NCBI GenBank assembly: GCA_964600295.1 | Contig: CAZRIY010000001.1 | Coordinates: 91,282-155,281 of the forward strand | DNA length: 64,000 bases | Direction: 5' to 3' | From: an uncultured Candidatus Saccharibacteria bacterium | GTDB taxonomy: Bacteria > Patescibacteriota > Saccharimonadia > CAZHVB01 | In this document: positions 1 to 64,000 of the stretch, in pieces | How the letters are laid out: each line of letters starts with the position of its first letter | Numbering within the stretch: position 1 is the first letter of the stretch | Made by a program: the position numbers and the translations under genes | The notes under the pieces: model-generated | The model's input: only the letters and a program-made list of their open reading frames with translations | Told to the model about the DNA's origin: nothing | Databases searched by the model: none

Positions 1-490
1 CGCCAAAGCGATTCCAGACCACTTGGAGGGTAACGTGGACTTTATCGGTTAGGTGACAGGCATAATCACCGGGGGTTAACAAGCCGACACCGACAAAGCC
101 AGCATTGGCACTAACGGTATACAAACCGCTGGCATCTGGAGTACCGCTGTTGGTTACCAGATCACCAGAAGCCAGTTGCCACTGCTCCGGGCTGCCTTGC
201 GAGCGCAGATGGAATTGGTCCAAATTATTACTGGTGTCGGTTTTTAGCCTGGCGCAGAAGCTTTGCCAGCTGGCAGCCTTGTTGCGCAGAGCCGTTAAAC
301 CCTCGGCTTGAGCCTGCAGTAATTGGATGGCTTGACTGCGTTCGCGGGCGCTGCGGCCAAGTTGAAAGGCCTTGCTGCCCAATGTATAGGCACTCAGCAA
401 CACCACTCCGATAATTACGGTGGCAATAATAACTTCTATCAAGGTATCCCCGCGTTGGTTTTGGAGTTTTTTGATCCTAGCTTCTCTCAT
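1..490 (-). CDS. Type IV pilin-like protein (minor pilin/pseudopilin), 3' end truncated by the window edge
   Basis: The minus-strand ORF starts with ATG at 488-490, overlapping the upstream gene's stop (ATGA). My translation begins MREARIKKLQNQRG|DTLIEVIIATVIIGVVLL: a class III signal with Gly at -1, Glu at +5 and a hydrophobic helix. It is absent from the ORF table because it runs off the window. Confidence 0.5.
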   Translation of the reverse strand, partial: MREARIKKLQNQRGDTLIEVIIATVIIGVVLLSAYTLGSKAFQLGRSARERSQAIQLLQAQAEGLTALRNKAASWQSFCARLKTDTSNNLDQFHLRSQGSPEQWQLASGDLVTNSGTPDASGLYTVSANAGFVGVGLLTPGDYACHLTDKVHVTLQVVWNRFG

Positions 491-1131
491 CAGCAAACAT
501 TATTATTGTAATCGAAACTGCGGCTGATTTCGCCAGTCGCAGCGTTGATGATTACCGCAGCGCAGAGGTTATCCGGACTTTTAAAAACCAGGTTAGTTAC
601 ACCCGCATCCGGGTCATCCGGGTTCGAACTGATCGCGTAGTCGATGGGGTTGTTGCTGACGGTATTCATCACATAAACGTTTAGTTGACCGCTGGCTGGA
701 TGACGCACAAAACTAACTACCCGATCGGCACCCGGACACGCGCAATATACCCCCCAGGGAATAGAAGCAGTCACTGGGGTCCCCTCGAGTAATATAAAGT
801 CCAATGAATCATCGGCGATACGTTTAGCAGTGAGAGTGGAAATGGTGTATACAGACAGGTTATTGTCGAATTGCACTGATTTCGCAAAAAAAATCCGCTC
901 ACCTAAAGTATCCGCTCCTCCAGTGGTACTAGTTGTATAGGCGCTATTAACCTCGGTCCGAATGCTCTCTAGACTACTAACCACCCGTTCAATAGCATCA
1001 GAAAAGCGAGTTCTGCGTTGGCTATTGCCAAAACTGCTCAGCAAGCCGATGGCCAGGGCCGATGAGATGGCCAAAACCATGATAACTTCAATTAGCGTAA
1101 ATCCCCGATTTTGGTATGTTTTCCACCTCAT
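490..1131 (-). CDS. Prepilin-type N-terminal cleavage/methylation domain protein (minor pilin)
   Basis: The N-terminus is MRWKTYQNRG|FTLIEVIMVLAISSALAIGLL, a canonical G/FTLIE prepilin motif. The gene sits in the pilus operon directly downstream of pilD. Confidence 0.7.
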   Translation of the reverse strand: MRWKTYQNRGFTLIEVIMVLAISSALAIGLLSSFGNSQRRTRFSDAIERVVSSLESIRTEVNSAYTTSTTGGADTLGERIFFAKSVQFDNNLSVYTISTLTAKRIADDSLDFILLEGTPVTASIPWGVYCACPGADRVVSFVRHPASGQLNVYVMNTVSNNPIDYAISSNPDDPDAGVTNLVFKSPDNLCAAVIINAATGEISRSFDYNNNVC

Positions 1132-1383
1132 ATCTAGGGGAAGTATATCATAAGCACTCTGCGTATTGCCCCCTGTCGCCTAGAGTCGGCTTTTTTACTT
1201 CTAAATCTATCAAAAAAACCCTTAATTATATAATTAGCGCCATAGCGCGCATAATCTATACAACTTCCTGTCTGATGGCAAAACTTCTCCTTTGGCGGGC
1301 TGAGCCTGGCGATTAAAGAGTAAACCCCGTTAGAGGCCGCCCTATCGAAGGCATGGCTACGACCGCTTTGGGAAGATCTGCTT

Positions 1384-2259
1384 CTAACGGGGTAAAAAGA
1401 GGTCGATATAGAGGTTGAATAACTGCTGACCGTGAAGCATGCCGATAATAGTGGCTGCAATCAGGAACGGCCCGAAGGGTATGACGTCCTTGCGGTTGAG
1501 CCGTTTGGCCGCAATCAGTACCAAGCTATAGGTCGCTGCGAGGTTAAAACCGACAAAAAAGGCCACCATACCTCTGTTAGTACCGAGAATCAACCCCATC
1601 AAGAGGGCCAGTTTGACATCGCCACCTCCCATCCAGCGACCGCGGCCCAACCAATGAAGAGCGAAGAAAAACAAACCGGCCAGTGTGGCTGCCAGTAGAT
1701 GGCTGCTGATAACCCCGACCGATCGGTTAATTACCGCACCGCTGATTAAACTTATGAGGGCAATCGCGAACATCGGCCACAAGATTCGATCTGGCAGGAT
1801 CATCCAGCGCAGATCATATAGCGCTAAGATTAATAACCCAGTTAAGAGTAGTAGCCAAAAGCCAAAGCTAAAATACGACCAAGCCCCGCCGAATTCCCAG
1901 AACAGATATGACCAGATAAATGAGCCGGCAGTTAGGGCTTCCACCAGAGGATATTGTTTAGAAATTGGTTTACCGCAGTAACGGCATTTGCCCCGCAGCT
2001 GCAGCCAGCTAAGCAACGGCACTAGATCCTTGACTGCAAGTTGATGCCGGCAATGGGGGCACATTGAGCGGCCAAATAGTAGACGGTAGTCAGCCTGCCT
2101 GCCGGTAGGCAAAGTAGACCGTAGTCGGCTCGTGGACGCAGGTGGTTTTTTTGTAGACTTATGTCTCCCGGCCACTGACTGCTGATGAAGTCGCCAAACC
2201 GCGGCATTGATAAAACTGCCAAAGGCCAAGCCTAAAAATCCCAGTAGAAAAATTATCAT
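1384..2259 (-). CDS. pilD: Prepilin peptidase PilD (A24 family)
   Basis: An N-terminal transmembrane helix is followed by zinc-binding CPHC...CRYC pairs and a multi-TM A24 peptidase core (e.g. GGGDVKL). Its start is coupled to the mazF stop by a 1-nt TAATG overlap. Confidence 0.88.
   Translation of the reverse strand: MIIFLLGFLGLAFGSFINAAVWRLHQQSVAGRHKSTKKPPASTSRLRSTLPTGRQADYRLLFGRSMCPHCRHQLAVKDLVPLLSWLQLRGKCRYCGKPISKQYPLVEALTAGSFIWSYLFWEFGGAWSYFSFGFWLLLLTGLLILALYDLRWMILPDRILWPMFAIALISLISGAVINRSVGVISSHLLAATLAGLFFFALHWLGRGRWMGGGDVKLALLMGLILGTNRGMVAFFVGFNLAATYSLVLIAAKRLNRKDVIPFGPFLIAATIIGMLHGQQLFNLYIDLFLPR
2092..2111. repeat. In-frame copy of the GCCTGCCTRCCGGYAGGCAGGC palindromic element, encoding PTGRQA inside the pilD cytoplasmic loop
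   Basis: The sequence AGCCTGCCTGCCGGTAGGCA is flanked by an imperfect direct repeat, AGTAGACGGTAGTCAGC / AGTAGACCGTAGTCGGC. Confidence 0.6.
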
Positions 2260-2591
2260 TAACCAGTAAACAGCTGCCGTATCGCAGCCAATATCTCCTG
2301 TTTCTTGGAGGCAGTAAGCTGGCCGATGGTGGTTTGAATAATCGAAGCCTCCACAGTAAACAGCTTATCGGGACGCGCAAAACTGCGGATTTGTAAACTT
2401 CCGTTTGAAAAATCTTTATCTGAAATGGGTATGGCAATCTTGCTTGTCAGTTTTTGAGAAGTAATTTGGCACAAACTTAGATTTTCAAATTCAGCTAAAC
2501 CAACCACTATTGCCGGGCGGTTTTTGAACCGCGAAAAATCGGCATAGGGAAAGGCCAACGATACAACGCTACCTACTGTAAATGTGCCCAC
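2259..2591 (-). CDS. mazF: Type II toxin, MazF/PemK family endoribonuclease
   Basis: The 110-aa product has the MazF-like pattern NRPAIVVG...CQITSQ...IPI. It overlaps the upstream AbrB-type antitoxin by 19 nt. Confidence 0.7.
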   Translation of the reverse strand: MGTFTVGSVVSLAFPYADFSRFKNRPAIVVGLAEFENLSLCQITSQKLTSKIAIPISDKDFSNGSLQIRSFARPDKLFTVEASIIQTTIGQLTASKKQEILAAIRQLFTG

Positions 2592-2818
2592 GCTTTATCT
2601 TCTTCCCGACGATTCCAATCATTTAGCGAGTTCAAACTCATGATGTATGTATCATTTAATTTGATCTGGTTTTTTCTGTTAGATTTAGCGGGCGTTATAC
2701 GAATTTCGCCAATACTTACTTCTAACTCCACGTCAGGACCAAGCCCACTAGTCTCCAGAAGCGGCTTAGGAATGCGTATACCTCGAGAATTACCGATAGT
2801 TACAACCTTGGTTCTCAT
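2573..2818 (-). CDS. mazE: Type II antitoxin, AbrB/MazE/SpoVT family
   Basis: The N-terminal VVTIGNSRGIRIPKPLLE swapped-hairpin motif is present, and the gene sits immediately upstream of, and overlapping, the MazF-like toxin. Confidence 0.65.
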   Translation of the reverse strand: MRTKVVTIGNSRGIRIPKPLLETSGLGPDVELEVSIGEIRITPAKSNRKNQIKLNDTYIMSLNSLNDWNRREEDKAWAHLQ

Positions 2819-3000
2819 AGTAATTACATTGTATATACATTAGCTTCAACTGGCAATTGATCTTAACTGAAGGGAATAAAGGTTAGATGTAAGAGACTCG
2901 GATGTTAAAGCTTTGCGACGATTTGTCCCTTAGCTTAGAAAAGAAATACCCCCGCGACAATCTTTCACGGAGGTAAAATCTACAAACGGTTGTCTAACTA

Positions 3001-3507
3001 CTACCGACTATCGATACAGGAACCTTGGCCGCGCTCCTGGTACGTTACAACCGCGAATTGGCGTGCGGTTCCTGGGGTCCGTGTAAATCCGGTTCCACAT
3101 ATCTGAGCCGGGAAGTAGTACATGGTGCCTGCTGTAGGCGCTGTGATTCCACTAAGCGTAGTGTTAACGTTATAGTTTGTGCCGGTGCCCGGGTCTGCCC
3201 AGGTGGCACCACCTGCCAGCATATACTGCGCACGGAAACCGGTCGCACTTGCATCGTTGTATTGGGCTGCAGTCGGGATATTACCGTTGTTATTGCTGGC
3301 AAATTGGTTAACTGCCGCCAGCGTGCGGCTGGCGTCATTCTTGCGCGCGGTATCGCGCCTCGAAGCCTGAGCAGCGCTAACGGCCACAAAGACGATAACG
3401 AAAATTAGCCCGGCAATGGCCAGGACAATCACGATTTCAATCAGGGTAAAGCCTTGATTGCCATCTTTCTTAAACAGCTTCTGGAACCATTCCTTGAGTT
3501 TTTGCAT
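3001..3507 (-). CDS. pilA: Type IV major pilin (PilA-like)
   Basis: An 18-aa leader precedes G|FTLIEIVIVLAIAGLIF. The protein is 168 aa with a Thr/Gly/Asn-rich C-terminus and two Cys, and it lies between pilC and mazE. Confidence 0.75.
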   Translation of the reverse strand: MQKLKEWFQKLFKKDGNQGFTLIEIVIVLAIAGLIFVIVFVAVSAAQASRRDTARKNDASRTLAAVNQFASNNNGNIPTAAQYNDASATGFRAQYMLAGGATWADPGTGTNYNVNTTLSGITAPTAGTMYYFPAQICGTGFTRTPGTARQFAVVTYQERGQGSCIDSR

Positions 3508-3582
3508 TTGATTCGGTCTCCTCCTAAATTCTATATTGCTTATGTTTAATAATATTAGCCTCTACCCCCAACGTCAACCCCG

Positions 3583-4827
3583 TTATTGAGGCGGCGGCGC
3601 GCCACCACCACTGGCTCCGCCGAGATCGAAGTTGATTAGGCCATAGACTGGCAGTAGGATAGCGGCCACAATGACACCGACAGTAACGCCCAAAAATACC
3701 ATCAATATCGGTTCTATAGTGGTAGACATGTTTTTGGTGGCGTTATCCAACTCCTCTTCATAAAACTGAGCGGTTTTGGACATCATAGCGTCGACAGTGC
3801 CGGACTGTTCACCGATTTTTAGCATTTGGGGTACTAGAGCCAGAAAGGTCGGCTCTACTTCCAGCGCGATCGATAGGGCCTTGCCACCCTTCACTTTGTC
3901 GGCTGCTCTTTGCATGGCTTCATCCAGATGAACATTGTTCATAGAACCCCCTACGATGCGCAGCATCTCCAGCATCGGCAGACCGCTGGCCAGTAACACG
4001 CTGCTGGTGCGGCAAAAACGAGCCATATAGAGCTTTTTGAACAGTTTGCCGAAGAGGGGCAATCGTAACTTTAGCCGATCGGCAATCCGTTTGCCGCCAA
4101 GAGTGCGGAAATAACGTATCAAGGCAATACCACCACCAATTAGGATAATCAGAATCAACCACCAAAAGCTCTTCACAAAGTTGGCCACGGCTAGCAGAAT
4201 GGCGGTCAGAAACGGTAAATCTTTGCCCAAATCCTGATAAAGCTGCGAGATTTGGGGCAGGACTGTGGTTAGCATGAATAGCAGTACCAATGTAATCACT
4301 ACCAAGACAATGACGGGGTAAATCATGGCCCCGCGGATTTTGGAAATTAGCGCGTGGTCTTTTTCCTGTTGATCGGCGATACGAGCTAGCGATTTATCCA
4401 AGCTACCCGAAGCCTCACCGGCGGCAATCAGATTAACATAGATGGTGTTGAAAACTTTGGGATGCTTACCTAAGGCATCGGCTAGCGCCGTGCCGCCTTC
4501 GATGTCGGTAATGACCTGATTAACGATCGTCAGCAGCATTTTATTATCAATTTGTTCGCGGACTGTGCGCAGGCTCTGGGCCAAGGGCAGGCCGGCGTTA
4601 ATCAGAGTGGATAACTGACGGCTGAACAGCACTAGTTGCTTGGCGCCGACCCGATTGGTAATAAAACCAAACATGGCACTACCCTTATCTTTAGGCTCTA
4701 TAGTGATTGGAAACAGATCCTGGCTAATTAAGAGCTTGGCGGCTGAGCTCTCGCTATCGGCTTGGACTTCGGCTTTAACCGTCTGACCATCAAGATTATT
4801 CTTGGCGGTGTAAACAAAGGTAATCAT
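3583..4827 (-). CDS. pilC: Type IV pilus assembly platform protein PilC (GspF family)
   Basis: The 414-aa product has two GspF-type repeats with three TM segments and the typical N-terminal MITFVYTAKN...GQTVKAEV. Confidence 0.9.
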   Translation of the reverse strand: MITFVYTAKNNLDGQTVKAEVQADSESSAAKLLISQDLFPITIEPKDKGSAMFGFITNRVGAKQLVLFSRQLSTLINAGLPLAQSLRTVREQIDNKMLLTIVNQVITDIEGGTALADALGKHPKVFNTIYVNLIAAGEASGSLDKSLARIADQQEKDHALISKIRGAMIYPVIVLVVITLVLLFMLTTVLPQISQLYQDLGKDLPFLTAILLAVANFVKSFWWLILIILIGGGIALIRYFRTLGGKRIADRLKLRLPLFGKLFKKLYMARFCRTSSVLLASGLPMLEMLRIVGGSMNNVHLDEAMQRAADKVKGGKALSIALEVEPTFLALVPQMLKIGEQSGTVDAMMSKTAQFYEEELDNATKNMSTTIEPILMVFLGVTVGVIVAAILLPVYGLINFDLGGASGGGAPPPQ

Positions 4828-4952
4828 TTGATTACCTTTTTAAGATACAAACTACAAGATACAAGTAACAAATTTCCCTTGAGCATGTGGGATGTGGGGT
4901 TTGGTGCCTGGTTGTATCCTTGTTTCTTAGTCATTGTTTCTTGCCCTTCGGG

Positions 4953-6026
4953 CTAGCCTCGCATCAGCCGTTCTAGCTCTTCTAGATCGAGCGCGTAATC
5001 TTTGGCTTCTTCGTAAGTAATAACTCCGCTATGGATGAGGGCCACCAAGGCTCGGTCCATTGATTGCATGCCTTTTTCGGCCCCGGTCTGGATTACCGCA
5101 TCCAGTTGATGAGTTTTGGCCTCGCGGATAATATTGCGCACGGCCGAGGTCACCACCAAAACTTCAGTGGCCGGTACTCGCCCGCCGCCGATCATCGGAA
5201 TCAAGCGCTGGGAGCAAACCCCCTGCAGAATAGAAGCCAATTGAACCCGGATTTGCTGCTGCTGGTGGGGCGGAAAGACATCTACCATGCGGTCGATCGA
5301 TTGGGCAGCCGAATTGGTGTGCAGAGTGGCCAGTACTAAGTGGCCAGTCTCAGCAATGGTAATGGCGGCGGCGATAGTTTCTAGATCACGCATCTCGCCA
5401 ATCAGCACTACGTCGGGGTCTTGGCGGAGGCTAGAACGCAGAGCCGAGGCAAAAGAGTAAGTGTCATAGTGGACTTCGCGCTGGACCACCATGGCTTTTT
5501 TGCTTTTATGGGTATATTCGATGGGATCCTCGATGGTAACAATATGAACGGCTTTTTGGTCATTGATCTTATCGATCATGGCGGCCAGCGTTGTGGATTT
5601 ACCGCTACCGGTAGGACCAGTCACCAGTACCAGACCGCGGGGGTACCCCGTAAAGGTTTCGATGACTTTTGGCAGCTTAAGATCTTCAAGGGTACGAATC
5701 TGGTTGGGAATTAGCCGTAGCGCCGCGGCTAGATTGCCACGTTCGTGGAAAGCGTTGACGCGGAAGCGGGCTTCATCACCAAAGGCAAAGGAAAAGTCGA
5801 ATTCTTTGTCCTTGAGCAGCATTTGTTTTTGCTCTTCGTCCAAAATTGAGAAAATTAGTTGTTCAGCAGTCTCCTCTGTTAGGGCAGGTGAATTCTCGAA
5901 CGGAATGAGCTTACCGTCGACCCGCAGGGTTGGCGGTAAACCGACTTGGAGATGAATATCCGAAGCCTTACGATTAACGACTTGTTCTAATAAAACTTCA
6001 ATCCTAGTTGGTCCGGCAGCTGCCAT
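4953..6026 (-). CDS. pilT: Twitching-motility retraction ATPase PilT
   Basis: The 357-aa product has a Walker A (GPTGSGKSTT), Asp and His boxes and a PilT-length C-terminus. Confidence 0.88.
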   Translation of the reverse strand: MAAAGPTRIEVLLEQVVNRKASDIHLQVGLPPTLRVDGKLIPFENSPALTEETAEQLIFSILDEEQKQMLLKDKEFDFSFAFGDEARFRVNAFHERGNLAAALRLIPNQIRTLEDLKLPKVIETFTGYPRGLVLVTGPTGSGKSTTLAAMIDKINDQKAVHIVTIEDPIEYTHKSKKAMVVQREVHYDTYSFASALRSSLRQDPDVVLIGEMRDLETIAAAITIAETGHLVLATLHTNSAAQSIDRMVDVFPPHQQQQIRVQLASILQGVCSQRLIPMIGGGRVPATEVLVVTSAVRNIIREAKTHQLDAVIQTGAEKGMQSMDRALVALIHSGVITYEEAKDYALDLEELERLMRG

Positions 6027-7798
6027 TACGTCCTCGCGTCCGCCGCTACCCGTTCGACTTCATCTAAGGTCGTAAAACCGGTTAGAGCCTTAAGATAACC
6101 GTCTTCTTGCATGGTTAGCATGCCTTCGGCACGGGCTTGAGCTTCCACCTGACCAGAGGTAGCATGTTGGGTTAATAGTTTTTCTAAGCTATCACTCATA
6201 TTAAAAACCTCGAAGACACCTACTCTGCCGCGGTATCCATTTGGGCATTCTTCACTGTCTTTACCCTTAAATAAAGTATAAGCGTTTTGATCGGACAAGG
6301 GCAAGTTACCGTAGCCATATTCTTTAGCCAGGCGGGGAACATCGGCCTGGTTCTTGGGCAGTAATCTACTAACTTTCTTCTTGATGGCTTGGGTTTGGGT
6401 GGGTGTGCTTTGGAGCGTTTCGTGATCTTTACAGATACGCCTAACCAGACGCTGGGCCATGATAGTATTAACGGTCGAAGCAATCAAAAAGGGTTCTATG
6501 CCCATGTCCAACAAGCGGGGCAAAACACCGGCCGCCGAATTGGTGTGCAAGGTTGAGAGTACCAAATGCCCGGTCAGGGCGGCTTGCACCGCCAAGGTGG
6601 CGGTTTCGTTATCGCGGATCTCACCGACAAGTACGATATCGGGGTCTTGGCGCAAGACCGAGCGCAAACCCGAAGCAAAGGTTAAACCCACCGGCGGATT
6701 AATCTGGATCTGGTTAACACCAGAGATTTTGCGTTCCACTGGATCCTCGAGGGTGACGATATTGATGGTTTCGTCTTTAATCATCTGCAAAATGGTATAG
6801 AGTGTGGATGATTTGCCCGAGCCGGTCGGCCCGGTGGACAGAATCATACCGTGAGGTCGTTTGGAGCCCTCTTGCACCAAGGACAGTGAATGACCGCGCA
6901 AGCCAAGGTCGGCTAGGCTCAGATCCTGATCCTCCTTACTGAGCAGCCGCATCACTACCTGCTCACCCCAGACTACTGGAGATATGGCTACCCTAATATC
7001 AATTTCCTTGCTGGCCGAGGAAATATGGAATTGGCCGTCTTGGGGAACTCGGTGTTCATCAATCTTCATTGCAGACAGAATTTTGACCCGCGATATCAGC
7101 GCCGGTTCGCTGCCTTTGGGTAAGGTCATAATTTCGCGCAACAGGCCGTCGACTCGGACTCGGATGCGAACTTCGTGCTCGGTGGGCTCGATGTGGACAT
7201 CTGAGGCACCGGCCTGGACGGCATAGTCCAAAATGGCCTTGAGCGCCCGGGTAATCGGCGAATCTTGCACCAAGTTGGCTACGGCTTGAGCACTAGTGGT
7301 ACTATCCAAGTCTTTGGGCGTTAAATCGATTCCGCTTATTACGCTGCGCATATCTCCGACATCGGGTTTATAGTGGGCCAGGATACGCTCAATACCGACC
7401 TGGGAGGCCATAAAGACCACAACCGGTCGGCCAATTTTACCGGAAATATAATCAATCGCCTGGATATTGGTAGGATCGAGCATTCCCACCGCCAGCTTGC
7501 CCTCCATATCACCCAATGGTACGGCCTTGTACTGTTGGGCCAAATCTATGGGTAGGGACTTCAAGATCTCCGGTTTGACTGAGGCCTTTTGGAGATTAAC
7601 GTAGGGCACGTTGGTGGCCCTAGCAATCAGCTTGGTTAGCTCCTCGGGATCTATCAGTTTTTTTTCGGTAACTAGGGTCAACAAGGACTTATCGGACTTG
7701 GCGGCCTCGACTTTTAGTTGCTCAAGCTGTGCCTTAGTAACGGCTTTCTTTTCAACCAACCAATCTTCGACTCGGCTCTGGCTCTCGACGGACAGCAC
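6026..7798 (-). CDS. pilB: Type IV pilus extension ATPase PilB (GspE family)
   Basis: The 590-aa product has an N-terminal GSPII_E_N-like domain, a Walker A (GPTGSGKSST) and a tetracysteine region. It uses a GTG start with a GGAGG RBS 9 nt upstream. Confidence 0.9.
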   Translation of the reverse strand: MLSVESQSRVEDWLVEKKAVTKAQLEQLKVEAAKSDKSLLTLVTEKKLIDPEELTKLIARATNVPYVNLQKASVKPEILKSLPIDLAQQYKAVPLGDMEGKLAVGMLDPTNIQAIDYISGKIGRPVVVFMASQVGIERILAHYKPDVGDMRSVISGIDLTPKDLDSTTSAQAVANLVQDSPITRALKAILDYAVQAGASDVHIEPTEHEVRIRVRVDGLLREIMTLPKGSEPALISRVKILSAMKIDEHRVPQDGQFHISSASKEIDIRVAISPVVWGEQVVMRLLSKEDQDLSLADLGLRGHSLSLVQEGSKRPHGMILSTGPTGSGKSSTLYTILQMIKDETINIVTLEDPVERKISGVNQIQINPPVGLTFASGLRSVLRQDPDIVLVGEIRDNETATLAVQAALTGHLVLSTLHTNSAAGVLPRLLDMGIEPFLIASTVNTIMAQRLVRRICKDHETLQSTPTQTQAIKKKVSRLLPKNQADVPRLAKEYGYGNLPLSDQNAYTLFKGKDSEECPNGYRGRVGVFEVFNMSDSLEKLLTQHATSGQVEAQARAEGMLTMQEDGYLKALTGFTTLDEVERVAADART

Positions 7799-7818
7799 CT
7801 AGTCCAAACCTCCAGTTT

Positions 7819-7890
<72 letters not shown>

Positions 7891-7897
7891 TTATGTC

Positions 7898-8164
7898 TTA
7901 TTCGGGGCGGAAAGGATTAGTATTGCCAAAACCCTGACTGAAATCAAAGCTCGGAGAGGAAAAACTGGCGGCTTGGAAACGGTTGTTCCGACCGAGCAGG
8001 ATCTGGCGGGCGGCATCATCAAAATTCGGGTCGATTGGCTGGACAACCTCAATGCTGGCCGTGCGGGCTTTGCCACCGCGGCCAAAACGGCTGACTAGGA
8101 AGGAGCCCAGCGCAACCAGCACAATGCCCAGCACCACTAGAGCCAAAATATCTTTAGTTTTCAT
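7898..8164 (-). CDS. Small membrane-anchored hypothetical protein in the pilus operon (position expected for PilP)
   Basis: The 88-aa product has one N-terminal TM segment (ILALVVLGIVLVALGSFLV). It overlaps the pilO-like stop by 11 nt and is therefore operonic. Confidence 0.4.
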   Translation of the reverse strand: MKTKDILALVVLGIVLVALGSFLVSRFGRGGKARTASIEVVQPIDPNFDDAARQILLGRNNRFQAASFSSPSFDFSQGFGNTNPFRPE

Positions 8165-8789
8165 TTATTTCCTCCGTTTGATCACCAATTTGGGTTAGCG
8201 GCTGCCAATAAGTAGTAAGGGTGACGGATAGGGTTAGCGATGGTTCGCTGCCGCTAAAAGTTAAGGTGTTAAGCCGGATCGGCCGCTTGGAATTCTCCAG
8301 GTTGGTCAGCAGTTGTTGCAACGAGACGTACGTACCGTTGGCGCTTAGCTGAAATACCACCTCTTGGGAGGTGGCTACGCCGCTAGCCATTGGCTGCTCG
8401 CCAGCAACAGCTACTTGAGGGGAGAGCGATTGTAGTTGGACGCCAACTAGCGTGGCGGCGGCTTCTAGTTCGGCTGTCAGCCCTGCGTAATCAGGCGAAT
8501 TCGGTAGCGCCCTAAAGATATCAAAGACCGGCGGACCATTGTCTTCCAGAAACTTAAAGTTCTCCTGAAGTTTGGGTATAGCAGCCACGTTTTCCTCCAG
8601 GGTGTTTTTGGCCGCGTTTTTGCGCGAAATCACCTTATTATTAAAGCCGATATCGCCCAGCCAAGTCTTGGACAGCACAATGCTAATAGCTACCACCAGG
8701 GTGGTCAGGCTCATCAGACCAGCAATTAATCGGTTATTAGTGAGGGTTACTTTGGGATGTAGCAAATGCATCTTCTTCAGCTTAGCCAT
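8154..8789 (-). CDS. pilO: PilO-like pilus assembly protein
   Basis: The 211-aa product has a single N-terminal TM segment followed by a coiled-coil. It sits in the pilM-pilN-pilO position, overlapping the pilN stop. Confidence 0.55.
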   Translation of the reverse strand: MAKLKKMHLLHPKVTLTNNRLIAGLMSLTTLVVAISIVLSKTWLGDIGFNNKVISRKNAAKNTLEENVAAIPKLQENFKFLEDNGPPVFDIFRALPNSPDYAGLTAELEAAATLVGVQLQSLSPQVAVAGEQPMASGVATSQEVVFQLSANGTYVSLQQLLTNLENSKRPIRLNTLTFSGSEPSLTLSVTLTTYWQPLTQIGDQTEEINEN

Positions 8790-9387
8790 TGGGTTCTCCG
8801 TCGATTAGCCTGGCATCAAAGCTGGCCTTGATGGTGAAGTTGACCTCGGAGCCAGACGGTCCACTGGCATTTTCCAGTACCACGCTGGTGAAATAGCCCC
8901 TGATTTGGGGATCATCTTCAACCCGATTGGGATCTTGCAAATCACCAGCAACTAGTAAGGCCCGATAAAGCCTGTCAACTCCGGCATAGCTGGGAGAAAC
9001 TCCGGATAGGGTTAGGCCGCCGCTGGTATCTATTTCGATGTTAGATAACCGGATCTCGGCGGGCAAAACGCTGGGCAAGAAGGCCATTAGCTCTGATACT
9101 ACTAGCCGCTGTTCATAGAGGGATGGCAAAGAGGATAAATGATCTTTAACCGTTAACATGGTGGTGATATTGGGGGTACTCTGCAGTGTGGCTTTGTGCT
9201 GATCAATCCGGTCCTGGGTGCGATTCAGCAATAAGGCTTGGCTGCCTTTGATGGCCAATAACAACACCGGAACGCCGATGGCCACAGCCATAATGATGCT
9301 AGAGATAACAATCGATAACTTGCGGGCGCGTTGGGCGCGCAGACGTACCTGTTTACTGTCTGGTAGCAAGTTTACTTGCTTAACCAT
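8782..9387 (-). CDS. pilN: PilN-like pilus assembly protein
   Basis: The product starts MVKQVNLLPD, the conserved PilN N-terminal motif, then has one TM segment. It lies downstream of pilM. Confidence 0.7.
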   Translation of the reverse strand: MVKQVNLLPDSKQVRLRAQRARKLSIVISSIIMAVAIGVPVLLLAIKGSQALLLNRTQDRIDQHKATLQSTPNITTMLTVKDHLSSLPSLYEQRLVVSELMAFLPSVLPAEIRLSNIEIDTSGGLTLSGVSPSYAGVDRLYRALLVAGDLQDPNRVEDDPQIRGYFTSVVLENASGPSGSEVNFTIKASFDARLIDGEPNG

Positions 9388-9573
9388 GTATCACCTCCCT
9401 GCGGTCGGTGCAATTTCTAATTTCTAAATGGTTCGGCAGGCTCTCCATCCTGAGCACAGGCGAAGGACAAGCACCAATTCCCAATAAACCAACCCCTAAA
9501 CAGTTTGAAATTTGGGATTTTATAAATTGGGATTTGTTTAGGATTTCGGATTTAGACATTAGAGTTTCCTTCA

Positions 9574-10629
9574 TCATTGTCGCTCCCTTAGCGCCAAGCC
9601 GCAAGCTACGGCAAACTGGTTGGACAACTCGGCCAGCTGCCCGGATATGCCGGATCGGCTGCCAATCTTAGCCCACGCATCCCCAATTTCCACCGGCAAA
9701 CCAACGCTGTTGGCCAAATGGGCTGGAAATTCCGGCATCATACCCGCCTTGCCGGTCAATATAATTTTGCTCACTTTGGTGCCTTTGTAATGACCTTCAA
9801 AAAACTTGGTGGATTTATCAATTTCCGACATCAGGGTATCAACGCTTCCCTTGATGGCTTTTCTAACTTGGCTCTCCATCTTTTGAGCTAGACCGAACTT
9901 ATAAACGAATTGGTAGGCCTGATCGGGTTCTAGATTCAGCCCTTGGGCGGCGGCCTTAACAAAATTATTACCGCCGACTGGGATGGAACGAATCATTTTG
10001 AGCGAATGGCCAGCCACTGTTACCAAATCGGTGGCGGTTTCGCCAACGTCCAGCACCGTCACAGCACCGGCTTCTTGGGGTTTAACCAGAGCGCGGGCCA
10101 AAGCGATGGCATCGGGTTCCAGCGCCAAGACCTCTAGATCGGCGGCTTCCAGCACAGCGAGTGTGCGCTCCGACAGACCAATTGGCACGGCTACAATTAG
10201 GACTTCTTGCTGTTTGCCATCTGCGGATTCACCGGCTAGCATCCAGTCCAATTTAACTTTATCTAGCGCCATCGGCACATGCTGTTCGGCTTGGTAGCGA
10301 ATGCCCTTTTCTAGCTCCGAGGGCGCCATTTTGGGTAGACTAATCAATGCCGAGAAAACCTTGGCCGAGGGCAGGCCGGAGACCACATTCTTGGTGGTTA
10401 CCCGGCTATCACTAATGAGTTTTTTGATAGCTTCGACCACCGATTGGCGATCTACTGGGGAATCGCTGGCCATGACTTTGGCTTCCATGGGTACCCAACC
10501 ATAGGTTACCAACTGAGCGCTAGCGCCACTCTTTCTGACTTGAACTAAACGAATACCTGAGGAACCAATATCTAAACCAATTATATTATTGTCGGTTTTA
10601 AACAACGCCATTATCTCCAAGTTTATCAT
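9574..10629 (-). CDS. pilM: Type IV pilus assembly protein PilM (actin-like ATPase fold)
   Basis: The 351-aa product contains IIGLDIGSSGIRLVQV and two actin-like subdomains. A GGAG RBS precedes the start. Confidence 0.85.
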   Translation of the reverse strand: MINLEIMALFKTDNNIIGLDIGSSGIRLVQVRKSGASAQLVTYGWVPMEAKVMASDSPVDRQSVVEAIKKLISDSRVTTKNVVSGLPSAKVFSALISLPKMAPSELEKGIRYQAEQHVPMALDKVKLDWMLAGESADGKQQEVLIVAVPIGLSERTLAVLEAADLEVLALEPDAIALARALVKPQEAGAVTVLDVGETATDLVTVAGHSLKMIRSIPVGGNNFVKAAAQGLNLEPDQAYQFVYKFGLAQKMESQVRKAIKGSVDTLMSEIDKSTKFFEGHYKGTKVSKIILTGKAGMMPEFPAHLANSVGLPVEIGDAWAKIGSRSGISGQLAELSNQFAVACGLALRERQ

Positions 10630-10873
10630 AAGGGCTTTATTAGAGGCTAGCGGTTAGAAATTAGAGCCTAGAGAATAGACATTAAAGGTTAGATGCAGAC
10701 TTTACTAGTAAAATCTTGCCAGCATTTTTGCTAGAGGCTAGAGGTTAGTAGCATTTATTGAGCTCGAGAAGATCGTTATAAACCATTCAATAATTTGTGC
10801 GGCTTGAGGCCTGGATTTGCTAATTTTTCAAAAATACATCCATCCATGAATTCTTACATTTAAATTTAATTCT

Positions 10874-11746
10874 TTATAGCGGCTCGCTGTCCAAGTTGGT
10901 CTTTTGCTCAGTTTCCGCCCCTTGGTAGCAATCATTCTGCAGCTGGCTCTCAAGAGAGCTGCATAACACGCGGGCCCTAGCAAGGTCATGCCCGGTATAA
11001 AACATAAGGCCCTCACCCATGGCCTGCAGACACATGCCAATTAAGCTTTGTTCTTGGGTATTTAAGATGCTTTCGCATACTCGAGGAAGCGAAGACTGCA
11101 AATCAGACAGGGATTGTCCAAGGTAATTGTTCATATTTTCCATGAAAACTCCGCCAAGACAGGTCTCCTGATGGAAATCGTCAGGCAACTGTCGGCACAA
11201 CCCTACCACTGACTCGAGTTGGCTGAGCTGGTGTCGCAATAGCCCATGACCGACACCGTGGATGCATTGACGGCGGCGCAGCCAATCCGTTCCAATTGAC
11301 GAACAAAGCTCCGGAACCTCACTAATAATTTGGTCAGTGCTCCTGGTTTCTGCATAGCTCTCCATAACCCCGTGGAAGCAACCTTCGATGCATCCAAGTG
11401 GACAGGTTACAAAGGCTTGGGCAGTATTGTTCCGATATTTTTCAAAATTGGTGTGGCCAACTTGGTGAGCAATCAGATGACAATCATCAACTATATGCTG
11501 TTTGCGAAACTGCTGAGCTTGGGTGATGGCAGCTTCGGCTGAATCCTGCATGGTTAGCTTGGAAAAATACGGCAAGAGGCAGGCTGAACGCTGATATGCT
11601 TGAGCCATTGCCAGGCAATCCGCCGGAATCTCTACTAAGTTATTGTTAGCTTCTTTTTTACCAGTAAAAACCATCCCTATAAGCAAAGTTAATAGTAAGA
11701 GTAATCCTATCCAGATATTCTGTTGCTTATAGAAAGGTCTAATCAT
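10874..11746 (-). CDS. Secreted or membrane-anchored Cys/His-rich protein, paralog A, function unknown
   Basis: An N-terminal TM or signal segment is present. The motifs are CHLIAHQVGH, CPLGCIEGCFHGV, QCIHGVGHGLL and CLGGVFMEN, with the same threefold C..C-[YF]HG repeat as the ORFs at 14892 and 16060. Confidence 0.6.
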   Translation of the reverse strand: MIRPFYKQQNIWIGLLLLLTLLIGMVFTGKKEANNNLVEIPADCLAMAQAYQRSACLLPYFSKLTMQDSAEAAITQAQQFRKQHIVDDCHLIAHQVGHTNFEKYRNNTAQAFVTCPLGCIEGCFHGVMESYAETRSTDQIISEVPELCSSIGTDWLRRRQCIHGVGHGLLRHQLSQLESVVGLCRQLPDDFHQETCLGGVFMENMNNYLGQSLSDLQSSLPRVCESILNTQEQSLIGMCLQAMGEGLMFYTGHDLARARVLCSSLESQLQNDCYQGAETEQKTNLDSEPL

Positions 11747-11775
11747 TTCTAAACCCTAGAAATAGCCTCTAATCC

Positions 11776-14700
11776 CTAGAACACCGGCGGGCGTTCAGAT
11801 TGAGAACGGATCTGGGTGGTAACGCTACCCAATCCAAGGGGTGGGCGCAACAGTAGTTGGGGTACGTAGTTAACGCACTCGGCTGCTTTGTTGCCCACTG
11901 GGCAATCCACGCCGTCAACTCCGGTGCGTACATCGCCAACCGTGCGGCGAAACTGAAAACTGCTGGCCACCAGGGCTCCTTGGACGGTCAAGGGTTGGCC
12001 GCAAGCGGCAGCACCCACGGCAGTGCCAATAGCTATGCCAGTCGGGTCTTGGCAGGTGTTGATAACGCCGCTGCTGCCCGTGCTGCCAGCATAATAAATA
12101 CCGTAGAGGTTTGTGACTATGGGCGAGATATTGATACCCCCGCGGGAAATTACGCCGAAAGAGGGAATGGTATCCCGCCTGAAAGGAAAGCTAGCTGAGA
12201 TATTGCCAACAATTTGTACCGTACCCCCCACTACGAACGTAGTTCTTTTTCCAACTGGTAGGATGCCGCCTAAAATCGTCAGATCACCGTTATATTTGAA
12301 GATACCATCAGGTAGACTGGGGTCGCTAAGATTAACTACACCTGGCGCTGCGAATGGACCTGGATAATCGGCTACAGTGCTGTCAGGAGCGAGGTAGCGG
12401 GCAGCCAGATCCAGTCGGCAGACGCGGCCATAGCCGCCGTGGGGCGAGCTGCGACTGCCAAATTTTAGGCTCAAATCAGTAGGTGAAGTTACAGAGCCGG
12501 CGGAACCAAAGTTATTGATATTGGCCCCGGCTGAAACTACAAAGCTGGCCCTGGAGCCGCGTAGGTCTTGGACACGGCCGCGGACGCTACCGCTACCGGG
12601 GACCAGGCAGGGTGCGCCAAAGTTGGCCCCGGCTTGGACGCTGCCACCCAGGGTGGATAGAACCGGTTTGCGAGAGATTACTACTTTTAGGCACCGAGGT
12701 GTAGGGTCTATGTATTCGGCATTGCTATCGCTATTAGGACTGGCAAAGGCCTGAAAGCAAATGGCCCCAATGTCATCGGAGTCTACAGCGCCATTGAAGT
12801 TGCTATCTAAATAGGTAGGGGCCGTAGGGCTGACGGTAAAGGTGAAAGACACATCTCTTCTACCGCCCGCGGGTAAGTCCGGATAGTGCCAGTGATAACA
12901 AGGGGCCCTGGGGCCACAATCTAGATTATAACCAAAGCTATCGGCCGGCGGCGAAGAAGTGTTGTTGGGTGTCAATGGTGCGGTGGTATACGCGCTGTTT
13001 TGATTCTGCACCCGTAAATACACCGGTAGAGAAGTTGATGCTCCTAAATTTTCTAGCCGTGCATTTATGGTGTAGGGGTTGCCCGGCTCCACCGTGGTAA
13101 AGATGGTTGAGCCATTGGGCGCCAGTCCTTCGGGCAATACATCGCCCTGATTATCAAACGGGGGTGGTAGGGGTGTGGGATAAGCATAGGGTGTGCCGTA
13201 GGCATAGGGTGTGCCGTAGGCATAGGGTGTGCCGTAGGGATAGGGTGTGCCGTAGGGATAGGGTGTGCCGTAGGCATAGGGTGTGCCGTAGACAATGGGT
13301 TCCAGAAAAATGCGGTCTTTGACATTAGGATCCCCATAATTCTCTGACTGGTAAGCACCAAAATAGCTAGAAAAATACGCACCCAGATCATCAATCGACC
13401 TGGTGCGACCGTTTTCGAGTGGTAGATTGCGATAAGCTATAGAATTAAAATTTGGCGCACCGATATCGAAATTCCAGGTAACAAAGCAGTTTAAGCCAGT
13501 GCCGCCGGCATTACCGGAAGGTTCTCCCACCTTAAACCAGTTTGCACTGCGATAGATAGCAGCACCATATTTGCCGCAGGGGTCCGTATTACCTGGAGGT
13601 GGCCCACCTTGATTCGGCGTAACCCAAAAATCATAGATCGCTGGATTTGGCCATACGCCGCTACCAACCCACGCGGTTACGGCCGCCATGGGGTGCTGCG
13701 TACAATGGTCGGGCCCGTGAGTAGCTTTAACTTTGGCTGGCAGCCAAAAGCTCTGCAGCTTGCTTGAGATCTGCTTGAAGATGCGGCTGGTTGTTCGCAG
13801 GGCCTGCCCAACTAATTCCTTGGCTGCCTTTTGTCGCTCTTGGACTAGATATTCCTTTATATAAATTTTGGTGGTCTTTTCCTTTTTGACTGATTCTAGA
13901 AAACCCCTCCAATCTGAATATTGTCCGGTTGTCTTTGCAAGTAACCGGTAAATGGCGTAATAGCCACCGTCGGAGCGAATTAACCCTGTGTGAGAACCAA
14001 TTTCTTGAAGCTGGGCCATTTTTTCCCATTCCTTCATATCCATTAAGTGCAGCGCGGCAGTCTTGGCATTCATACCGGTATCGCCTACCCTATCTACCAC
14101 AAACGAACTCGATTGAGGATCTTTTTGAATCTGCTCAATCTTGCGCGTTATTTCGTCTTGAGAGGCACCATTCTCAAATAGCGGCAGCAGGTCGGATTCC
14201 ACTTTTTGTTTGGCTACAGAATCCCATTCGTCATCGGGATGGGCATCGGAAGCACGCATATCCCATCGGACATAAACACCAAAAAGCGAGCGGCTATCGA
14301 TTAGCACGCTTTCTAACTTGACTCTGAATAGTTGGCTGCGCTCGATGCGCTTTATCAACGCGGCGTCCCAATTCCGACCACTCTGTAAATTAACCTTGGC
14401 CAGGAAAGCGGCTTCGTTGCCGTCGGCCTTGATTAATTCCTGGTAGCGTTGTTCAACTTCTTCGGTGCTAACCGCAATCCCATGTTTAGTGGCTTCATCC
14501 TCTAGAGCCTTTTCCATAATCAGGAAATCTAGAGCATGGAGGTTCAGGGCGAAGAATGGACCGGTATCCTGGTCGTCTTCGGTGCCGGCCAAAAAGCTAA
14601 GTTTAGGCTTGAAGGCTTCATATTCGGCCACGGTAATCTCTTTGCCTCGAACCTCGGCCGCGATCCCGGCTCTCAGTTTGGGGTTCGTAAAGAAATTGCT

Positions 14701-14832
14701 AAGACGAGGCAAAACTGTGTAAGTTGAAAAAATTAGAGCCGCTAATGCCAGGACAAAAATAGCTGCAATAATTCCCAGGCGTAATGGGTAGGCAAGCTTG
14801 CTAAATTTTACCCTTAGTTTTGAAGGCCGCAT
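11776..14832 (-). CDS. Large surface protein with a SurA/PpiD-like N-terminal chaperone-like region, a (YGTPY[AP])n repeat and Cys-containing beta-rich C-terminal domains
   Basis: The 1018-aa product has an N-terminal signal-anchor. Residues ~60-350 are alpha-helical and resemble the SurA N-terminus. The central and C-terminal parts are Gly/Asn/Ser/Thr-rich with paired Cys. Confidence 0.65.
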   Translation of the reverse strand: MRPSKLRVKFSKLAYPLRLGIIAAIFVLALAALIFSTYTVLPRLSNFFTNPKLRAGIAAEVRGKEITVAEYEAFKPKLSFLAGTEDDQDTGPFFALNLHALDFLIMEKALEDEATKHGIAVSTEEVEQRYQELIKADGNEAAFLAKVNLQSGRNWDAALIKRIERSQLFRVKLESVLIDSRSLFGVYVRWDMRASDAHPDDEWDSVAKQKVESDLLPLFENGASQDEITRKIEQIQKDPQSSSFVVDRVGDTGMNAKTAALHLMDMKEWEKMAQLQEIGSHTGLIRSDGGYYAIYRLLAKTTGQYSDWRGFLESVKKEKTTKIYIKEYLVQERQKAAKELVGQALRTTSRIFKQISSKLQSFWLPAKVKATHGPDHCTQHPMAAVTAWVGSGVWPNPAIYDFWVTPNQGGPPPGNTDPCGKYGAAIYRSANWFKVGEPSGNAGGTGLNCFVTWNFDIGAPNFNSIAYRNLPLENGRTRSIDDLGAYFSSYFGAYQSENYGDPNVKDRIFLEPIVYGTPYAYGTPYPYGTPYPYGTPYAYGTPYAYGTPYAYPTPLPPPFDNQGDVLPEGLAPNGSTIFTTVEPGNPYTINARLENLGASTSLPVYLRVQNQNSAYTTAPLTPNNTSSPPADSFGYNLDCGPRAPCYHWHYPDLPAGGRRDVSFTFTVSPTAPTYLDSNFNGAVDSDDIGAICFQAFASPNSDSNAEYIDPTPRCLKVVISRKPVLSTLGGSVQAGANFGAPCLVPGSGSVRGRVQDLRGSRASFVVSAGANINNFGSAGSVTSPTDLSLKFGSRSSPHGGYGRVCRLDLAARYLAPDSTVADYPGPFAAPGVVNLSDPSLPDGIFKYNGDLTILGGILPVGKRTTFVVGGTVQIVGNISASFPFRRDTIPSFGVISRGGINISPIVTNLYGIYYAGSTGSSGVINTCQDPTGIAIGTAVGAAACGQPLTVQGALVASSFQFRRTVGDVRTGVDGVDCPVGNKAAECVNYVPQLLLRPPLGLGSVTTQIRSQSERPPVF
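13184..13291. repeat. Near-perfect 18-bp tandem repeat (6 units) inside the surface-protein gene
   Basis: The unit GCATAGGGTGTGCCGTAG (variant GGATAGGGTGTGCCGTAG) is repeated six times and encodes YGTPYA/YGTPYP on the minus strand. Confidence 0.9.
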
Positions 14833-14891
14833 TTAAACTTACTATAGATGAGCCCTCTACCCCAGTCAAACCGCTTCGATTACCTCCACAA

Positions 14892-16046
14892 TCAGCCACC
14901 GAACCTTTTGCAAGGCTGGCGTTGGTTGGCATCAGCTTCATGAATGCGATCACAGGCTGCTTGCTGCTCTTCTTGGCTAGTTGTGTAAATCGAAATAACC
15001 GCGCTTAAGTGTTGATAACACTTCGACTTGTCTAAATCCGTAAGTTGAGCGCACATCTCATATGGCATTGATCGGTCACCCACCGAAAAGGCCGCTTTTA
15101 CGATAGTTATGTAACAAAAGACACGCCAATCCGCCGGTAGGTTATCGCACAGGCTAATGACTTTGGGTGTCTGGTTTTCTGTTAACGGGTGGATTTGGTT
15201 CGATAAACCATAAAAACAACTTTCTTTATCAACTTCAGGCGCAACTCCCAGACAGATCTGGCCAATTTTTACTAGATCACCGAAGTAACGTTGATATAAT
15301 ATTTGCGGCTGATTGTTCCAACAAGGCTTGGTGTATTCGGGTTTTAGACGCGTGTCATTGCAGGGATAGCTATCATCACCCGGTTTAACCCATCTGTCTG
15401 GTGAGGGCGCTCCGCTATGCAATCCCCAAACGTTTTCCATAAAGGCGCCGTCGAGACAGTTGTAGAGGGGAAAGCTGGGAATATTTGCACCCAATTTGTC
15501 GCATTGTTCAAGCCCCTTAGTTAGGTTGGCATAGCCAACAGCCGCCACATAACCGTGGCCAATACCGTGGGCACAGGAAAGCGGTACTCCCGGTCCTTCC
15601 TTTTGACAATGTTCGATAATTTTCTTGATATCAACCATGTCATTATCGGCTTCGCCGGAAATAACGTGCAGCAGCAGACCGTGGTAACAAGATTCCAAAA
15701 AATAAGTGCGGCAGAGCGTAATACCCTCCACGCCGTGTTTCTCATATATATAATCCCCGGCTGTATGATTTAACAGATGCGTTTCACCAGTAAAGGGCAA
15801 GCCGGAGCGAAATAGTTGCTCTTGGGCTTCAACCGGTCCTACGCGTTCTAAAAGTAGCCGGTAAAATTTTATCCGCTCCTGTTTGTTGTTGGTTGCCAAA
15901 ATATTTTGAATTTCCTGGCTGGTACCCTGTCCTGATTGTTCTGGCTGAAGCCTTACCCACATATTTAGACCGATAATTACAGCGATTAGCGCCAAGATAA
16001 CGCCTAATTGCCACCTATATTTAAGTGCCTGCTTTATGACGCCCAT
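14892..16046 (-). CDS. Secreted Cys/His-rich protein, paralog B, function unknown
   Basis: The motifs are HLLNHTAGDYIY, CRTYFLESCYHGL, SCAHGIGHGYV and NCLDGAFMENV. The ORF table starts it at 16085, overlapping the upstream gene. An ATG at 16044-16046 has a GGTGA RBS and leaves 13 nt after the upstream TAA, so 16046 is the preferred start. Confidence 0.55.
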   Translation of the reverse strand: MGVIKQALKYRWQLGVILALIAVIIGLNMWVRLQPEQSGQGTSQEIQNILATNNKQERIKFYRLLLERVGPVEAQEQLFRSGLPFTGETHLLNHTAGDYIYEKHGVEGITLCRTYFLESCYHGLLLHVISGEADNDMVDIKKIIEHCQKEGPGVPLSCAHGIGHGYVAAVGYANLTKGLEQCDKLGANIPSFPLYNCLDGAFMENVWGLHSGAPSPDRWVKPGDDSYPCNDTRLKPEYTKPCWNNQPQILYQRYFGDLVKIGQICLGVAPEVDKESCFYGLSNQIHPLTENQTPKVISLCDNLPADWRVFCYITIVKAAFSVGDRSMPYEMCAQLTDLDKSKCYQHLSAVISIYTTSQEEQQAACDRIHEADANQRQPCKRFGG

Positions 16047-16059
16047 TGTACTTTTCACC

Positions 16060-17568
16060 TTATCTACCCTCCCGGCTCTTAACAATATCGACTATTCGGA
16101 GGCATTCGATAACCTTGTCCTCTTGGTTGATTGCCCGGCATATCTTTTGTGCATTATCCCACCAACCATTATAGGCTTGGAAGACTATAGCATCCGCCGC
16201 CTCGGTTAAGCACCATTCGTTCCCCTGCTGGTACGGAGATGATTGGCATAAATTGATAATTGAATCGGTATTTTCTTTACTCGCCCCACCGGCTTGTGAA
16301 CCAGTGCCACGGAAGCAATGCTCTTCTAATATTGGAGCTGGAGCTTGAGAACAAAGCTTGATACTTTGGGTTAAATCGTGGCCGATGGATTGCAGCCTAA
16401 TGGGCTGCCAACGGCCGCAAGCCTCATGATAAATGGAGCTTAATTCCCGACAGAGTTTCCATGAGTCGTTGGCATCTACTGCGGTTGCGCCGAGCGACGT
16501 GGCTTGTTCCATAAATACCCCATCATAGCAATATTTTCGATGCTCTGGTTTCATCCGATCGCAGGCGACTAGCGCGGGTTTGAGCTCAAGGTTGTGTATA
16601 GTTAGTACCCCATGGCCAACACCGTGGTAACAGCTAGGTGCCTGGTCGGCTGGCAACGCTTTGGTACAAGCCTGTTCAATTTCCGTTACAGCTCTTTCGC
16701 CAAGACCGTTTATAGCCTCCTCTGATACGCCATGATAACAGCCATAGGCGAACTCTCTATCGCAAATTTCGACACCCGAGACACCTGATCTGCGGTAGGC
16801 GGCATTGCCAACTATGTGGGCAAGTTCGTGGCCATTTGCGATAGCTTGGTCCTCCACCAGAAAGGCTTTTTTTAGATACTCCCACGCTCCTCTTGGATTC
16901 TGTTGAGCGTATGTTTGCAGTAAATCGAGTTGTCCTTTATAGTCCAGGCTTCGAAATTCCTCGATCGGCGGGAGATTTTTTTTACCAATTTTTGGCAACC
17001 AATTTCCAAATGCTGACCATAACCTCCCAAACATTCCATGTTTGGTTCCGCCAACCTCTATGACCATGATGTGCCCTGGTGACAGGTGATCGTGCATTCC
17101 CCAGCTGCCGAGTTTCTCAAATTTAAAACTGTAGGTTTCGGCCGGTTTTAGATTGCGGCAAGCATCCAATTGGCTGCCTAAGCAGCCCTTCTCATCGGAA
17201 GGATAGACGGTGTGGGTGGGATGATTGTTAGAAGCTGGCCAGACCTCAGACTTTGATTGGTTAGTAAAGACCACGGTTTGCCCGGGTTTAATGGCCAGCC
17301 TGTTGGGTCTAAAGCCGTCGTCGGTCATAGCCACCGCTACTGAACCATCTGGCCGCAATGAATCTTGATGGGACCAGCCCACAATTAGCACTCCGCCCAA
17401 CATAATTAGACCAATGAGCAGCTTGAGTTTGGACAGTCGCCCCAACCGACTCTTTATTTTAACCCTCAATCTTGACCACACATAAGTAATTCTAAAGAAA
17501 GTGGTTAGTGACTTACAACCATCTACTGTTTGATACTGGTGAACTCCTTTGTTTTGTCGGCGCCCCAA
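16060..17568 (-). CDS. Membrane-anchored cupredoxin-like domain fused to a Cys/His-rich domain (paralog C, with HExxH)
   Basis: A TM segment spans residues ~47-65. Residues ~82-172 read IKPGQTVVFTN...HPTH...ETYSFKFEKLGSWGMHDHLSPGHIMVIEV, a cupredoxin-like pattern. The remaining motifs are GHELAHIVGNAAY, CDREFAYGCYHGV, SCYHGVGHGVL and YCYDGVFMEQ. Which Met is the true start is uncertain. Confidence 0.55.
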   Translation of the reverse strand: MGRRQNKGVHQYQTVDGCKSLTTFFRITYVWSRLRVKIKSRLGRLSKLKLLIGLIMLGGVLIVGWSHQDSLRPDGSVAVAMTDDGFRPNRLAIKPGQTVVFTNQSKSEVWPASNNHPTHTVYPSDEKGCLGSQLDACRNLKPAETYSFKFEKLGSWGMHDHLSPGHIMVIEVGGTKHGMFGRLWSAFGNWLPKIGKKNLPPIEEFRSLDYKGQLDLLQTYAQQNPRGAWEYLKKAFLVEDQAIANGHELAHIVGNAAYRRSGVSGVEICDREFAYGCYHGVSEEAINGLGERAVTEIEQACTKALPADQAPSCYHGVGHGVLTIHNLELKPALVACDRMKPEHRKYCYDGVFMEQATSLGATAVDANDSWKLCRELSSIYHEACGRWQPIRLQSIGHDLTQSIKLCSQAPAPILEEHCFRGTGSQAGGASKENTDSIINLCQSSPYQQGNEWCLTEAADAIVFQAYNGWWDNAQKICRAINQEDKVIECLRIVDIVKSREGR

Positions 17569-17976
17569 TCGTTAAGTATCATACCGAATTGGTCTTAAGA
17601 TGACTTTAAGTATTGGCGATTGGTATATTAGAAGAGTATAACTAACCAAATATGCTCCGCGCGACCAAACAGCTTTATAGCCTACTTAGACAAACCAGAA
17701 AACCATGGGTTATATTTGTACTGCTTCCGCTGATAATTATCGCTCTTATCATCCTCATCGCCAGCGCCTCACCAGTTCCAGTCTTTCTCTACCCGTTTGT
17801 ATGAGAAATTTCGTCAAATACTGCAACCGGCAGGTAGTGAAAATTCTGTTGGTTCTACTGTATGTCTGCTTTTTTGGTATTGCGCGATTAATACGAACTC
17901 TTGGTACTAAGTCTGTATCCAGCCCTAAATGGAGTGTGCCCAAGCAGACAAGTGATATTAGAACCAAAACCCCCTA

Positions 17977-19665
17977 TTGAGCATGAATATTCTAGGGATA
18001 TCGGCTTTTTTCCACGATAGTGCGGCGGCTTTGATAGTAGATGGCCGAGTGGTATGTGCCTTTGAGGAAGAACGCTTTAGCCGCATCAAACACGACAATC
18101 AATTCCCGGTATTAAGTATCCAGCACTGTCTCGATACTGGAGGCCTCTCAGTCAATGATATCGACAGCGTTGTCTATTATGAGAAACCTTTACTAAAGTT
18201 AGAACGCATTTTAGATACCTTTATTCAAACATTTCCTCGTTCGTTGCGCCCATTTGTGGCAAATATGCCCGAAATATTAATTCATAAACTCGACATCGCC
18301 TACACTTTACGCAAAACGATTGGGTTCAGAGGCCAGATATTCTATCTCCCGCACCACTTGTCTCACGCTGCGGCTGCTTTTCTAACATCATCATTTAAAG
18401 AGTCCGCGATATTGACAGTAGATGGTACGGGCGAGTACCAAACAACTGCTCTGTGGGCCGGCAACTCTAGGAGAATAACTGAGCTAGGGTCACTAAATTT
18501 TCCCCATTCTTTGGGTTTGTTCTACTCGACTTTCACTGCTTTTTTGGGCTTTCGGGTTAATGACGACGAGTATAAAGTTATGGGCCTGTCGGCTTACGGT
18601 AAGCCAAGTTTTGTATCCGATATGCGGAGGCTAATAGACATGGCGGCAGACGGTAGCCTGCGTCTCAATATGGACTACTTTGGATTCCAACACTCGGAGC
18701 AAATGTGGGCCCCGGCTTTTGAAAAACTGTTTGGTAGAGCCCGCGCGCGCGGCGACCCAATGACTAAACACCATAAAGATATAGCGGCTAGCGTTCAGGC
18801 TCTGTTTGAGGAGATATATTTTCGAATTCTTAACCATCTCCAGACCCTTACCAACAGCTCCGACCTCTGCCTGGGGGGTGGGGTGGCCTTAAATGCACTA
18901 GCCAATGGCAAAATCTATACTCATACAAAATTCAAACGTGTACACATATTCGGAGCAGCTGGCGATAGTGGTTCGGCGATTGGAGCGGCACTCTACATGT
19001 ATCACCAATTAAATCAGTCCGGCTGGCCGAAGCCAATTACTGGCATGGCGTTGGGGTCAAGTTACAAAGACGCCGAGATTGAAGACTGCTTAGGACAAAC
19101 CCAGCTTAAGTGGGAAAGGGTAGCTCCGAAAAAACTCATTGCCAAAACCGCACAACTCTTGGCGAACGGCAAGGTAGTAGGATGGTTTCAAGGCAAGATG
19201 GAGTTCGGGCCACGCGCACTTGGGTATCGCTCAATCCTGGCAGACCCGCGGCCAGCAGCCATGAAGTCAAAGATTAATAGGATTAAGGGCCGCGAAGCAT
19301 TCCGCCCATTCGGGGGATCCATTATAGATACTGCGACGAATTTATACCTCGAAGCTCCCGGGGGCCTAGTATCACCTTTTATGATTGAGTGTTTCAGAGT
19401 TCGAAGTGCAAAAAAAGATAGTCTGGCTGCGATCACACACTATGATGGCAGTTGCCGCATCCAAACCGTTACGCCCCAAAACGAACGATTTTATCAGTTA
19501 ATCAACGCGTTTAGAGATTTAACTGGTACACCTTGTTTGCTCAATACCAGCTTTAATGTTGCCGGGGAGCCGATGGTAGAACATCCCAGCCAAGCCCTGG
19601 AAGTCTTTGCAACTACGACTTTGGATTATCTCGTAATCGGAAATTTTATGGTGCGCAAGGAATAA
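17977..19665 (+). CDS. Carbamoyltransferase (NodU/CmcH family)
   Basis: The N-terminus is MSMNILGISAFFHDSAAALIVDGRVVCAFEEERFSRIKHDNQFP. The 562-aa product has a Kae1/TsaD-like N-domain and a carbamoyltransferase C-domain. Confidence 0.85.
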   Translation: MSMNILGISAFFHDSAAALIVDGRVVCAFEEERFSRIKHDNQFPVLSIQHCLDTGGLSVNDIDSVVYYEKPLLKLERILDTFIQTFPRSLRPFVANMPEILIHKLDIAYTLRKTIGFRGQIFYLPHHLSHAAAAFLTSSFKESAILTVDGTGEYQTTALWAGNSRRITELGSLNFPHSLGLFYSTFTAFLGFRVNDDEYKVMGLSAYGKPSFVSDMRRLIDMAADGSLRLNMDYFGFQHSEQMWAPAFEKLFGRARARGDPMTKHHKDIAASVQALFEEIYFRILNHLQTLTNSSDLCLGGGVALNALANGKIYTHTKFKRVHIFGAAGDSGSAIGAALYMYHQLNQSGWPKPITGMALGSSYKDAEIEDCLGQTQLKWERVAPKKLIAKTAQLLANGKVVGWFQGKMEFGPRALGYRSILADPRPAAMKSKINRIKGREAFRPFGGSIIDTATNLYLEAPGGLVSPFMIECFRVRSAKKDSLAAITHYDGSCRIQTVTPQNERFYQLINAFRDLTGTPCLLNTSFNVAGEPMVEHPSQALEVFATTTLDYLVIGNFMVRKE

Positions 19666-20563
19666 GCTTTTGGGCAATTAGGTAATCCGCCATTTCTCTG
19701 GCAATGATTTCGTGACCCCGAGTGTTTGGGTGGCCGTCACCCTGAATGATTCCTCCGGAATCATTCAGGCTATCCTGGGATAGTTCGTAATAATAGGTTT
19801 GCGAACGGCCGTCGGCAAAGCTCTTGGCATATTGCTCCAAATTAGAAGCGCGTATATCAAACATTACTAAAGGCTGATTAAAATACTGGCTGGCCGCATG
19901 GAGTGTTTGTGTCTGAAACTGAATATTATCTGCCATAGAATATATATGAGGAGTTTCTTCCGAATCGTCGTGTGATTCTTGGTGATCTTTAAACGGGCGT
20001 GATTGATGATCGCGATCAATTTCGGCTCTTGTCACGAAATCGCTGTCATTAACTTGCCATATGACTAAATCGGGCTTATATTTTTGGCCGCGAAGCCGGT
20101 AGCGTTCAGCGCTATAAGCGATGTCGTAGCCGGGTACACCAAGATTGATGACTTCATATTTAGTAGCGCCCCGACAGGTATAGTTCAACAACTCCGCCAG
20201 TCGTTCTGAATAATTCTCGTTAGCACCTACGTATAAGCCAAAGGTGATTGAATCCCCAAGGCTGATGATTCTGAAGGTGTTGGCTGGTTTCACAACCGTA
20301 TAATCCTGTTGGGCATGCAGACTATCGGCATTGATGCGATACCTAAGATCGCGAACCTCTTTTTGGCCTGTAGCTTGATCGCTATTCGCCTGCAACTCAT
20401 AAAAATTAGCGAACTGGGAACTAGATGCGCTGGCCACGCTAGTTCTGGATATCGGGCTAACGCTTATGTGGGTCTGAAAACTATAATAGGCGTGTATCAC
20501 CAGCAGGGCGACAACAATCACCTCGAGGATAAAAATGTATCCTGTCAGCTCCGGTTTGCGCAT
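19646..20563 (-). CDS. SGNH/GDSL hydrolase family protein with an N-terminal TM anchor
   Basis: Block I is ISLGDSITFG, block III is VNDSD, and block V is DGHPNTRGH. Confidence 0.75.
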   Translation of the reverse strand: MRKPELTGYIFILEVIVVALLVIHAYYSFQTHISVSPISRTSVASASSSQFANFYELQANSDQATGQKEVRDLRYRINADSLHAQQDYTVVKPANTFRIISLGDSITFGLYVGANENYSERLAELLNYTCRGATKYEVINLGVPGYDIAYSAERYRLRGQKYKPDLVIWQVNDSDFVTRAEIDRDHQSRPFKDHQESHDDSEETPHIYSMADNIQFQTQTLHAASQYFNQPLVMFDIRASNLEQYAKSFADGRSQTYYYELSQDSLNDSGGIIQGDGHPNTRGHEIIAREMADYLIAQKLIPCAP

Positions 20564-20621
20564 TACCTAAGATTATAAGTCAAGAAGAGTCCTATATGCT
20601 ACTTGGAAAATCGGCTTTAAA

Positions 20622-20641
20622 TTCAGCGATCGCTGAATTTA
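20622..20641. promoter_or_regulatory. 20-bp perfect palindrome AATTCAGCGATCGCTGAATT in the SGNH/ychF divergent intergenic region
   Basis: This is a perfect inverted repeat centred on GCGATCGC. It lies ~29 nt upstream of a TATAAT-like box (20670-20675) that is itself 10 nt before the ychF ATG. Confidence 0.5.
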
Positions 20642-20685
20642 TAACCAATACGAATGGCTATCCTTTATCTATATAATGATCGGGT

Positions 20686-21795
20686 ATGGGATTATCCGTA
20701 GGCATAGTTGGCTTGCCCAACGTTGGTAAATCGACGCTGTTCAACGCCCTAACCAATAATAAGGTGTTGGCGGCCAATTACCCCTTTGCCACCATTGAAC
20801 CAAATACCGGCGTGGTAGCAGTCCCAGATGAACGGCTGGGCAGGTTAGCCGGCCTTTATAAGCCAGAGAAAATTATCCCCGCCAGCGTGACTTTCGTTGA
20901 TATCGCCGGCTTGGTTAAGGGCGCACACCAGGGCGAAGGACTGGGCAATCAGTTCCTGGCCCATATTCGCGAGGTCAACGTTATCGTCCAAGTAGTTAGG
21001 GTGTTTGCCGATCCCAACGTTAGCCATGTAGCCAACCGAATTCATCCCCAAGATGATATCGAAGTACTCAATACCGAGCTGATTCTGGCCGACCTGCAAA
21101 CTATTGATAAAACGCTAGAGAGACTCAACCGCCAAGCCAAGGGCGAGCACAATCTAAAGGCTGATGTCGAGATACTAAATAAACTCAGAACCGAACTGGA
21201 TAAGGGGCGGCTGGCAATTGCTACCGATTATAGACCAGACGGATTGGAGGCAAATTTGCCCGCAACCTCGACTCTAAAAACTTTTTTGACCCAGTTGTTA
21301 ACTAATAAACCGATTATTTACCTTTTTAACGTCGATGAAGCTGCCCTCAAGGACTCAGCCAAACAACAGCAACTGATGGACAATGTAAATCCGGCACCAG
21401 CCCTCTATTTAGATGCCAAGCTGGAGGCCGAACTGGCCGAGCTAGATCCGGCCGAGGCCAAGGAACTGCTGCAGAGCGTTGGCCAGCAGGATTCAGGGCT
21501 GGAGCAGTTGATCCGGCTTGGTTACAGCACACTGGGTTTGATTACCTTCCTTACGGCCGGCCCTAAGGAAGTTCGAGCCTGGACCATCAAAAAGGGTGCC
21601 AAAGCACCAGAGGCCGCCGGTACGATTCATGGGGACTTTGCCCGCGGCTTCATCGCGGCTGAGGTTACCGGCTTTGATGACTTGATGGCGGCCGGTTCAG
21701 AGACCGCTGCCAAAGCGGCCGGCAAGTTGCGCAGCGAAGGCAAGAATTACCAAGTGGCTGACGGCGACGTTATCGAATTCCGCTTCAACCTCTAA
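20686..21795 (+). CDS. ychF: Ribosome-binding ATPase YchF (Obg-like GTPase family)
   Basis: The product starts MGLSVGIVGLPNVGKSTLFNALT and has a C-terminal TGS domain; it is 369 aa. Confidence 0.9.
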   Translation: MGLSVGIVGLPNVGKSTLFNALTNNKVLAANYPFATIEPNTGVVAVPDERLGRLAGLYKPEKIIPASVTFVDIAGLVKGAHQGEGLGNQFLAHIREVNVIVQVVRVFADPNVSHVANRIHPQDDIEVLNTELILADLQTIDKTLERLNRQAKGEHNLKADVEILNKLRTELDKGRLAIATDYRPDGLEANLPATSTLKTFLTQLLTNKPIIYLFNVDEAALKDSAKQQQLMDNVNPAPALYLDAKLEAELAELDPAEAKELLQSVGQQDSGLEQLIRLGYSTLGLITFLTAGPKEVRAWTIKKGAKAPEAAGTIHGDFARGFIAAEVTGFDDLMAAGSETAAKAAGKLRSEGKNYQVADGDVIEFRFNL

Positions 21796-21831
21796 AGTAC
21801 CGGGAAGTCGAAACGGAAAGTGGCTAAAACA

Positions 21832-21845
21832 TACGCGATCGCGTA
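21832..21845. promoter_or_regulatory. Palindrome TACGCGATCGCGTA immediately upstream of the PaaX-like gene
   Basis: This is a 14-bp perfect palindrome. It shares the 17-mer TACGCGATCGCGTAAAA with the copy at 22428 and lies 11 nt before the start codon. Confidence 0.45.
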
Positions 21846-21856
21846 AAATATAGCCA

Positions 21857-22420
21857 ATGGCGAAAGAAAGTTCAGCAATAATCGATGGGATTTTAAGACT
21901 ACTGGCCACTAGTGGCGCACTGTCGGTAGCTATCTTGCTACCCGGTATGGCACAGGTTTTAGAAAAACCAACACTTAAATTTCTTGACCGTTTAGATGAG
22001 CGCTCCCAAGAACGAGAGCTGCTACGAATATTGGTCTACATGAAGAAACAAAAGCTTGTTGATTCAGAAAGAGGCTACGACCATGGCATCGTGATTACTA
22101 CGCGTGGCCTTAAACGCCTACAGTCTTCTGGTCTAGGACAACTTAAGCTAGTTCAGCCCAAGAAATGGGATAAGAAATGGCGGCTGGTACTCTTCGACAT
22201 TCCAGAACGGCTCAAGAAAGGTCGCGATGCACTCACTCGCAAGTTAAAGACCCTTGGCTTTCACCAACTCCAACGCAGTGTTTGGATTCACCCCTACCCC
22301 TGCAAGGAAGAAATTGGCATTGTTTCGACTGCATATGATGTTGCCAGATACGTTAGCTATATTGAGACTGACCATATTGACCAGCAGCACAAGCTAGTCC
22401 AGAAATTCGGATTGAAATAG
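21857..22420 (+). CDS. PaaX-family-like transcriptional regulator (PaaX_C-type domain)
   Basis: KKWDKKWRLVLFDIPERLKKGRDALTRKLKTLGFHQLQRSVWIHP matches the PaaX C-domain pattern (W-D-G-x-W-h-h-h-F-x-h-P-E...R...L...L...G-F...x-x-W-I-x-P). The N-terminal ~100 aa could form a winged HTH. Confidence 0.5.
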   Translation: MAKESSAIIDGILRLLATSGALSVAILLPGMAQVLEKPTLKFLDRLDERSQERELLRILVYMKKQKLVDSERGYDHGIVITTRGLKRLQSSGLGQLKLVQPKKWDKKWRLVLFDIPERLKKGRDALTRKLKTLGFHQLQRSVWIHPYPCKEEIGIVSTAYDVARYVSYIETDHIDQQHKLVQKFGLK

Positions 22421-22427
22421 TCTAATA

Positions 22428-22445
22428 TTTACGCGATCGCGTAAA
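22428..22445. promoter_or_regulatory. 18-bp perfect palindrome TTTACGCGATCGCGTAAA between the convergent PaaX-like and tlyA genes
   Basis: This is a perfect inverted repeat centred on GCGATCGC, located 8 nt after the PaaX-like stop. Confidence 0.45.
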
Positions 22446-22478
22446 AAATGTCCACTTTGAGCTTAGATCGCTTTGGCA

Positions 22479-23201
22479 TTACTGTGTGGGTTTTAGGAGA
22501 TAGAAGCGTTCAATGTTGCCTTTGGTGCCAGCAATTTTAGAATCAGCTTTGGCGATAATTTGAAACTGGTCTTTGGCCCAAGCTTCAAAATCTTTGAGGA
22601 TCTGGCGGCGGATAGTATCGTTTTTTATAACGCCCTTATGCGTGACATTTGGCTCACCGGTTTCAAATTGGGGCTTAACCATTGCCAGGATCTGTCCATT
22701 CTTGGCCAAGAGCATGATTAAACCGGGCAAGATCAAACGCAGCGAAATAAAGGATACATCCACCACGGCCAGATCGACCGATTCAGGCAGGCTGGTAACC
22801 TGGCGAATATCGGTCTTCTCCATTGATACAACCCGAGAGTCTACTTTTAACTTGGCGGCCAGCTGTTTGGTACCAATATCCACCGCGTAGACCCTGGTGG
22901 CGCCTCGTTGCAGGGCAAAGTCCGTAAACCCGCCGGTCGAGGCGCCGACATCCAATACAACATTATGTTTAAAATCTAGACTCAGTTTGGGAGCTACCGA
23001 AGCCAACTTATAGGCAGCCCGCGATACATAGCGCTCCTTGGTTACTTCGATATCAACTTTCTGATCAATAAGTTGGCCCGGCTGAGTTGCTCGCCGACCG
23101 GAAACTTTAATTTTACCAAGCTTAATCAAAGCCGCTGCCTGAGATCGCGAACCCACCAAACCTCGAATAACCAGTAGTTGATCCAGCCGCAGTCTCAACA
23201 T
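22479..23201 (-). CDS. tlyA: TlyA family rRNA (cytidine-2'-O)-methyltransferase
   Basis: An N-terminal S4 domain (LRLDQLLVIRGLVGSRSQAAALIKLGKIKVSG) is followed by an FtsJ-like SAM-MTase domain (LDVGASTGGFTD). Confidence 0.85.
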   Translation of the reverse strand: MLRLRLDQLLVIRGLVGSRSQAAALIKLGKIKVSGRRATQPGQLIDQKVDIEVTKERYVSRAAYKLASVAPKLSLDFKHNVVLDVGASTGGFTDFALQRGATRVYAVDIGTKQLAAKLKVDSRVVSMEKTDIRQVTSLPESVDLAVVDVSFISLRLILPGLIMLLAKNGQILAMVKPQFETGEPNVTHKGVIKNDTIRRQILKDFEAWAKDQFQIIAKADSKIAGTKGNIERFYLLKPTQ

Positions 23202-23204
23202 TGG

Positions 23205-23759
23205 TCAGACCCGGCCGTCATAGCTACCGGTTCGGGTATCAACTTGGATTTTGTCGCCAGGCTTAATAAACAGGGGCACTTGCAGTTCGGCGCCGCTTTC
23301 CAAGACAGCGCTCTTGGTAGCTGTTCCTGTAGTATCGCCGCGGACGGCGGCATCAGCTTTTGCTACTTTCAGTGTTAATTTGGCGGGTAAGTCCAAACCG
23401 ACGATTCGCTGGTTAATCGTCAGGGCCACGACTTCGGCTCCCTCAACCAACCACTTAATTTGCTGATCATCACTGGAAACAAGACTGGTTTGTTCATAGC
23501 TTTTAAGATCCATTAGGTGGGCTTGGTTGCCAACCCGATATAGATATTGCATATCTACTTTCTCGAGTCTAGCTGGTTCAATCTTGTCATTACCTTTAAA
23601 GGTTTTGCTGACCAGTGAACCGGTGACTAGATTTTTGAGTTTGACTCGCACGATGGCGCCACCGCGACCCAGCTGGGTATGACGATAGTCAATTACCTGG
23701 TAGGGGGCACCATCCAGCTGGACAAAGGTCCCCTTTCTAAGATCGGTCAGGCTCAACAT
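23205..23759 (-). CDS. efp: Elongation factor P
   Basis: The product is 184 aa and contains KGTFVQLDGAPYQVIDYRHTQLGRGGAIVRVKLKNLVTG. Confidence 0.9.
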   Translation of the reverse strand: MLSLTDLRKGTFVQLDGAPYQVIDYRHTQLGRGGAIVRVKLKNLVTGSLVSKTFKGNDKIEPARLEKVDMQYLYRVGNQAHLMDLKSYEQTSLVSSDDQQIKWLVEGAEVVALTINQRIVGLDLPAKLTLKVAKADAAVRGDTTGTATKSAVLESGAELQVPLFIKPGDKIQVDTRTGSYDGRV

Positions 23760-23776
23760 GGAAGCAGCCGATCAAA

Positions 23777-23974
23777 CTATTTGACAACAAAGGGCAATAA
23801 GCCCAGATGTCGAGCCCGCTTAATGGCATGGGCCAATTGGCGCTGTTGACGTGATGATAGACCGGTACGGCGACGGGATTCAATCTGACCAAAGGCATTA
23901 ATATAACGACTAAGAGTTTTGACATCTTTGTAATCAAATTCGTCGGCATCCTTACTGCGTCTAGGTTCGGACAT
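23777..23974 (-). CDS. rpsR: 30S ribosomal protein S18
   Basis: The product is 65 aa and contains [48 protein letters not shown]. Confidence 0.9.
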
Positions 23975-23976
23975 AG

Positions 23977-24456
23977 CTAAAAGGGTATATCGCTCAGGTC
24001 AACATCTTCGCCCAGATCTTCGATTTCCACTTTATCTTGATCCTTTTTGGTTTTGGTGGTCTTCTTGCCGCCCTTAGCTGGGCTATCGGCCGGGGCATCG
24101 GCAGCAGTACCATTCCCCTCACTTGGCCGATCCAGAAAGTTTATGTCACTAGCTACTACCTCGGTGCGATAGTTTTTCTTTCCATCTTCGCCTTCCCAAG
24201 ATCGGGTTTGCAAACGGCCGACAATCATCACTCGACGCCCCTTGGTTAAATATTGAGAGGCTAGTTCAGCTAGTTTGGCCCAAGCCACTACATTATGGAA
24301 ATCGGCGGCTTGCTGTTGCTCTCCGTTTTGATCCTGCCAGACCCGGTTGGTGGCTACAGCGAATGAGGCTACCGATTGGCCAGATGGAATGGTTCTTAGT
24401 TCTGGATCTCGAGCCATATTTCCAACCAAAATTACCTGATTAAAACTACGCGCCAT
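23977..24456 (-). CDS. ssb: Single-stranded DNA-binding protein
   Basis: An OB-fold N-terminus ([16 protein letters not shown]) is followed by an acidic C-terminal tail ending DIPF. Confidence 0.9.
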
Positions 24457-24526
24457 CAGTCTTCGCTCCGCTCGACGGTAGTTAGTGGTTGGTAGTTAGT
24501 AGTTGGCGAACTCCAAGCTCCAAATC

Positions 24527-25084
24527 TCATTTGACTGACTCCTTAGCGATTTTAGTGTCGGCTTTTTTTATCGTTTTCGTCTGATCCCTATTATTTACTG
24601 TAGGAGCTTTGGCTGCAAGCTTTACGGGTTTAGCATTAGTCACGCCAGACTTTCGATTTACTGCCGAGTGTGTCGGTTTCAGATTAGCTTTTTTAACAGA
24701 TAGTGTGGCCGTGGATTTATTTCCTGGCTCGAGTGGTTTGGTGACGGCCTTGGCGGTCGGTGGTTTGGCCTTAGTTGGCCGTTCGGGTTTGATGGGTAAA
24801 GGCTTTACTAACAGATAACGCAAGACTTCGTTGGCCAGACCCAATCCCTCTTCCAACTCGGCAACCTTGGCTGGTTCCAACTCGATTTGATAAAAGTTGT
24901 AAATGCCAAATTCTTGTTTGGCGATTGGATAAGCCAACTTGTGTTTACCCCAGTCATCTTGGGAAGCAATCTTTCCTCCAAGTTGGGTAATTAGACCATC
25001 CAATTTGGTGCGCGTTGGCCCCAGATCAATTTCCAGATCTGGATGAATCAGCACCGCCAGTTCGTATTGTCTCATTGTCTCCAT
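24527..25084 (-). CDS. rpsF: 30S ribosomal protein S6 with a basic C-terminal extension
   Basis: The product contains MRQYELAVLIHPDL...GIYNFYQIE. It sits in the conserved rpsF-ssb-rpsR arrangement. Confidence 0.85.
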   Translation of the reverse strand: METMRQYELAVLIHPDLEIDLGPTRTKLDGLITQLGGKIASQDDWGKHKLAYPIAKQEFGIYNFYQIELEPAKVAELEEGLGLANEVLRYLLVKPLPIKPERPTKAKPPTAKAVTKPLEPGNKSTATLSVKKANLKPTHSAVNRKSGVTNAKPVKLAAKAPTVNNRDQTKTIKKADTKIAKESVK

Positions 25085-25124
25085 AGAAGTCAGTCTTAAA
25101 TTCTACAAGCTGACCCCATTACCG

Positions 25125-25823
25125 TCAATCTGGGGGGTCTACGAGACGAACCAGTACCGACCGCTCGATAGTTGAAGCTTGATTGCGGCTATTACTGGCC
25201 TCAACAGTGATTATATTTAAACCCTCAGCGAGTTCCAGCCGTGCAGTAAAGGCGCCATTTTCGTCAACATAGACCAATTGGCCATTAACTTTAACTTCGG
25301 CCCCCGCGGCAGTATGTCCCCTGACCTCTAGGGTACTGCCGGAAACTAATTGATTATCTGAAGGGTAACTAACACTTAATCTGGGCGGAGCGGTCAGTAT
25401 GACCAATTGCCAAATTAAATAGCCCGCAATCGCCGCTATCACCAATCCGGCAATTGCCCAAGTTAACAGGCGCGAGCCGACTAGTGTCCGGCCAATGCGG
25501 GTGCGGGGCATCCGGCCCGTAGATCTGGGGATGTCTCCCCGCTGCGCCAAATAAGCGACCGTCACCTCTTTCGAATCCAAACCCAACAATGTAGCGTAGT
25601 GGCGGACAAAACCCAGAGTATGAACGCCATGCTCGAGCCCTGAGTAGCTACCATTTTCAATGGACTGCAGTTGGGCTTTTTGGATGCGGGTCTCCGCCAC
25701 TACGTGCTCCAAAGTTAAACCCAATTCTATACGCCGCTGCCTGAGCCTGTAACCGAGGGTTTGGGGGGAAGTTGTTGAAGTAGTTTGGCCCAAGTTCCTA
25801 GGTTTCCGAGAAGTCATCAGCAC
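25125..25823 (-). CDS. HTH (XRE-like) domain membrane protein, RodZ-like
   Basis: An N-terminal HTH (LGYRLRQRRIELGLTLEHVVAETRIQKAQLQSIENG) is followed by one TM segment (LLTWAIAGLVIAAIAGYLIW) and a beta-rich C-terminus. Confidence 0.5.
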   Translation of the reverse strand: MLMTSRKPRNLGQTTSTTSPQTLGYRLRQRRIELGLTLEHVVAETRIQKAQLQSIENGSYSGLEHGVHTLGFVRHYATLLGLDSKEVTVAYLAQRGDIPRSTGRMPRTRIGRTLVGSRLLTWAIAGLVIAAIAGYLIWQLVILTAPPRLSVSYPSDNQLVSGSTLEVRGHTAAGAEVKVNGQLVYVDENGAFTARLELAEGLNIITVEASNSRNQASTIERSVLVRLVDPPD

Positions 25824-27915
25824 CCATTGCCTCGCTGAGACTGTCTACCAAAATCTCTCGCGGACGCGAACCATCGGGTGCTGAAACCACACCGCGTTCT
25901 TCTAACATGTCCAGTAATCGGGCGGCTCGAGCATAACCAATGCGGAGTCGGCGCTGCAGTAGCGAGGCCGAAGCTTTACGACTCTCAATTACCAAGCGGG
26001 CGGCTTCGTTTAGCAAACTATCATCGCCGCCCTCCCAATCTTCATTACTCAGGTGGCCGCGGCCAACTTTGACTTTCTGGGTTAGCACCTCTTGGTTGTA
26101 AGCCGGTTCCCGGGCCGCGCGGAGATAATTGGTGACAGCATTAATCTCTTTGTCATTGACGAAGACTCCCTGGATGCGGCGCGGCTTGATGAAATCTGGC
26201 GCCAAAAACAGCATATCGCCCCGACCCAGCAGTTTCTCGGCTCCACCTTGATCGATGATGGTCCGGGAATCGACTTGGCTAACTGTACTAAAGGCCAAGC
26301 GAGCGGGTATATTAGCCTTGATCAGTCCGGTAATAATATTGACGCTGGGCCGCTGCGTGGCAATAGCCAGATGAATACCCGTAGCCCGCGCTTTTTGAGC
26401 AATTCGGACAATCAGAGTTTCTACGTCTTGGGGCGATATCATCATTAAATCCGCCAACTCATCAATAATAATGATGATGTAGGGCATATGATCTTCGCGA
26501 GCCGCCGCATTGAACTCATCAATATTACGCTTGCCCAACTCGGCAAACAGCGAGTAGCGTCGCTCCATCTCGGCTACCGACCATTTTAGGGCCGAAATAC
26601 ATCTCTCCGGGTCAACAATTACCGGCGCCAGCAGGTGGGGAATATCCTCATAAAGCTTCAGTTCTACTCGTTTGGGATCGACCAGGATTAGTTTTAGCTC
26701 GGCCGGGCTGTGCCGATACAGCAAACTCATGAGCAGTGAGTTGATCATAATTGATTTGCCGGACCCGGTGGCACCCGCGATTAGCAGGTGGGGCATATTG
26801 GCCAGATCAGTCACTACCGCCGCCCCGGCAATGTCCTTACCCAGGCTAAAGGTCAGCGGCTGCTTGTTGCGGCGCCACTGCTCCGAAGTCAGGATTTCTT
26901 TGAGACGGACGATAGCAATTTTGCGATTAGGGACCTCGATACCGACTGCACTTTTACCGGGAATCGGGGCTTCGATACGGATGGGATGAGCGGCCAGATT
27001 AAGCTCCAGGTTGTTGGCCAGTTCGGTAATCTTAGACAGTTTAACGTTGGCTTCTGGACGAAAGGTATATTGGGTAACCGTCGGCCCGATATTGACTTCC
27101 TCCATGGCCACTTTGATACCGAAGTTGGCCAAGGTTTTAGCAATGATTTCGGCATTTTGCTCGGGGTTGCCGGCATCGGCCTCCCCACCCTTGTCCTCGA
27201 GTAAATCGAGGCTGGGGAAGGACCATTCGGGGTCAATTTTACTGGTTAAGACTTCGGGTTCTTCGCGAGGTGCGGTATCGACACCCGTTACTTCCGGGCT
27301 ATTTTGGCCGGTTACCAGCGGCACCTTGGCATTGATTTTGGGTCCCACAGCTCGGTTTTGCAGCTGCTCGCCAAGATCGTCATCGCGGCTGCGGCTCCGA
27401 TTAATTAGAGTTTTGATTAATTTGCTGAATTGGACGTTTAGCGCCAGTACCAAACCGATCAATAGCAGGGCCACCAAAATAATTATGACGGCCGGACGAC
27501 TCAGCAGCGCCAGTAGCAGGCGGCTCAATAAATAACCAAAAAAACCACCACCACGGCCATCTTGGGCAACTAGTAAACTGTTATCTTCGGCCACAAAGGC
27601 ATGTAATAGGCCCGCACCACTAAAAATAGTCAGTGCCAAGCCGCTCCAATTGGCCAGTCGATATTGCCTTTCGCCACTAAATAATTGCCAGGCTAGAAAT
27701 AGCAACAACAGCGGTAAAGTGTAGGCTACATAGCCCATAACTACTTGCAGTGCCTTTAATAAGCCGGCAGTTAAAGCCCCACCCGCCCCAGCAAAAGCAA
27801 TTACTAGTAATATAGCCACAGCCACCAGCGCAATAGCTACAACTTCGCGGCCGATCTCTGGTGAAATTTTCGTGTCTTGAGCCTTTTTGGGCTTCGAGCT
27901 TTTGCGCTTAGCCAT
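25798..27915 (-). CDS. ftsK: DNA translocase FtsK/SpoIIIE
   Basis: The product has N-terminal TM helices, a linker, a motor domain with Walker A (GATGSGKS) and a C-terminal gamma wHTH. Confidence 0.9.
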   Translation of the reverse strand: MAKRKSSKPKKAQDTKISPEIGREVVAIALVAVAILLVIAFAGAGGALTAGLLKALQVVMGYVAYTLPLLLLFLAWQLFSGERQYRLANWSGLALTIFSGAGLLHAFVAEDNSLLVAQDGRGGGFFGYLLSRLLLALLSRPAVIIILVALLLIGLVLALNVQFSKLIKTLINRSRSRDDDLGEQLQNRAVGPKINAKVPLVTGQNSPEVTGVDTAPREEPEVLTSKIDPEWSFPSLDLLEDKGGEADAGNPEQNAEIIAKTLANFGIKVAMEEVNIGPTVTQYTFRPEANVKLSKITELANNLELNLAAHPIRIEAPIPGKSAVGIEVPNRKIAIVRLKEILTSEQWRRNKQPLTFSLGKDIAGAAVVTDLANMPHLLIAGATGSGKSIMINSLLMSLLYRHSPAELKLILVDPKRVELKLYEDIPHLLAPVIVDPERCISALKWSVAEMERRYSLFAELGKRNIDEFNAAAREDHMPYIIIIIDELADLMMISPQDVETLIVRIAQKARATGIHLAIATQRPSVNIITGLIKANIPARLAFSTVSQVDSRTIIDQGGAEKLLGRGDMLFLAPDFIKPRRIQGVFVNDKEINAVTNYLRAAREPAYNQEVLTQKVKVGRGHLSNEDWEGGDDSLLNEAARLVIESRKASASLLQRRLRIGYARAARLLDMLEERGVVSAPDGSRPREILVDSLSEAMGADDFSET

Positions 27916-27964
27916 AGCATTAAGTATTCAGTATCGGCTATTAACTATCAAGTAAGGGGTGCGT

Positions 27965-29887
27965 TCAAGTCATCGGGTGGGAGTTGGGTGCCGAGTTGGC
28001 GGGCCGAGTTGGCGGGCCCTGGGCTTTACTACTACCCCCGACAGCATTAACAACCGGAATAATCAAAGGCGATCGCCCAGTATGGCTGAACAAAAAACCG
28101 TTGATTTCATCGCGCAGCTCTTGCTTGAAACGATTGATTTCGACTTTATTGAAGCGGCGCAGACTGAAACGGATTAATTGAGCACGTAAACTGTTCATCA
28201 GTTCCTCACTCTCTTTAACATAGATGAAACCTCGGGTAATGATGTCTGGCGAACTCAAGTTTTGACCACTGCGGCGGTCGATAGTCAGGACTATCACTAC
28301 AATACCGTCTTGGCTCATCAGCAGCCGATCTTTGATCACTAGACCGGGTACCATATCTCCAGTTTGATCTACTAGCTGGGTGCCGGCGGGTACCCGCCCG
28401 GTTTTGGCCGCGAAGCTCGTACCAATTTCAAAAACGTCACCGTTATCCAACACGAAGATATTGGGTTTAGGAATACCGTTCTCCGCCGCCAGCTCGGCAT
28501 GCCGGACCTGGAAGCGAAAGTCCCCATGGATCGGCATGAAATACTTTGGCCTGGTCAGCATGATCATCTCGGCTAGTTCGTCTCTGAGACCGTGCCCACC
28601 TACGTGCAAAATACCATGGGCATCGATTTCTCGCGTGCCTTGCTGATACACCCGCGTCCCTTCCCTCATTAGGCCATCAACAACTGTGGCTACCGCTTTT
28701 TCATTTCCCGGAATCGGACTAGCCGACAGGATGACTGTATCGGTTGGTTTGAGTTTAATAAATTTGTGCTCGCCTGAGGCCATACGCATCAGCACCGAGC
28801 CGAGTTCGCCCTGATGCCCGGTACTAATAATTGCCAGTTCGCGGTCACCAATACGAGCCACGTCCCGCATCGCCACGATTGTACCTTTGGGAATTTTGAT
28901 AAATCCATTACGGATCGCTAGCTCAATATTGGCCAGCATCGAGCGCCCATCAATAGCAATTTTGCGGCCGGTGCTAACAACGGCGTTGATGATCATCTGG
29001 ATGCGATTAATATTGGTTGATACCGCTGACACAATCAGGCGGCCATCAGCCCTCTTGAACAACTCTAGAAGCGTAGGCTCAATCACTTTTTCGGTTAATG
29101 AGCGGCCGGGAACTTCACAGCGAGTGCTATCACTCATCAGCAGTAAAACACCTTCATTGCCGATTTGCCTCAAGCGCTCCAAATCCGTAAGTCTGCCATC
29201 CAGTGGTGAAGGGTCGATACGGAAATCCCCAGTATGGACAATTTTGCCTAGCGGAGTTTCAATTACCGCCGCGCAGGAGTCGGGAATGGAATGGGTAACC
29301 CTGACTAATTCAATTTTAAAAGGTCCGATCACAACTTTTTCATGTAGTTCCGGATTGATGTAGCGTTTATCCAGATGCAAGTTGGGGTCGCGTTCTAGCA
29401 TCGGCCGCTCAAGCATATCCAGCGTAAAGCGAGAGCCATAACAGGGGGCTGGAGCTAGAGGGAAGAGATAGGGCATGGCACCGATATGATCTAGATGCCC
29501 GTGGGTAAAAACGTAGCCTCGAATCTTGTGTTTTATCTGCTCAAAGTAGGTAAAGTCGGGGATGGCGTAGTTGATCCCGGGCAGATCAATACCTAACCGA
29601 AAACCAGCATCGACTACAATGGCATCGTTACCATACTCAATAATGTTCATATTGCGGCCAACCTCGCCCAATCCACCTAGTGGCACAATTTTTAGCCGAG
29701 CTGCAGCGCCAAAGTGGCCGGCAGCTTGGTCTGGCTTAATCTGAGTGCCATAGGCCGAGCGGTTAATTGGCGCGCTGGTTTGCTCGGTAACCGCACGGCT
29801 GTGGGCTAGCTCTTGATTGCGCCGGCTAACGCGAGCAGCGGCCTTGCGAGAGGTATTAGAGGCGGTTTTTTTGTTGTCTTCGGGCAT
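27965..29887 (-). CDS. rnj: Ribonuclease J
   Basis: The product has a metallo-beta-lactamase HGHLDHIG motif, a beta-CASP region and an RNase J C-terminal domain; it is 640 aa. Confidence 0.85.
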   Translation of the reverse strand: MPEDNKKTASNTSRKAAARVSRRNQELAHSRAVTEQTSAPINRSAYGTQIKPDQAAGHFGAAARLKIVPLGGLGEVGRNMNIIEYGNDAIVVDAGFRLGIDLPGINYAIPDFTYFEQIKHKIRGYVFTHGHLDHIGAMPYLFPLAPAPCYGSRFTLDMLERPMLERDPNLHLDKRYINPELHEKVVIGPFKIELVRVTHSIPDSCAAVIETPLGKIVHTGDFRIDPSPLDGRLTDLERLRQIGNEGVLLLMSDSTRCEVPGRSLTEKVIEPTLLELFKRADGRLIVSAVSTNINRIQMIINAVVSTGRKIAIDGRSMLANIELAIRNGFIKIPKGTIVAMRDVARIGDRELAIISTGHQGELGSVLMRMASGEHKFIKLKPTDTVILSASPIPGNEKAVATVVDGLMREGTRVYQQGTREIDAHGILHVGGHGLRDELAEMIMLTRPKYFMPIHGDFRFQVRHAELAAENGIPKPNIFVLDNGDVFEIGTSFAAKTGRVPAGTQLVDQTGDMVPGLVIKDRLLMSQDGIVVIVLTIDRRSGQNLSSPDIITRGFIYVKESEELMNSLRAQLIRFSLRRFNKVEINRFKQELRDEINGFLFSHTGRSPLIIPVVNAVGGSSKAQGPPTRPANSAPNSHPMT

Positions 29888-29895
29888 GGTTCTCC

Positions 29896-30600
29896 TTAAC
29901 TTGGCTTGATAAGCTTCAAGATCTGGGGGATTTTGGCAAAATCCGCCGTCAAAGTTTCTTTTAGTGAATGCTGATAAAGGGCAGCGGCCGGATGGTACAG
30001 CGGCAAGTAAACTTGCCCGGCTTTGCGCTTGGGCTGGCCATGGTCTCGAGAGATAGCCAGGTCGGGCAAGAACAAGCTGGTGGCATGCCGCCCCAGAGTA
30101 ATGATTAGTTTTGGCCTAATTACCGCCAACTGCTGCTGCAAGTACGGCCAAAAGCTTTTAATCTCATCCGGCATCGGATCGCGATTGCCGGGGGGGCGGT
30201 ATTTAACAATATTAGAGATGTAGACATCCTCTCGGGTATACCCAATGCTGGCGAGCATTTCTACTAACAGGCGGCCGGCGGCCCCTACAAACGGGCGGCC
30301 TTGGAGGTCCTCGTCTCGGCCTGGAGCCTCACCAATAAAAACGATATCACTATCGGGATTGCCTTCGCCCGGCACCAGCTGAGTAGCTGTCTTGGCCAAC
30401 TCCGGACAGACCTGGTCATCAACCATGGCTTGAGCAATTGCCGCCAGCGCCTGGTGCTTAGTAGTGGTAGTTGTCAAAGTTGGATAATCTCCTGTTTTAA
30501 GACTACGGGTTATCCGGCCGTGGCGGTCGGGCGGTGGGAGGGTTGGGCGAGTCAGCGGCTTTCTTGCTGAGCTTGATTCGGCCGCGCTCATCAACCCCAA
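29896..30600 (-). CDS. Uracil-DNA glycosylase, family 4
   Basis: The motif GEGNPDSDIVFIGEAPGRDEDLQGRPFVGAAGRLL is present. The first ~98 nt of the ORF overlap the pnp 3' end, so the true start is probably an internal codon near 30423-30470. Confidence 0.75.
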   Translation of the reverse strand: MGLMSAAESSSARKPLTRPTLPPPDRHGRITRSLKTGDYPTLTTTTTKHQALAAIAQAMVDDQVCPELAKTATQLVPGEGNPDSDIVFIGEAPGRDEDLQGRPFVGAAGRLLVEMLASIGYTREDVYISNIVKYRPPGNRDPMPDEIKSFWPYLQQQLAVIRPKLIITLGRHATSLFLPDLAISRDHGQPKRKAGQVYLPLYHPAAALYQHSLKETLTADFAKIPQILKLIKPS

Positions 30601-32653
30601 TTAATTTAACCCTGATTTTATCACCTTCTTTAACTACGTCGTTAACAGCTTCCACGTGGTGGTCGGCCAATTCGGAGATGTGGACCAGGCCTTCTTTGCC
30701 GGGCAAAATCTCTACAAAAGCCCCGAAATCCAGAGTTTTGACTACGGTGCCATCGTATAATTTGCCAATTTCGGGATCTTCCACAATCGCCTCAATGGCG
30801 GCGATAGCCTTGGTTGAACCCTCGGCTTCTACCGAGCTAACAATTACCAAGCCGTCCTCACCAATATCAATTTCGGCGCCGGTATCGGCAATGATTCGGT
30901 TGATAGTCTCGCCACCCTTGCCAATCACTAGCCGAATTTTTTCCGGGTCAATCTTAATCTTGGTAATACGCGGAGCCGTATCGGCCAATTGGGCACGGGG
31001 AGCCGGTAGGATGCTCAGAATATGATCCATAATGAAGTTGCGGCCAGTCTTAGCTTGGTCGAGCGCCTGGGCCATAACAGCTGGCGTAATACCTTTAATT
31101 TTGATGTCCATTTGCAGAGCGGTGATGCCAGCTTCGGTGCCGGCCACCTTAAAATCCATATCTCCAGCAAAATCTTCATCCCCAGCAATATCGGACAGAA
31201 TAACCTGTTTATCTTCATTCTTAATTAACCCCATGGCAATACCGGTAACCGGTTTGGCTATAGGTACACCGGCATCCATCAGGCTAAGGGTAGTGGCACA
31301 GACGCTAGCCATCGAGGTCGAACCATTGGAAGTTACAACTTCTGAGACGCTGCGGATGGCGTAGGGAAATTCTTCTAGTTTCGGCAGAATGGGTTCGATA
31401 GCCCGCTCGGCCAAAGCCCCGTGACCAATTTCCCGGCGCCCCGGGGAACGCAAGGGTCTGATTTCACCAACGGAATAGGGCGGAAAATTATAGTGATGCA
31501 TAAAGCGCTTGGTGGTATCTTCCTCCATGGTATCGATAGTTTGGGCGTACTGGGGCGGGGCCAGAGTAGTGACGTTGATTACCTGGGTGGTGCCGCGAGT
31601 AAAAATTGAGGAACCGTGAGTTCTGGGCAACACGCCCACCTGGGAAGATAAGGGGCGAATTTGATCAAACTGGCGGTTATCCGGCCTCATGCCCTCTTCC
31701 AAAATGGCCCGTCGAACCTCGGATTTGAGAGCTTCATCAAAGGCAAAGTTAACGTCATTCTTGCCAAACTGGCTCTCTTGCTCGGCAAAGTGCGCCTGGG
31801 TTTCTTCGCGTAGGTTTTCGATGGCACGATGGCGTTGGTAATGATCTTCGTGGCGTACAGCCGGACCAAGTTTGGCCTGTAAAAAGGCGCTGATGCGTTC
31901 TTCTAGGTCTTGGTCGACTTTCTCAATCACATATTCTTTGGGGCTAACCCCGACTTTGGCCACCAACTCCTCCTGGAGTTTAATCACCGGCTGAATGGTT
32001 TGGTGGGCCAGCTCCAGCGCTTTGACCATGGTAGCTTCGTCTAATTCGCGGGCACCGGCTTCGACCATCATAATGGCTTCTTTGGTTCCGGCCACGGTCA
32101 AATCTAGCTTGCCGTCTTGTAACTCTATGTTGGTGGGCAAGGGAATCAGGCTACCGTTGGTCATACCGATTTTAACTCCGGCAATTGGTCCGGCAAATGG
32201 CGCCCCGCTTAGCACCATGGCCGAGGAAATCGCGATCATGGCGATAATCTCGGTTGGGTATATCAGGTCTGCCGAAAGTACGGTGGCAATACCTTGTACT
32301 TCGTGGCGATAACCCTTGGGAAACAGCGGCCTGATTGGTCGATCAATCAGGCGGGCGGCCAAAATGGCGCGATCACTGGCTCGCCCTTCGCGTTTAACAA
32401 AGCGGGAGCCGGAGATTTTGCCGGCGGCGTACATCCGCTCTTCGTAATCGATCATCATCGGAAAGTAGTCGGCTTCGGTGGGGGTGTTGGATACTGACAC
32501 CGTTCCCAGCACCACGGTATCACCGTAGCGAACGGTTACTGCACCATCGGCCAAAAAGGCTAATTGTCCCGTCTCAATAGTTAGCGGGCGGCCAGCAAAT
32601 TCGGTTGTGAGCGTTATTCTTTTACCACCAAAAGGGTGGATAATGTCTGCCAA
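30503..32653 (-). CDS. pnp: Polyribonucleotide nucleotidyltransferase (PNPase)
   Basis: The 716-aa product has two RNase PH domains followed by KH and S1 domains, and starts MADIIHPFGGKRITLTTEFAGRPL. Confidence 0.92.
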   Translation of the reverse strand: MADIIHPFGGKRITLTTEFAGRPLTIETGQLAFLADGAVTVRYGDTVVLGTVSVSNTPTEADYFPMMIDYEERMYAAGKISGSRFVKREGRASDRAILAARLIDRPIRPLFPKGYRHEVQGIATVLSADLIYPTEIIAMIAISSAMVLSGAPFAGPIAGVKIGMTNGSLIPLPTNIELQDGKLDLTVAGTKEAIMMVEAGARELDEATMVKALELAHQTIQPVIKLQEELVAKVGVSPKEYVIEKVDQDLEERISAFLQAKLGPAVRHEDHYQRHRAIENLREETQAHFAEQESQFGKNDVNFAFDEALKSEVRRAILEEGMRPDNRQFDQIRPLSSQVGVLPRTHGSSIFTRGTTQVINVTTLAPPQYAQTIDTMEEDTTKRFMHHYNFPPYSVGEIRPLRSPGRREIGHGALAERAIEPILPKLEEFPYAIRSVSEVVTSNGSTSMASVCATTLSLMDAGVPIAKPVTGIAMGLIKNEDKQVILSDIAGDEDFAGDMDFKVAGTEAGITALQMDIKIKGITPAVMAQALDQAKTGRNFIMDHILSILPAPRAQLADTAPRITKIKIDPEKIRLVIGKGGETINRIIADTGAEIDIGEDGLVIVSSVEAEGSTKAIAAIEAIVEDPEIGKLYDGTVVKTLDFGAFVEILPGKEGLVHISELADHHVEAVNDVVKEGDKIRVKLIGVDERGRIKLSKKAADSPNPPTARPPRPDNP

Positions 32654-32773
32654 TTCTTCAGTCTCTCCTTAGTTTGTGTATGTAGCAGGGTTAGAGATCT
32701 ATCGAGCCTAGATCTACGGCTCTGCTACCTACAGCTTATTAATGATCCGGGTGGGGGTCTGGATAGCCCACAA

Positions 32774-33040
32774 TCATCTCCTTAAGCCTAGTTTCTTAAT
32801 GACTTTCTGATAGTTAGTAAAGTCTCTTTTCCTCAGATAGTCAAGCAATCGGCGGCGTTTGCCAACCAGTTTTAATAGACCGTGGCGAGAGTGCTGATCC
32901 TTTTTGTGCAGTTTTAAGTGGTCAGCCAAAGCGGCAATCCGTTTAGTGAAAATGCCGATCTGTACCATGGCCGAACCAGTATCTTTGCCATGGTGCTGCA
33001 TGTCCTTGATTACTCCCTGTTTGTCAGTCTTAACTGCCAT
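32774..33040 (-). CDS. rpsO: 30S ribosomal protein S15
   Basis: The product is 88 aa and contains HGKDTGSAMVQIGIFTKRIAALADHLKLHKKDQHSRHGLLKLVGKRRRLLDYL. Confidence 0.92.
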   Translation of the reverse strand: MAVKTDKQGVIKDMQHHGKDTGSAMVQIGIFTKRIAALADHLKLHKKDQHSRHGLLKLVGKRRRLLDYLRKRDFTNYQKVIKKLGLRR

Positions 33041-33090
33041 AGTTTAATCATAGCAAGCCGGCCTGTCAGTGACAATCGAGCCAAAACAAC

Positions 33091-33756
33091 CTAAAACTTG
33101 ATTAGATGATCTCTTATCAGGGCGCGATTCAGGCCGGTCAAAGATAGGCTATCCGTTATATCGTAGTTACCAACTCGAGTGCGCCTCAGGCCGCTAAGGT
33201 AGGCCCCGGTGCCCAAGTTCTCGCCCAAATCTCGAGCCAGCGAACGAATGTAAGTGCCGCTACCCACCCGAGCCGAAATTTTAATCACTGGATACTGGTA
33301 AGCCAATAGCTCCAATTTATAAACTTTGACGCTGCGAAGTGGCATAGTGACTTCAGTTCCCTTGCGGGCTAGCTTATAGGCGCGTTGGCCACTAATTTTA
33401 ATGGCCGAGAAACGTGGTGGTGCTTGCTTTAGGGTGCCCACCAACTGACTCAGGGCCGTCTCTACCATCTGTTGGTCTGGTTGACGTGAGTTAATCGGAG
33501 TTAATTTACCTTCAGCATCGTCGGTGGCGCTGGTTGCCCCCAGCATAATCTCCGCTTGGTAGCTTTTATCCAGCTTGATAAACTTGGGGGTCAGTTTGGT
33601 GGCTCGGCCGATCAAAACCAGCAGCAAACCGGTAGCCAGGGGATCAAGCGTGCCGGCGTGGCCGATTTTTTTGACGCCAGTTATAGTCCTGAGCTTAGCG
33701 ATAACACCAAACGAACTTAGTCCCAAAGGTTTATCGATTAACAGTAAACCATCCAT
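33091..33756 (-). CDS. truB: tRNA pseudouridine(55) synthase TruB
   Basis: The N-terminus is LLLIDKPLGLSSFGVIAKLRTITGVKKIGHAGTLDPLATGLL. Confidence 0.9.
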   Translation of the reverse strand: MDGLLLIDKPLGLSSFGVIAKLRTITGVKKIGHAGTLDPLATGLLLVLIGRATKLTPKFIKLDKSYQAEIMLGATSATDDAEGKLTPINSRQPDQQMVETALSQLVGTLKQAPPRFSAIKISGQRAYKLARKGTEVTMPLRSVKVYKLELLAYQYPVIKISARVGSGTYIRSLARDLGENLGTGAYLSGLRRTRVGNYDITDSLSLTGLNRALIRDHLIKF

Positions 33757-33789
33757 TTAGAACAGGTTATAGAATCTTGGACCGTGGGT

Positions 33790-35103
33790 CTAGGTGCCTG
33801 TGGCTGTGGGGGGCGGCGGCACCACTGGAGGTATAGACGAACTCACCTGTTGGGTGGGCAACGAAGGCGGGGTGGGCATTTGTTGAGTGGCTTCCGCAAC
33901 CGCTCGGCGCGCTGCTTCAATATCCAAATGCGGAGTGGCCTGCCTACCGGTAGGCATGGTCGGTGGACCCGGTTGAACCGGCGGAGACGAAGGAGCGGGC
34001 AGTGGTTTAGTCTGAGCAGAGTCGAATGGTGGCTTGATCGCTTGCAGAGTAGGCTCGATGGGCGCTGGAGGAACGGGATCCGGCTCAGGTGGATTTGGAG
34101 CCGGAGCGGGTGGTTGAAACACCGGTTGCGGGGGTGGTACGGCTAGTGGCGTTGGTTTAGTAGGATGGTATTGGTTGGACTGGTCTGGCTTGGGTGATTG
34201 TTTGTCTGGCGCATCGTGTTTGCTATGATCAGATTTTTGTTTATGCTCGTGGTGCGCCAAGTCTTTCTCTACGGCTGGTGCCAGTTCGTTATCTGATTTG
34301 GGGGCGTGATCTTTAGTCTTATCTGGAATCTGGGCGTGAGACGGAGGCTCTTGACCTAGATTTTTGACAACAGTCGCCTGGTCGGCTCCAGCCGCCATTA
34401 GCTGAGCTGCCATAGTCATTACTTTGGGCGTCGTGCCTGGGCCCGTAAAGTGGTTGGTAGCGGCCACAATGCCGGTCAATAGCGAAGTGGCAATTTGGTT
34501 ATCAAGCAATCCTGGCTGCAACGCTTCGCTTAAACTCATTAACATCTCGCTGATTGAACTGGCCTGGGGTTCAATCCATGCCACTCTATCACTTCCACCG
34601 GCAGGATTTCCGTTGGTATTAATGGCAACCAAGCGAATCTTGGAAAGTAGTTGTCGTTGGTGGGCAATGGCTGGATCGAGATCTTGGGCCGATTCTGCCC
34701 CTACAGCTACCACGGCGTCACAATGAAAATCGCCGTAGGAATATCCCAAATCGTCTTTATTAAAATTACCGTTAAAGGGTGTGATAATAATTTTCAGCCG
34801 GCCTTCCTCGGGAATGTATTTAAGTTTATCGGCCTCGGCTTTACTAGTATCCAGCTCGATCACAAAATCGCGAACACCTTTGTATTCTTTGTGCAGCAGA
34901 TTGGTAGCCAAAAAATTGAGCTCGGCCGGTATAGCCGTGGAAATGATCGCTTCGACTCGTTTGCCCATTTTTTCTAGCATCTGGGTAAGAGCCAAGACCG
35001 CCGCAATTTCGTCCAAACCGGGTGATTTGGACGTTGTTACCACCAAGCTGTTGGCTTGGCGCAATATCTCGCTTACCTGCTGCTTTTGAGTTTGCTCATC
35101 CAT
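33790..35103 (-). CDS. DHH-family phosphoesterase-like protein (NrnA-like, motifs possibly degenerate) with a Pro-rich C-terminal tail
   Basis: The N-terminal ~300 aa has DHH/DHHA1-like topology and ends near GxGGH-like GPGTTPKV, but the canonical DHH triad is not evident. The C-terminal ~130 aa are Pro/Gln-rich and low complexity. Confidence 0.45.
   Translation of the reverse strand: MDEQTQKQQVSEILRQANSLVVTTSKSPGLDEIAAVLALTQMLEKMGKRVEAIISTAIPAELNFLATNLLHKEYKGVRDFVIELDTSKAEADKLKYIPEEGRLKIIITPFNGNFNKDDLGYSYGDFHCDAVVAVGAESAQDLDPAIAHQRQLLSKIRLVAINTNGNPAGGSDRVAWIEPQASSISEMLMSLSEALQPGLLDNQIATSLLTGIVAATNHFTGPGTTPKVMTMAAQLMAAGADQATVVKNLGQEPPSHAQIPDKTKDHAPKSDNELAPAVEKDLAHHEHKQKSDHSKHDAPDKQSPKPDQSNQYHPTKPTPLAVPPPQPVFQPPAPAPNPPEPDPVPPAPIEPTLQAIKPPFDSAQTKPLPAPSSPPVQPGPPTMPTGRQATPHLDIEAARRAVAEATQQMPTPPSLPTQQVSSSIPPVVPPPPTATGT
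33947..33969. repeat. In-frame copy of the palindromic element (TGCCTACCGGTAGGCA core), encoding MPTGRQAT in the DHH-like protein tail
   Basis: The sequence GGCCTGCCTACCGGTAGGCATGG contains a 16-bp perfect palindrome. Confidence 0.6.
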
Positions 35104-35213
35104 CTGGCAAAAATCCTTAAGTTAATTAAACTATACAGCATCTGCGGGGCGGGTCTCAATTGCGCCAAAAGATGCGATCGGCTATACTCACCGAGAGTAA
35201 ACTTGGGGTAGAT

Positions 35214-35591
35214 ATGCCTGTTACTAAATCGGCCGCTAAAGCCGCCCGCCAGAATTTGCGCCGTTATAAGCGCAATCTTAAGCTAAAAAACCGCGTCAAA
35301 GGCGAGGTTAAGGCTCTAATTGCCGCCATTGCAGCTAGTGATACCAAGGCCACCACCGAAAAGCTCAAAACCGCACAGTCAACGCTGGATAAAGCCGCTA
35401 AAACCGGTGTTATTCATGCCAATAAAGCCGCCCGCCAAAAATCTCGGTTGGCTAAGTTGGCTAGTGGCAAAACTAAAGCCGCCACAACCACATCCAAGGC
35501 ACAGGCCAAACCTATCTTGCCTACCGGCAGGCAGGCAACCAAAGCCACCCCTAAACCCGCACCCAAAACTGCTGCCAAGAAAGCTTCTTAG
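35214..35591 (+). CDS. rpsT: 30S ribosomal protein S20 with a Lys/Ala-rich C-terminal extension
   Basis: The product starts MPVTKSAAKAARQNLRRYKRNLKLKNRVK. The ORF table begins at 35160, but the S20 homology starts at the ATG at 35214. It is adjacent to holA, as in Firmicutes. Confidence 0.85.
   Translation: MPVTKSAAKAARQNLRRYKRNLKLKNRVKGEVKALIAAIAASDTKATTEKLKTAQSTLDKAAKTGVIHANKAARQKSRLAKLASGKTKAATTTSKAQAKPILPTGRQATKATPKPAPKTAAKKAS
35517..35540. repeat. In-frame copy of the palindromic element inside the rpsT tail, encoding LPTGRQAT
   Basis: The sequence is TTGCCTACCGGCAGGCAGGCAACC. Confidence 0.6.
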
Positions 35592-36538
35592 CTAACTTTA
35601 ACCGCGAACTGGCTGCTGATAGCTAGCAATAATTGCTCTAGAGCCACGTCTGGGTCTAAAGACGTAGTTTTTATGCGGTAATCGGCATCAATAATTAACC
35701 GGTGGGCTTGACCCAGAGCCTCTAGATCCAACTCTTTGACAGCGGTCCGAGCTTTATTGACCACAAACGGGTTCAAGCTGAAATCGCGGGCAATTTCCGC
35801 TGGCGTCTTATCCTCACCGGCTTTGGCAATGATTAAATTGCGCACCCCCCAACCCAACATTGACAGCACGTACAGCGGTTGGGCGCGGCTGGCCCGCAAC
35901 CGACGGTAAAATTCCAAGGCTTTTCCGGCTGCGCCGCGGTTCAAATTATCAATCAAATCAAAAATTGTTTGTTCAAATTGGGGTTCTACCAATTCTAGAA
36001 TTGAATCTTTGGAAATTTGAGGATCAAAGTTGATCAATTTGTGGACTTCGTGGAACAGCCGCCATTGACTAGACCCTACTCGCTCGGTCAAAAAACTGGC
36101 CGTAGCGTTATCAATTTGGCCACCTTGATCTTTAACTAGCTGTTTCAGCCAGCTGAGCAAGGCTGGGGCATTTAACTCCTCAAATTTGTGGGTTTTGGCT
36201 AACCTTTTGAGTTCTTTAAAAACTTTTGTCCGCTCATCTGGCGTGGATTCGTAAAAAACCACCACGTTATCTTTGGGGACCTGTTCCAGACTGCTAATGA
36301 CTGTTTCGGCTAGAGATTTGTTGGCAACCAAGTCTTCAATAATTACCAGTCGATGGGGTGATAGAAAGGGCACACTGCTAATAGCCGAGGCGACGGTTTG
36401 TGGCTCCAGCAATGTGTCGCTGGCATCAAACCGCTCCAAACCAAAATTATTACCACTGGTAGTTTTGAAGCGTTCTACCAATTCCACTAACTTCTGCCGC
36501 GAAGCAAAGGTATTTGGTCCGTAAAAGAAAAGAATCAT
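35588..36538 (-). CDS. holA: DNA polymerase III subunit delta
   Basis: The 316-aa product starts MILFFYGPNTFASRQKLVEL. Its length and position next to rpsT fit holA. Confidence 0.7.
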   Translation of the reverse strand: MILFFYGPNTFASRQKLVELVERFKTTSGNNFGLERFDASDTLLEPQTVASAISSVPFLSPHRLVIIEDLVANKSLAETVISSLEQVPKDNVVVFYESTPDERTKVFKELKRLAKTHKFEELNAPALLSWLKQLVKDQGGQIDNATASFLTERVGSSQWRLFHEVHKLINFDPQISKDSILELVEPQFEQTIFDLIDNLNRGAAGKALEFYRRLRASRAQPLYVLSMLGWGVRNLIIAKAGEDKTPAEIARDFSLNPFVVNKARTAVKELDLEALGQAHRLIIDADYRIKTTSLDPDVALEQLLLAISSQFAVKVS

Positions 36539-37092
36539 AGCTCTATTTTATGTTTTTTAATCAGGATGCGAGCCCGTGAAGCCAAGGCAAAAACCGGACT
36601 TTTAACAGCAACCTTTAATTCTTGTTTTAAAATCGGCAGGTAGCTAGGATTTTTGAGGGCGATATCGGCAATCGCTTGTAATGAAAACGCCATGACAATC
36701 CGGCTTTGGGTAGTTTTGAGATTACGCAGCATAATTTTGATGGCCTTAGCCTGCTCAGCTTGATTAAGATCAACTAGTGTCAGCATTTCTGCTAAATGCC
36801 AGCGCACTTCTGGCTGCTCAACCCTAGAAATCTTGTTCAAAAGTATGTCTTTATATGGTTCCAATAACCCGGGGTTATTGGTGCTTAGTTTTACAACCGC
36901 ATCGGCCGCCCGCATTCGCACCGCCGGGTTGGGCGATTTCATAGCTTCAAAAACTTGAGTAAATTTCTCGGGGTGACTCTTAACTATGTCTACCACCTGG
37001 TCTACTTTACCGGTGGTTCGCTTATCTCCAAATTCTAATAGTTTAGATATCGACTGCATGGCTATGTTTTTAGGTTCTGGCATTTGGGACAT
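36535..37092 (-). CDS. HEAT/ARM-like repeat protein (possibly a DNA alkylation repair AlkD-like fold)
   Basis: The 185-aa product is all-alpha and repetitive. It overlaps the mutM stop. Confidence 0.3.
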   Translation of the reverse strand: MSQMPEPKNIAMQSISKLLEFGDKRTTGKVDQVVDIVKSHPEKFTQVFEAMKSPNPAVRMRAADAVVKLSTNNPGLLEPYKDILLNKISRVEQPEVRWHLAEMLTLVDLNQAEQAKAIKIMLRNLKTTQSRIVMAFSLQAIADIALKNPSYLPILKQELKVAVKSPVFALASRARILIKKHKIEL

Positions 37093-37955
37093 ACGTGTGT
37101 ACCCCTCCCCGCAACTTTGATCTTTTGAATAATTGTACCGCAGACGGGGCAGGGTTTGCCTTCCCGACGGAAAGCTCGGGCGTATTTTAAATAATCGCCT
37201 TGGATGCCATCAACATTAACGTAGTTGGTAAAGCTGGTACCCCCATGCTCTAACCCTAGTTTCAGTATCTGAATGATCGAGTTATAAAGAGTTTCAATTT
37301 CTTTTTTACTCAGGCTACTGGCCTTGCGCAGGGGATGGATCTTAGCCAGATGCAGGGCTTCATCCACATAGATATTTCCTACCCCCGCCAGAGTGGATTG
37401 GTCCAAAATCACAGCTTTAATGGGAGCATTGCGCCGCTGGATAATTTGACGAAAATCGGTTAGTAAGAAACCCTCGCTCAAAGGTTCCGGACCCAGCCGG
37501 GCAATCAGTACGTTTTTATTTACCTCATCATTGGGTACCAATTTTATCCAGCCAAATTTGCGCTGATCATTAAAAAATAGATTGCTTCTGTTCTTAAACG
37601 TAAAGATAACTCTAGTCGAACTATCTGGCAGATCGGCCATCATACTTTTTGTCGGATGACCTCCAGCAAATCGTCGTTTTGTTTGTTTCTTGTTGCTTGT
37701 TTCTTGCACCTTCTCGTCGAAGACGAGTTGTCCTGTCATTTTAAGATGAATTAAAAGGGAATAATCGTTGGCTAGGCGGATAATCAAGACTTTGCCCCGT
37801 CGCTCGATGTCGGTGATCTCGTGATGGATTAGATTTTTTAAATCATCCGCCGGAAACGACTTTTGCCAATGGACATCGATTCTATCGACCTGCTGACCCA
37901 CCAGTTTTTGCAACAATCCACGACGAATCGTTTCAACTTCAGGAAGTTCGGGCAT
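37062..37955 (-). CDS. mutM: Formamidopyrimidine-DNA glycosylase (Fpg/MutM) with an internal ~35-aa insertion
   Basis: The catalytic N-terminus MPELPEVETIRRGL is present with an H2TH region and a C-terminal zinc finger (CPVCGTIIQ...CPKCQ). The insertion reads EKVQETSNKKQTKRRFAGGHPTKSMMADLPDSS. Confidence 0.85.
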   Translation of the reverse strand: MPELPEVETIRRGLLQKLVGQQVDRIDVHWQKSFPADDLKNLIHHEITDIERRGKVLIIRLANDYSLLIHLKMTGQLVFDEKVQETSNKKQTKRRFAGGHPTKSMMADLPDSSTRVIFTFKNRSNLFFNDQRKFGWIKLVPNDEVNKNVLIARLGPEPLSEGFLLTDFRQIIQRRNAPIKAVILDQSTLAGVGNIYVDEALHLAKIHPLRKASSLSKKEIETLYNSIIQILKLGLEHGGTSFTNYVNVDGIQGDYLKYARAFRREGKPCPVCGTIIQKIKVAGRGTHVCPKCQNLKT

Positions 37956-38439
37956 TATCTGTTCCTATTAGCGGATAGCGATCGGGATTAGCCTGAAAGT
38001 GTTCGACCCAAGAATTATCGGCCGCAATTTCGATAGTCTCCAAGTAAATACCGCCATCAAAACCACCGTGCTTTAGCCGCCTGTCTTCTTGGACAGTTCT
38101 TAAGCTAGCTCGACTTAACTCGATTTCTTTTAGTTTTGCCTCAATCAATCCTTGGTAATCGGCAGTCTCTTGATCGGGTTCTAATCTGGTAAAAGTGTCT
38201 ACAACTTCCTGCAGATCAGCCAGTTCGTCTACCAACTCATCCGGGTTATCGGTGTTTAGCTCTCGAGATTCTTCAACCAGTTTATTTCTTAGAGCTGTAA
38301 TTAACTCCACCCCCACTAAGCGCCGGTACTTTGGAGTTGAACCCTCCTCTAGCATGCGGTTGAGGATTTTATCACGGATCAGCTTATCGAATCTAAACGT
38401 TAGAGTTTCTGATGATTTAGTCTCGGGCGATGCGGGCAT
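37939..38439 (-). CDS. Hypothetical protein, possibly a MazG-like all-alpha NTP pyrophosphohydrolase fold
   Basis: The EELADLQEVVDT-like EExxD motif is the only recognisable feature. Confidence 0.3.
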   Translation of the reverse strand: MPASPETKSSETLTFRFDKLIRDKILNRMLEEGSTPKYRRLVGVELITALRNKLVEESRELNTDNPDELVDELADLQEVVDTFTRLEPDQETADYQGLIEAKLKEIELSRASLRTVQEDRRLKHGGFDGGIYLETIEIAADNSWVEHFQANPDRYPLIGTDNARTS

Positions 38440-38879
38440 TATCTAACCTTTTTTAGATAATCTTGAACGCCTTTGAGCCAACCGCCGTTGAAATATCTTT
38501 CAGGCTTGAAGGTTTTGATTTCAACCCATAAAAATCCGGTATGCTCACTGCTAAGCTCTATATTTCCATTAATGTATTCGGCCTCATAGCCGATTGCAAA
38601 AATTTTTACCTGGGGTTTGCCTTTTAAGGTTTGTTCTTGTCGTTGGTGCCTCATAAAAACCCTTGGCTCACCGAGTTTATAGATAACTTTTGACCCAACT
38701 TCTTCTTTAATCTCTCGAGCTACAACTTCCTCGAGCGGGGTATTGAATTCGCTTTCTCGCAAGCGACCTCCGGGCAAATCCCAATCACCATACTCATCCT
38801 TTAAAATCAGTAATTTTGAACCATGACTTAAGAAGATCTTGACCGCTACGTAGTAGAGCTGATTATCCTCACTGCTCAT
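38439..38879 (-). CDS. NUDIX hydrolase
   Basis: The Nudix box GGRLRESEFNTPLEEVVAREIKEEVG is present. Confidence 0.85.
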   Translation of the reverse strand: MSSEDNQLYYVAVKIFLSHGSKLLILKDEYGDWDLPGGRLRESEFNTPLEEVVAREIKEEVGSKVIYKLGEPRVFMRHQRQEQTLKGKPQVKIFAIGYEAEYINGNIELSSEHTGFLWVEIKTFKPERYFNGGWLKGVQDYLKKVR

Positions 38880-39169
38880 AGTTCACCTCGGTTGGATTTT
38901 TTCTGGCTATCATTATCTCGATATCTTAACTTGGCCATAACGATCAGACTAGCAAACACCAATATAAATACGTTGGTCAAACTAACTACCCAATCATCCC
39001 GGTATATTCCGTAGACTATCCATAAAGTTGCGGCTATTGCGATAAGTGAAAAAGTAACCAAAGATATGTCCCTCACCTGCTTAGTCCTATAGATTTTTAG
39101 CAATTGAGGCAAAAGCGTAATGATAGTCAAAATTGGCAGCGCAATGCTAATTGCGGTAATCCAGGTCAT
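38876..39169 (-). CDS. SemiSWEET / PQ-loop sugar transporter family protein
   Basis: The 97-aa product has three TM helices and the PQLLKIYRTKQ PQ-loop motif in TM1. Confidence 0.55.
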   Translation of the reverse strand: MTWITAISIALPILTIITLLPQLLKIYRTKQVRDISLVTFSLIAIAATLWIVYGIYRDDWVVSLTNVFILVFASLIVMAKLRYRDNDSQKKSNRGEL

Positions 39170-39173
39170 GAAT

Positions 39174-39548
39174 CTAACCAGACTTCTTTACAGGATCGCG
39201 TAATTCGAGACCACTGATCCCCTTAAAATCAGCTGTATTATGCGTCCAAAGTTCTAGATTATGCGCTAGAGCCGTAGCGGCGATCACGGCGTCTGGAGTT
39301 TTGATTTTATGGGTTTTGCGCAAGCGAATTGTTGCTTCTGCAATTGGCTCTGTTAGGGGGAGTAGTTCAATCAGTGCTAAAAATTGCCGAATACTTTGCC
39401 CTTCTTTGCGACCAATATCACGATAGGCAAGAGCTTCTATTTTAGTGATGATGGAAGCAGCTAACTCCTGGTCTTCAAGTTTAGATACTAGCAAACCGCT
39501 TGGATCTTGAACCGCATAAATAATGATGTTAGCGTCGAGTAAGATCAC
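39174..39548 (-). CDS. vapC: Type II toxin VapC (PIN domain)
   Basis: The PIN N-terminus is VILLDANIIIYAV. A probable GTG start at 39548 overlaps the vapB stop; the ORF-table ATG at 39629 would overlap vapB by 70 nt. Confidence 0.65.
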   Translation of the reverse strand: MILLDANIIIYAVQDPSGLLVSKLEDQELAASIITKIEALAYRDIGRKEGQSIRQFLALIELLPLTEPIAEATIRLRKTHKIKTPDAVIAATALAHNLELWTHNTADFKGISGLELRDPVKKSG

Positions 39549-39558
39549 GCTGTTTGCG

Positions 39559-39804
39559 CTACCGCGTATCCCATTCGGAGCGGAGCTTGCGCTGCCAAGC
39601 CACCGGATCTTTGATCTCAGCAAAAGCACCCATCTTGGCTAGCTCTCGTAAGACTGCAATAGCTTTCTTGGTATCTGGCCGGCTCTTCTTGATAGACACT
39701 TCTACGTCATCGCCAGTCATAATCCCAAGCCGATTCAAATAGGCTCCACTAAGTCTTACTCCCCGGGAATTTCCAATCTTAATTACCTTGGCCTTAACTG
39801 TCAT
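39559..39804 (-). CDS. vapB: Type II antitoxin VapB (AbrB/SpoVT-type)
   Basis: The product contains VIKIGNSRGVRLSGAYLNRLGIMTGDDVEVSI. Confidence 0.65.
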   Translation of the reverse strand: MTVKAKVIKIGNSRGVRLSGAYLNRLGIMTGDDVEVSIKKSRPDTKKAIAVLRELAKMGAFAEIKDPVAWQRKLRSEWDTR

Positions 39805-39911
39805 AGTAATTACTATTGTAATTACATATTAACCCTTAGTCAATTTCTATAAATCGCCCCAGTTGGTGCCGATCTTGACCCATTCGACTACGCTCAGGGT
39901 AAACTTCAACA

Positions 39912-42530
39912 CTACAACTCTCCCCAGTTCGAGCCTACTTTTACATCAACTTTGAGTTCGACGGGCATTTTATGGATACCTTCCATGATGGTTTTGAGCA
40001 ACTTGGCTGTTCGATCAGCCATGGTTTTGGGTACTTCTACCAAAATTGAGTCATGAATTTGCAGGGTCATGCGGCAATCCTTGTCCAATTTTTTGTCGAT
40101 CTCGATCATGGCCATCTTGGTTAGGTCCGCGGCGGTGCCCTGGATGGGCATATTCATCGCCGCGCGCTCTGCTGCAGCCCGCACCACCCAGTTGGAAGAG
40201 TGGACATCTGGCATGGGCCGGCGGCGGCCAAATAGCGTTTCGACATAACCTTTCTCATGGGCCTGTTTTTTAAGGCTCTCTAGATATTTCAGGAGTTTTT
40301 GACGGATTTTAAAGTAGCGGTCGATAAATTCCTTAGCTTTATCGCGGCTCATACCCGTAGCTACAGACAACCCATGGGCAGAAAGCCCATAGAGCACGCC
40401 AAAATTGACGGTTTTGGCGGCCCGGCGCATATCCGAGGTGATCATATCCAGTTCGACGTCGTACAGCTCGGCGGCCGTCATAGCATGAATATCTATACCT
40501 TTGTTAAAGGCGTGGATCATATTGGTATCATTGGCCAGCACGGCGGCCATGCGCAGTTCGTTCTGGGAGTAATCGGCCGAGATTAAGAGGTTGTCCGGCT
40601 CGGCAATAAAACCTTTACGGATTTGTTTGCCCACATCGCTGCGGATAGGAATGTTTTGCAGATTGGGCTTGTCAGAGGAAAGCCGACCAGTCTGGGCTAC
40701 GGTTTGGTTGAAAGTGGTGTGCAAACGGCTCTGCTTATCTACCTGTTTGGGCAAAGTATCGACATAGGTGCTTTTGAGCTTAGTCAGCTCCCTGTACTCA
40801 CTGATTAGGTTAATGATTGGGTGTAGACCCCGAAGTTTATCCAGTTCGGGGGCTGCAGTAGAATAGCCGGTTTTGGTTCGGGCAATACCCTTGGTGGGTA
40901 AGGCCAATTTATCAAACAGCACCATAGCCAGTTGGGCGGGTGAGCTGATATTGAACTCCTGCCCGGCTTCTTTAAAAATCAGTTTTTGAATTTCGTTAAT
41001 TCGCTGGGTTAGTTCAACCGACATTTTGTCCAAGTATTTGGTGTCGAGTTTGACACCAAAATGCTCGATACGCGCCAACACCGGGATGATTGGAAATTCA
41101 ATATCATTGGCCAGCCGGTGCAGGGTGGGCACTTTGGCCAGCTGCTTTTGGTACCTGTTGTACAGCCCCCATAGAGCTGCACCGATCTGCAGAGCTGTTT
41201 GGTCGCTAGTGGGCAAAGCTTGAGGATTGTCGTCAAAGTTGATCTCAAGCTCGTCCAAGGCCAGATCGGCTAGGTTTTGCAACCGCAGCAAAGGATTTAT
41301 AACGAAAGCCGCTACCATTACATCAAATACCGATTTGGGGGTGGGAGTACTCCAAGCTTTGAGGTCATTTTTTAGGTGATAGCCGATTAGTTCCTTGCTC
41401 TCCAGCAGTTTTGGGATCAGTCCGAATAGCTTGGGGTCTACTACACGGTAGACTTGGGCAGCAGTAGGAGCAATTATCAGTTCCTTGGGCTCTGGCAATT
41501 GACTGGCTGGGCTGACTTCAGTCAAGGTCAGTATTGCTTGTCGCGGGTTTTTGAGAGCCATCTCCAACTGAACTTTGGTTGTAATAGTCTCGACTTTGCC
41601 GCGTAGTTTGATTTGGCTGGTTTTGGTCAATAGCTCTGGGACGGCAAGCTTGCGCATCTGGGGTGGCAGGTCTTCGACCAACCGCCGAAATTCCAGTTTA
41701 CGGAATAAATCGGCGATTTCGGTCGGATTGGCTTCTGTCACATCGGCGGCTTTGAGATCGAGCTTTACTGGCGCATCGAATTTGATCTCCAAAAGTTTAT
41801 GCGACAGAAAGGCCATATCGCGATCGGTTTCTAGTTTAGCTCGCAGCTTTTCGGGGATTTTGGGCAATTTTTTATATACGCCCTCCAGCGTACCGAACTG
41901 TTTTATCAAGTCTTTGGCGGTTTTATCACCAATGCCGGCTACGCCGGGAACATTATCGCTGGAATCACCCTTAAGCGCCTTGTAGTCAATGAACTGTTCG
42001 GGGGTCATGCCGTATTCTTCGACAAACTTGTCTTTGGTATACATCACAATGTTGGTGAGACCGCGCTTGAGGGCGCAAACGTCGGTATCGTCATCTACAG
42101 CCTGGAGCACGTCCAAATCGCTGGTGACCAGTATTGTCTTGATTTTTTTACCACGAGCTTGCTTAGCCAAGGTTGCCATAATATCGTCGGCTTCATAATC
42201 ATCAAGTTCGAGCAGCGGCCAATTGAAACCTTCTAGCAGCTGGCGTAGGATAGGAATTTGCTCGCGTAGATCATCGGGCATTGGTTTACGATTGGCCTTG
42301 TACTGGGCATACAGCTTGCGACGCGAGCGAATATTGGTTTTGGATTTATCCCAAGCCACAATAACGTAGTCGGGATTGAGTTTTTTTAGTACTTGCAATG
42401 CTAATACCGCAAACCCGTAGACCCCACCGGTAGGTTGACCCTGGCCAGTGGCCAGGGTGGGCATGGCGTAGTAACCGCGATAAAATACCGATTTGCCATC
42501 AATTACGGCCAGTTTCTTAACCGAACCCAT
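39912..42530 (-). CDS. polA: DNA polymerase I
   Basis: The 872-aa product has a 5'-3' exonuclease domain (LAVIDGKSVFYRGYYA), a central domain and family A polymerase motifs (DYSQNELRMAA, QIHDSIL). Confidence 0.92.
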   Translation of the reverse strand: MGSVKKLAVIDGKSVFYRGYYAMPTLATGQGQPTGGVYGFAVLALQVLKKLNPDYVIVAWDKSKTNIRSRRKLYAQYKANRKPMPDDLREQIPILRQLLEGFNWPLLELDDYEADDIMATLAKQARGKKIKTILVTSDLDVLQAVDDDTDVCALKRGLTNIVMYTKDKFVEEYGMTPEQFIDYKALKGDSSDNVPGVAGIGDKTAKDLIKQFGTLEGVYKKLPKIPEKLRAKLETDRDMAFLSHKLLEIKFDAPVKLDLKAADVTEANPTEIADLFRKLEFRRLVEDLPPQMRKLAVPELLTKTSQIKLRGKVETITTKVQLEMALKNPRQAILTLTEVSPASQLPEPKELIIAPTAAQVYRVVDPKLFGLIPKLLESKELIGYHLKNDLKAWSTPTPKSVFDVMVAAFVINPLLRLQNLADLALDELEINFDDNPQALPTSDQTALQIGAALWGLYNRYQKQLAKVPTLHRLANDIEFPIIPVLARIEHFGVKLDTKYLDKMSVELTQRINEIQKLIFKEAGQEFNISSPAQLAMVLFDKLALPTKGIARTKTGYSTAAPELDKLRGLHPIINLISEYRELTKLKSTYVDTLPKQVDKQSRLHTTFNQTVAQTGRLSSDKPNLQNIPIRSDVGKQIRKGFIAEPDNLLISADYSQNELRMAAVLANDTNMIHAFNKGIDIHAMTAAELYDVELDMITSDMRRAAKTVNFGVLYGLSAHGLSVATGMSRDKAKEFIDRYFKIRQKLLKYLESLKKQAHEKGYVETLFGRRRPMPDVHSSNWVVRAAAERAAMNMPIQGTAADLTKMAMIEIDKKLDKDCRMTLQIHDSILVEVPKTMADRTAKLLKTIMEGIHKMPVELKVDVKVGSNWGEL

Positions 42531-42599
42531 ATTGTCTTAATTATAACGGATCGAGCGCAGACCCAACGGTCTCAACTTATGGGTAAGTATTATCTAAAG

Positions 42600-43631
42600 T
42601 TAATCTGGCCTAAATTTTTGCAAGAGATGGCCCGCTATTCCATCACGAAGTTTATCAAGTGCATTATTTCTAATTTGATTGGCCCTCTGGGGGCTAATCC
42701 CAATCCGCTCGCCTATTTTGTAGCTTCCTTGTGGTTCGCCATCTACAAGACCATAGCTTAGCCCCAGGATATATCGTTCACGCTCGGTAAGATTGGCCAA
42801 ACTGAGATGAATTGCCTCTGCTAAACCTTGGTTATCCACTTCTTTGATGGCCTCGGTCTCAGTATCATCAGCGCCAGCCACCAATTCTTTGAGGTAGCCT
42901 TCATCACCAGAATCCAGGCTAAGTGGTTGATCTAAAGAAATGATTGGCTGGACATATTTTTTAAATAAACTGACTTTTTCAAGTGGGATACCGGCCAACT
43001 CGGCATATTCTTGATCTGTAGGAGGCCGGTTAAACTCGGCTTCAAATCGCTGAGATTCTTTGGCGGCAGCTTTTTGCTTTTCTACCATATGAACTGGTAA
43101 ACGGATGGTTCTACCCGTATCGGCAATGGCGCGGGTGATATATTGGCGGATCCAATACGTTCCGTAGGTTGAGAATTTATAACCTCGGCGCCAGTCGAAT
43201 AGCTCTACACCGTGCATTAAACCCAGATTGCCTTCGTTGATTAAATCTCCCAGCAGTAAACCTTGGCCTGTATATTTTTTGGCAATCGAAATAACTAGCT
43301 TGAGGTTGTAGCCAATGAAGCGCTGTCTAGCGGCGGCCCCGTCCTCAATTAGCTGGTTAAGCTGGGCCCAACTTTTTGAAAACCGATGCGGCTGCAGTTC
43401 GGCTAATTGCTGCTCGGCTTCCTTGCCTTTTTCAATTTGCTGCGCCAGCTCGATTTCTTCTTGCTTGGTCAGAATCGGATGAGTACCGGCCTCATTTAGG
43501 TAGATTTTGACCGAATCTTCGGGAATATCTTCGATATCGCTGGGTTTTATCACTTCTTCGGTCGTCTGTTCGTAAACACTAGACTGGTTTACCTCCCCAA
43601 AAGCGCCGGGGTCATGCATAGTCTCGCTCAT
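42600..43631 (-). CDS. RNA polymerase sigma-70 family factor (second RpoD-like paralog)
   Basis: The product has regions 1.2 to 4 (YLNEAGTHPILTKQEEIELAQQI...). It is 343 aa and lies immediately downstream of rpoD. Confidence 0.8.
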   Translation of the reverse strand: MSETMHDPGAFGEVNQSSVYEQTTEEVIKPSDIEDIPEDSVKIYLNEAGTHPILTKQEEIELAQQIEKGKEAEQQLAELQPHRFSKSWAQLNQLIEDGAAARQRFIGYNLKLVISIAKKYTGQGLLLGDLINEGNLGLMHGVELFDWRRGYKFSTYGTYWIRQYITRAIADTGRTIRLPVHMVEKQKAAAKESQRFEAEFNRPPTDQEYAELAGIPLEKVSLFKKYVQPIISLDQPLSLDSGDEGYLKELVAGADDTETEAIKEVDNQGLAEAIHLSLANLTERERYILGLSYGLVDGEPQGSYKIGERIGISPQRANQIRNNALDKLRDGIAGHLLQKFRPD

Positions 43632-43676
43632 TACTTATATTATTGATCCTGAAAGGGTAAATAGACAATAAATAAT

Positions 43677-44798
43677 CTATTTGAGGTAATCGCGGAGGGA
43701 TTTGGAATCACGGTTTTTGCGTAGTTTGGCTAGGGCTTTGGCTTCAATCTGCCGAATGCGTTCACGGGTCACGCCGAACTCCTGACCAACTTCTTCCAGT
43801 GTATGGGTGCGGCCATCTTCTAGGCCAAAGCGCATGCGCAAAATTTTCTGTTCTCGCGGCGTCAAGATATCCAGCATCTGGCCGACGTGCTCCTTCAGTA
43901 GTTGATCGGTGGCCGATTCTTCGGGGCTTTTGGTATCTTCGTCCTCAATAAACTGAACTAGAGTTGAATCTTCTTCGTCATCGCGTACCGGAGCATCGAG
44001 AGAAGCAATATCTTGCTTAATTTTCATGATATGGTCGATCTTTTCGACCTCCATCTCCATGGCTTCGGCCAGTTCATCATTGGTCGGCTCACGTCCCAAT
44101 TCCTGAGTCAGTCGCCGCTGGTTACGCAGTAGTTTGTTGATGGTTTCTACCATATGAACTGGGATGCGGATTACCCGAGCTTGATCAGCAATTGCCCGGG
44201 TGATGGCCTGGCGGATCCACCAAGTAGCATAAGTCGAAAACTTAAAACCTTTATCTGGATCGAACTTTTCGACTGCTCGCAGCAGACCAGTATTACCTTC
44301 CTGGATTAAATCGAGTAGGTCTAGCCCGCGGCCGACGTAGCGCTTGGCAATCGAGACCACCAGGCGCATGTTGGCCTCGGCCATCTGATCTTTGGCCTTC
44401 TTTTCGCCCCTGCGGACTTTGTGCGCCAGGGTGATTTCTTCCGGGGGAGTTAACAGAGGAATTTTGCCAATTTCGCGTAGATACAGACGCACCGAATCAT
44501 CGGCAATATCGTCTAAATACTTGTCGTCATCCTCAGCCGCATCATCACCTTCATCGCTCTCCCATGGGCTGCCCTTTTGATTGATAATTTCAACGTTGGC
44601 ATCGAGGAGATCAGCGTGCAGCTGATCTAGCACATCCATGTTTTCTTCGGTCTCCGGGATGGCTTTAATAATTTCGTTGTAGTCAATATAGCCTTGGCGC
44701 TTGCCTTTCTTGAGCAAGGTTTGAGCTTTGGGCTGGGCAGCCGGAATCTCTTCAGGCTCTGGCGTTGCCGCAGCTACAGCCTTCTTAGCCAATCTCAC
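43677..44798 (-). CDS. rpoD: RNA polymerase primary sigma factor
   Basis: The product contains [32 protein letters not shown], has an acidic region 1 and follows dnaG. Confidence 0.85.
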
Positions 44799-44912
44799 CT
44801 CCTTTAATTAAATGTTCAATGTTCAGTTCTCAATTTTCATTGAATTCTCAATGTTACATTGATTCATTGGGCCTTGATTGAAAATTGTAAATTGGAGCTT
44901 GAAAATTTTTAT

Positions 44913-46643
44913 TTAGGTTTGGCGTGACAAATCCCGAAATTGGCGCAGCAGTTCTAATCGCCGTTTCTCATCACCAGCAGCTTCAGCGGCCTTCAAATCC
45001 TGATTAATTCTAGCTCTTTGTTTTTTGATTTTGATGTCACCCAGACGAGTAGCCAAACTAAAGGCTTCGATACGACGATCGAGAGGAGCCCACTCCTCAT
45101 AGCCTTCCTCGCCCTTTAACTGTAGTATCTTAACATAATCGGCGATATCAGCCAAGGGTTTGGGGAGTTCCTTGTTCAAGCCAGTTTGGTGATTGGCCTT
45201 CAGCCATTTGAATATCTGAACACGCTCCTGAGCATCGAAATGCTCTGGAGCCAGGTCTTGTAGGCTGGTACGAGTGTCAGCAAAGCTCACCGCCAGAGCT
45301 AACAGTTCCTCTTCGACTGCCCGGCTTTCGTCATGAAGCGGCTCTGCCACGTAGACTGCCCGGCGGTCTACGTGTTCTGCTTTGTCATCTGCCGGCTCTA
45401 GTTTTCGATTAATAGTTTCGGCTTTGACCCCAACAATGGCAGCAACTTTATCAATGTAATGTTCTTGCTCGACCGGATCGCTTAAGCGACTGAGACTAGC
45501 GCTTAACCGATCGGTTAAGCGTTTTTTACCCAAAGCCGTGGATAAATCATATTGGCGCGGTAGCTCCATCAATAACCAATCCATGACATAGGGGGCTTGA
45601 GTAATGGCGGTTCGCCACTGGCTGACTCCGCCAGAGCCCCTGATTAGTTCATCTGGATCTTTGGTGCGTCCCAGCCCGATAATATAGAGCGAAATACCCA
45701 AGTTTTGGGCTAGAGGAATGGCTCGCTCAGTGGCACTCAGGCCGGCGGCATCTTGATCAAAAGCCAATTTAACATTCTTGGTTAAACGACTAGCCAGCTT
45801 TAATTGGGAGGTAGTCAAAGCCGTACCGCCGCTGGCCACCACCTGCTTAACTCCAGCTTCGTGTGAGGTAACCGCATCCAAATGACCTTCGACAATCACT
45901 ATGTTGTCGGATTCTCGAATAGCTTCTTTGGCTAGATCGAGTCCGAATAGGTGGCGGCTTTTATCAAACAGTAGAGTTTGGGGAGTGTTGAGATATTTGG
46001 GCAGTCCATCATCGAGAACTCGGCCGGTAAAGCCGATTATCCGACCCATTTGATCGGCTAGGGGTATAATTAAGCGCGCCCGAAAGAGATCTTGTAAGTT
46101 TTGTCCGCTTTGGCGGGTTAGACCGGCGCGGGTCAAAATCTGATCCTTAACACCTTTATTTTTGAGCGCTTTGACTAGGTTGGCCCCGCCGCTGGGGGCA
46201 TAGCCTAGGCGAAAAGCACCAATGGTTTTAGCGGAAAAGCCGCGTTTTTTTAAATAAGCCTGAGCAGCTGGGGAGCGGGCCAAGACTGCTTGATAGTATT
46301 TAGTGGCCAGCTCGTTGGCTTGATAGGCCCTCTCTTTGATCTCGGAGGATGGACCTCGCTGTTTGTCTTCCAGGTTAACGCCAGCCCGCCGAGCTAGAGT
46401 TTCTAGTGCGCCCGTGAATTCCAGGCCGTCCATTTTCTGAACAAAACTGAAGATATCACCACCCTCACTACAGCCAAAACAATGCCAAATCCCCTTATCG
46501 TCGCTGACCATCAAGCTGGGGGTTTTTTCGTGATGGAAAGGACACAACGCTTTGTGGTTGCGCCCCGCCGGTTTCAGCTGAATATAGCTGCCGACGACTT
46601 CGCTAACGTCCAGCCGCCGCTTAATTTCCTCTACTGGATCCAT
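44913..46643 (-). CDS. dnaG: DNA primase
   Basis: A zinc ribbon (CPFHHEKTPSLMVSDDKGIWHCFGC) is followed by a TOPRIM domain; the product is 576 aa. Confidence 0.9.
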   Translation of the reverse strand: MDPVEEIKRRLDVSEVVGSYIQLKPAGRNHKALCPFHHEKTPSLMVSDDKGIWHCFGCSEGGDIFSFVQKMDGLEFTGALETLARRAGVNLEDKQRGPSSEIKERAYQANELATKYYQAVLARSPAAQAYLKKRGFSAKTIGAFRLGYAPSGGANLVKALKNKGVKDQILTRAGLTRQSGQNLQDLFRARLIIPLADQMGRIIGFTGRVLDDGLPKYLNTPQTLLFDKSRHLFGLDLAKEAIRESDNIVIVEGHLDAVTSHEAGVKQVVASGGTALTTSQLKLASRLTKNVKLAFDQDAAGLSATERAIPLAQNLGISLYIIGLGRTKDPDELIRGSGGVSQWRTAITQAPYVMDWLLMELPRQYDLSTALGKKRLTDRLSASLSRLSDPVEQEHYIDKVAAIVGVKAETINRKLEPADDKAEHVDRRAVYVAEPLHDESRAVEEELLALAVSFADTRTSLQDLAPEHFDAQERVQIFKWLKANHQTGLNKELPKPLADIADYVKILQLKGEEGYEEWAPLDRRIEAFSLATRLGDIKIKKQRARINQDLKAAEAAGDEKRRLELLRQFRDLSRQT

Positions 46644-46725
46644 TGCTCTTAAGTATGGAACAAGCCATAGAAATTAAAAAGCATAAGGGTTGCAGCTGCC
46701 GCTGCTATCACCGATACTAGAGGAT

Positions 46726-47247
46726 ATGAACAAGAAATTGCTGGTTAGCTTGGGAGTTGTCGGTATCTTGATAGTGCTGGGCTTAACCGTCAGCTTTATC
46801 ACCAAGGATAAGCTAAGACCAGAATTGACAGCCACCCTCGAAACCAATACAACTCTAGTCGAGATTGGTAATCTCGGTGTCCAACGGGCTACCAGATCCG
46901 AGACCCAGCAGATTGCCACCAATATCGCCATTGTCACCCTTAGCGATAACCGCACCCTAACTGAATATTGGCGCAAACGACACGGCAAGAAGCTGCCCCA
47001 GAATCAAAAAGTCTTTAAGGGCGAGCTAGCTAAAATCATCTCCGAACTTGAGGACATTTCGCATGGGCCTACCTTTGACAGCCATTACCTAGAATTGATA
47101 ACCCAGCAGCTGAGAACCAATACTGACCGCCTAAAATCAATCTATCAGCAAACCGATCAGGTCGAGCTTAGAACCATCGTCGAAGCTACACACAACCACC
47201 AGATCCAGCTATTAGAACAACTAGAGTCACCCGGCCGAGCCCAGTAA
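46726..47247 (+). CDS. Hypothetical membrane-anchored protein
   Basis: One N-terminal TM segment (LLVSLGVVGILIVLGLTVSF) is followed by an all-alpha region. The ORF-table start at 46690 is less likely than MNKKLL at 46726. Confidence 0.4.
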   Translation: MNKKLLVSLGVVGILIVLGLTVSFITKDKLRPELTATLETNTTLVEIGNLGVQRATRSETQQIATNIAIVTLSDNRTLTEYWRKRHGKKLPQNQKVFKGELAKIISELEDISHGPTFDSHYLELITQQLRTNTDRLKSIYQQTDQVELRTIVEATHNHQIQLLEQLESPGRAQ

Positions 47248-47264
47248 CCAGCTTTATACCCTTA

Positions 47265-47492
47265 TTGATTACTAGTAAGATCAAGTTAATGGATCGCTTA
47301 CGCAATCTGTGGGATAGCAAGTACTGGCGAGCCGGAGTGGTGGGTGGTATTACCTTTATGGCCGCCCGTTTACTGCTTTCGGCCTTGCCCGAGATACTTA
47401 GCATTGACCGGCTGCCGGCGCCTACTCTTCTATCTTTGTTGTTGGGTGGTTTAGCGGCCTATTTCGTCTTAAAACGCTACCGCTATTACTAA
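47265..47492 (+). CDS. Small hypothetical membrane protein
   Basis: The 75-aa product has two predicted TM segments. Confidence 0.3.
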   Translation: MITSKIKLMDRLRNLWDSKYWRAGVVGGITFMAARLLLSALPEILSIDRLPAPTLLSLLLGGLAAYFVLKRYRYY

Positions 47493-47923
47493 GCTGAACT
47501 AGCTAATTCTTTCTTAATTTTATTGATAAATTTCGATTTAAGCAGCTGCTGCCATGGCAAAAAAAGTGGGCTGGGCAACAGGTCGAAATTATACCAACCC
47601 ATCTCGACATAGCTATCTGGCTCGGTTATAGCCTCTTGCCCCCAGTCCCAATCGCTGAGCATCCAAACCGTTAAGTAATGTTTGTTTTCTTTTTCAAAAA
47701 CGTCGTTGGTAATAGCGCCAAACCGAATTTTTTTTATAATAATACCGGTTTCTTCTTTAACTTCCCGAGCTGCCGTCTGTTCCAAAGCTTCGCCCCATTC
47801 CAAATGCCCACCGGGCACAGACCAACTGCCTTCGCCATGGGCACCTTGGCGTTTGCCCATCAAGAAACTACCCCTTTTAAATACAAATACACCCACACCT
47901 ACGTTCGGTCTTTGCGTGCTCAT
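47489..47923 (-). CDS. NUDIX hydrolase
   Basis: The Nudix box GGHLEWGEALEQTAAREVKEETG is present. Confidence 0.85.
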   Translation of the reverse strand: MSTQRPNVGVGVFVFKRGSFLMGKRQGAHGEGSWSVPGGHLEWGEALEQTAAREVKEETGIIIKKIRFGAITNDVFEKENKHYLTVWMLSDWDWGQEAITEPDSYVEMGWYNFDLLPSPLFLPWQQLLKSKFINKIKKELASSA

Positions 47924-48576
47924 TTCGACTGGCCTCTTAAGTAATCTGGCAGGGGATAATGTTTGAACTCAGATAATAGGTTTTTGCCATGAATCAGGCG
48001 TCCCATGGCCTCAGTTTCCATCTTGGCACCGGTTAAGGCGTTATGCGGATCTGGTTCTAGGGGCATACCCAGCAATTCGTAAATCGCACCTGACCAGAGA
48101 CCAGAGAAACCGTATCTGAGCGGCACCATCACCCCGCGCCGTTTAAATTCGGTATAGGTCAATGAATGCAGATCGATATAACGCCGGCCGAAAGGCCAAA
48201 TTGTTTCGGTTGGGTCCTTTTTTAATTTGGCGGCGGCGGCCCGCAGAAAGCCTGCGTCAAAATAAGTATTATGCCCACCCAGAGTTTTATCGGCAATTGA
48301 TTCCGACCAGGTTAGGAAGCTACGCATAGCCTGCTTAAGGGTCGGTTTTTTACTATCATAAAGTTCTTCTTGAGTTAAACCATTAATTTGGAGCGCTGAA
48401 GGCTCAACTACGGATTCTTTAGTGATGCGGTTTTCGATATAGAATTGATTGTCTGGATTCTCAAACTCAATGGCACCGATGCTGACGATGGCATGGCTGC
48501 TAGGGTTGGTACCCGTGGTTTCAACATCAACTACGATCATCTGGCGTTTTCGATTTGAGGTGGGGATTGGCCACAA
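47920..48576 (-). CDS. DEDDh 3'-5' exonuclease (DnaQ-like)
   Basis: The Exo I motif is MIVVDVETTG, and the C-terminal Y..H motif is present. Confidence 0.75.
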   Translation of the reverse strand: MWPIPTSNRKRQMIVVDVETTGTNPSSHAIVSIGAIEFENPDNQFYIENRITKESVVEPSALQINGLTQEELYDSKKPTLKQAMRSFLTWSESIADKTLGGHNTYFDAGFLRAAAAKLKKDPTETIWPFGRRYIDLHSLTYTEFKRRGVMVPLRYGFSGLWSGAIYELLGMPLEPDPHNALTGAKMETEAMGRLIHGKNLLSEFKHYPLPDYLRGQSK

Positions 48577-49204
48577 TATAGTTTTTAAGAAAGCGCGACA
48601 GCAGGCTGGGCGTGTTGTGTTTTAAATAGTAGTAACCGGGAACAACTATCACTAGGGCACCAAGCGAGGCTACAATTAGATCCCACATCGTGTCATCCAA
48701 GCTGCGCTGGGCATCGGTACTCCAAATGCCATCGACCATAAATTCCAAAATTTCCCACACTGCCCCCAGAGCCAGGGCAAAACAAAAGCTTAAAAAAGCG
48801 ATGATGAAGGGCGTCGACATCAGCTTCTTTTGGTAATGGAGAGTGTATAAAAACAAAAAACTTCCAAAACCTAGCACAACGCCAGAGCTAGTATGCAGAA
48901 GGTCGTCCCACCACCAAATCCGGTCGTAATAACCCAAGAAAAAACCCAAAAAGATCGAAGCAAAGATAAAGATAACGGCGATTAGTTCAAACTCAATGGG
49001 AAAATTAACCCGGTAATGCCGCTCCAGTAAATTGGGGATAAACGAAAAAACATAAGCCAGGGCCGCAGTGATAAAACCCAGCCACTGGCCGGTAATTAAA
49101 GACAAAATGATCGCCCCTAACAAGAGGGTACGCATAATTATCACCGCCATAAATTGAATCCAGTCATCGAGCGAGGCCGGGGGTGTTAAGAATTTTAATT
49201 TCAT
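48527..49204 (-). CDS. Integral membrane protein, function unknown
   Basis: About six TM helices are predicted, with a WWDDLLH motif. Confidence 0.4.
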   Translation of the reverse strand: MKLKFLTPPASLDDWIQFMAVIIMRTLLLGAIILSLITGQWLGFITAALAYVFSFIPNLLERHYRVNFPIEFELIAVIFIFASIFLGFFLGYYDRIWWWDDLLHTSSGVVLGFGSFLFLYTLHYQKKLMSTPFIIAFLSFCFALALGAVWEILEFMVDGIWSTDAQRSLDDTMWDLIVASLGALVIVVPGYYYLKHNTPSLLSRFLKNYIVANPHLKSKTPDDRS

Positions 49205-49603
49205 TTAATCTTTCCTAGCTTCGGGCTTAAAATCTAGAGCGCAGGAGTTGATACAGTACCTCTGACCAGTGGGACTTGGGCCATCGTCAAATAGATGACC
49301 CAAGTGGCTGCCGCAGTTGATACAAACTACTTCAACCCGATGCATGCCTAGCGAGCTATCATCCTGCAAACGAACATTTTTTGAGTTCGCTACATCGTAG
49401 AAACTGGGCCACCCGGTGTCGGATTCAAATTTAGTGCTTGAACTGAACAATTGATTACCACAAGCCGCGCAAACATACATGCCATCGGTTTTATTCTTTA
49501 GCAAATGCCCGGTAAATGGCGTTTCGGTGCCCTTCTGCCGCAACACCCGATATTGCTCCGGAGTCAGCTTTTTCTGCCATTCTTTCTCTGTCTTTGCCTG
49601 CAT
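49205..49603 (-). CDS. msrB: Peptide-methionine (R)-S-oxide reductase
   Basis: The zinc-binding sites CAACGNQLF and [12 protein letters not shown] are present, along with the GWPSF motif. Confidence 0.9.
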
Positions 49604-49624
49604 ATTGATTCTTATTGTATGCTC

Positions 49625-50305
49625 TTATACCGCAGCCAGCATTGCTTGAAGTTTGGGAAATACCAAAGTCGGTGAGTCTGTGGGATTTAAGATAATGTCT
49701 GGTACTACATGCAGGCTAAATTCCCCATGTTCTTTTATCCAACGGTCCATCTCTTTAAAATAATCTTGGTAATTGGTCTTGCTGGCCTTAAGCCTAGCTT
49801 CAGCAATATCCCGAGGAACCTCAAAGCCAATAGTTAGCCTTTGATAATTATTTTGGGTGGCCCACTCTGAAATTTTCTGATATTTGCGATCGATACCTGA
49901 ATCTAGAATTAATAAGCCATTGGGAAATTGCGACAATTTATCCAAAGCGTAACTTTCGTAACTTTTTATTATGTCATTGCGTTCAATAATTGAGCTTCCG
50001 GGCATGAGACTGCCTAAAATATCCCTTACATCATCACTCTTAAATCGAGTGCCTTTAAATCGATCTTCTAGCAGAGTGGCTAGAGTAGTTTTGCCCGATC
50101 CGGGAATACCAGCGAAAGCCACCAAAATTTTGGGATGCGGTATTTCGGTATGGCGAAAATATTTAAGATTATTTTTCCAAATTTGCTCATGTGATATGGG
50201 TAACGGTTCCGGCATTTCCAAATCTTCTGGTTTACTGTTTCGCTCTTGAGGCTTCATATATCTTAATGTAACCTGCCACCGAGGTCTTGGCGACAGTTTT
50301 GCCAA
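49625..50305 (-). CDS. P-loop NTPase / predicted kinase
   Basis: A Walker A motif (AGIPGSGKTTL) is present. The real start is likely an internal Met near 50215, because the 5' end overlaps the upstream gene. Confidence 0.5.
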   Translation of the reverse strand: MAKLSPRPRWQVTLRYMKPQERNSKPEDLEMPEPLPISHEQIWKNNLKYFRHTEIPHPKILVAFAGIPGSGKTTLATLLEDRFKGTRFKSDDVRDILGSLMPGSSIIERNDIIKSYESYALDKLSQFPNGLLILDSGIDRKYQKISEWATQNNYQRLTIGFEVPRDIAEARLKASKTNYQDYFKEMDRWIKEHGEFSLHVVPDIILNPTDSPTLVFPKLQAMLAAV

Positions 50306-50681
50306 TTAAATCCAGCGGCAGGTCGGCAGCACGTTTGATGCGCACACAAGATTTACCCATATCTAGCTTCTTGCCAGATTTTTGGTACTCTTCCTTAAAC
50401 CATTTTTCTACTTCCGGGTTCCCGTAAACGTTCATTAAATAAAGACCAATATGGTTTTTTTGCGCCGCTAAAGCTACCAACCCTAGGGGCTGGCCGTTGT
50501 AAGTATTGGGGTAGCGCTCCAGCGGAATTTCGTAGGTAATCATGCCCCAATTCATTTTTTCTTCGTACCCTAAGGATAGATTTTTGAGGATCACCTCACG
50601 AATAGTCTCGATATCTTTACGCCGATCGGCCGGGAGGCTAGCCAGATAATCATCGACCGTAAGGTCACTACTTGAAACCAT
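50232..50681 (-). CDS. DUF1801 (YdhG-like) domain protein
   Basis: The product starts VDDYLASLPADRRKDIETIREVIL...KMNWGMITYEIP. Confidence 0.55.
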   Translation of the reverse strand: MVSSSDLTVDDYLASLPADRRKDIETIREVILKNLSLGYEEKMNWGMITYEIPLERYPNTYNGQPLGLVALAAQKNHIGLYLMNVYGNPEVEKWFKEEYQKSGKKLDMGKSCVRIKRAADLPLDLIGKTVAKTSVAGYIKIYEASRAKQ

Positions 50682-50685
50682 ATCT

Positions 50686-51237
50686 TTACTGTATCATTCC
50701 GAACTTTTTATTTTGCTTGGTCATTTTTAAAAAATAATTGAGCCGTTTTTGGAACTCCTGTGGCCGATTCCGCGCGCCTTTAATAAAACCAATGCGAATT
50801 CTCTTATACGGGTCTGGGAATTTGGTAAAATTCTGCCAAACTTCTTTATCCACTTTTATCAGTTTGAAGATGTCACCCGGAATTTTGAGCTCCTCCTCCA
50901 AGTATTCATGAGGAAACTTCGATAAGCCGGCTTCAGTCATTTTCTCGTCGGCTACCAGCCGGCGCATACGTTCTTTGTTCATCTCGGACCACTGGCTTAT
51001 GGGTTTACGGGGCGTAAAACGCTGGGCAAAGCTCTGCTCATCGATCTTTTTAACCGTGCTATCGATCCAGCCGAAGCAAAGAGCTTCCTCAACCGCGTCA
51101 TTATATTCAACACGAGGCTTACCGCTATCTTTTTTATAGTAAATCAGCCAAATTTCGGATTCGCTGTGATGATGCTTGGCCAACCAGCGGCGCCAAGTCT
51201 GCCGATTCTTAGCATATAGAATCTTGGTTATCTCCAT
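50686..51237 (-). CDS. YdeI/OmpD-associated family protein
   Basis: The product contains EALCFGWIDS and a KPRVEYNDAVEEAL pattern. Confidence 0.5.
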   Translation of the reverse strand: MEITKILYAKNRQTWRRWLAKHHHSESEIWLIYYKKDSGKPRVEYNDAVEEALCFGWIDSTVKKIDEQSFAQRFTPRKPISQWSEMNKERMRRLVADEKMTEAGLSKFPHEYLEEELKIPGDIFKLIKVDKEVWQNFTKFPDPYKRIRIGFIKGARNRPQEFQKRLNYFLKMTKQNKKFGMIQ

Positions 51238-51245
51238 ACTAGAGA

Positions 51246-51938
51246 TTAAATTTTAAATTTTACCATTATGGGAGAGTGGTCTGCGGGAAAATTGGTCAAG
51301 ACTTCGGCCATAGCTACTCTAAGATCTGGAGTAGCAAATACAAAATCAATCCGCCGTCGCCATCGCCCACCAGGGGTTCCATCGCGGCGTTTACGTTCCC
51401 AGCTGCCAAAGGTCCAAGTGGGAATAGAAAGATCTGGCCCACTATGGACCAGGCGACTTTTCTCTAGTAGTTCACGGATATAGCGGCTTTCCGGTTTGGC
51501 GTTAAAATCACCGGCTAGGATAAAGCCTTTTTTATGACTTTTTATAGATAGGATGAGTTGCTGCAGCTGTTGCCGTCGCTTGCGTGGACCAGCAAAGGGA
51601 GTGGACATGTGTACCAAACCGACAGCTAGATCTTTCTGTTTTGTCGGCTGAACTATGGCTTCCATATAGATTCGCAGATTACCTGAAATACCCAGCCGGC
51701 CAGCCAGTGGTTCATGGGCACGCCCAATAATCGGCAGCTTGCTGATGATAGCGCTGCCACCCGCCCGCAGCATATGTTCGCGATAATATAGATTGGCTTT
51801 GAGGATTTTTGCAATTTGGGTGGCAATATCAGGCTTCACCTCCTGTAGGAGGTAGATGTCGGCATCCAAGTCGGCGATTTTTTGCGGATGGGCCTGCTGG
51901 TGATAATTGTGGTTATAAGTGACCAGTTTAAGGATCAT
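51246..51938 (-). CDS. Endonuclease/exonuclease/phosphatase (EEP) family protein
   Basis: The product contains YNHNYHQ...DADIYLLQEV and C-terminal Asp/His motifs. Confidence 0.7.
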   Translation of the reverse strand: MILKLVTYNHNYHQQAHPQKIADLDADIYLLQEVKPDIATQIAKILKANLYYREHMLRAGGSAIISKLPIIGRAHEPLAGRLGISGNLRIYMEAIVQPTKQKDLAVGLVHMSTPFAGPRKRRQQLQQLILSIKSHKKGFILAGDFNAKPESRYIRELLEKSRLVHSGPDLSIPTWTFGSWERKRRDGTPGGRWRRRIDFVFATPDLRVAMAEVLTNFPADHSPIMVKFKI

Positions 51939-52019
51939 TACTATTCGATTCGTTCAAAGAGATAAATTAAAACCTCGCCCTTGTCGGTAGCTTTCTTAAC
52001 CACTGCATCAGAAACTGTG

Positions 52020-52301
52020 TTATCGGTTTTTGACACTTTCATCCTTCCAATTCCACCATTTTAACAGTTCTGGTTTAGGTTTTTTGTGGGTTGCATAATA
52101 GACAGCACAACGGAAGGTATACAGCATACAACGGTCGACGGGGTAGCCAACCTGGATGCACAGTTGTTCGTAGAGCTTTTCGGGATTTTTATTTCGCAAA
52201 TCAGTGATCTTAGTAATACCCAGCCTTACCAGATCCCTGGACACGGCTTTGCCCACCCCCGGTATTTGCTGAAGCTCGTTTGTAACCGTTTGTTTTGTCA
52301 T
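52020..52301 (-). CDS. Helix-hairpin-helix domain protein (Cdd1-like)
   Basis: The HhH motif LQQIPGVGKAVSRDLVRLGITKITDL is present. Confidence 0.55.
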   Translation of the reverse strand: MTKQTVTNELQQIPGVGKAVSRDLVRLGITKITDLRNKNPEKLYEQLCIQVGYPVDRCMLYTFRCAVYYATHKKPKPELLKWWNWKDESVKNR

Positions 52302-52338
52302 CAGCTAATTTATGGGGGGTAGGATACTTAGCTGATCC

Positions 52339-52560
52339 TTAATCCCGAAGAATTTCGTGTAAGCTTCCGTCCGACCGGTTAACTAAGACTTGGGTTTCTT
52401 CTGGTAACCTAGCGAGAAAAAGTCCTGTTCCCAGAGCATGCCTAATAGATTCCTCATATGAGGTGTCGAGTAGCACAGCCAGCTCGCCAATGGCTTTGAG
52501 TGCATCACCGGCTATTTCAAACCGTGCGCCCTCCAACTGTTCTATTGATTCCCCCGACAT
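52339..52560 (-). CDS. Possible small hypothetical protein (~73 aa)
   Basis: Only the MSGESIEQLEG... portion is kept. The remainder of the table ORF is antisense to the tRNA and is not credible. Confidence 0.2.
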   Translation of the reverse strand: MSGESIEQLEGARFEIAGDALKAIGELAVLLDTSYEESIRHALGTGLFLARLPEETQVLVNRSDGSLHEILRD

Positions 52561-52591
52561 AAGATAATTATACGTTAGAATAAGATTTACT

Positions 52592-52681
<90 letters not shown>

Positions 52682-52755
52682 TAGTGGTAATATTGATACC
52701 AATGAGGAAACAACAGTGATTGGTGCTGGTGACTACGTATTGCGGTTATTAGTAT

Positions 52756-53433
52756 ATGAACCTGATTAAGTTAGAAAAAGTTAATAAAAGTTTTGGCGGA
52801 GGAAAGGCCAAGACATCTGTATTGCGCAATATTAACTTGGAAATTAAAAACGGCGAGTTCGTAGCCATTGTGGGCCAGTCTGGTTCTGGCAAAACTACGT
52901 TGATGAATATAATCGGCTTACTGGATAAGCCAACGACCGGCCGCTATTTACTGAATGATGAAGATGTAGTTCCATTTCGCGATAAAGACCTGGCTATTAT
53001 CCGGCGCCTCAGCATTGGCTTTGTCTTCCAAAACTTTAATCTGCTGGGCCGGATGAGTGTTCGAGCCAACGTTATGCTACCGATGGTTTACAACCGTATC
53101 GCTAAAGTCCAGCGACGCGAACGCGCCGAGCGGTTGCTGCGCCTAGTGGGGCTGGGCAATCGGGCGGATTTTAAACCCAACCAACTCTCAGGCGGGCAAA
53201 TGCAGCGGGTGGCTATTGCCCGGGCGCTGGCCAACCAACCGACTTTGCTGCTGGCCGATGAGCCAACCGGTAATCTGGATAGTCGTACTGGTATGACAGT
53301 GATGAAAATTCTCAAACGCCTGCATCAGCGCGGCAACACCGTAATTGTGGTAACCCACAACGCCACGGTTGCCCGGCTGGCGACGCGGATTGTTCGGCTT
53401 AAAGACGGCCGCATTGTTGGTGGTAAGCTATGA
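52756..53433 (+). CDS. ABC transporter ATP-binding protein (FtsE/MacB/LolD-like)
   Basis: A Walker A (GQSGSGKTT), the [15 protein letters not shown] signature and a Walker B are present. Confidence 0.9.
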
Positions 53434-54659
53434 TTGGACAGAATCTGTTGATGGCTCTGGCCGCATTACGGGCCAGCAAGTTACGATCTTTTCTAACAAT
53501 GCTGGGCATTATCATTGGCGTTAGTTCGGTTGTTACGGTGCTGGCGACGGGTGAGGGGGTTAAGCGCGAAATTACCAAACAAGTTGCCAGCTTTGGCGTT
53601 GACTTAATCCAGGTTAACCCCGGTAGGCTTTTCTCCAGCAATGAGGAGGGAGAAGCCACTAGCTTTAACTTTGCCGGTGCGCTGGGAGCCTCGACGCTGA
53701 ATGAAAATGATGTAGAGTCCATTAGACAGATACCGGAGGTAGCCACGGCGGCGCCGGCTACGCTGATCTCGGGTATTCCCAGTGGTGAGGGTAAAACCGC
53801 CGACTCTGCGCTAATCCTAGCCAGTACCCCGGAGTTACAGATCATATTGGCAGCCAATCAAAAGCTCGAGCGGGGCCGCTTTTTGGCAGATGCGAGCAGT
53901 AACGAAACGGTATTGGGAGCCAAAGTAGCCGAAACGCTATTTGGCGCCAATCAGGACATTTTGGGTAAGGCTATTACAGTACGCGGCCGTCAATTAACTG
54001 TAGTGGGAGTGATGCAGGCCCCGCCATCCACGGCCCTAACCTTGGGACCCGATATTGGTAATGTCGTCTATATCCCTTTTGGGGTTGGCAAGGAGATGAA
54101 CAATGGTGTGGTTAATATCATTGAAATTGACGTCAAAGCCGCCGATCCCGAAAAAGTTGCTGTTGCCAAGACCAAAATTTGGCAGCAGCTACTGTCTAAC
54201 CATGGCGGAGAGGAAGATTTTACGGTTTCCACCCCCGATGAGCAATTAGCATTGTTCGACCAAATTTTGAATGTGATGACCAGTTTTGTCGCCGCCATTG
54301 CGGCCATTTCCTTAATTGTGGGTGGAGTGGGGGTAATGAACATTATGCTGGTGGCGGTTACCGAGCGCACTCGCGAAATTGGCGTGCGCAAGGCCATCGG
54401 TGCCACCAATCGTCAGATCCTTGGACAGTTTCTAATTGAAGCTATTGTAATCAGTCTGTTAGGCGGACTACTCGGGGTAGGACTGGCGTTGGTTTATGGA
54501 CGCGTAATCAAAGCCGCGGCCGATCTTACCCCGGTTTTCACGGCCGAAGCCTTCATGGTGGCAGTTATTGTATCTACTGTGGTGGGGGTAATCTTCGGCC
54601 TGGCACCGGCTATTAAAGCCGCCCGCAAAAGCCCCATCGAAGCTCTCCGCTACGAATAG
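53430..54659 (+). CDS. ABC transporter permease, FtsX-like (MacB-type)
   Basis: An N-terminal TM segment is followed by a large extracytoplasmic domain and C-terminal FtsX 3-TM helices. It overlaps the ATPase stop. Confidence 0.85.
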   Translation: MIGQNLLMALAALRASKLRSFLTMLGIIIGVSSVVTVLATGEGVKREITKQVASFGVDLIQVNPGRLFSSNEEGEATSFNFAGALGASTLNENDVESIRQIPEVATAAPATLISGIPSGEGKTADSALILASTPELQIILAANQKLERGRFLADASSNETVLGAKVAETLFGANQDILGKAITVRGRQLTVVGVMQAPPSTALTLGPDIGNVVYIPFGVGKEMNNGVVNIIEIDVKAADPEKVAVAKTKIWQQLLSNHGGEEDFTVSTPDEQLALFDQILNVMTSFVAAIAAISLIVGGVGVMNIMLVAVTERTREIGVRKAIGATNRQILGQFLIEAIVISLLGGLLGVGLALVYGRVIKAAADLTPVFTAEAFMVAVIVSTVVGVIFGLAPAIKAARKSPIEALRYE

Positions 54660-54763
54660 TTCGTAAGATATCTTACAAATTTTAGTACAGAAATTTGACA
54701 GTGGACGGTATAATTAACATAAGCTTATAAAATAAAGCCAAAACCTTTTAAAAGGAAACTAAA

Positions 54764-54982
54764 ATGGAAAAGACTAGGGTTAAAATTGAACACAAACATT
54801 ACCGTCGCAGAGATGACGATTATTCTGAAACGCCCAAACCTTCCTCTACTTCTGCTCCTGATGTTTTGGATGATATCGACAAAATCATAGAAGAATCCAA
54901 AGAAGCCCAATACGAGCACGAGACTATAATCTGGGATTTGGGTAAATTTGTGGTTAGTGAAAGAGAAAGGCTAAGCGCCTAA
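54764..54982 (+). CDS. Small acidic hypothetical protein with a Pup-like helix
   Basis: The 72-aa product has an AGGA RBS 9 nt upstream. DVLDDIDKIIEESKEAQYEH resembles the Pup motif LLDEIDDVLEENAEDFVRA, but it lacks the GGQ/GGE C-terminus. Confidence 0.35.
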   Translation: MEKTRVKIEHKHYRRRDDDYSETPKPSSTSAPDVLDDIDKIIEESKEAQYEHETIIWDLGKFVVSERERLSA

Positions 54983-56008
54983 CTCCTTCTTGAGTTTTTC
55001 CACTAGCTCAACAGGGGTAGGATTAACCCCGTTAAGTATTCCCAGATAAATACTGGTAAAGTCCCCCAGCAAGATTGTCCACAGTAATTGTTCGATTTGG
55101 CTTTTACCTTCGGCCCTAACTTCAATTGGCTTGGGCATTTTACCCGAAAGTAAACGGTTGGATATTTCGAATCGCTTCTGGATTTGGGGGTGATCCAGAT
55201 TCGAGGTCAATTCAATTACCGCGTAGGGTTTTTGTACCGGGTGCGACGTCCAGCCCACAAACTCGTTGTGGTTAAACTCGGGCAAGACGTTATAAAAAGC
55301 CAGGTTTTTGGCGTTTTCATTGATATCGATCTTCCACTTATAAGCGGCCGATGCCAGGGTCGGTCCGGCGTAGACTACAGCGGTCTTTCCAGCCAGTTGC
55401 TCGGCTATTTGCTTGGCCAGATTTAAATCGGTTGGCGTAGTGGCCACGAAGCGATCGACTTGGCCATCCAAAAAAGACTGGGTATCGGCCAATTCCTTAG
55501 CAGCACCCTTAACCAGCCCCAACTTTTCAAACAAAGTTGTTAATATCTTGATTCCAAACCAAGCTGCCATTCTAGGTTGGTAATCGGCTGGTAGCCCCAG
55601 CACTGGATAGTTGTCGGCTTTAGCGGTTTCGGCTAGTTTGCCGCCCGAGGTAACTACAACTACCGAGGCACCCTTGGTTTTGGCATCTTCAAGAGTCGAT
55701 AGTGTCTCTTCGGTATTGCCAGAGTAGGAAGAGGCGATAACCAATGTTTTAGCGTTAACAAATGCCGGCAACCTATAATCCTGGGTTATGACAAAGGGAA
55801 TTTTTAGCTGGTTATCCCACCAGTTACGGCAAATCATAGCCGCCAAACCCGAACCGCCCATACCGGTTAGCACCACCCGCTCAACTTGGGGTGCTGCTGG
55901 TAGTTTCAGATCGAAAGCGGAGTATCCCAGCTGTTTAACCTGCCCGGCCGCAATCGCCAGCGCGTTCTGGGAGTCAAACCGAGCAATGTAATCCTGATCA
56001 TCCAACAT
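54971..56008 (-). CDS. Bifunctional phosphoglucose/phosphomannose isomerase (SIS domain)
   Basis: SIS motifs VVLTGMGGSG and ASSYSGNTEE are present; the product is 345 aa. Confidence 0.8.
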   Translation of the reverse strand: MLDDQDYIARFDSQNALAIAAGQVKQLGYSAFDLKLPAAPQVERVVLTGMGGSGLAAMICRNWWDNQLKIPFVITQDYRLPAFVNAKTLVIASSYSGNTEETLSTLEDAKTKGASVVVVTSGGKLAETAKADNYPVLGLPADYQPRMAAWFGIKILTTLFEKLGLVKGAAKELADTQSFLDGQVDRFVATTPTDLNLAKQIAEQLAGKTAVVYAGPTLASAAYKWKIDINENAKNLAFYNVLPEFNHNEFVGWTSHPVQKPYAVIELTSNLDHPQIQKRFEISNRLLSGKMPKPIEVRAEGKSQIEQLLWTILLGDFTSIYLGILNGVNPTPVELVEKLKKELGA

Positions 56009-56127
56009 ATTTAGAGTATCAAGTAGAAAATATTACCTGGCAAGGAAAACAAACCGGTTTGACTCAAAACATCTAGGCTGGTTCGGTTCTGATTCTGGGT
56101 TTAGCGTGAGAGTAAGGAGGACAAAAC

Positions 56128-56553
56128 ATGACTCAAATTGCTATTCAAAAACCAGAAGTAATCTCTGTTGCTATGGAGTTAAAAAATACCCTAAAGCAAG
56201 TTGCCAGCGGAAAAAAGCGACTAAGTGAAGTCAGGCAAATTATTCAGACTTTGCCTACTGGTACCAGGTTCTTGGCCCATCCCAAAGGTATGTGCCCAAT
56301 CAAAATAATGGGCTGGCAAAATAACACACCCGGTAGTAAAATCAGCCACCGCGCTACCGTAATTGATCCCCCTCATACCTTTAGCGGTGTAGGCTTTATC
56401 ATCGATGCCGAAGGCTGTGTGGCGTTATCCGCGGGCAGCGAACCCCATCGCCCCTGGGCTAGATTGCCGTTTCGCAAGGCAGACGGCGTAGCCACCTTTG
56501 AGCTAGCGGTAGTACCACCAAGTACTGGCAGCCACCTGGCCGAATTTGTCTAA
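56128..56553 (+). CDS. Hypothetical protein
   Basis: The ORF has a strong RBS (AGGAGG) 8 nt upstream but no recognisable motifs. Confidence 0.4.
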   Translation: MTQIAIQKPEVISVAMELKNTLKQVASGKKRLSEVRQIIQTLPTGTRFLAHPKGMCPIKIMGWQNNTPGSKISHRATVIDPPHTFSGVGFIIDAEGCVALSAGSEPHRPWARLPFRKADGVATFELAVVPPSTGSHLAEFV

Positions 56554-56620
56554 CTATCTCTCGTTCTCCCAAAATGGTTTTGCTTGCATAGCTCCCAAAT
56601 TTACGAGCAGAATAAAAACT

Positions 56621-57088
56621 ATGAGCGAGTCAGTTTCGCGGTGGGAACCGTTGTCGCGTGATGTCCAAGAAGTAATTTTTGATACTACCCGCGAAGTCAT
56701 TCAAGAAAAATTGGTAGCCGTAGGTCTTGACCGCAAGGTCGAACAAGCTTTGGCCGATCTGAATTCTGACTTCAGAAGATTGCCAGAGGATTTACTAATC
56801 GTCGCTAGAGATCCACTATACGCCAAGTCCAATGAAGATATGGATCCGTTCAACACCGTGACTGGTTATGAAAGACTAATTGGCTTCGAAAGAAGAGCAC
56901 CCGGAAGCAAGGAATGGAGCTTGCTGTGCGTGGCTGAGAGCGCCCATGGAATAGGTACAGTTCCAACCATGGCCGAGTATTTTACCGAAGATGAATTAGA
57001 ACTAATCTTGACATCTATCCAAGAAATAGCTGAACTCCGCAGACGTGGCGTACTCAGTTACCTGGAAAAAGATCTAAAACGGTTTTGA
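56621..57088 (+). CDS. Hypothetical protein
   Basis: The product is about 155 aa counted from MSESVSRWEP; the table ORF starts earlier, at 56546. It is cotranscribed with the ORF at 56128. Confidence 0.35.
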   Translation: MSESVSRWEPLSRDVQEVIFDTTREVIQEKLVAVGLDRKVEQALADLNSDFRRLPEDLLIVARDPLYAKSNEDMDPFNTVTGYERLIGFERRAPGSKEWSLLCVAESAHGIGTVPTMAEYFTEDELELILTSIQEIAELRRRGVLSYLEKDLKRF

Positions 57089-57100
57089 TAGTAGCCGCAG

Positions 57101-59031
<1,931 letters not shown>

Positions 59032-59129
59032 TACACCTCCTTGCCCGCCAAAATTACTTGTAATTTCGGAGGGCTTATTAACTTCTGCGTATACCGCCAA
59101 AAATTTTAATACAAATTTGGGCGGGTAAA

Positions 59130-59156
59130 CTGGCACTCTAACCTCTCAAGTGCTAA
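59130..59156 (-). promoter_or_regulatory. CIRCE-like HrcA operator upstream of groES
   Basis: The minus strand reads TTAGCACTT-GAGAGGTTA-GAGTGCCAG against the consensus TTAGCACTC-N9-GAGTGCTAA, with arm matches of 8/9 and 7/9. It lies ~100 nt upstream of the groES start. Confidence 0.55.
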
Positions 59157-59194
59157 TTTCTCTCTTCAAAATATAGATAGGCTGAAGAAAAGTG

Positions 59195-59563
59195 TCAACC
59201 CCGCTTTTGCAACTCTGATTTAACGGCACTGTAAATATACTGAGCCCAGTCGTCCTCGCCTTCATAACCTTGGGCTTGCCAGTTTTGTCCCCTAACGGAG
59301 ATGATTATTTGTTGAGCCTGGGTATCCAGTTTCTTTAAACTAACATCGTCGACGGCTGATTTATCTGGGAGGCTTAGAGTTAGGCGATAATTCGGCTGCC
59401 CACTAACTTCATCGATTCCATCCTCTTCGGATGTAATGGTACAGAAACTGAGCTCGAGTTCCTGGTTAGAGAGGTTAAATATGGTTCTGGCAGTGCTTCT
59501 TAACATGTGAGTTCCAAAGTAGTGGATAACCTCATTCCCGTTATCTTCGTTGCCTTCAACCAT
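59195..59563 (-). CDS. Hypothetical acidic protein
   Basis: The 122-aa product has no motifs. It lies between the HAD hydrolase and groES. Confidence 0.35.
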   Translation of the reverse strand: MVEGNEDNGNEVIHYFGTHMLRSTARTIFNLSNQELELSFCTITSEEDGIDEVSGQPNYRLTLSLPDKSAVDDVSLKKLDTQAQQIIISVRGQNWQAQGYEGEDDWAQYIYSAVKSELQKRG

Positions 59564-59575
59564 ATCTTAACCCTA

Positions 59576-60364
59576 CTAACCTTCCTCTAGGGCTAGGAGC
59601 TCCTTGATTATTTTTTCGGTATCTCCTGGACCCTTAACCGCAATGACATCAAAGCCAGCATCTTTTACCACCTTGTCGTTGCCGCCAGGAGCTAGGGCGT
59701 CACCCACATAAATGATTTCTCTTTGTTCAACCCCTAGGACCTCTTTGATTTTGGTAATTTCGTTAGCCTTGTCTAGACCCGCTTGGGTTACGTCGACTGA
59801 AGTCGTACCGGCTGTGTGTACCGCATAATTTGGAAGTAATCTGGCAACTTCGTCTCGCAACCGCTTCCGCTTGGAACCATCGGGATCCCAGGCTTTTTTG
59901 GCTTCGATTGGGGCAGACTGACCAAGTCCAGAGAAAGTTACCTGGCTTTGGCGGTCCTCAATGATTTCGCCCCAGACTTTGGTTTCCCACAAACCCAACT
60001 TTCTAGCGGTTTGTTCCAAAATTTGGGCGATTTTCTTACGCTGTTGGGATGGGATTTCGTCAGAATAAATCTCTTTCCAGGTATTGGTATCTAGATCGTA
60101 ACGCAGATACCGAGTGCCGTTGGTGGGCAAAATGTGCAGATTGGCCAGTTCTGCCTCCGACGCCCCCAGCCGATCGATTAGCTGTTCCTTAAAACTATCA
60201 AAGTCGGCGCCAGAAATTACGCCGACCACCCGCTGCCTTAGTAGTTGCCGCAACAACTTAGCCATGTTCGGAGTGATGGGTAACTTACTGTCGGCTAAGG
60301 TGCCGTCCAAATCAAAGACAATTACCTGTTTACTCTTTAAGACATCCAAATTCATTGGCCTCAT
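59576..60364 (-). CDS. HAD-IIB family hydrolase (Cof/sugar-phosphatase-like)
   Basis: Motif I is VIVFDLDGTL, with a cap domain and the C-terminal GDALAPGGNDKVV (motif IV). Confidence 0.7.
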   Translation of the reverse strand: MRPMNLDVLKSKQVIVFDLDGTLADSKLPITPNMAKLLRQLLRQRVVGVISGADFDSFKEQLIDRLGASEAELANLHILPTNGTRYLRYDLDTNTWKEIYSDEIPSQQRKKIAQILEQTARKLGLWETKVWGEIIEDRQSQVTFSGLGQSAPIEAKKAWDPDGSKRKRLRDEVARLLPNYAVHTAGTTSVDVTQAGLDKANEITKIKEVLGVEQREIIYVGDALAPGGNDKVVKDAGFDVIAVKGPGDTEKIIKELLALEEG

Positions 60365-60394
60365 TGTAACACCGCTATTGGAGGTACTTGGTAG

Positions 60395-60973
60395 CTATAC
60401 CGATTGGTGGGAAAGCCGAAAACCCTTAACCAAATCTCGCCATCGCTGGGGCGTCAGCGTGCTATGAGCTGGTGTAACATGAGAACGTTTTCCGCGTGGC
60501 CAAAAGCGCTTGGCCGGTTTAGTAGTTTCATCAAGAATTTGGTCCAGTTGTTCTTGGTAAGGTTCTATGCCCTCAGAAGTAACGCTGACCTTATCGCTCT
60601 CACCGTTTTCGTTAATATATTCCAGCCAAATCATGGGTAAATCTGCCCTTACCATATCCGTGGGTTCTTCAAACGCCGGGAAATAGATGTATATTTGATC
60701 TTTTCTTTCTTCAAATTCTGGGGGTTCGCCATCGCGAGTTAATAAGATAGCCAGCGAATCTTCCAGAGCAGTGGCCAGGGGGTCATGAGTTATGTAAACC
60801 TCATCGCCATCAGAGTCAACTTCTAGCCTGAAAGCTTGTTCCAATAGGTTCCGCGAACGATCACGAATACTCTGCAGAGCTGCCTGCTCCATATCATCTG
60901 GAGGCATACTGCCAGTGCTGCCCTCGGGTTCATCGGGATTTGAGTAGTGGTTGGCTGTTTCAGTCATTTTCAA
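60395..60973 (-). CDS. Hypothetical acidic protein
   Basis: The 192-aa product is Asp/Glu-rich with no motifs. Confidence 0.35.
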   Translation of the reverse strand: MKMTETANHYSNPDEPEGSTGSMPPDDMEQAALQSIRDRSRNLLEQAFRLEVDSDGDEVYITHDPLATALEDSLAILLTRDGEPPEFEERKDQIYIYFPAFEEPTDMVRADLPMIWLEYINENGESDKVSVTSEGIEPYQEQLDQILDETTKPAKRFWPRGKRSHVTPAHSTLTPQRWRDLVKGFRLSHQSV

Positions 60974-61107
60974 CCTAAATTATATACTAAATAGTTAAGC
61001 TTGGAAACTATATGGACATTTTGTCAAATTTTGTGCTTGACTATTTATCAATAGCGTTTTAGGCTTTTATGTAGCCTGTCCTCTATCTGGAAGGAGGTGA
61101 TTGCCCA

Positions 61108-61458
61108 GTGCAAATTAAGCACTTGGGTAAAGCATCAATCAGCTTGATCGATACCGATCAAGCTGTTGTTCGGGTCGAACTAGAACATGACCTGAACATC
61201 CGCGGGCGCGACTTCGCTCGAGAGATCGGTCGCCGGACACGACACATCGAGGATGTGTCACATGTTCACGGCCACCTGATCTTGGAGATCAAAGACGCCC
61301 GAGACGATATCTCGCTCCGCCGTGTAACCAAGAACTACCTGAAGGCGCTACAGAAGGCCTTCGAGAAGGTCACCACGGAACAGATTCACGGATTCACAGA
61401 CTTCCCCAGTACCGACGGTGCAATGGCGGCCTACGGCCGACCGGATCAGCGCTGGTAG
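61108..61458 (+). CDS. Hypothetical protein
   Basis: A GTG start has a GGAGGTG RBS 8 nt upstream; the product is 116 aa. An inverted repeat, CCGGGTGACG...CGTCACCCGG (61472-61519), lies downstream. Confidence 0.4.
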   Translation: MQIKHLGKASISLIDTDQAVVRVELEHDLNIRGRDFAREIGRRTRHIEDVSHVHGHLILEIKDARDDISLRRVTKNYLKALQKAFEKVTTEQIHGFTDFPSTDGAMAAYGRPDQRW

Positions 61459-61584
61459 CAGGATAGGCCAAACCGGGTGACGGGGCTATCAAGTTCCAAA
61501 CTTCCCTCGTCACCCGGTGCGGCCCCGCGACTGTGCGCCACGGCGTACAATCATAATTTGCAATATCGCAAGCGGGGTCCTTTT

Positions 61585-62889
61585 CTATTGTTTGGACTTT
61601 TTAGCGGCTGCTTCTAAAATGTCACGGGCTACTTGGCGGTCATCCCAATCTTGTTTGGTCTCGCCAACTACCCGGTGTTTCTGGTGTCCCATACCGAGCA
61701 CCGCTACGGTGTCCCCGGGTTCGGCCATTTGAAAGGCTCTGGCCATCGCATCGTGGCGATCGCCAACTTCTAGTACTTCGGCTTGCCCGCCGCTGCCACG
61801 AGCTCCACTCAAGATTTCCTGGCGGATAGAGGCGGGGTCCTCGCTGTAGGTATCTTCGTCGGTCACAATCACCACATCGCACAGCTTAGAAGCAATTGCA
61901 CCCATTAATGGCCGTTTAGTTTTATCGCGATCACCGGTGGCCCCAAAAACCGCAATCAGTCGGCCGTCGGTTAGGGGTTTGAGGGTTTCAAATAGGTTGC
62001 GCTGGGCATCGGGAGAATGGGCATAGTCAACAATCACACTGAAGTCCTGGCCAGCTTTAACTGCTTCCATTCGTCCCGGTACCGCCCGTAAATTCTCCAG
62101 GCCCTGTTTTACCAATTGCGGATTCAGGTCGAGGGCGTGGCCAACCCCGGCGGCTGCCAGGGCGTTATAAACATTGAATTTGCCGGTTAGATTCAGCTCA
62201 ACCGCCACTTCTTCGCCGCCGTGTCCGTACTGCAGCATAATCTTAGCGCCGTGCGGTTTGAGGTTGGCTTTGGTCAGCCGGATATCGGCATCGGGGTGGG
62301 CGCCATAGCTAAACTTGCTTTGGGGGGAACGCTGCACGAAGAAGTTAAACCAATCATCATCGTGGTTAAGTACGGCATTAAATTTGGCCAGTTTAAACAA
62401 ACGAGCCTTGGCCGCAGCGTATTCTTCCATGGTGTGGTGGTAATCCAGGTGATCCTGAGTGAGGTTGGTGATGACGGCAGTGTGAATTGGTATACCCCAT
62501 ATCCGATGCTGGATAAGGGCATGTGATGTAACTTCTAGTACTACCCAATCAACTTTGGCTTCTTGCATGCGCTTCAACAGTGATTGCAGTTCAAAAGGAT
62601 TAGTAACCGTCATGTTCAGCTCGTTATCCCAAGTCTCTCTGCCAATTTGAAAACGAGCGGTGGTGGACAAACCAACTTTGTAACCAGCGGCTTCTAAGAC
62701 TTTGGTGATAAAGTGAGCGGTAGTAGTTTTACCGTTGGTACCAGTAACCGCCACAACTTTTAGATGTTTGGCCGGACGGCCAAATTTATAGTTGGCATAA
62801 ATGGCTCTACCCAAATGATAGGTAGGTAAAAATAGCGTTACCAAGCTGTGTGGTAGCAGCCGCTTAAGTAGCTTTTTGGCTCCCTGCAT
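61585..62889 (-). CDS. Mur ligase family protein (MurE-like UDP-MurNAc-tripeptide synthetase, short N-domain)
   Basis: The product contains VTGTNGKTTT, DYAHSPDA and the C-terminal GATGDRDKTKR...GMGHQ. Confidence 0.6.
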   Translation of the reverse strand: MQGAKKLLKRLLPHSLVTLFLPTYHLGRAIYANYKFGRPAKHLKVVAVTGTNGKTTTAHFITKVLEAAGYKVGLSTTARFQIGRETWDNELNMTVTNPFELQSLLKRMQEAKVDWVVLEVTSHALIQHRIWGIPIHTAVITNLTQDHLDYHHTMEEYAAAKARLFKLAKFNAVLNHDDDWFNFFVQRSPQSKFSYGAHPDADIRLTKANLKPHGAKIMLQYGHGGEEVAVELNLTGKFNVYNALAAAGVGHALDLNPQLVKQGLENLRAVPGRMEAVKAGQDFSVIVDYAHSPDAQRNLFETLKPLTDGRLIAVFGATGDRDKTKRPLMGAIASKLCDVVIVTDEDTYSEDPASIRQEILSGARGSGGQAEVLEVGDRHDAMARAFQMAEPGDTVAVLGMGHQKHRVVGETKQDWDDRQVARDILEAAAKKSKQ

Positions 62890-62935
62890 GTTTTTTATCT
62901 TACCGCGCGCGTCACTTGGTTTCTAGCCTGCCTGC

Positions 62936-62959
62936 CGGCAGGCAGGCTGGTTGCTTAGT
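62936..62959. promoter_or_regulatory. 24-bp perfect palindrome AGCCTGCCTGCCGGCAGGCAGGCT in the murE-like/tsaD divergent intergenic region
   Basis: This perfect inverted repeat is the full-length form of the element seen in-frame at 2092, 33947 and 35517. Confidence 0.6.
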
Positions 62960-62983
62960 AATAGACGGGTTACTCTATATTTA

Positions 62984-64000
62984 ATGAAGATTTTGGGGAT
63001 TGAAACCAGTTGTGATGAAACCGCCGCCGCCGTAGTAGAAGATGGGCACAAGATTTTATCAAACGTGGTGGCTTCACAAATTGATTTGCATGCTAGCTTT
63101 GGCGGTGTTGTACCCGAAGTGGCCGCCCGTAGCCACATCGAAGTGATTTTACCGGTCATTAGCCAAGCATTGGATGAGGCCAAGCTGGACTGGCCACAAA
63201 TTGATGGCATTGCCGTTACTAATGGCCCGGGCTTACCTGGTGCTTTGCTAGTCGGCGTAATGACCGCGCGCGCGCTGGCCTTGGCCAAGCAAAAACCGCT
63301 ATACGGGCTGAACCATGTTGAAGCCCACGCCTACGCCAATTGGTTTTTACCAACACCTCCACGCTTTCCGATGCTAGCTTTGATCGTTTCTGGTGGCCAC
63401 AGCCAGCTGGTACTTTTCCGGGGTCATTTTGACTACCAGCTACTGGGACAGACGGTGGATGATGCAGTCGGTGAAGCTTTTGATAAAGTAGCCAAAATGC
63501 TGGGGCTGGGCTTTCCTGGTGGACCAGCTATTGCGGCCGCGGCTGAGCAAGGCGACTCGAGTAAATATGTCCTCCCCAAGGCTAAGCTAGCTAAGCCCTA
63601 CGACTTTAGCTTTTCCGGTCTAAAAACGGCGGTGTTGCGGCATCTGCAAAAGCTGGTAAATCAAGATTATTCATTTGCATCACATCAACTGGCACCGCTA
63701 TTAACGGCCAGCCAAATCAACGATACGGCGGCGTCATTTCAAAAAGTGGCCGTTGAAACTCTGGTAGCCAAAACTAGATCTGCTTTTGAGCAATTTCCGC
63801 CCAGTAGCGTGGTGGTTGCCGGCGGGGTAGCTGCCAACCTTGAACTGCGGCGACAGCTCCAAGCTGCTTTGCCAATTGATATCAAATTTCCAGATCCGAA
63901 GTTATGTACCGATAACGCGGCCATGATTGCCGCATTGGGATATTTTAAAGCCAGATCACGAATGAAATCAGATCCAATGACGCTCGAATCTGCTCCCAGC
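62984..64000 (+). CDS. tsaD: tRNA N6-adenosine threonylcarbamoyltransferase TsaD (Kae1 family), 3' end truncated by the window
   Basis: The N-terminus is MKILGIETSCDETAAAVVEDGHKILSNVVASQ...VAVTNGPGLPGALLVGV. Confidence 0.85.
   Translation, partial: MKILGIETSCDETAAAVVEDGHKILSNVVASQIDLHASFGGVVPEVAARSHIEVILPVISQALDEAKLDWPQIDGIAVTNGPGLPGALLVGVMTARALALAKQKPLYGLNHVEAHAYANWFLPTPPRFPMLALIVSGGHSQLVLFRGHFDYQLLGQTVDDAVGEAFDKVAKMLGLGFPGGPAIAAAAEQGDSSKYVLPKAKLAKPYDFSFSGLKTAVLRHLQKLVNQDYSFASHQLAPLLTASQINDTAASFQKVAVETLVAKTRSAFEQFPPSSVVVAGGVAANLELRRQLQAALPIDIKFPDPKLCTDNAAMIAALGYFKARSRMKSDPMTLESAPS

Follow-up and report, generated by a model that had tools for sequence, protein, structure and literature searches.

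In Escherichia coli, mazEF shares one transcription unit with a third gene 3' of mazF, mazG, which is not a toxin-antitoxin (TA) gene and has functional links with the stringent response and MazF. In Listeria and Staphylococcus, the sigB operon retains promoters of its own downstream of mazEF. In both Listeria monocytogenes and Staphylococcus aureus, the pair lies directly 5' of this operon and is co-transcribed with it (PMC5308263 for Listeria; see also PMC7470975). Leaderless TA transcripts, whose first gene begins at or within a few nt of the transcription start, are described for Mycobacterium tuberculosis (PMC8485053). For type IV pili (T4P), the closest described cluster is T4P-1 of TM7x (Nanosynbacter lyticus, Saccharibacteria), whose description makes no mention of a toxin in the part that is accessible (PMC11623550).

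We analyzed a 64,000-nt stretch of DNA (the window) from an uncultured Saccharibacteria bacterium. On the minus strand, positions 1-10629 carry pilM-pilN-pilO, a gene for an 88-aa protein, pilB-pilT-pilC-pilA, mazE-mazF, pilD and minor pilin genes. The open reading frames named in a preliminary description of this region were all found again at the positions below, and Pfam supports their identities, weakly in the case of PilN.

9574..10629, minus strand: pilM, 351 aa (PilM_2, E = 3e-41)
8782..9387, minus strand: pilN, 201 aa (PilN, E = 4e-4, under the Pfam cutoff)
8154..8789, minus strand: pilO, 211 aa (PilO, E = 9e-6, over the cutoff; 8-nt overlap with pilN)
7898..8164, minus strand: 88-aa single-pass membrane protein, conserved accessory gene of the pilus cluster
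6026..7798, minus strand: pilB, assembly ATPase, 590 aa (T2SSE, E = 2e-121, and MshEN)
4953..6026, minus strand: pilT, retraction ATPase, 357 aa (T2SSE, E = 2e-52; 1-nt overlap with pilB)
3583..4827, minus strand: pilC, platform protein, 414 aa (T2SSF twice, E = 3e-59)
3549..3577, minus strand: promoter-like site of pilA, TTGACG-N17-TATTAT (consensus scan, 10/12 matches)
3001..3507, minus strand: pilA, major pilin, 168 aa (N_methyl, E = 4e-7; TIGR02532; canonical G|FTLIE)
2937..2975, minus strand: intrinsic-terminator-like hairpin and U-tract 3' of pilA (11-bp stem with T-run)
2260..2921, minus strand: putatively inserted mazEF cassette, ~0.66 kb (left border approximate; right border at the pilD ATG)
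2828..2856, minus strand: predicted mazE promoter, TTGCCA-N17-TACAAT (scan, 10/12 matches)
2820..2839, minus strand: operator-like palindromes TGTATATACA (2839-2830) and GTAATTAC (2827-2820), read from the sequence
2573..2818, minus strand: mazE, AbrB/SpoVT-type antitoxin, 81 aa (PF04014 MazE_antitoxin, 31.5 bits vs. cutoff 24.7)
2259..2591, minus strand: mazF, PemK/MazF toxin, 110 aa, GTG start (PF02452 PemK_toxin, 37.9 bits vs. cutoff 23.1)
1384..2259, minus strand: pilD, prepilin peptidase/N-methyltransferase, 291 aa (A24_N_bact and Peptidase_A24)
1142..1150, minus strand: extended -10 box TGATATACT, 10 nt 5' of the first minor pilin ATG
490..1131, minus strand: minor pilin, 213 aa (N_methyl, E = 7e-7; G|FTLIE)
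1..490, minus strand: minor pilin, 182 aa in full, G|DTLIE site (N_methyl, E = 3e-6)

TM7x T4P-1 has PilM/N/O, PilB, PilT, PilC, PilA, PilD and several minor pilins in common with the window, and both clusters lack a secretin; none was found among the first 25 of the 76 families for the window's 39 large ORFs, a listing in which a weak match could be missed, in agreement with the absence of PilQ reported before. The region is a Saccharibacteria-type T4P cluster of T4P-1 layout with four minor pilins. It had been called complete, with two minor pilins, but the window ends inside the G|D pilin gene (its final 19 codons lie outside, and the full length was taken from the identical contig L001), and the locus runs on in L001 with two further pilin-like genes of 247 and 352 aa. 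The G|D pilin is weakly PilV-like (weak TIGR02523 match). Its cleavage site is atypical, as previously remarked, yet kept in 61/80 Saccharimonadia loci; the G|FTLIE site of the other minor pilin, also listed as unusual, is canonical. The 88-aa protein had been noted as occupying the place of PilP. It does precede pilB, but no PilP domain was detectable and no Pfam or NCBIfam match was found. The protein is 56% identical to that of an 85-aa gene in the equivalent position of L004, and an ORF of 50-130 aa ending <=60 nt from the pilB start was present in 47/51 Saccharimonadia loci, nearly all of these ORFs encoding homologous membrane proteins of 77-85 aa with the pattern MKQKDI-TM-...NPT..I.IG..N..PF. 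Both this protein and the G|D pilin are found across the class. pilN, with a 186-nt spacer between it and pilM, takes the same position as a 203-aa L004 gene whose recorded PilN match is weak. Gene overlaps, said to occur throughout, were seen at 6 of the 12 junctions, the remaining 6 being gaps of 75 to ~250 nt. The order pilC-pilA-pilD-minor pilins was seen across 80 Saccharimonadia genomes, and PilD of the window organism shares only 38-48% identity with that of the sampled genomes. The organism's nearest named relative carries the label Microgenomates.

Unlike TM7x T4P-1, as far as the latter is described in the accessible text, the window has a mazEF cassette between pilA and pilD, in the place of the pilD promoter. 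As at sigB, this is a chromosomal same-strand pair immediately 5' of host genes, with which it is predicted to be co-transcribed. In contrast to the sigB case, the promoter motif of the host gene is gone, the toxin stop and the start codon of that gene share nucleotides, and the product is a prepilin peptidase rather than a sigma-factor module. The likeness to E. coli mazEF-mazG lies in the non-TA third gene after mazF, within what would be a single unit; pilD is not known to be connected with TA biology. The leaderless TA transcripts of M. tuberculosis belong to another phylum and to other TA families, and for the window the leaderless state is a prediction from sequence. We consider it probable that mazEF is a selfish cassette which inserted between the pilA terminator and pilD, captured the expression of pilD and became entrenched.

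The cassette lies downstream of the pilA terminator-like hairpin (dG -17.8 kcal/mol, z = -3.3), which has equivalents in L002 and L003 and is hence present in three lineages including the window. At the other end of pilA, the site at 3549..3577 may act as its promoter, followed by a leader containing AGGAGGAG. The 19-nt overlap of mazE and mazF, as reported earlier, is real and identical in 59/75 family members; mazF starts with GTG in the window and with ATG in the sister species L002. Across the family, MazF does not vary at the putative catalytic residues K23, R25, P26 and C41-Q-I-T-S45. A search of PDB sequences with this single MazF sequence gave no match at E <= 0.01, and the family profile gave one weak match only (7bye_B, E = 0.008). 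By sequence, the MazF of the window is very divergent.

AbrB-type antitoxins usually exert autorepression from sites over the -10 box and the start of transcription. In the window, the palindromes TGTATATACA and GTAATTAC lie over the -10 box and the predicted start of transcription. Because consensus promoter scan hits were close to the level of shuffled sequence (14 observed vs. 13.5), the case for the mazE promoter relies on conservation instead of the scan. The promoter/operator block is the sole well-conserved part of the cassette spacer; it is shared by the window, L002, L006 and L007/8, and 58/64 metagenomic cassettes in unrelated contexts carry TTGAC(A)-N17-TA(C/T)AAT-GTAATTAC-N-ATG. 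Since the mazE ATG lies only 9 nt past the -10 box, as in those 58/64 cassettes, the mRNA would be leaderless or nearly so. In L002 the distance from the conserved -10 box is 32 nt, not 9, and leaderless mazE is therefore not universal. The closest MazF relatives (~65% identity) adjoin unrelated genes (APH, HAD hydrolase) with the 19-nt overlap retained, and the GC3 of the cassette (0.39-0.42, vs. 0.55-0.58 in the pil genes) points to a foreign composition. We conclude from these features that mazEF behaves as a portable, self-contained cassette with its own conserved promoter/operator, and not as an integral part of the pilus operon. The earlier view of a TA pair embedded in the operon and not forming an island holds in that mazEF is joined to pilD physically and, by sequence logic, in expression; it fails in that the cassette is portable, has its own promoter and lies beyond the pilA terminator. 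As for a promoter and terminator proper to mazEF, the pair has a promoter-like site and an upstream terminator-like hairpin, but no terminator-like site before pilD.

PilD has the invariant residues C67/C70/C92/C95, D149 and GGGD214. The mazF stop overlaps the pilD start (GGT TAA TG ATA), as first described, and this TAATG junction is kept in L002. Among 82 related loci, 63 have an extended -10 box (TGnTAnnnT), and 78 a TAnnnT, with its end 6-10 nt ahead of the pilD ATG (2.9% in shuffled sequences). Neither motif was found at this position in the window or in L002, where mazF coding sequence fills the place of the -10 box. A search of the coding strand from the stop of pilA to the start of pilD found no TGnTAnnnT, and the sole match in 2200-3010 starts within the pilD start codon. 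These motif positions indicate that the pilD promoter motif was lost in the mazEF-bearing lineages.

It might be argued that mazEF is an independent island, that the TAATG overlap is without consequence and that pilD is expressed alone, either from a promoter within mazF that escaped recognition or from transcription running on past pilA. Compact genomes often show stop/start overlaps, promoters are poorly predictable in these organisms, termination after pilA may be incomplete, and at ~2 TA pairs per 64 kb, as found in the window, some will adjoin any given gene. A non-canonical promoter inside mazF could indeed drive pilD. Nevertheless, we regard mere adjacency as unlikely: the -10 box, at a fixed distance in 78/82 related pilD genes, is missing in the sole two mazEF loci, and neither a Shine-Dalgarno sequence before pilD, nor a terminator-like site between mazF and pilD, nor an extended -10 box upstream in the cassette was found. 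Since an internal cistron cannot use a leaderless start, some coupling of pilD would be required.

The mazEF-pilD arrangement was found in only two lineages, the window and L002, which has the same layout and a PilD of 73-74% identity. In L003, L004, L090 and L091 (PilD 54-59% identical to that of the window), pilA is directly followed by pilD. L089 (78% identical) has no mazEF; its terminator U-tail ATTTCTTTTCTAGGATAAGACAAT passes directly into the pilD ATG, from which we set the left border of the cassette, and this empty site is read from 24 nt of contig 5' of pilD only. The pair is absent at the orthologous site in these five loci and in 80 Saccharimonadia genomes (0/80 loci with this mazEF within 6 kb of pilD). 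A comparison with relatives, proposed in the preliminary description, therefore leaves L002 as the one to share mazEF, close to the absence from all relatives that was taken there to imply a recent insertion. Overall, what had been observed was partly confirmed and the interpretation partly supported. The PilD tree is near a trichotomy (74-78% identity) and nominally pairs the window with the mazEF-less L089; it is consistent with gain then loss or with later lateral spread of the cassette.

Two Saccharimonadia loci, L012 and L067, have a vapBC pair oriented toward pilD, with the toxin ending 9-22 nt before it and an AbrB-type antitoxin preceded by the same block (TTGACA-N17-TACAAT, GTATATACAAT.GTAATTAC). 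Here the toxin is a PIN-domain protein and not MazF, and unlike in the window, pilD keeps an extended -10 box between toxin stop and ATG. The insert of L067 is a 1.6-kb double TA between 48-nt direct repeats of the pilD 5' end, and the pilA-pilD gap of L075 holds an IS200-like element; this gap accepts other mobile DNA too.

Between the window and L002, MazE is 79%, MazF 78% and PilD 73% identical. With dN/dS values of 0.057 (mazE) and 0.14 (mazF), the TA pair appears to be maintained under purifying selection. Synonymous divergence is lower in mazF (pS 0.51) than in pilD and pilC (0.68-0.73), which could reflect later exchange between the lineages or extra constraint. Such maintenance could also mean that the cassette has been recruited for adaptive regulatory coupling. 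Under stress, loss of MazE by degradation would relieve repression of the mazE promoter and increase PilD; alternatively, expression of the pilus genes would be remodelled through MazF activity. Both routes would couple maturation of the pilus to the TA switch. The junction and TA genes, under purifying selection across two species with saturated synonymous sites, speak for this, as do a pilD without its own promoter, the vapBC with the same operator block directly 5' of pilD in L012 and L067, and the precedent of mazEF co-transcribed with the sigB operon in Firmicutes. We still judge adaptive coupling improbable. Only two lineages have the arrangement, it is missing from the relative with 78% PilD identity, and the cassette family is otherwise without a pilD association (0/63 evaluable). 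The operator motif occurs once in the window, and MazE is thus not predicted to control other pil promoters. Further, 8/63 cassettes are equally tight against unrelated host genes (RecR, YchF-like GTPase, glycosyltransferase), so that tight fusion is a general tendency of this cassette where genomes are compact. TAs lie 5' of pilD in 2/78 loci, possibly one event, close to a chance expectation of ~0.35-0.6 that is itself a rough estimate from TA density, and in the vapBC cases pilD retains its own promoter.

Some TA systems abort phage infection, and type IV pili serve as phage receptors. A placement of mazEF at the pilus locus as an abortive-infection module is on this basis conceivable, and the openness of the pilA-pilD gap to other mobile DNA, such as the IS200-like element, would fit it. 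We hold this to be very improbable, as MazE, MazF and the VapB and VapC of L012 match no PADLOC defence model, no other defence genes lie nearby, and the cassette family is scattered over unrelated contexts.

We therefore favor the entrenched selfish insertion, for which all statements on expression are founded on sequence motifs. In related genomes, an extended -10 promoter specific to pilD lies 6-10 nt ahead of the ATG, implying a leaderless mRNA there too. In this lineage, a mobile type II TA cassette would have inserted between the pilA terminator and pilD, bringing its own sigma-70-type promoter with palindromes over the -10 box and the transcription start, and a presumably toxic MazF. 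With its promoter gone and the mazF 3' end in its place, pilD would have become the third cistron of the mazEF transcript, transcribed from the putatively autoregulated mazE promoter and by any read-through of the pilA terminator, and translated through reinitiation by ribosomes finishing mazF. The downstream minor pilins would retain a separate promoter, predicted at the TGATATACT box, which has been kept in the window, L002 and L089 amid an otherwise poorly conserved spacer. The insertion would be entrenched because deletion of the cassette would also abolish expression of pilD, whose product is needed to mature every pilin. Rather than a new kind of system, the locus would represent a selfish element that became linked to a host gene in a restricted set of lineages.

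The pilus cluster of the window comprises the following features, listed in the direction of transcription.

9574-10629, minus strand: pilM (Pfam match)
8782-9387, minus strand: pilN (PilN match below the Pfam cutoff; the position agrees with the gene in L004, a relative without mazEF at pilD)
8154-8789, minus strand: pilO (Pfam match)
7898-8164, minus strand: 88-aa ORF (conserved membrane protein family)
6026-7798, minus strand: pilB (Pfam match)
4953-6026, minus strand: pilT (Pfam match)
3583-4827, minus strand: pilC (Pfam match)
3001-3507, minus strand: pilA (Pfam match)
2856-2828, minus strand: mazE promoter-like element TTGCCA-N17-TACAAT, downstream of the pilA hairpin
2573-2818, minus strand: mazE (MazE_antitoxin, above the curated cutoff)
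2259-2591, minus strand: mazF (PemK_toxin, above the curated cutoff)
1384-2259, minus strand: pilD (both A24 domains)
490-1131, minus strand: pilin (Pfam match)
1-490, minus strand: pilin of the G|D type, truncated by the window edge (remainder read in L001)

Pfam thus backs the gene names of the preliminary description, with the sub-cutoff PilN match noted in the list. Its count of two minor pilins was too low: the identical metagenomic contig L001 runs beyond the left edge of the window and completes the G|D pilin, after which come two additional pilin-like genes, of 247 and 352 aa, and a gene for a XerC/D-like recombinase. The overlapping stops and starts described as occurring throughout are present at 6 of the 12 junctions; at the remaining six the genes stand 75 to about 250 nt apart. 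One of these gaps, the AT-rich pilM-pilN spacer (186 nt, 9388-9573), is unusual and contains a local hairpin; in L004 pilM and pilN overlap. A structured RNA or repeat element in this spacer was considered and rejected (folding not significant, z = -1.3; no repeat in the window), and an Rfam scan of the window returned one tRNA and nothing else.

The cluster encodes a type IVa-like machinery, with PilB and PilT ATPases, the PilC platform, PilM/N/O, pilins with class III signal peptides and a prepilin peptidase. Peptidases of MEROPS family A24 have two catalytic aspartates, the second in a GxGD-type motif, and an N-terminal Cys-rich methyltransferase domain. PilD contains both A24_N_bact and Peptidase_A24, and its residues D149, G211-G-G-D214 and C67/C70/C92/C95 are invariant among 30 homologues. 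The reported lack of a PilQ secretin held: there was no Secretin match in the window among the best 25 of 76 families for the 39 large ORFs, nor for the small ORFs, as expected for a single-membrane envelope. We assign the cluster to the Saccharibacteria T4P-1 type (PMC11623550). The T4P-1 locus of the cultivated Saccharibacterium TM7x agrees with the window cluster in overall layout, and the T4P-1 pilus is described as essential in cultivated Saccharibacteria, where it powers twitching motility.

Two sequence features were observed upstream of pilM. At 10639-10693, directly before the gene, there are 2.6 copies of CTAGCCTCTA-like units of about 21 nt; these repeats, which extend up to 10760, may be sites for a regulator of the cluster. 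The gene directly upstream (11776-14832, minus strand) encodes a 1018-aa protein with a SurA_N-like N-terminal domain, in which six tandem 18-nt repeats (13184-13291) encode YGTPYA/YGTPYP units; the corresponding position in L004 holds an ORF of 804 aa. The product may be a pilus-associated surface protein.

PilP is a lipoprotein whose PilP beta-domain joins PilN/O to the secretin. The 88-aa protein suggested to sit in its position has no Pfam or NCBIfam match and no N-terminal lipobox Cys, and we do not retain it as a PilP; it consists of one transmembrane helix and about 55 further residues. Of 51 related loci, 47 have an ORF of 50-130 aa whose end lies no more than 60 nt from the start of pilB, and nearly all of these ORFs encode membrane proteins of 77-85 aa with a C-terminal motif in common. 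The resulting single-pass family of 77-88 aa, encoded between pilO and pilB (L004 copy at 4974-5231), follows the pattern MKQKDI, transmembrane helix, ...NPT..I.IG..N..PF. This protein, which is without a family assignment, may be an unrecognised component of the pilus machinery. The 99-nt spacer between its gene and pilB holds adjacent heptamer arrays at 7823-7890 (on the coding strand about five copies of ATGCAAA, then about four of CTTTCTA), which could be a slippage-prone or regulatory element.

Both minor-pilin cleavage contexts had been called unusual. G|FTLIE is a canonical prepilin site, and only the G|D context (QRG|DTLIEV) is atypical. Other genomes share it: 61 of 80 Saccharimonadia loci each have exactly one G|D pilin downstream of pilD, and the residue following the cleaved Gly in the pilins of those loci is F in 183 cases, D in 62, Y in 42, L in 11, E in 3 and V in 1. 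The G|D minor pilin (window 1-490, minus strand, continuing in L001 to 7911) has the consensus R/S-G|D-T-I/L-I/V-E and a weak PilV-like match. Cleavage at this site would leave Asp at the N-terminus of the mature protein, unlike in canonical N-methyl-Phe pilins.

In a type II toxin-antitoxin (TA) system the toxin arrests growth, the cognate antitoxin neutralises it, and a palindromic operator is bound by the antitoxin. The toxin gene between pilA and pilD encodes a MazF-fold protein (PF02452, E=2.2e-9, 37.9 bits vs a cutoff of 23.1, residues 7-108), and the gene directly upstream an AbrB/SpoVT-type MazE (PF04014, 31.5 bits vs a cutoff of 24.7). The 19-nt overlap of the two genes is real and represents the norm of the family (59 of 75 members); this, together with an ATG at exactly the same position in the sister species L002, makes the GTG start of mazF credible. 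K23-x-R25-P26 and C41-Q-I-T44-S45 of MazF are invariant in 34 family members and align with KRP and C-P-I-T of PDB chain 7bye_B, although this match is weak (E = 0.008); we take these residues to be the putative catalytic Arg and Thr/Ser of the ribonuclease. Searches for solved-structure homologues of MazF gave none with the single sequence and this one weak match with a profile. Judged by sequence, the pair is a MazEF system whose toxin is very divergent from solved structures. A role as a defence system was discarded, as no defence-system model was matched. The window contains a second TA-like pair (39174-39804, minus strand), in which an 81-aa ORF precedes and overlaps the gene of a PIN-domain protein (151 aa); 4 nt separate the end of the PIN gene from a PQ-loop/SWEET-like gene.

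We compared the locus with those of relatives. In the window, the TAATG overlap of the mazF stop with the pilD start was confirmed (GGT-TAA-TG-ATA). L002 (PilD 73-74% identical) shares this layout, with a mazE of 81 aa, a mazF of 110 aa and pilD joined by identical overlaps, TAATG included. In four relatives (L003, L004, L090, L091; PilD 54-59% identical to that of the window) pilA is directly followed by pilD, and in 80 Saccharimonadia genomes pilC and pilA are followed, after about 60-100 nt, by pilD; none of these 80 has a window-type mazEF within 6 kb of pilD. L089, whose PilD is 78% identical, looks like an empty site, as far as the 24 nt that its contig offers before pilD (ATTTCTTTTCTAGGATAAGACAAT) reach. 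These equal the U-tail of the window pilA terminator, which puts the left insertion border at about position 2921 of the window. No target-site duplication was found around the window cassette. A general link of this MazF family to pilD was also rejected, since pilD lies downstream in 0 of 63 evaluable cassettes. The mazEF pair is therefore not an intrinsic part of the pilus operon, as had been implied, but a lineage-specific insertion of an autonomous cassette, present in two lineages only.

Between the window and L002, identity is 79% for MazE, 78% for MazF, 73% for PilD and 48% for PilA, and dN/dS is 0.057 for mazE and 0.14 for mazF. These values indicate that mazEF has stayed functional ever since the divergence of the two lineages. 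The tree of PilD is near a trichotomy and nominally joins the window with the mazEF-less L089, and the pS of mazF (0.51) is below that of pilD and pilC (about 0.7). Because of these two observations we do not choose among three candidate histories: a single gain with later loss in L089, a tree that simply does not resolve the branching, and later lateral spread of the cassette.

The cassette brings predicted expression signals of its own. An 11-bp hairpin with U-tract follows pilA (2975-2937; dG -17.8 kcal/mol, z = -3.3) and has counterparts in L002 and L003. Downstream, two palindromes, TGTATATACA and GTAATTAC, overlie the -10 box of the mazE promoter-like element and the predicted start; the mazE ATG follows 9 nt past this box. 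A consensus promoter scan alone proves nothing here, as its 14 matches equal the level in shuffled sequence (13.5). The case for the promoter is made by conservation of the block: nothing else in the pilA-mazE spacer is well conserved when the window is compared with L002, the block recurs before mazE in cassettes beside unrelated genes (L006, L007/8), and TTGAC(A)-N17-TA(C/T)AAT-GTAATTAC-N-ATG is present in 58 of 64 metagenomic family members. Shared by cassettes in unrelated contexts, the palindromes are a predicted antitoxin operator. The GC3 of the cassette (0.39-0.42 vs 0.55-0.58 in the pil genes) also sets it apart. On these sequence features, mazEF forms a portable cassette that has a predicted promoter of its own.

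To define the usual upstream region of pilD, we counted motifs in 82 loci (mainly the Saccharimonadia set L009-L088, with pilD starting at about 6001 in full-length loci, plus L003, L004 and L089-L091). An extended -10 box TGnTAnnnT (typically TGTGCTACTAT) ends 6-10 nt, mostly 7 nt, before the pilD ATG in 63 of them, compared with 2.9% of shuffled sequences; the shorter TAnnnT box is found in 78, and a Shine-Dalgarno-like motif in six. A conserved -10 box this close to the ATG, combined with the rarity of Shine-Dalgarno motifs, implies that pilD is normally expressed class-wide from a minimal promoter as a leaderless mRNA. The box is absent at pilD in the window and L002, the only pilD loci with mazEF, where the last mazF codons sit in its place. 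No further extended -10 box was found on the coding strand between pilA and pilD, and no terminator-like site between mazF and pilD.

The sequence of mazE-mazF-pilD is thus compatible with one transcript (same strand, 1-nt overlap, no terminator-like site, no -10 box at pilD). The first downstream minor pilin has its own TGATATACT box 10 nt before its ATG, also in L002 and L089, so that the predicted transcription unit ends with pilD. To our knowledge, leaderless initiation is impossible for an internal cistron. Since pilD would be internal and is without a Shine-Dalgarno motif, termination-reinitiation at TAATG would be its obvious translation route. The earlier view of the TA pair as embedded in the pilin-processing segment and not an independent island consequently stands in part: the junction and the lost -10 box predict that it is wired to pilD, and more closely than that view had established, but it is an autonomous cassette. 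The spacer between pilD and the minor pilin is about 190-250 nt long (window 1132-1383; L002 3261-3453; L089 865-1052) vs 29 nt in L003, and includes a conserved GCGCTATAGCGC-like palindrome, also in the mazEF-less L089, that precedes the -10 box of the minor pilin by about 85 nt.

Other elements occupy the pilA-pilD gap in three Saccharimonadia genomes. A vapBC pair (AbrB-type antitoxin and PIN toxin) lies directly upstream of pilD in L012 (2253-2908) and L067 (4439-5945), L067 having two TA pairs in tandem; the pair adjoining pilD has a mazEF-type promoter/operator block in both, and pilD retains its own -10 box. A 48-nt direct repeat of the pilD 5' end (71% identical) borders the 1.6-kb insert of L067 on either side. 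With VapB 64%, VapC 58% and PilD 62% identical, the two insertions may represent one event. We do not claim enrichment of TA pairs at this site as a recurrent hot spot, the number of cases being close to chance expectation, which we roughly estimate at 0.35-0.6 per 78 loci from TA density (5 PIN and 5 AbrB matches among 150 small ORFs, about 1058 ORFs after overlap removal, 886 kb of related loci). In L075 the gap holds an IS200-like (Y1 transposase) gene (5283-5924) with a hairpin CAAGGAGACTCCCTG..CAGGGAGTCTCCTTG on both flanks.

The most economical reading of these sequence data is a selfish mazEF insertion that took over the role of the pilD promoter. A selfish, autoregulated cassette would have integrated at the pilD 5' end, where it displaced the promoter of the gene; loss of mazEF would now be hard because pilD expression would depend on the cassette. 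For the arrangement as such, the closest functional precedent is the mazEF pair of Listeria and Staphylococcus, which precedes the sigB operon and shares a transcript with it (PMC5308263). Alternatively, the coupling could serve a dedicated regulatory role. We do not favour such a role, as the arrangement is restricted to two lineages, the window has a single occurrence of the operator motif with no copies elsewhere in the pilus locus, and 8 of 63 family cassettes abut unrelated host genes just as tightly. In these eight, a same-strand host gene starts -3 to +36 nt after the cassette (RecR, YchF-like GTPase, glycosyltransferase; L140, L117/L168, L170, L142 and others), and tight fusion to host genes appears common for this cassette. 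A TA pair coupled to pilD was not described in the limited collection of literature on TA systems and prepilin peptidases or type IV pili that we searched. Leaderless TA transcripts occur in mycobacteria (PMC8485053).

Returning to selfish insertion, a broader version appears to us improbable though worth stating: small TA cassettes with strong leaderless promoters could act as portable promoters in streamlined CPR genomes, in which minimal promoters yielding leaderless mRNAs serve many genes, landing 5' of essential genes, ousting the native promoter and becoming undeletable, with addiction via transcription and translation and not toxin stability alone. The pilA-pilD gap would then be a recurrent landing site and mazEF-pilD the most advanced capture.

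The pilD promoter signature, the pilus membrane protein of about 85 aa and the G|D minor pilin are useful for CPR annotation. The general understanding of TA systems or pili is unchanged by any of these findings. If the predicted wiring is true, all pilin maturation in this organism would hang on a TA-controlled promoter, and the locus would be a clear case from nature in which a selfish cassette became anchored in a host operon by taking the place of the host promoter.

Follow-up and report, generated by a model that had tools for sequence, protein, structure and literature searches.

The stretch of DNA analyzed here, 64 kb in length and hereafter called the window, contains four copies of a 20-bp GC-rich palindrome, CCTGCCT[G/A]CCGG[C/T]AGGCAGG, which we refer to as P. 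By the names given to its best-matching proteins, the window comes from a Saccharimonadia (CPR) bacterium. Three of the copies lie inside genes. Copy 1 (2094-2113; two mismatches) is inside pilD, a prepilin peptidase gene on the minus strand (1384-2259) assigned by Pfam and by alignment, where a 21-nt in-frame insert (2092..2112, minus strand) reads TTG CCT ACC GGC AGG CAG GCT and encodes LPTGRQA in the context RSTLPTGRQADY. Copy 2 (33939-33958; two mismatches) is inside a DHH-like gene on the minus strand (33790-35103), so named for a weak Pfam DHH match that falls below the curated cut-off. Here, the in-frame copy (33937..33957, minus strand) sits in the Pro-rich C-terminal tail and reads ATG CCT ACC GGT AGG CAG GCC, or MPTGRQA, within PPTMPTGRQATP. 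Copy 3 (35516-35535; one mismatch) is inside rpsT, the plus-strand gene for ribosomal protein S20 (35214-35591; Pfam), and its in-frame copy (35517..35537, plus strand) reads TTG CCT ACC GGC AGG CAG GCA, again LPTGRQA, within KPILPTGRQATK. Read along the coding strand, the three copies within genes share the form xTGCCTACCGGYAGGCAGGC, and each gives the peptide PTGRQA. Copy 4 (62927-62946) is a perfect, intact, solo copy between two divergent genes assigned by Pfam, a Mur ligase gene (minus strand, start at 62889) and tsaD (plus strand, start at 62984), and it widens to a perfect 24-bp palindrome, AGCCTGCCTGCCGGCAGGCAGGCT (62925-62948).

The initial annotation of this DNA, made from the letters alone, had already reported four palindrome copies, and all of them are present and far exceed what shuffled sequence yields. 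The 22-mer GCCTGCCTRCCGGYAGGCAGGC, allowing up to three mismatches, has four matches in the window against 0.00 expected from 100 shuffles, and the core CTRCCGGYAG has five matches against 0.26 expected. The fifth core match, at 5605, was rejected as an unrelated sequence: it falls on the codons for the Walker-A motif (GPTGSGKS) of a PilT-like ATPase. No more copies came up in the window when as many as six mismatches were allowed, and the density of P there is four per 64 kb. The annotation was right that the coding copies occupy linkers or low-complexity tails, namely, the PilD linker, the DHH-like tail, and the S20 extension, and right about the existence of the DHH-like and intergenic copies, whose coordinates it misplaced by about 9 to 11 nt. 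Its statement that the coding copies are read in the only frame and orientation that avoids stops does not hold: when the sequence is read directly, five of the six combinations of frame and orientation are open.

The copies differ in how well they are preserved. As single-stranded DNA, the intergenic copy is predicted to fold with an energy of -12.3 kcal/mol (z = -3.6), and the genic copies fold weakly (-4.2 to -6.0 kcal/mol; z between -0.4 and -2.0). The outer CC of the genic copies is mutated to TT (in pilD), CT, and CA. Because their outer bases are mutated and their folds are weak, the genic copies look either older or as though selection had favored a weaker structure; the intergenic copy, which is intact, is probably the younger. 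The DHH-like copy belongs to a CATGCC subvariant that is also seen at loci L011 and L084 and in the L166 tandem array. P has no match to an Rfam family. We also considered P as an intrinsic terminator and rejected this candidate, as the intergenic copy lacks a T-tract and lies between divergent gene starts and a terminator scan was negative.

PTGRQA is encoded by inserted DNA

When PilD was aligned with 16 orthologues, the insert fell opposite a gap of exactly seven residues, bounded by ..ST on one side and DY.. on the other. The site is in a variable linker that joins the first transmembrane helix to the CxxC..CxxC region. The orthologous pilD DNA runs uninterrupted through the insert site (..TCT ACN|GAC TAC..). 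In S20, the conserved domain stops at residue 82, and the insert forms residues 102 to 108 of a C-terminal extension rich in Lys, Ala, Thr, and Pro. The nearest relative of the DHH-like protein (63% identity) has SPDGKPA where the window has the insert. The initial annotation had proposed a comparison of orthologues to tell a DNA element from a conserved peptide, and the motif P[AT]GRQ was found in 0 of 119 other PilD, 0 of 36 S20, and 0 of 119 DHH homologues. Since the homologues lack the peptide, PTGRQA represents inserted DNA and not a conserved motif.

A 17-nt direct repeat that brackets the pilD copy is real, with 15 of 17 positions identical, and its halves encode RLRST and (A)DYRLL. The same halves are adjacent in pilD orthologues that lack P, where they are alike at 9 to 11 of 14 nt. 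Because the halves are ancestral and already adjacent in genes without P, the repeat is not a duplication made by the insertion, contrary to the earlier suggestion of a target-site duplication.

A syntenic relative, L248, shares the gene order S20-DHH-truB-rpsO-pnp, with a DHH protein 63% identical to that of the window, and its S20 gene has no copy of P. It does carry a P-like copy between rpsO and pnp, and the window presents a clean empty site at this intergenic position, with flanks that are approximately 90% identical; the L248 insert is 22 nt long, consisting of 20 nt plus a CA repeat. Thus, copies of P have been gained, or lost, on the time scale that separates close relatives. Together with the orthologues that lack P, this empty/filled pair bears out the proposal that P is an insertion element at the level of DNA.

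P is found in many phyla and in phages

The 19-mer common to the four copies occurs at at least 120 loci in bacterial contigs sampled at one genome per species, against a chance estimate of about 17, and viral contigs hold another 42 loci. The two 5' bases that lay outside the search pattern are CC in approximately 96% of cores; therefore, these are true copies of the 20-mer rather than chance matches. The flanks of the genomic and viral loci are unrelated to one another. Among the matches listed are CPR lineages, Omnitrophota, Bacteroidota, Planctomycetota, deltaproteobacteria and gammaproteobacteria, Bdellovibrionota, and Chloroflexi, as well as two cultured isolates; no match listed, whether genomic or viral, carries a cyanobacterial label. 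One viral locus (L153) is a phage tRNA-Met that bears P. A DNA uptake sequence, which the initial annotation had offered as an alternative, would be species specific, whereas this sequence is identical across phyla and phages.

Copies of P avoid coding DNA, and those within it are read in a preferred frame. Open frames of at least 150 codons hold 37% of 149 P sites versus 79% of random positions. Of the 23 P sites within frames of 300 codons or more, 18 use the LP[A/T]GRQ frame (binomial p = 1.3e-5), a count that may include some long frames in GC-rich DNA that are not genes. This bias is most simply explained by selection for the Cys-free, flexible LPxGRQA reading. Genic P is usually a 21-nt, 7-codon insert read as LP(A/T)GRQ(A/V/G) in a variable linker, and believable host genes include those for TrpRS, an FtsK-like protein, a class-I aminoacyl-tRNA synthetase, trigger factor, a histidine kinase, and RmlB. 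When the TrpRS, which comes from another phylum, was aligned with PDB entry 2A4M, the insert again coincided with an exact 7-residue gap.

More than 90% of the copies found by sequence are solo. Direct repeats flank 13% of P sites versus 3% of controls, and inverted repeats flank 8% versus 2%; at these frequencies, flanking repeats cannot serve as a universal signature of P, and we discarded them as such. The excess of inverted repeats would fit a preference for loops as targets. Some copies are embedded in tandem heptamer-like repeats or are nested (for example, L091, L096, and L043). All five cases of P nested within P are inserted at C|CGG or CCG|G in the CCGG loop of the outer P, one base off the center, and none is at the exact center. 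A shifted register (CCTGNC-TGCC-GN'CAGG + CAGG) was considered for the coupled T5/A12 variant, and by folding, the centered hairpin fits this variant too.

P accompanies a GIY-YIG cassette beside tRNA-Leu

Clustering of the open reading frames around loci selected by P yielded one recurrent small family, a GIY-YIG protein of about 80 aa, and no other recurrent neighbor besides a generic sensor-kinase cluster. The partner anticipated by the initial annotation, a REP-associated tyrosine transposase (RAYT), was rejected: RAYT/IS200-like frames occur at only 4 of approximately 120 listed P loci, 2 of them adjacent and amid other hairpin repeats, and none occurs in the window. The window has no GIY-YIG open reading frame either.

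To view the association from the side of the protein, we used 80 metagenome loci collected by protein alone, with the peptide patterns ARKREKYL and KSG[VC]GKE[FY]. P, or a sequence with up to three mismatches to it, is present at 70 of these 80 loci and always within approximately 350 nt of the GIY-YIG gene. In 55 loci, it lies 12 to 90 nt upstream of the GIY-YIG start, most commonly at 20 to 30 nt. A tRNA is present at 74 of the 80 loci, and tRNA-Leu makes up 83 of the 101 tRNAs.

At the first loci examined, the small open reading frame adjoins two tRNA sequences, one intact and the other a duplicated pseudo-tRNA fragment, and the sole difference between them is P. Fragment and intact tRNA could be compared within a locus 39 times, and in 38 of these cases, exactly the 20 bp of P are inserted, with nothing duplicated or deleted. 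The insertion sites are loops or stem-loop junctions: the D-loop (GGAA|TTGG), the junction of the D and anticodon arms (GGTAGA|CGC), the anticodon loop, the variable arm, and the T-loop. The first examples had suggested a strict C|C target rule, which was dropped, as cassette-associated copies show A|T, A|A, and A|C.

The GIY-YIG protein is a bare catalytic domain of approximately 78 aa (PF01541; E = 1.4e-17). Its closest solved relatives are the UPF0213 structures 1ZG2 and 1YWL, followed by the eukaryotic SLX1 structure-specific endonucleases, and it corresponds to the group described as prokaryotic Slx1-like minimal GIY-YIG proteins (PMC1564403). One Saccharibacteria genome (L054) has a cassette with two copies of P. 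At another locus (L051), P and the GIY-YIG gene are inserted in frame inside an HsdS gene, and cassettes can therefore enter coding DNA. The orientation of the asymmetric A-variant of P relative to the GIY-YIG gene is mixed, which weighs against a model in which the nuclease drives insertion, as do the lack of a GIY-YIG frame in the window and the solo state of more than 90% of the copies.

A model for the mobilization of P

On balance, we think it somewhat more probable than not that the four copies in the window are solo P, the miniature partner of a selfish GIY-YIG cassette that crosses phyla and mobilizes P in trans. We infer mobilization by the nuclease from the sequence associations described above. 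In the model we propose, P could form a hairpin or a cruciform, and the structure-specific GIY-YIG nuclease would nick extruded hairpins at their stem-loop junctions. The nuclease would then promote the copying or pasting of P in trans, and repair or ligation by the host would complete the event. To our knowledge, GIY-YIG enzymes are hydrolytic nucleases, and we know of no strand-transfer or ligation activity among them; the host step must therefore be assumed. The relationship between P and the nuclease would be analogous to that of REP with RAYT or of a MITE with an IS element.

The length of the insert differs by context, being 20 nt in the pseudo-tRNAs, 21 nt in pilD and TrpRS, and 22 nt in the L248 intergenic region. 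These lengths would fit a 20-nt unit plus 0 to 2 nt of duplicated target, generated by the 2-nt staggered cuts typical of GIY-YIG enzymes if these are variably processed. Cuts of this geometry have been demonstrated for I-TevI and SegB (PMC2330249) and are assumed here for the SLX1-like family. Because the length varies in this way, a single clean mechanism needs variable end processing.

The cassette itself, which targets a universally conserved gene and is found in phages, may be the vehicle that carries an identical 20-mer between phyla. Within genes, only 3n insertion events would survive, and it is for this reason that P would be depleted from coding DNA. Those that do survive are tolerated, we suggest, because a flexible, Cys-free heptapeptide goes into disordered segments. 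The genic copies in the window would then be older survivors with a mutated outer CC and weakened hairpins. Overall, the reading of the palindrome as a mobile element in the initial annotation is partly supported by these data.

Alternative explanations for the distribution of P

The alternative that fares best, which we consider unlikely yet worth serious attention, is that P moves autonomously as a very small mobile repeat. It would resemble the small dispersed repeats (SDRs) reportedly present in cyanobacteria and would spread by host replication or repair, or by RNA-mediated insertion into loops, and the cassettes would merely have acquired it repeatedly, or they would use it as a 5' module. 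Such a module could serve to neutralize the pseudo-tRNA fragment, to break homology with the intact tRNA, or to stabilize the mRNA. Several observations are in keeping with this: the position of P within the pseudo-tRNA varies among cassettes, its orientation relative to the GIY-YIG gene is mixed, most copies are solo, and the nested copies and tandem heptamer-like embedding recall what is said of SDRs. However, 70 of 80 cassettes have P, and its spacing from the start codon is stereotyped, which is far more than would be expected of a passive sink. Moreover, for the 20-mer to be identical across phyla, some sequence-specific factor or vehicle must be shared, and the nuclease is the only protein that travels with P; the clustering of open reading frames at P-selected loci gave no other recurrent neighbor gene. 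The association of P with the cassette, which we read as that of partners, could instead have arisen when the cassette recruited a hairpin that was independently mobile.

We regard as improbable the idea that solo P is a footprint, left when a whole GIY-YIG cassette inserted and was later lost, with only its terminal palindrome staying behind. This would require insertions of at least 300 bp in pilD, rpsT, TrpRS, and other genes, each followed by exact loss, and solo copies retain no other cassette-derived flanking sequence. P nested in P and the exact 20-bp inserts in pseudo-tRNAs would also be hard to obtain by such a route. What speaks for a footprint is that P sits at the 5' boundary of the cassette in most loci and that the HsdS gene of L051 holds both P and the GIY-YIG gene in frame.

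Least probable of all is a function of P for the host, whether as a palindrome that binds a protein or regulates a gene, as a DNA uptake sequence or a terminator, or as a PTGRQA peptide under selection. In its favor, the intergenic copy occupies a divergent promoter region, type IV pilus genes are present in the organism, and coding copies show a strong frame bias. Against it, the peptide is missing from orthologues, DNA of identical sequence turns up in many phyla, in phages, in pseudo-tRNAs, and in genes that are unrelated, there is neither a T-tract nor an Rfam match, and P is sparse (4 per 64 kb), with genic copies that are decaying at their ends.

Novelty and implications

Full-text literature searches with the P sequence strings and the insert peptides returned no match, and searches for GIY-YIG together with tRNA, hairpin, or palindrome surfaced only work on phage Seg proteins and on mitochondria. 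We tentatively suggest that P and the SLX1-like GIY-YIG nuclease of approximately 78 aa make up a distinct, previously undescribed mobile system of bacteria and phages. Within that suggestion, and held just as tentatively, the nuclease cassette may ride tRNA-Leu genes across phyla and disperse the 20-bp hairpin into loops.

If mobilization by the nuclease is correct, P would be smaller than any other mobile element for which an enzyme partner has been identified. More broadly, the system would give rise to 7-residue (LPxGRQA) insertions and to low-complexity tails in conserved proteins, among them PilD, S20, TrpRS, and FtsK, and also to extended variable arms in tRNAs. If the link to the cassette holds, it would supply an enzyme partner for the puzzling very small mobile repeats of approximately 20 nt and a biological role for the SLX1-like/UPF0213 GIY-YIG proteins, which are widespread in prokaryotes and have no assigned function. 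It would also account for the presence of an identical 20-mer in CPR bacteria, Bacteroidota, Planctomycetota, Omnitrophota, Proteobacteria, and phages.

In practical terms, P would be a recurrent source of spurious-looking heptapeptide insertions (LPAGRQA, PACRQAG, and ACLPAGR) and of small open reading frames in metagenome annotations. Its presence or absence offers a marker for strain-level evolution in uncultured lineages. Lastly, the link to the cassette points to a compact candidate for a hairpin-specific nuclease, which would be of biochemical interest.

Comparison with known systems

Two classes of element that might be considered for P differ from it in basic design. MITEs have terminal inverted repeats, an interior of 50 to 500 bp, and a target-site duplication of fixed length, whereas P is a 20-bp unit that lacks a duplication in 38 of 39 cases. 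DNA uptake sequences (USS/DUS) are species-specific 9- to 12-mers that occur about once per kb, whereas P is shared across phyla and occurs 4 times in 64 kb.

Rickettsia palindromic elements (RPE; approximately 100 to 150 bp) and the GC clusters of yeast mitochondria (approximately 30 to 50 bp) are closer in behavior. They are selfish palindromes that protein-coding genes can tolerate in frame, as P would be; both are lineage restricted, and we know of no documented GIY-YIG partner for either.

For the cassette, the nearest parallel is found among the free-standing GIY-YIG homing endonucleases of T4-like phages, such as SegB, which is encoded in a tRNA gene cluster (PMC2330249). Phage Seg genes and the cassette share a GIY-YIG nuclease gene located among or next to tRNA genes and selfish behavior. 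Seg proteins and I-TevI have C-terminal DNA-binding modules, whereas the cassette protein, from the SLX1-like branch (PMC1564403), consists of the catalytic domain alone. The cassette also differs from Seg in being accompanied by a duplicated pseudo-tRNA fragment and a fixed palindrome.

The small dispersed repeats SDR1-8, reportedly described in heterocystous cyanobacteria, resemble P in many respects. They are said to be approximately 20 to 27 nt long and self-nesting, to be embedded in tandem heptamer-type sequence, and to lack both a target duplication and an internal transposase. For its part, P shows exact 20-bp inserts, five nested copies, and heptamer-like flanks. The sequences are probably unrelated, however, and the SDRs are said to be confined to one cyanobacterial subgroup, whereas P occurs in many phyla and in phages. 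No protein partner is reported to have been identified for the SDRs, in contrast to the nuclease gene that is strongly associated with P.

REP/REPIN elements and their RAYT proteins offer a close comparison in the way the parts would work together. Both REP/REPIN and P are short, GC-rich palindromes that are mostly extragenic and present in many dispersed solo copies; 63% of the 149 P sites lie outside frames of at least 150 codons, versus 21% of random positions. Each also has, or in the case of P appears to have, a single cognate nuclease-type gene that is itself flanked by the palindrome. The enzymes differ, as RAYT is an HUH/Y1 transposase and the partner of P is an SLX1-like GIY-YIG nuclease. 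REP repeats are lineage specific, whereas P is identical across phyla, and REPINs are inverted doublets, whereas P occurs as single copies. P further departs from REP/REPIN in its exact in-frame genic copies and in its much lower density. P may be miniature palindromic mobile DNA with a cognate nuclease, REP/RAYT-like in its working.

Insertion and decay of the palindrome P

At window positions 32654-32773, the intergenic region between rpsO and pnp is a clean empty site for the 20-bp palindrome P, in comparison with the syntenic relative L248, which carries a 22-nt P-like insertion (L248:5232-5253) in a pnp leader that is otherwise ~90% identical to that of the window. The proline-rich tail of the DHH-like protein contains a decayed P-like stretch (window 33844-33861, minus strand), which reads SLPTQQV in the same frame as the DHH copy of P. 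Two further decayed stretches lie in the same frame in the DHH tail of L248 (3910-3929, reading PPAGGQI, and 4039-4058, reading PPSGGQV). Old insertions of P may make up part of this low-complexity tail.

A match to CTACCGGTAG at window 5605-5614 was rejected as a further copy; it lies in the minus-strand gene for a PilT-like ATPase, whose P-loop (GPTGSGKS) it encodes, and is a chance match to the P core. Within the type IV pilus cluster, a MazE/PemK toxin-antitoxin pair (window 2259-2818) lies between a pilin gene and pilD, and this pair is kept in the relative L122.

P and the associated GIY-YIG family in host genes and RNA-like sequences

In an HsdS-like ORF of type I restriction (L051:2751-4892), P is inserted in frame and read as PACRQAG, and a complete GIY-YIG domain follows ~15 codons later. 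Another member of the P-associated GIY-YIG family is encoded by an ORF surrounded by 23S-rRNA-like sequence (L086:4758-5042); no canonical P was found near this ORF.

On the viral contig L153, ARAGORN called a 92-nt tRNA-Met(CAT) (2239-2330), the sole tRNA at that locus, with the 20-nt P within its variable loop, which P turns into a long variable arm. The same arrangement is found at L128. The predicted P-bearing tRNA of L153 might still be functional. Pseudo-tRNA copies were also observed in tandem arrays at L104 (upstream of 3099, minus strand) and L026, with the D-arm swapped for another GC hairpin (cccgcccaaggcggga and similar). These D-arm-replaced arrays suggest that small hairpin modules other than P act like P.

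Sequence variants, arrays, and flanks of P

The 21-nt unit CCATGCCTACCGGCAGGCAGG forms a tandem array reading (MPTGRQA)n at L166:3918-4142, which runs off the end of a viral contig, and also occurs at L165:4720-4760. The CATGCC sub-variant of the L166 array is shared by the window DHH copy, L011, and L084. In a second sub-family, CCTGTCTGCCGACAGGCAGG, the T5 and A12 changes always occur together (L168, L172, L176, L177, L222, L225, L229, and L239). A 4-nt shift of the hairpin register would bring these two bases into a pair, but the centred hairpin tolerates both as well; their coupling could reflect either covariation or common descent.

Many solo copies of P are surrounded by short tandem heptamer-like repeats (GTAATTC, TTGATAC, GGTTCCT, and others; L091, L096, L043, L107, L049, and L060). 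Such flanks recall the STRR and small dispersed repeat (SDR) contexts of cyanobacteria.

Follow-up and report, generated by a model that had tools for sequence, protein, structure and literature searches.

Three paralogues from a Saccharibacteria genome represent a very large unnamed family of cysteine- and histidine-rich predicted solenoid proteins with a putative metal centre

The window, a stretch of 64,000 nucleotides from the genome of an uncultured Candidatus Saccharibacteria bacterium, encodes three proteins with recurring cysteine pairs and histidine motifs, which raises the question of which family they belong to and what their conserved residues do. A preliminary description had placed three paralogous ORFs here, each with an N-terminal transmembrane or signal segment. 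All three ORFs were present, as follows:

10874-11746, minus strand: gene A, 290 aa, predicted membrane anchor and shorter solenoid; 100% identical to the public call P0090.
14892-16046, minus strand: gene B, 384 aa, predicted membrane anchor and eight-hairpin solenoid; 100% identical to the public call P0133.
16060-17568, minus strand: gene C, maximal ORF of 502 aa; predicted N-terminal anchor, cupredoxin-like domain and seven-hairpin Cys/His solenoid.

The N-termini of A, B, and C are K/R-rich and continue into a single hydrophobic helix, in agreement with the proposed segment. The start of B is most likely ATG at 16046, not TTG at 16085, which matches P0133 and lies 13 nt past the stop of C. 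The start of C is probably GTG at 17481 or TTG at 17469 rather than TTG at 17568. Promoter and terminator scans over 9300-18200 gave no excess over shuffled expectation. In BLASTP between the ORFs of the window, E-values were 3e-15 (A-C), 8e-22 (B-C), and 1e-8 (A-B), and a family profile searched against the six-frame translation of the window matched exactly A, B, and C (E 1e-84 to 1e-106). Judged by this similarity, which is far above chance, the three genes are true paralogues, as had been proposed.

The ordered motif series of the preliminary description was likewise recovered, every quoted string being found in the translations: the first H-x3-H motif (HELAHIVGNAAY / HLIAHQVGHTNF / HLLNHTAGDYIY), the first Cys-pair module (CDREFAYGCYHGV / CPLGCIEGCFHGV / CRTYFLESCYHGL), the second (SCYHGVGHGV / QCIHGVGHGL / SCAHGIGHGY), and the third (YCYDGVFMEQ / TCLGGVFMEN / NCLDGAFMEN). 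The motifs fall into one block per gene:

11138-11479, minus strand: invariant motif block of A, read from the translation.
15435-15779, minus strand: invariant motif block of B, with H90, H94, C112/C120, H122, C147/C158, H160, H164, C182/C197, D199, M203, and E204.
16507-16830, minus strand: invariant motif block of C, H-E-L-A-H ... C-x7-C-Y-H-G ... C-x11-C-Y-H-G-V-G-H-G ... C-x10-C-Y-D-G-V-F-M-E.

Four elements make up the nearly invariant constellation: H-x3-H, C-x-H-G, C-x-H-x2-G-H-G, and C-x2-G-x-F-M-E. They contribute five His, a Met, and a Glu, to which most subfamilies add an Asp. Gene A belongs to a separate subfamily, in which a conserved Gly replaces the Asp of C-x-D-G-V-F-M-E. Across 428 domain copies, conservation was 100% for H78, 99.5% for H82, 99% for H110, 99.8% for H148, 100% for H152, 99% for M187, 96% for E188, and 95-100% for the Cys pairs. 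The mean column identity of the domain is approximately 25%, and parts outside the motifs drift to 20-25% identity; set against this background, invariance of 95-100% suggests that the residues serve a cofactor or active site and not packing, and the set is among the clearest sequence signatures of a cofactor-like kind. In addition, C100 and C108 never went missing singly, being lost together in all 10 cases (phi 1.0), and every protein has an even number of Cys (14 in A and 16 each in B and C).

Cys pairs of the form C-x7-14-C are spaced every 32-37 residues, with five core pairs in A, eight in B, and seven in C; gene A has an additional N-terminal pair (C44/C56) and the family-conserved C89 and C119. 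AlphaFold2 models of B (pLDDT 93.6, all-alpha) and C (pLDDT 90.2) put these Cys where one helix ends and where the following one begins. The domain is predicted to be an all-alpha solenoid of five (A), eight (B), or seven (C) helix hairpins of approximately 35 residues each, delimited in C as follows:

16072-16965, minus strand: predicted alpha-solenoid domain of C, with seven Cys-pair hairpins, from DSSP of the model and Cys periodicity.

The internal threefold repeat of the preliminary description corresponds to three His-bearing hairpins, the His motifs being confined to the first three hairpins and the preceding helix, but the count of Cys pairs exceeds three in every protein. Sequence similarity between repeats was weak: the best hhalign P-values (2e-6 and 4.5e-6) were obtained among the distal repeats of B, and the N-terminal motif-bearing hairpins gave only weak signals. 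In fold searches with the models, all matches were to generic repeats of the designed, ARM, or HEAT kind.

No named domain family had been recognised in these proteins, and this held in searches of Pfam-A, NCBIfam, and the PDB. Nothing in Pfam-A or NCBIfam covered the Cys/His domain of A, B, or C at E<=1, no Pfam match was common to 38 diverse members, and no sequence match to the domain was found in the PDB. Literature searches on CPR/DPANN cupredoxin or cysteine-rich proteins, Saccharibacteria plastocyanin, and PF03640/COG4315 found nothing relevant. The family comprises 7,706 representative clusters (50% identity) at E<=1e-3 and 6,319 at E<=1e-10; a single protein can carry as many as 13 domains in tandem, and a single locus up to eight family genes. 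It occurs mostly in CPR bacteria and DPANN archaea, and also in Methylocystis, Longimicrobium, and Chitinophagaceae in unrelated contexts; the homologue of Methylocystis rosea SV97 lies at 7899-9170 of L072, and flanking genes in non-CPR loci (Solirubrobacterales, Longimicrobium) were uninformative. Homologue searches gave 296 matches for B, 42 for A, and 89 for C (E 2e-154 to 6e-6), those of C all being unnamed or carrying the JGI label 'plastocyanin'. The nearest relatives of the window are Saccharibacteria/Saccharimonadales MAGs, at 42-51% identity. A, B, and C are representatives of three subfamilies within one very large unnamed family, of which the B-type is the best-defined orthologous group (subfamily scores of 300-600 bits in 44 of 76 related loci).

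Gene C carries a further domain, absent from the preliminary description:

17047-17349, minus strand: cupredoxin-like beta domain of C, with invariant W-P-A-S-N-x-H-P-T-H-x-x-Y-P and H-D-H-L-x-P.

The domain has the Greek-key beta-sandwich of cupredoxins, with Pfam scores below threshold. The blue-copper Cys gives way to an Asp that is invariant, as are the His on either side of it (H-D-H). In the alignment with amicyanin, Cys92 corresponds to this Asp, His95 to a variable position, and Met98 to Leu, Met, or Phe, so that the type-1 set His ... Cys-x(n)-His-x(n)-Met is missing. The domain was therefore rejected as a blue copper protein and by itself is no evidence of copper; moreover, it is absent from 225 of 381 family members. 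H-P-T-H and H-D-H resemble the H-P-x-H ... H-C-H motifs of multicopper oxidases (domain 3-like, with trinuclear-cluster His), a resemblance kept as a lead only; hhalign of the cupredoxin-domain profile against E. coli CueO showed no relationship, giving E 0.26 over an irrelevant stretch of 13 residues.

C-type and B-type genes were both present in 36 of the 76 loci, within 4 kb of each other in 31 and as one fused ORF in 10, the fusions being found in DPANN archaea. C and B are thus a conserved, often fused pair, and A-type genes stand alone. Between A and B in the window lies a gene that had been regarded as a giant surface protein bracketed by the three copies and part of one module with them:

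11776-14832, minus strand: intervening gene, 1018 aa, with a predicted membrane anchor, a SurA_N-like chaperone domain (Pfam SurA_N_2, 3.7e-8), and a (YGTPYA)x6 linker (tandem repeat at 13184-13291).

It is co-oriented with A, B, and C, its C-terminal region had no family match, and elsewhere it was met only as a 56-bit partial match in one locus (L001); it is not a conserved partner of the family. Among other neighbours, ZIP-type transporter genes occur in three loci, and a CopC fusion and a blue-copper neighbour in one case each. Two further candidates were rejected: a neighbour protein with HH...H...HxH...M (L037, L042-L044) as a PHM-type copper monooxygenase, for which Pfam gave no support, and the N-terminal polytopic region of P0377 as a ferric-reductase/CopD-like membrane domain (Pfam E 0.42 only).

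Our preferred reading, held tentatively and somewhat short of probable, is that the conserved residues form a disulfide-stapled extracytoplasmic metal centre, likeliest of copper. A, B, and C would each be held in the cytoplasmic membrane by one N-terminal helix, and outside the cell the chain would form a right-handed-type alpha/alpha solenoid of 5-8 hairpins, with a predicted disulfide stapling each hairpin turn. His, Met, and Glu would occupy equivalent positions (+2 and +6 from the second Cys) in parallel helices that follow one another, and should therefore form a single stripe along one side of the solenoid. This stripe is the putative metal centre, and its ligand set would allow one or two ions. 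Outside the cytoplasm, copper is typically bound by a Met together with several His, as in CopC, PcoC, CusF, and the CuM site of PHM. On this reading, the proteins would not be proteases but would use copper for chemistry at the cell surface or handle it there. The invariant His4/Asp set of the cupredoxin-like domain of C (H-P-T-H ... H-D-H; H82, H85, H125, D126, and H127 in the numbering of C) is probably a second metal site or an electron/metal relay, and C and B probably act together. As for the metal, the ZIP-type neighbours in three loci would suit zinc just as well. To our knowledge, few copper enzymes are known from CPR and DPANN, so that it is not evident why these organisms would require many copper proteins.

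The paralogue expansions and variable surfaces of the family are also compatible with a binding scaffold. It might be a metal-free, disulfide-hardened surface adaptor or adhesin that contacts the host cell or pilus components, in the manner of Sel1-like or Hcp, ARM, and HEAT repeats, with the conserved His, Gly, Met, and Glu in structural roles such as packing and capping. This we consider unlikely: the working face of a binding scaffold varies, but in this family the seven polar residues (five of which are His) stay 96-100% conserved through thousands of clusters. Nor would an adhesin be expected to be fused repeatedly to modules of the cupredoxin-like and CopC kinds.

The location of the genes suggests another role. 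Pili are machinery that CPR and DPANN organisms use on their hosts, and downstream of A lies a type IV pilus locus, whose adjacency had been part of the preliminary description:

490-10629, minus strand: type IV pilus string assigned by Pfam, with PilM (9574-10629), PilN, PilO, and PilB (6026-7798).
Within 490-10629, minus strand: rest of the string, also by Pfam, with PilT (4953-6026), PilC (3583-4827), pilins, and prepilin peptidase (1384-2259).

Anchored in the membrane, the C-B pair may contribute from outside the cytoplasm to the assembly or function of the pilus in envelopes without an outer membrane, a role for which a metal site would be optional. Beyond the window, adjacency to type IV pilus genes extends to 12 of the 76 related loci, in which B-type or C-type genes adjoin pilB, pilC, pilM, or pilin genes; these loci span Saccharimonadia, Doudnabacteria, Zambryskibacteria, and Minisyncoccia, and a rough estimate puts such adjacency by chance at perhaps 2-3% (within 8 kb, genome of approximately 1 Mb). 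The genes are co-directional in the window, L001, and L002; in L030, L039, L062, L075, and L076, B-type and pilus genes are on opposite strands. However, no pilus gene flanks the family in the other 64 loci, the loci are phylogenetically non-independent, A-type genes stand alone, and the family extends to DPANN archaea and to the unrelated contexts of Methylocystis, Longimicrobium, and Chitinophagaceae. A dedicated pilus accessory is therefore improbable, and adjacency to the pilus locus holds for a minority of loci.

Equally improbable is a zinc- or iron-dependent, zincin-like hydrolase, in which H-x3-H and another His would bind Zn, the general base would be the Glu of F-M-E or, in C, that of HExxH, and host envelope polymers would be a possible target. 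In its favour, the helical H-x3-H has the spacing of HExxH, C reads HELAH, Glu188 is 96% conserved, and ZIP transporter genes adjoin in three loci. Against it, HELAH occurs only in C (HLIAH in A, HLLNH in B); of 46 aligned sequences, 25 have Glu in this column, 12 have Asp, and nine have another residue; the mixed alpha/beta N-lobe with active-site helix of zincins has no counterpart in the all-alpha domain; and no zincin family matched. Of the disulfide-stabilised metal-binding or zincin-like fold suggested earlier, the zincin part was thus dropped and the metal centre retained as the preferred, conditional reading.

A bolder version of the preferred metal-centre reading, which we regard as rather improbable, would make the family a new class of extracellular copper centre, perhaps binuclear or shared between domains, on a scaffold of disulfide-stapled helical repeats, served by a cupredoxin whose blue site has given way to the His4/Asp site, and a hallmark of ultra-small CPR/DPANN episymbionts. 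If this were true, it could carry out surface oxidative chemistry, for example on the host envelope beside the pilus, or alternatively quinone-independent thiol oxidation in organisms without a respiratory chain. Most surface proteins of CPR and DPANN, a large share of microbial diversity, are without known function; once the domain model has a name and the metal of a single recombinant ectodomain has been analysed, thousands of genes would be annotated, and metal chemistry new to science could come to light where symbiont and host meet. Should the His prove structural, the family would still be a new disulfide-stapled repeat scaffold worth a database entry.

Among known systems, designed and natural ARM, HEAT, and TPR solenoids are generic fold matches. 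The closest architecture is that of HcpA/B/C of Helicobacter and Sel1-like proteins (PF08238). Hcp proteins are secreted alpha/alpha hairpin repeats, each stapled by a disulfide between nearby Cys, and the present family shares their extracytoplasmic tandem hairpins of approximately 35 residues with one Cys pair per repeat, here C-x7-14-C. Unlike the family, however, they are without the invariant His/Met/Glu constellation and a cupredoxin partner, and homology was rejected, since SEL1 and TPR models matched none of 38 members even at E<=1. Csp copper storage proteins are four-helix bundles whose core is lined by numerous unpaired Cys thiolates, whereas the Cys of the family are coupled pairs at hairpin turns of a solenoid of approximately 300 residues; no Csp was among the fold matches listed. 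The additional domain of C is related to amicyanin, plastocyanin, and Cupredoxin_1/EfeO-type domains but has Asp in place of Cys, does not keep the C-terminal His and Met, and has an additional invariant H-P-T-H. Finally, the family member P0088 resembles CopC/CopD (YcnJ-like) proteins in that CopC is followed by a polytopic membrane region and then by the family domain. This is a single fusion in which CopD was undetected by Pfam, and the proteins of the window are without CopC or CopD; it nevertheless associates a family domain with copper handling, on the membrane's outer face.

The interval 10874-17568 contains four genes, all co-oriented on the minus strand, three of which (A, B, and C) encode the Cys/His-rich proteins. 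These genes and those flanking C on the other side are as follows.

16060-17568, minus strand, gene C (ORF)
14892-16046, minus strand, gene B (ATG start, 384 aa, identical to public protein P0133)
11776-14832, minus strand, ORF for a 1018-aa protein unrelated to A, B, and C
10874-11746, minus strand, gene A (ORF)
17977-19665, plus strand, carbamoyltransferase gene of the NodU/CmcH type
19646-20563, minus strand, gene for a GDSL-like lipase/acylhydrolase

The intergenic gaps from C through B and the 1018-aa gene to A are 13, 59, and 29 nt, and A lies 244 nt from pilM, which belongs to a complete type IV pilus gene string. Within this string, a PemK/MazF-type toxin gene (2259-2591, minus strand) was found between the pilin and prepilin peptidase genes. 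Elsewhere in the window, two tandem sigma-70 family genes (42600-43631 and 43677-44798, minus strand) were located directly downstream of dnaG, with region 1.1 present in the second (upstream) copy and absent from the other. At 36000-40000, GC content falls to 0.43-0.44, against about 0.49 elsewhere, and GC skew is negative; fpg (37062-37955) and holA (35588-36538) lie at the edge of this stretch.

All motif strings quoted in the preliminary description were found in the translations of A, B, and C, and the three are true paralogues (BLASTP E-values of 3e-15 for A-C, 8e-22 for B-C, and 1e-8 for A-B). When the 64-kb window was translated in all six frames, a profile of the family, i.e., all proteins with this domain, matched these three ORFs only. 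Each protein starts with a K/R-rich stretch followed by one hydrophobic helix, from which we infer that their bulk lies outside the cytoplasmic membrane.

The threefold Cys-pair module described previously is present, but homologue alignments and a count of Cys positions revealed that it is the head of a longer repeat, in which C-x7-14-C pairs recur at 32-37-residue intervals. C contains seven pairs and B eight, while A combines five core pairs with one N-terminal pair and with C89 and C119, both conserved in the family. In confident AlphaFold2 models of C (pLDDT 90.2, pTM 0.85) and B (pLDDT 93.6, pTM 0.84), built on alignments of 44-46 sequences, the domain forms a series of helix hairpins, and the first Cys of each pair sits at a helix end and the second in the first turn of the next helix. 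The repeat is mainly structural, since similarity between repeats is weak (best hhalign P-values of 2e-6 and 4.5e-6, between distal B repeats).

Conservation was assessed in 428 near-full domain copies from 381 family proteins (profile numbering). H78 (100%), H82 (99.5%), H110 (99%), H148 (99.8%), H152 (100%), M187 (99%), and E188 (96%) were nearly invariant, as were several Gly residues (92-100%) and every Cys pair (95-100%). The only pair ever absent was C100/C108, and both residues were gone together in 10 of 10 cases, as expected of disulfide partners. The conserved His, Met, and Glu residues occupy positions +2/+6 after the second Cys, in the second helix of hairpins 1-3, together with an i/i+4 pair in the preceding helix, and would stack along one face of the solenoid. 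We propose that a membrane-anchored, extracytoplasmic, disulfide-stapled solenoid displays this His5/Met/Glu stripe, which would serve as a metal centre. The domain probably binds a metal of some kind, and a metal-free scaffold or adhesin appears unlikely.

Even with the cutoff relaxed to E ≤ 1, no Pfam or NCBIfam model matched the domain in A, B, or C; no Pfam match was common to 38 diverse family members, and a family-profile search of PDB sequences gave no match at E ≤ 10. Foldseek returned designed armadillo, importin, PP2A-A, and TPR proteins at a TM of about 0.2. On these results, the modelled fold is a generic alpha-solenoid, and the family is without a solved or curated relative within reach of the Pfam, NCBIfam, PDB-sequence, and Foldseek searches. 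The zincin-like fold suggested earlier is not supported: among A, B, and C, HExxH occurs in C alone, 25 of 46 aligned sequences have its Glu, with A and B having Leu instead, and the fold-search matches listed include no peptidase. A zinc hydrolase is improbable.

The family profile detected 7,706 representatives at E ≤ 1e-3 and 6,319 at E ≤ 1e-10 among 1.84 billion clusters at 50% identity, some with up to 13 tandem domain copies. Among the 381 proteins, 225 consist of the domain alone, 69 of a cupredoxin and the domain, and 20 of a cupredoxin and two domains, with smaller numbers carrying a C-terminal cupredoxin-like domain. The only other fusions observed were to CopC followed by a polytopic membrane region and the domain (P0088), to PF00127-type domains (P0277, P0130), to LRR (one protein), and two giant proteins whose C-terminal tails, judged by eye, resemble a glycosidase (NagZ-like) and FG-GAP repeats. 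Scanning a single genome for each species yielded 76 loci, mostly from Patescibacteria (Saccharimonadia, Paceibacteria, Microgenomates, and Doudnabacteria) but also from DPANN archaea, including a closed Aenigmarchaeota chromosome, and a few other organisms (Methylocystis rosea SV97, Longimicrobium, Solirubrobacterales, Chitinophagaceae, and Limnocylindrales). Some of the NCBI labels ('uncultured Gammaproteobacteria') seem doubtful. At 42-51% identity, Saccharibacteria/Saccharimonadales MAGs come closest to the window.

Subfamily profiles resolved sharply defined B and C types, B-type genes scoring 300-600 bits, compared with about 140 for the subfamily ranked next. C-type genes were found in 52 of the 76 loci, B-type genes in 44, and both in 36, in 31 of which they lie within 4 kb of each other; in 10 loci they form one ORF, encoding ~800-aa, 32-Cys proteins of DPANN archaea. 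Such pairing, together with the fusions in archaea, suggests a unit of two subunits. Many loci carry additional paralogues, with a maximum of about eight. True A-type orthologues constitute a separate subfamily, with Gly replacing the Asp of C-x-D-G-V-F-M-E and extra conserved Cys residues. Because these orthologues are solitary, in unrelated gene contexts, and even the closest relative shows hardly any conservation of the 1018-aa protein, a giant protein bracketed by three copies is a local arrangement; what is conserved is the C-B unit.

The 1018-aa protein is membrane-anchored; a chaperone-like SurA_N_2 domain (3.7e-8) lies at its N-terminus, and about 850 other residues match no family. 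An 18-nt unit repeated six times within its ORF (13184-13291, minus strand; 97% match) encodes a YGTPY(A/P) run, and a similar (S/E)TPYPTPY run ends the B-type homologue of Methylocystis rosea (L072, 7899-9170); the two may represent a linker type in common, either envelope-spanning or glycosylated.

Recurrent neighbours were identified by clustering all ORFs that flank the loci; the carbamoyltransferase and GDSL-like genes are not among them. Type IV pilus genes were present in 12 of 76 loci from several CPR classes, co-directional with the B-type gene or on the opposite strand; a dedicated pilus accessory, which would be compatible with the other readings, is doubtful. In eight loci (L005, L010, L019, L024, L027, L030, L061, and L074), one a Chitinophagaceae contig, a gene for a PF03640 lipoprotein (Lipoprotein_15, 'secreted repeat of unknown function') lies immediately downstream of the B-type gene, convergent in most and co-directional in one; a search for a solved structure or literature on PF03640 found none. 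DsbA-like thioredoxin and ZIP transporter genes each occurred in three loci.

For the metal centre, copper is the favoured, though tentative, candidate. Met with several His residues is a typical extracytoplasmic copper ligand set, fusion to a cupredoxin-derived domain is recurrent, and one member is fused to CopC. Further, in the closest relative, a Saccharibacteria MAG (L001), a canonical amicyanin/plastocyanin-type gene (7473-7928; H ... C-S-P-H-P-Y-M; PF00127, 1.4e-19) stops 1 nt short of the C orthologue, the sole such case among the loci; the window has the divergently transcribed carbamoyltransferase gene at this position and no amicyanin-type gene. We cautiously prefer redox or copper-dependent chemistry at the cell surface over copper handling, and a copper enzyme of a genuinely new type would be rather unlikely.

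In a HMMER alignment with amicyanin, the N-terminal domain of C (17047-17349) retains the N-terminal His ligand position, whereas the blue-copper Cys is replaced by an invariant Asp between invariant His residues (H-D-H), and neither the C-terminal His nor the C-terminal Met ligand is retained. By these replacements, it is classed as a cupredoxin relative and not a blue copper protein. Its His4/Asp set comprises H-D-H and an invariant H-P-T-H; comparison with CueO gave no support for a multicopper-oxidase-like reading of these motifs. The observation underlying the preliminary description was real, and the domain is, as stated there, unnamed; corrections concern the number of repeats, the proposed zincin-like fold, and the part assigned to the giant protein. 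The family is new and very large but of a familiar general kind, a helical repeat that is secreted, stapled by disulfides, and accompanied by a cupredoxin-derived partner, and its conserved signature is cofactor-like.

Follow-up and report, generated by a model that had tools for sequence, protein, structure and literature searches.

Genes and motifs at the locus

The DNA under study, a stretch of 64 kb referred to below as the window, carries exactly three members of one protein family, as revealed by a local hmmsearch with the family HMM. The three paralogs, A, B and C, and all of the features described here lie on the minus strand. Each of the encoded proteins starts with a hydrophobic anchor, after which comes a region rich in Cys and His, and C alone has an extra N-terminal domain. 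Paralog C (16060..17568) is a 502-aa ORF with a TTG start, and its residues are used for numbering throughout. In a public assembly the same gene is called as 461 aa and begins at residue 42 (MGRLSKLKLLIGL…), which gives a more convincing signal-anchor N-terminus. The true product is probably this 461-aa protein, initiated from a TTG at residue 42.

The signal-anchor or transmembrane helix of C (RLSKLKLLIGLIMLGGVLIVGWS; 17371..17439) was recognised from the sequence and from the AF2 model, in which residues 27-68 are helical. It is followed by a cupredoxin-fold domain (residues 74-173; 17050..17349) with a Cys-less, non-canonical site, W110PASNNH116PTH119 ... H159-D160-H161, and by the Cys/His-rich alpha-solenoid domain (residues 196-502; 16063..16983), which was delineated using the AF2 model, the repeat listing and covariation. 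Four motifs of the solenoid domain are central to what follows. The codons CAC GAA CTT GCC CAC at 16816-16830 read H-E-L-A-H, residues 247-251 of the ORF and thus 206-210 of the likely product if C starts at residue 42. This HxxxH is placed at the start of the repeat helix A1. Further downstream are C277-Y-H279-G-V-S-E283 in repeat 2 (16720..16740), C313-Y-H315-G-V-G-H319-G with the second HxxxH in repeat 3 (16609..16632), and D349-G-V-F-M353-E354 in repeat 4 (16507..16524).

Paralog B (14892..16085) is a 397-aa ORF, publicly called as 384 aa, consisting of a signal anchor and a Cys/His solenoid with the motifs HLLNH (15765-15779), CYHG (15678-15689), CAHGIGHG (15552-15575) and GAFME (15435-15449). 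Paralog A (10874..11746; 290 aa) has a signal anchor and a shorter Cys/His solenoid, where the equivalent motifs are HLIAH (11465-11479), CFHG (11369-11380), CIHGVGHG (11243-11266) and GVFME (11138-11152); its extra Cys pair, C89/C119, corresponds to positions 246/273 of C. In the MAFFT alignment HELAH, HLLNH and HLIAH share one column. The alignment together with direct reading of the codons confirmed the starting observation of an earlier note on this DNA, namely that the HExxH motif occurs in C alone.

Family size and distribution

The Cys/His region of A, B and C matched no Pfam or NCBIfam model even at E<=10. The same threshold brought no match to any peptidase family of the two databases or to the Sel1 Pfam model, and a profile made from the domain alignment found no relatives among the PDB sequences (E<=10). 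Literature searches returned nothing on the solenoid family and nothing useful on PF03640, and the family appears to be uncharacterised. The family profile, when compared to 1.84 billion representatives, gave 7,915 matches at E<=1e-3 and 3,278 at E<=1e-30, the representatives being counted at 50% identity. We are thus dealing with a very large domain family that has neither a Pfam or NCBIfam model nor a solved relative. It is concentrated in Patescibacteria/CPR, from which the named records and the 77 genome loci overwhelmingly originate. A few records are labelled Chloroflexota or Gemmatimonadota, and some metagenome-assembled genomes carry archaeal labels of uncertain reliability. Individual loci contain from one to nine family genes (2.7 on average), and the domains may also be arranged in tandem, with up to nine in a single protein (e.g. 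P0251, 3,580 aa).

Solenoid fold, repeats and covariation

AF2 modelling of the Cys/His domain alone (alignment of 134 sequences) resulted in a confident all-alpha model with a pLDDT of 96.5 and pTM of 0.93. Full-length C (63-sequence alignment) was modelled with a pLDDT of 86 and pTM of 0.80. Structural searches with the domain model retrieved helical-repeat proteins only. In C, the domain is composed of eight helix-hairpin repeats of approximately 35 residues, the last of which is incomplete, and each repeat pairs a long helix, A, with a short one, B. A Cys ends the B helix and its partner is found approximately 8-12 residues further on, in the next A helix. There are seven such conserved Cys pairs (269/277, 301/313, 336/347, 373/384, 406/418, 441/453 and 477/489), which are kept in all three paralogs. 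The hydrophobic anchors of A, B and C and the covarying Cys pairs suggest that the domain is extracytoplasmic.

Repeats 1-2 and 3-4 could be aligned to each other by hhalign (E 1.4e-5), and in this alignment H251…G254 matches H315…G318 and C277-Y-H279-G…E283-E284 matches C347-Y-D349-G…M353-E354. Mean-field DCA was performed on 408 non-redundant domain copies, and as these cover three deep subfamilies the covariation is in part phylogenetic. The analysis recovered the Cys pairs 269-277, 441-453 and 477-489. Between helices A1 and A2 it gave 246-273, 250-276 (the top pair overall), 251-279 and 255-283/284, between A2 and A3 274-312, 280-316, 283-316 and 285-322, and between A3 and A4 312-346/349 and 322-351/355. 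The contact pattern of repeats 1-4 is the same as that of repeats 6-7, with the A helices running parallel and the B helices antiparallel to their neighbours.

One of the covarying pairs deserves separate mention. Cys246 and Cys273 are either both present (51 copies) or both absent (367 copies), apart from a single ambiguous copy that has Cys273 but is gapped at position 246, and the pair is found across lineages that differ at position 248. Such perfect co-occurrence is best explained by a disulfide between the residue that precedes H247 and the beginning of helix A2, and it argues for direct contact of the putatively bonded residues beside H247. Together with the DCA contacts, the pair leads to a predicted arrangement of two rows of side chains across the stacked helices, H251-H279-H315-D349 and N255-E283-H319-M353(E354), and H247 and E248 would be located one turn above them. 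The hairpin geometry implied by the covariation conflicts with the DSSP assignment of the model, in which residues 247-268 and 272-304 are unbroken helices.

Residue conservation and position 248

As such, an HExxH motif in the window could be due to chance, with one occurrence against 0.39 expected in the 19,923 residues of the long ORFs. The HxxxHxxG core in which it is embedded, on the other hand, is conserved far beyond chance. Conservation was counted directly over 419 domain copies representing all three subfamilies. H315 and H319 are found in every copy, H247, H279 and M353 in 418, H251 in 416, E354 in 409 and G254 in 404. Paralogs A, B and C have H247, H251, H279, H315, H319, M353 and E354 in common.

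Position 248, occupied by the Glu of HELAH, behaves differently from these residues. The 419 copies have Leu (178; 42%), Glu (87; 21%), Asp (68; 16%) or Gln (29), and the remaining 57 are distributed among Ser, Val, Gly, Asn, Thr, Ile, Phe, Arg, Met, Ala and Trp. Even among the 63 C-type sequences (C and 62 homologs) Glu accounts for only 36, the others being Asp (13), Gln (8), Gly (3), Met, Thr and Asn (one each). All 18 of the closest homologs of C strictly retain the Glu, so the residue matters for something in that clade. The B-type motif, HLL[N/V/I]H, has Leu in 118 of 119 sequences, and the A-type motif reads H-[LIVWT]-x-A-H. The types may also be told apart by their wider signatures, which are E/D/Q248, E283 and D349 for C, L248, L/I283 and D349 for B, and L248, E275, E283 and G349 with the extra disulfide for A.

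Positions 248 and 283 are coupled. An acidic residue or Gln at 248 is accompanied by Glu, Asp or Gln at 283 in 171 of 184 copies, and a hydrophobic residue at 248 by a non-acidic one at 283 in 174 of 201 copies. Comparison of the E/D/Q248 group with the hydrophobic-248 group revealed many specificity-determining positions, which are confounded by phylogeny. The 248-283 coupling and a polar swap involving 248, 275 and 312 were kept from that analysis as weak leads.

The earlier note had suggested that C could be the catalytic member of a zincin-like family, with A and B being Glu-less pseudoenzymes. The conservation pattern speaks against such a division, as A and B keep all the universal residues intact and HLL[NVI]H of B is more conserved than the motif of C. 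Since its Leu is itself conserved, B is judged from these alignments to be a subfamily of its own and not the remnant of an enzyme. By the same comparison, the three paralogs of the window appear to be intact variants of a single His5-Met-Glu core, each under its own constraint and with its own set of surrounding carboxylates. The C type is rich in these (E/D/Q248, E283, D349 and E354) and the B type has L248 and L/I283 instead, and the paralogs are therefore probably functionally differentiated. The intuition that the paralogs differ thus holds in terms of carboxylate-rich and carboxylate-poor types, but not as a split into active and decayed proteins.

Copper modules and gene neighbourhood

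Among the domains fused to the family, copper modules alone could be recognised, namely Cupredoxin_1 (up to 67.5 bits), Copper-bind (PF00127; 35 bits) and CopC (52.5 bits), the last one in the distant family member P0088. The usual partners of the fused cupredoxin fold are C-type domains; it is also fused to B-type domains in P0239 and P0249. A canonical blue-copper gene (…YYCSPHPYM) is the immediate upstream neighbour of the C ortholog in the closest relative.

The N-terminal domain of C has the Greek-key beta-sandwich of the cupredoxins and lacks the His-Cys-His-Met ligands of a type-1 site. When compared to amicyanin, Cys92 aligns to the invariant D160, His95 to S163 and Met98 to H166 or Leu, the equivalents of the two latter ligands not being conserved. 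In place of the ligand set of amicyanin/plastocyanin and Cupredoxin_1 (PF13473), the domain keeps the signature HWPASNxHPTH…HDH. Owing to the replacement of the type-1 Cys by Asp, the fused cupredoxin is not in itself proof of copper. DCA between the cupredoxin and solenoid domains gave scattered pairs from only 139 sequences (Meff 133).

The genes for C and B are adjacent in the window as well as in three other loci (L001, L004 and L005), and the two types are also fused, in the order C-B in P0007-P0017 and in the order B-C in P0177, P0196 and P0224. Adjacency and fusion in both orders, which are direct observations, point to a functional pair. No conserved substrate-related neighbour gene was found among the family loci. 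A 1018-aa neighbour was considered as a homolog of the DUF5667 neighbour in L002 and dismissed, the similarity being confined to low-complexity Tyr/Pro repeats.

Putative metal centre and alternative explanations

It is proposed that HELAH is the first HxxxH of a ladder of metal ligands. The ladder would run across the A helices, stacked in parallel, of an alpha-solenoid that is stapled by disulfides and located outside the cytoplasm. The five invariant His and the invariant Met-Glu could form a single metal site or two neighbouring ones. In the latter case, H247/H251/H279 could plausibly belong to the first and E283/H315/H319/M353/E354 to the second. Glu248 would then be a lineage-specific auxiliary residue, either in the second shell or as an extra carboxylate ligand, which together with E283 would make the C-type site carboxylate-rich, the B-type site being hydrophobic (L248, L/I283). 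The C and B proteins probably act together, for instance by passing or sharing metal between a hard-ligand and a soft-ligand site, and we infer a possible division of labour of the Cu(II)-type versus Cu(I)-type kind between them. As all three paralogs keep the core of the ladder, A, B and C are all probably metal-binding. The other branch of the earlier note, that the motif is metal-coordinating and its Glu dispensable, fits the invariance of the His pair and the variability of the second position over the 419 copies; it is this part of the note's reading that stands, the zincin and pseudoenzyme part being abandoned.

Our confidence differs between the parts of this proposal. That the His ladder of the family is a metal site we consider likely from its conservation, and the family can provisionally be classed with metal-binding repeat proteins that are linked to cupredoxins. 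Of the candidate metals copper ranks first, given that family members are fused exclusively to copper modules, that a blue-copper gene lies next to the closest C ortholog and that a Met is invariant alongside the His residues, a combination typical of copper sites in the periplasm. A His/Glu site could also accommodate Zn, Fe or Ni, and the attribution to copper is tentative and, on balance, slightly doubtful. Taken as a whole, a copper-type extracytoplasmic centre on the His ladder, with Glu248 as an auxiliary residue and metal bound by all paralogs, is the reading that we somewhat favour given the sequence comparisons. A further-reaching version, in which the Cys-less cupredoxin and the His5-Met-Glu ladder would form a redox-active or copper-trafficking centre, the C and B types would be an obligate pair and the family would constitute an unrecognised multinuclear copper class of the CPR, is speculative and rather improbable.

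A zincin-type zinc metalloprotease, in which H247, H251 and a downstream ligand would hold Zn, Glu248 would be the general base and A and B would be pseudoenzymes, may be suggested by the local sequence. The HExxH of C is followed by an invariant Gly (HELAHIVG), the local sequence would also satisfy the PROSITE pattern PS00142, and on the following stacked helix, 32 residues further on, there is the conserved E283. What C shares with the thermolysin-like gluzincins and the metzincins is an HExxH located on an alpha-helix, with Gly at +3 from its second His, and a conserved Glu carried by an adjacent helix; Glu248 is also present in all 18 closest homologs of C. The likeness of the motif to zincins nevertheless extends over five residues only. 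The catalytic Glu of zincins is essentially invariant, unlike position 248 of the C type. The spacing of the third ligand of metzincins is also absent, as HELAHIVGNAA has Gly at +3 and no His or Asp at +6. H279 or E283 on the next stacked helix could serve as a third ligand, but both are equally present in the Glu-less paralog A. Structure prediction, a check proposed in the earlier note, yielded an all-alpha solenoid, which differs from the beta-sheet and cleft architecture of zincins and had no zincin among its structural matches. With the variable Glu, the all-alpha fold and no peptidase HMM match, the protease was rejected as a candidate. It is very likely that the motif is not of the zincin type, and the metalloprotease itself is highly improbable. 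Here, the presence of an intact HExxH in one paralog out of three does not mark a protease, and annotation based on the pattern would mislabel gene C.

The C type could also have become a metalloenzyme by convergence, a hydrolase or a copper oxidase/oxygenase with its centre at E/D/Q248, E283, D349 and E354. Its own cupredoxin might provide this centre with metal or electrons, and the B and A types would lack catalytic activity and serve as partner or chaperone subunits. All-alpha His-rich metallohydrolases exist, phospholipase C and P1 nuclease being examples. In favour of such an enzyme are the presence of E/D/Q248 in 90% of the C-type set and its coupling to E283, the conserved hydrophobic residues of B-type domains at both positions, the preference of the cupredoxin fold for C-type partners and, by analogy, the likeness of HxxxH+H and HxxxH+Met/Glu on stacked helices to binuclear type-3 copper or hemerythrin sites. 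However, Gly, Met and Thr are found at 248 in otherwise intact C-type homologs, the cupredoxin is not reserved for the C type, and neither a substrate-related neighbour nor a structural match to any enzyme speaks for catalysis, which makes this explanation unlikely. Less probable still is a surface scaffold devoid of metal, i.e. a disulfide-stabilised solenoid whose binding partner would be a pilus component or a ligand from host or envelope, and in which His, Glu and Met would line a ligand-binding groove or work as a pH-sensitive switch. Five His and a Met-Glu that stay invariant over thousands of diverged sequences, when the nearby surface varies freely, are the signature of a cofactor site, and fusion exclusively to copper modules is likewise against it.

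The zincin idea being wrong, the underlying family still merits biochemical attention. If copper is bound, a large extracellular machinery for metal handling would have gone unannotated in CPR episymbionts, and the family would offer a new structural solution to placing metal sites on a repeat scaffold. Should the multinuclear copper class be true, organisms whose redox metabolism is considered minimal would have a new system for copper acquisition or a new oxidase system.

Comparison with known systems

The ligand arithmetic of the ladder, HxxxH/HxxxE/HxxxH with five His and carboxylates, would be similar to that of type-3 copper proteins (tyrosinase and hemocyanin) and of the di-iron protein hemerythrin. 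This is an analogy, since no relationship in fold or sequence was detected, the solenoid family has the invariant Met and its binuclearity is putative. The periplasmic chaperones CopC/PcoC are extracytoplasmic like the solenoid family and their His/Met ligation is typical of such chaperones, but as CopC is a beta-sandwich, its link to the family is one of functional association only.

With regard to the scaffold, the HEAT-like proteins AlkD2 (6m9m) and YibA (1oyz) and the PC-repeat subunits of the proteasome are among the closest known systems, even though none of the models of HEAT-like solenoids matched. The solenoid likewise does not conform to the Sel1 model, so that repeat length and the Cys-pair pattern amount to a resemblance. 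Such a resemblance is seen in the Sel1-like HcpB and HcpC of Helicobacter, secreted proteins made of alpha/alpha hairpins of approximately 35 residues that are stapled by disulfides, with the Cys approximately 7-12 residues apart. The Hcp proteins differ from the family in having no conserved His ladder and were absent from the top structural matches of the solenoid; the Cys-pair pattern that brings them to mind was itself observed here.

Paralog C and its homologs

In both AlphaFold models of C, the HELAH-carrying member of the three minus-strand paralogs (16060-17568), the DSSP summary presents residues 247-268 and 272-304 each as one unbroken helix. Contrary to this DSSP string, helix-turn-helix hairpins with turns near residues 259 and 291 would be required in the two segments, because of the covariation between sequence positions and because Cys246 and Cys273 form a perfectly co-occurring pair.

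The cupredoxin domain of C (17050-17349, minus strand) lacks the type-1 copper Cys, the position of amicyanin Cys92 being aligned with an invariant Asp160. Every cupredoxin fused to the family shares the conserved signature HWPASNxHPTH…HDH, and in the C protein of the window the His preceding WPAS is replaced by Val. The family-fused cupredoxins may represent a distinct His-rich cupredoxin subclass.

The homolog search recovered proteins identical to paralogs A (10874-11746) and B (14892-16085), namely P0090 and P0132, respectively; no identical C protein was among its matches, the best of which displayed 52% identity. On a Logan contig from the run SRR6868922, C is called as a protein of 461 aa, and therefore the TTG start of the longest ORF, at 17568, probably lies 41 codons too far upstream.

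The Cys/His-rich solenoid domain common to the three paralogs is also found in several copies within one polypeptide. Fusions of a C-type with a B-type domain occur in both orders (homologs P0007-P0017, P0177, P0196, and P0224), and giant homologs contain up to nine tandem domain copies (P0251, 3,580 aa).

Genomic neighborhood

Between paralogs B and A, on the same strand, resides a gene for a 1018-aa protein (11776-14832), which starts with a SurA_N-like N-terminus and carries a Tyr/Pro repeat of the type (YGTPYA)n at approximately residues 512-555; its extensive C-terminal portion is unannotated. At the homologous locus L002, a C-B fusion is adjoined by a different large protein (DUF5667), also ending in Y-x-T-P repeats, and the similarity between the two large proteins is confined to low-complexity sequence. 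A small secreted PF03640 protein (Lipoprotein_15, "secreted repeat of unknown function") adjoins family genes at no fewer than 8 of the 78 loci, the count comprising L005 (9594-10097), L006 (10870-11370), L023 (11707-12213) and five other loci; literature searches on PF03640 yielded nothing useful. Immediately upstream, a large protein of approximately 900 aa is encoded at 12 loci.

Upstream of C there are a divergently oriented carbamoyltransferase gene (17977-19665, plus strand) and a GDSL-family lipase gene (19646-20563, minus strand), and the window contains a single tRNA gene (52592-52678). No connection of these three genes to the reading of HELAH as the first rung of a putative metal-binding His ladder was seen.

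Directly after paralog A, and on the same strand, lies a complete type IV pilus cluster (1384-10629), which encodes PilM (9574-10629), a PilN-like protein (8782-9387), PilO (8154-8789), PilB (6026-7798), PilT (4953-6026), PilC (3583-4827), a pilin with an N_methyl motif (3001-3507) and a prepilin peptidase (1384-2259), all on the minus strand. Pilus genes are repeatedly encountered around family homologs as well, with PilB at eight, PilC at six and pilins at five of the 78 loci, an apparent enrichment that is modest.
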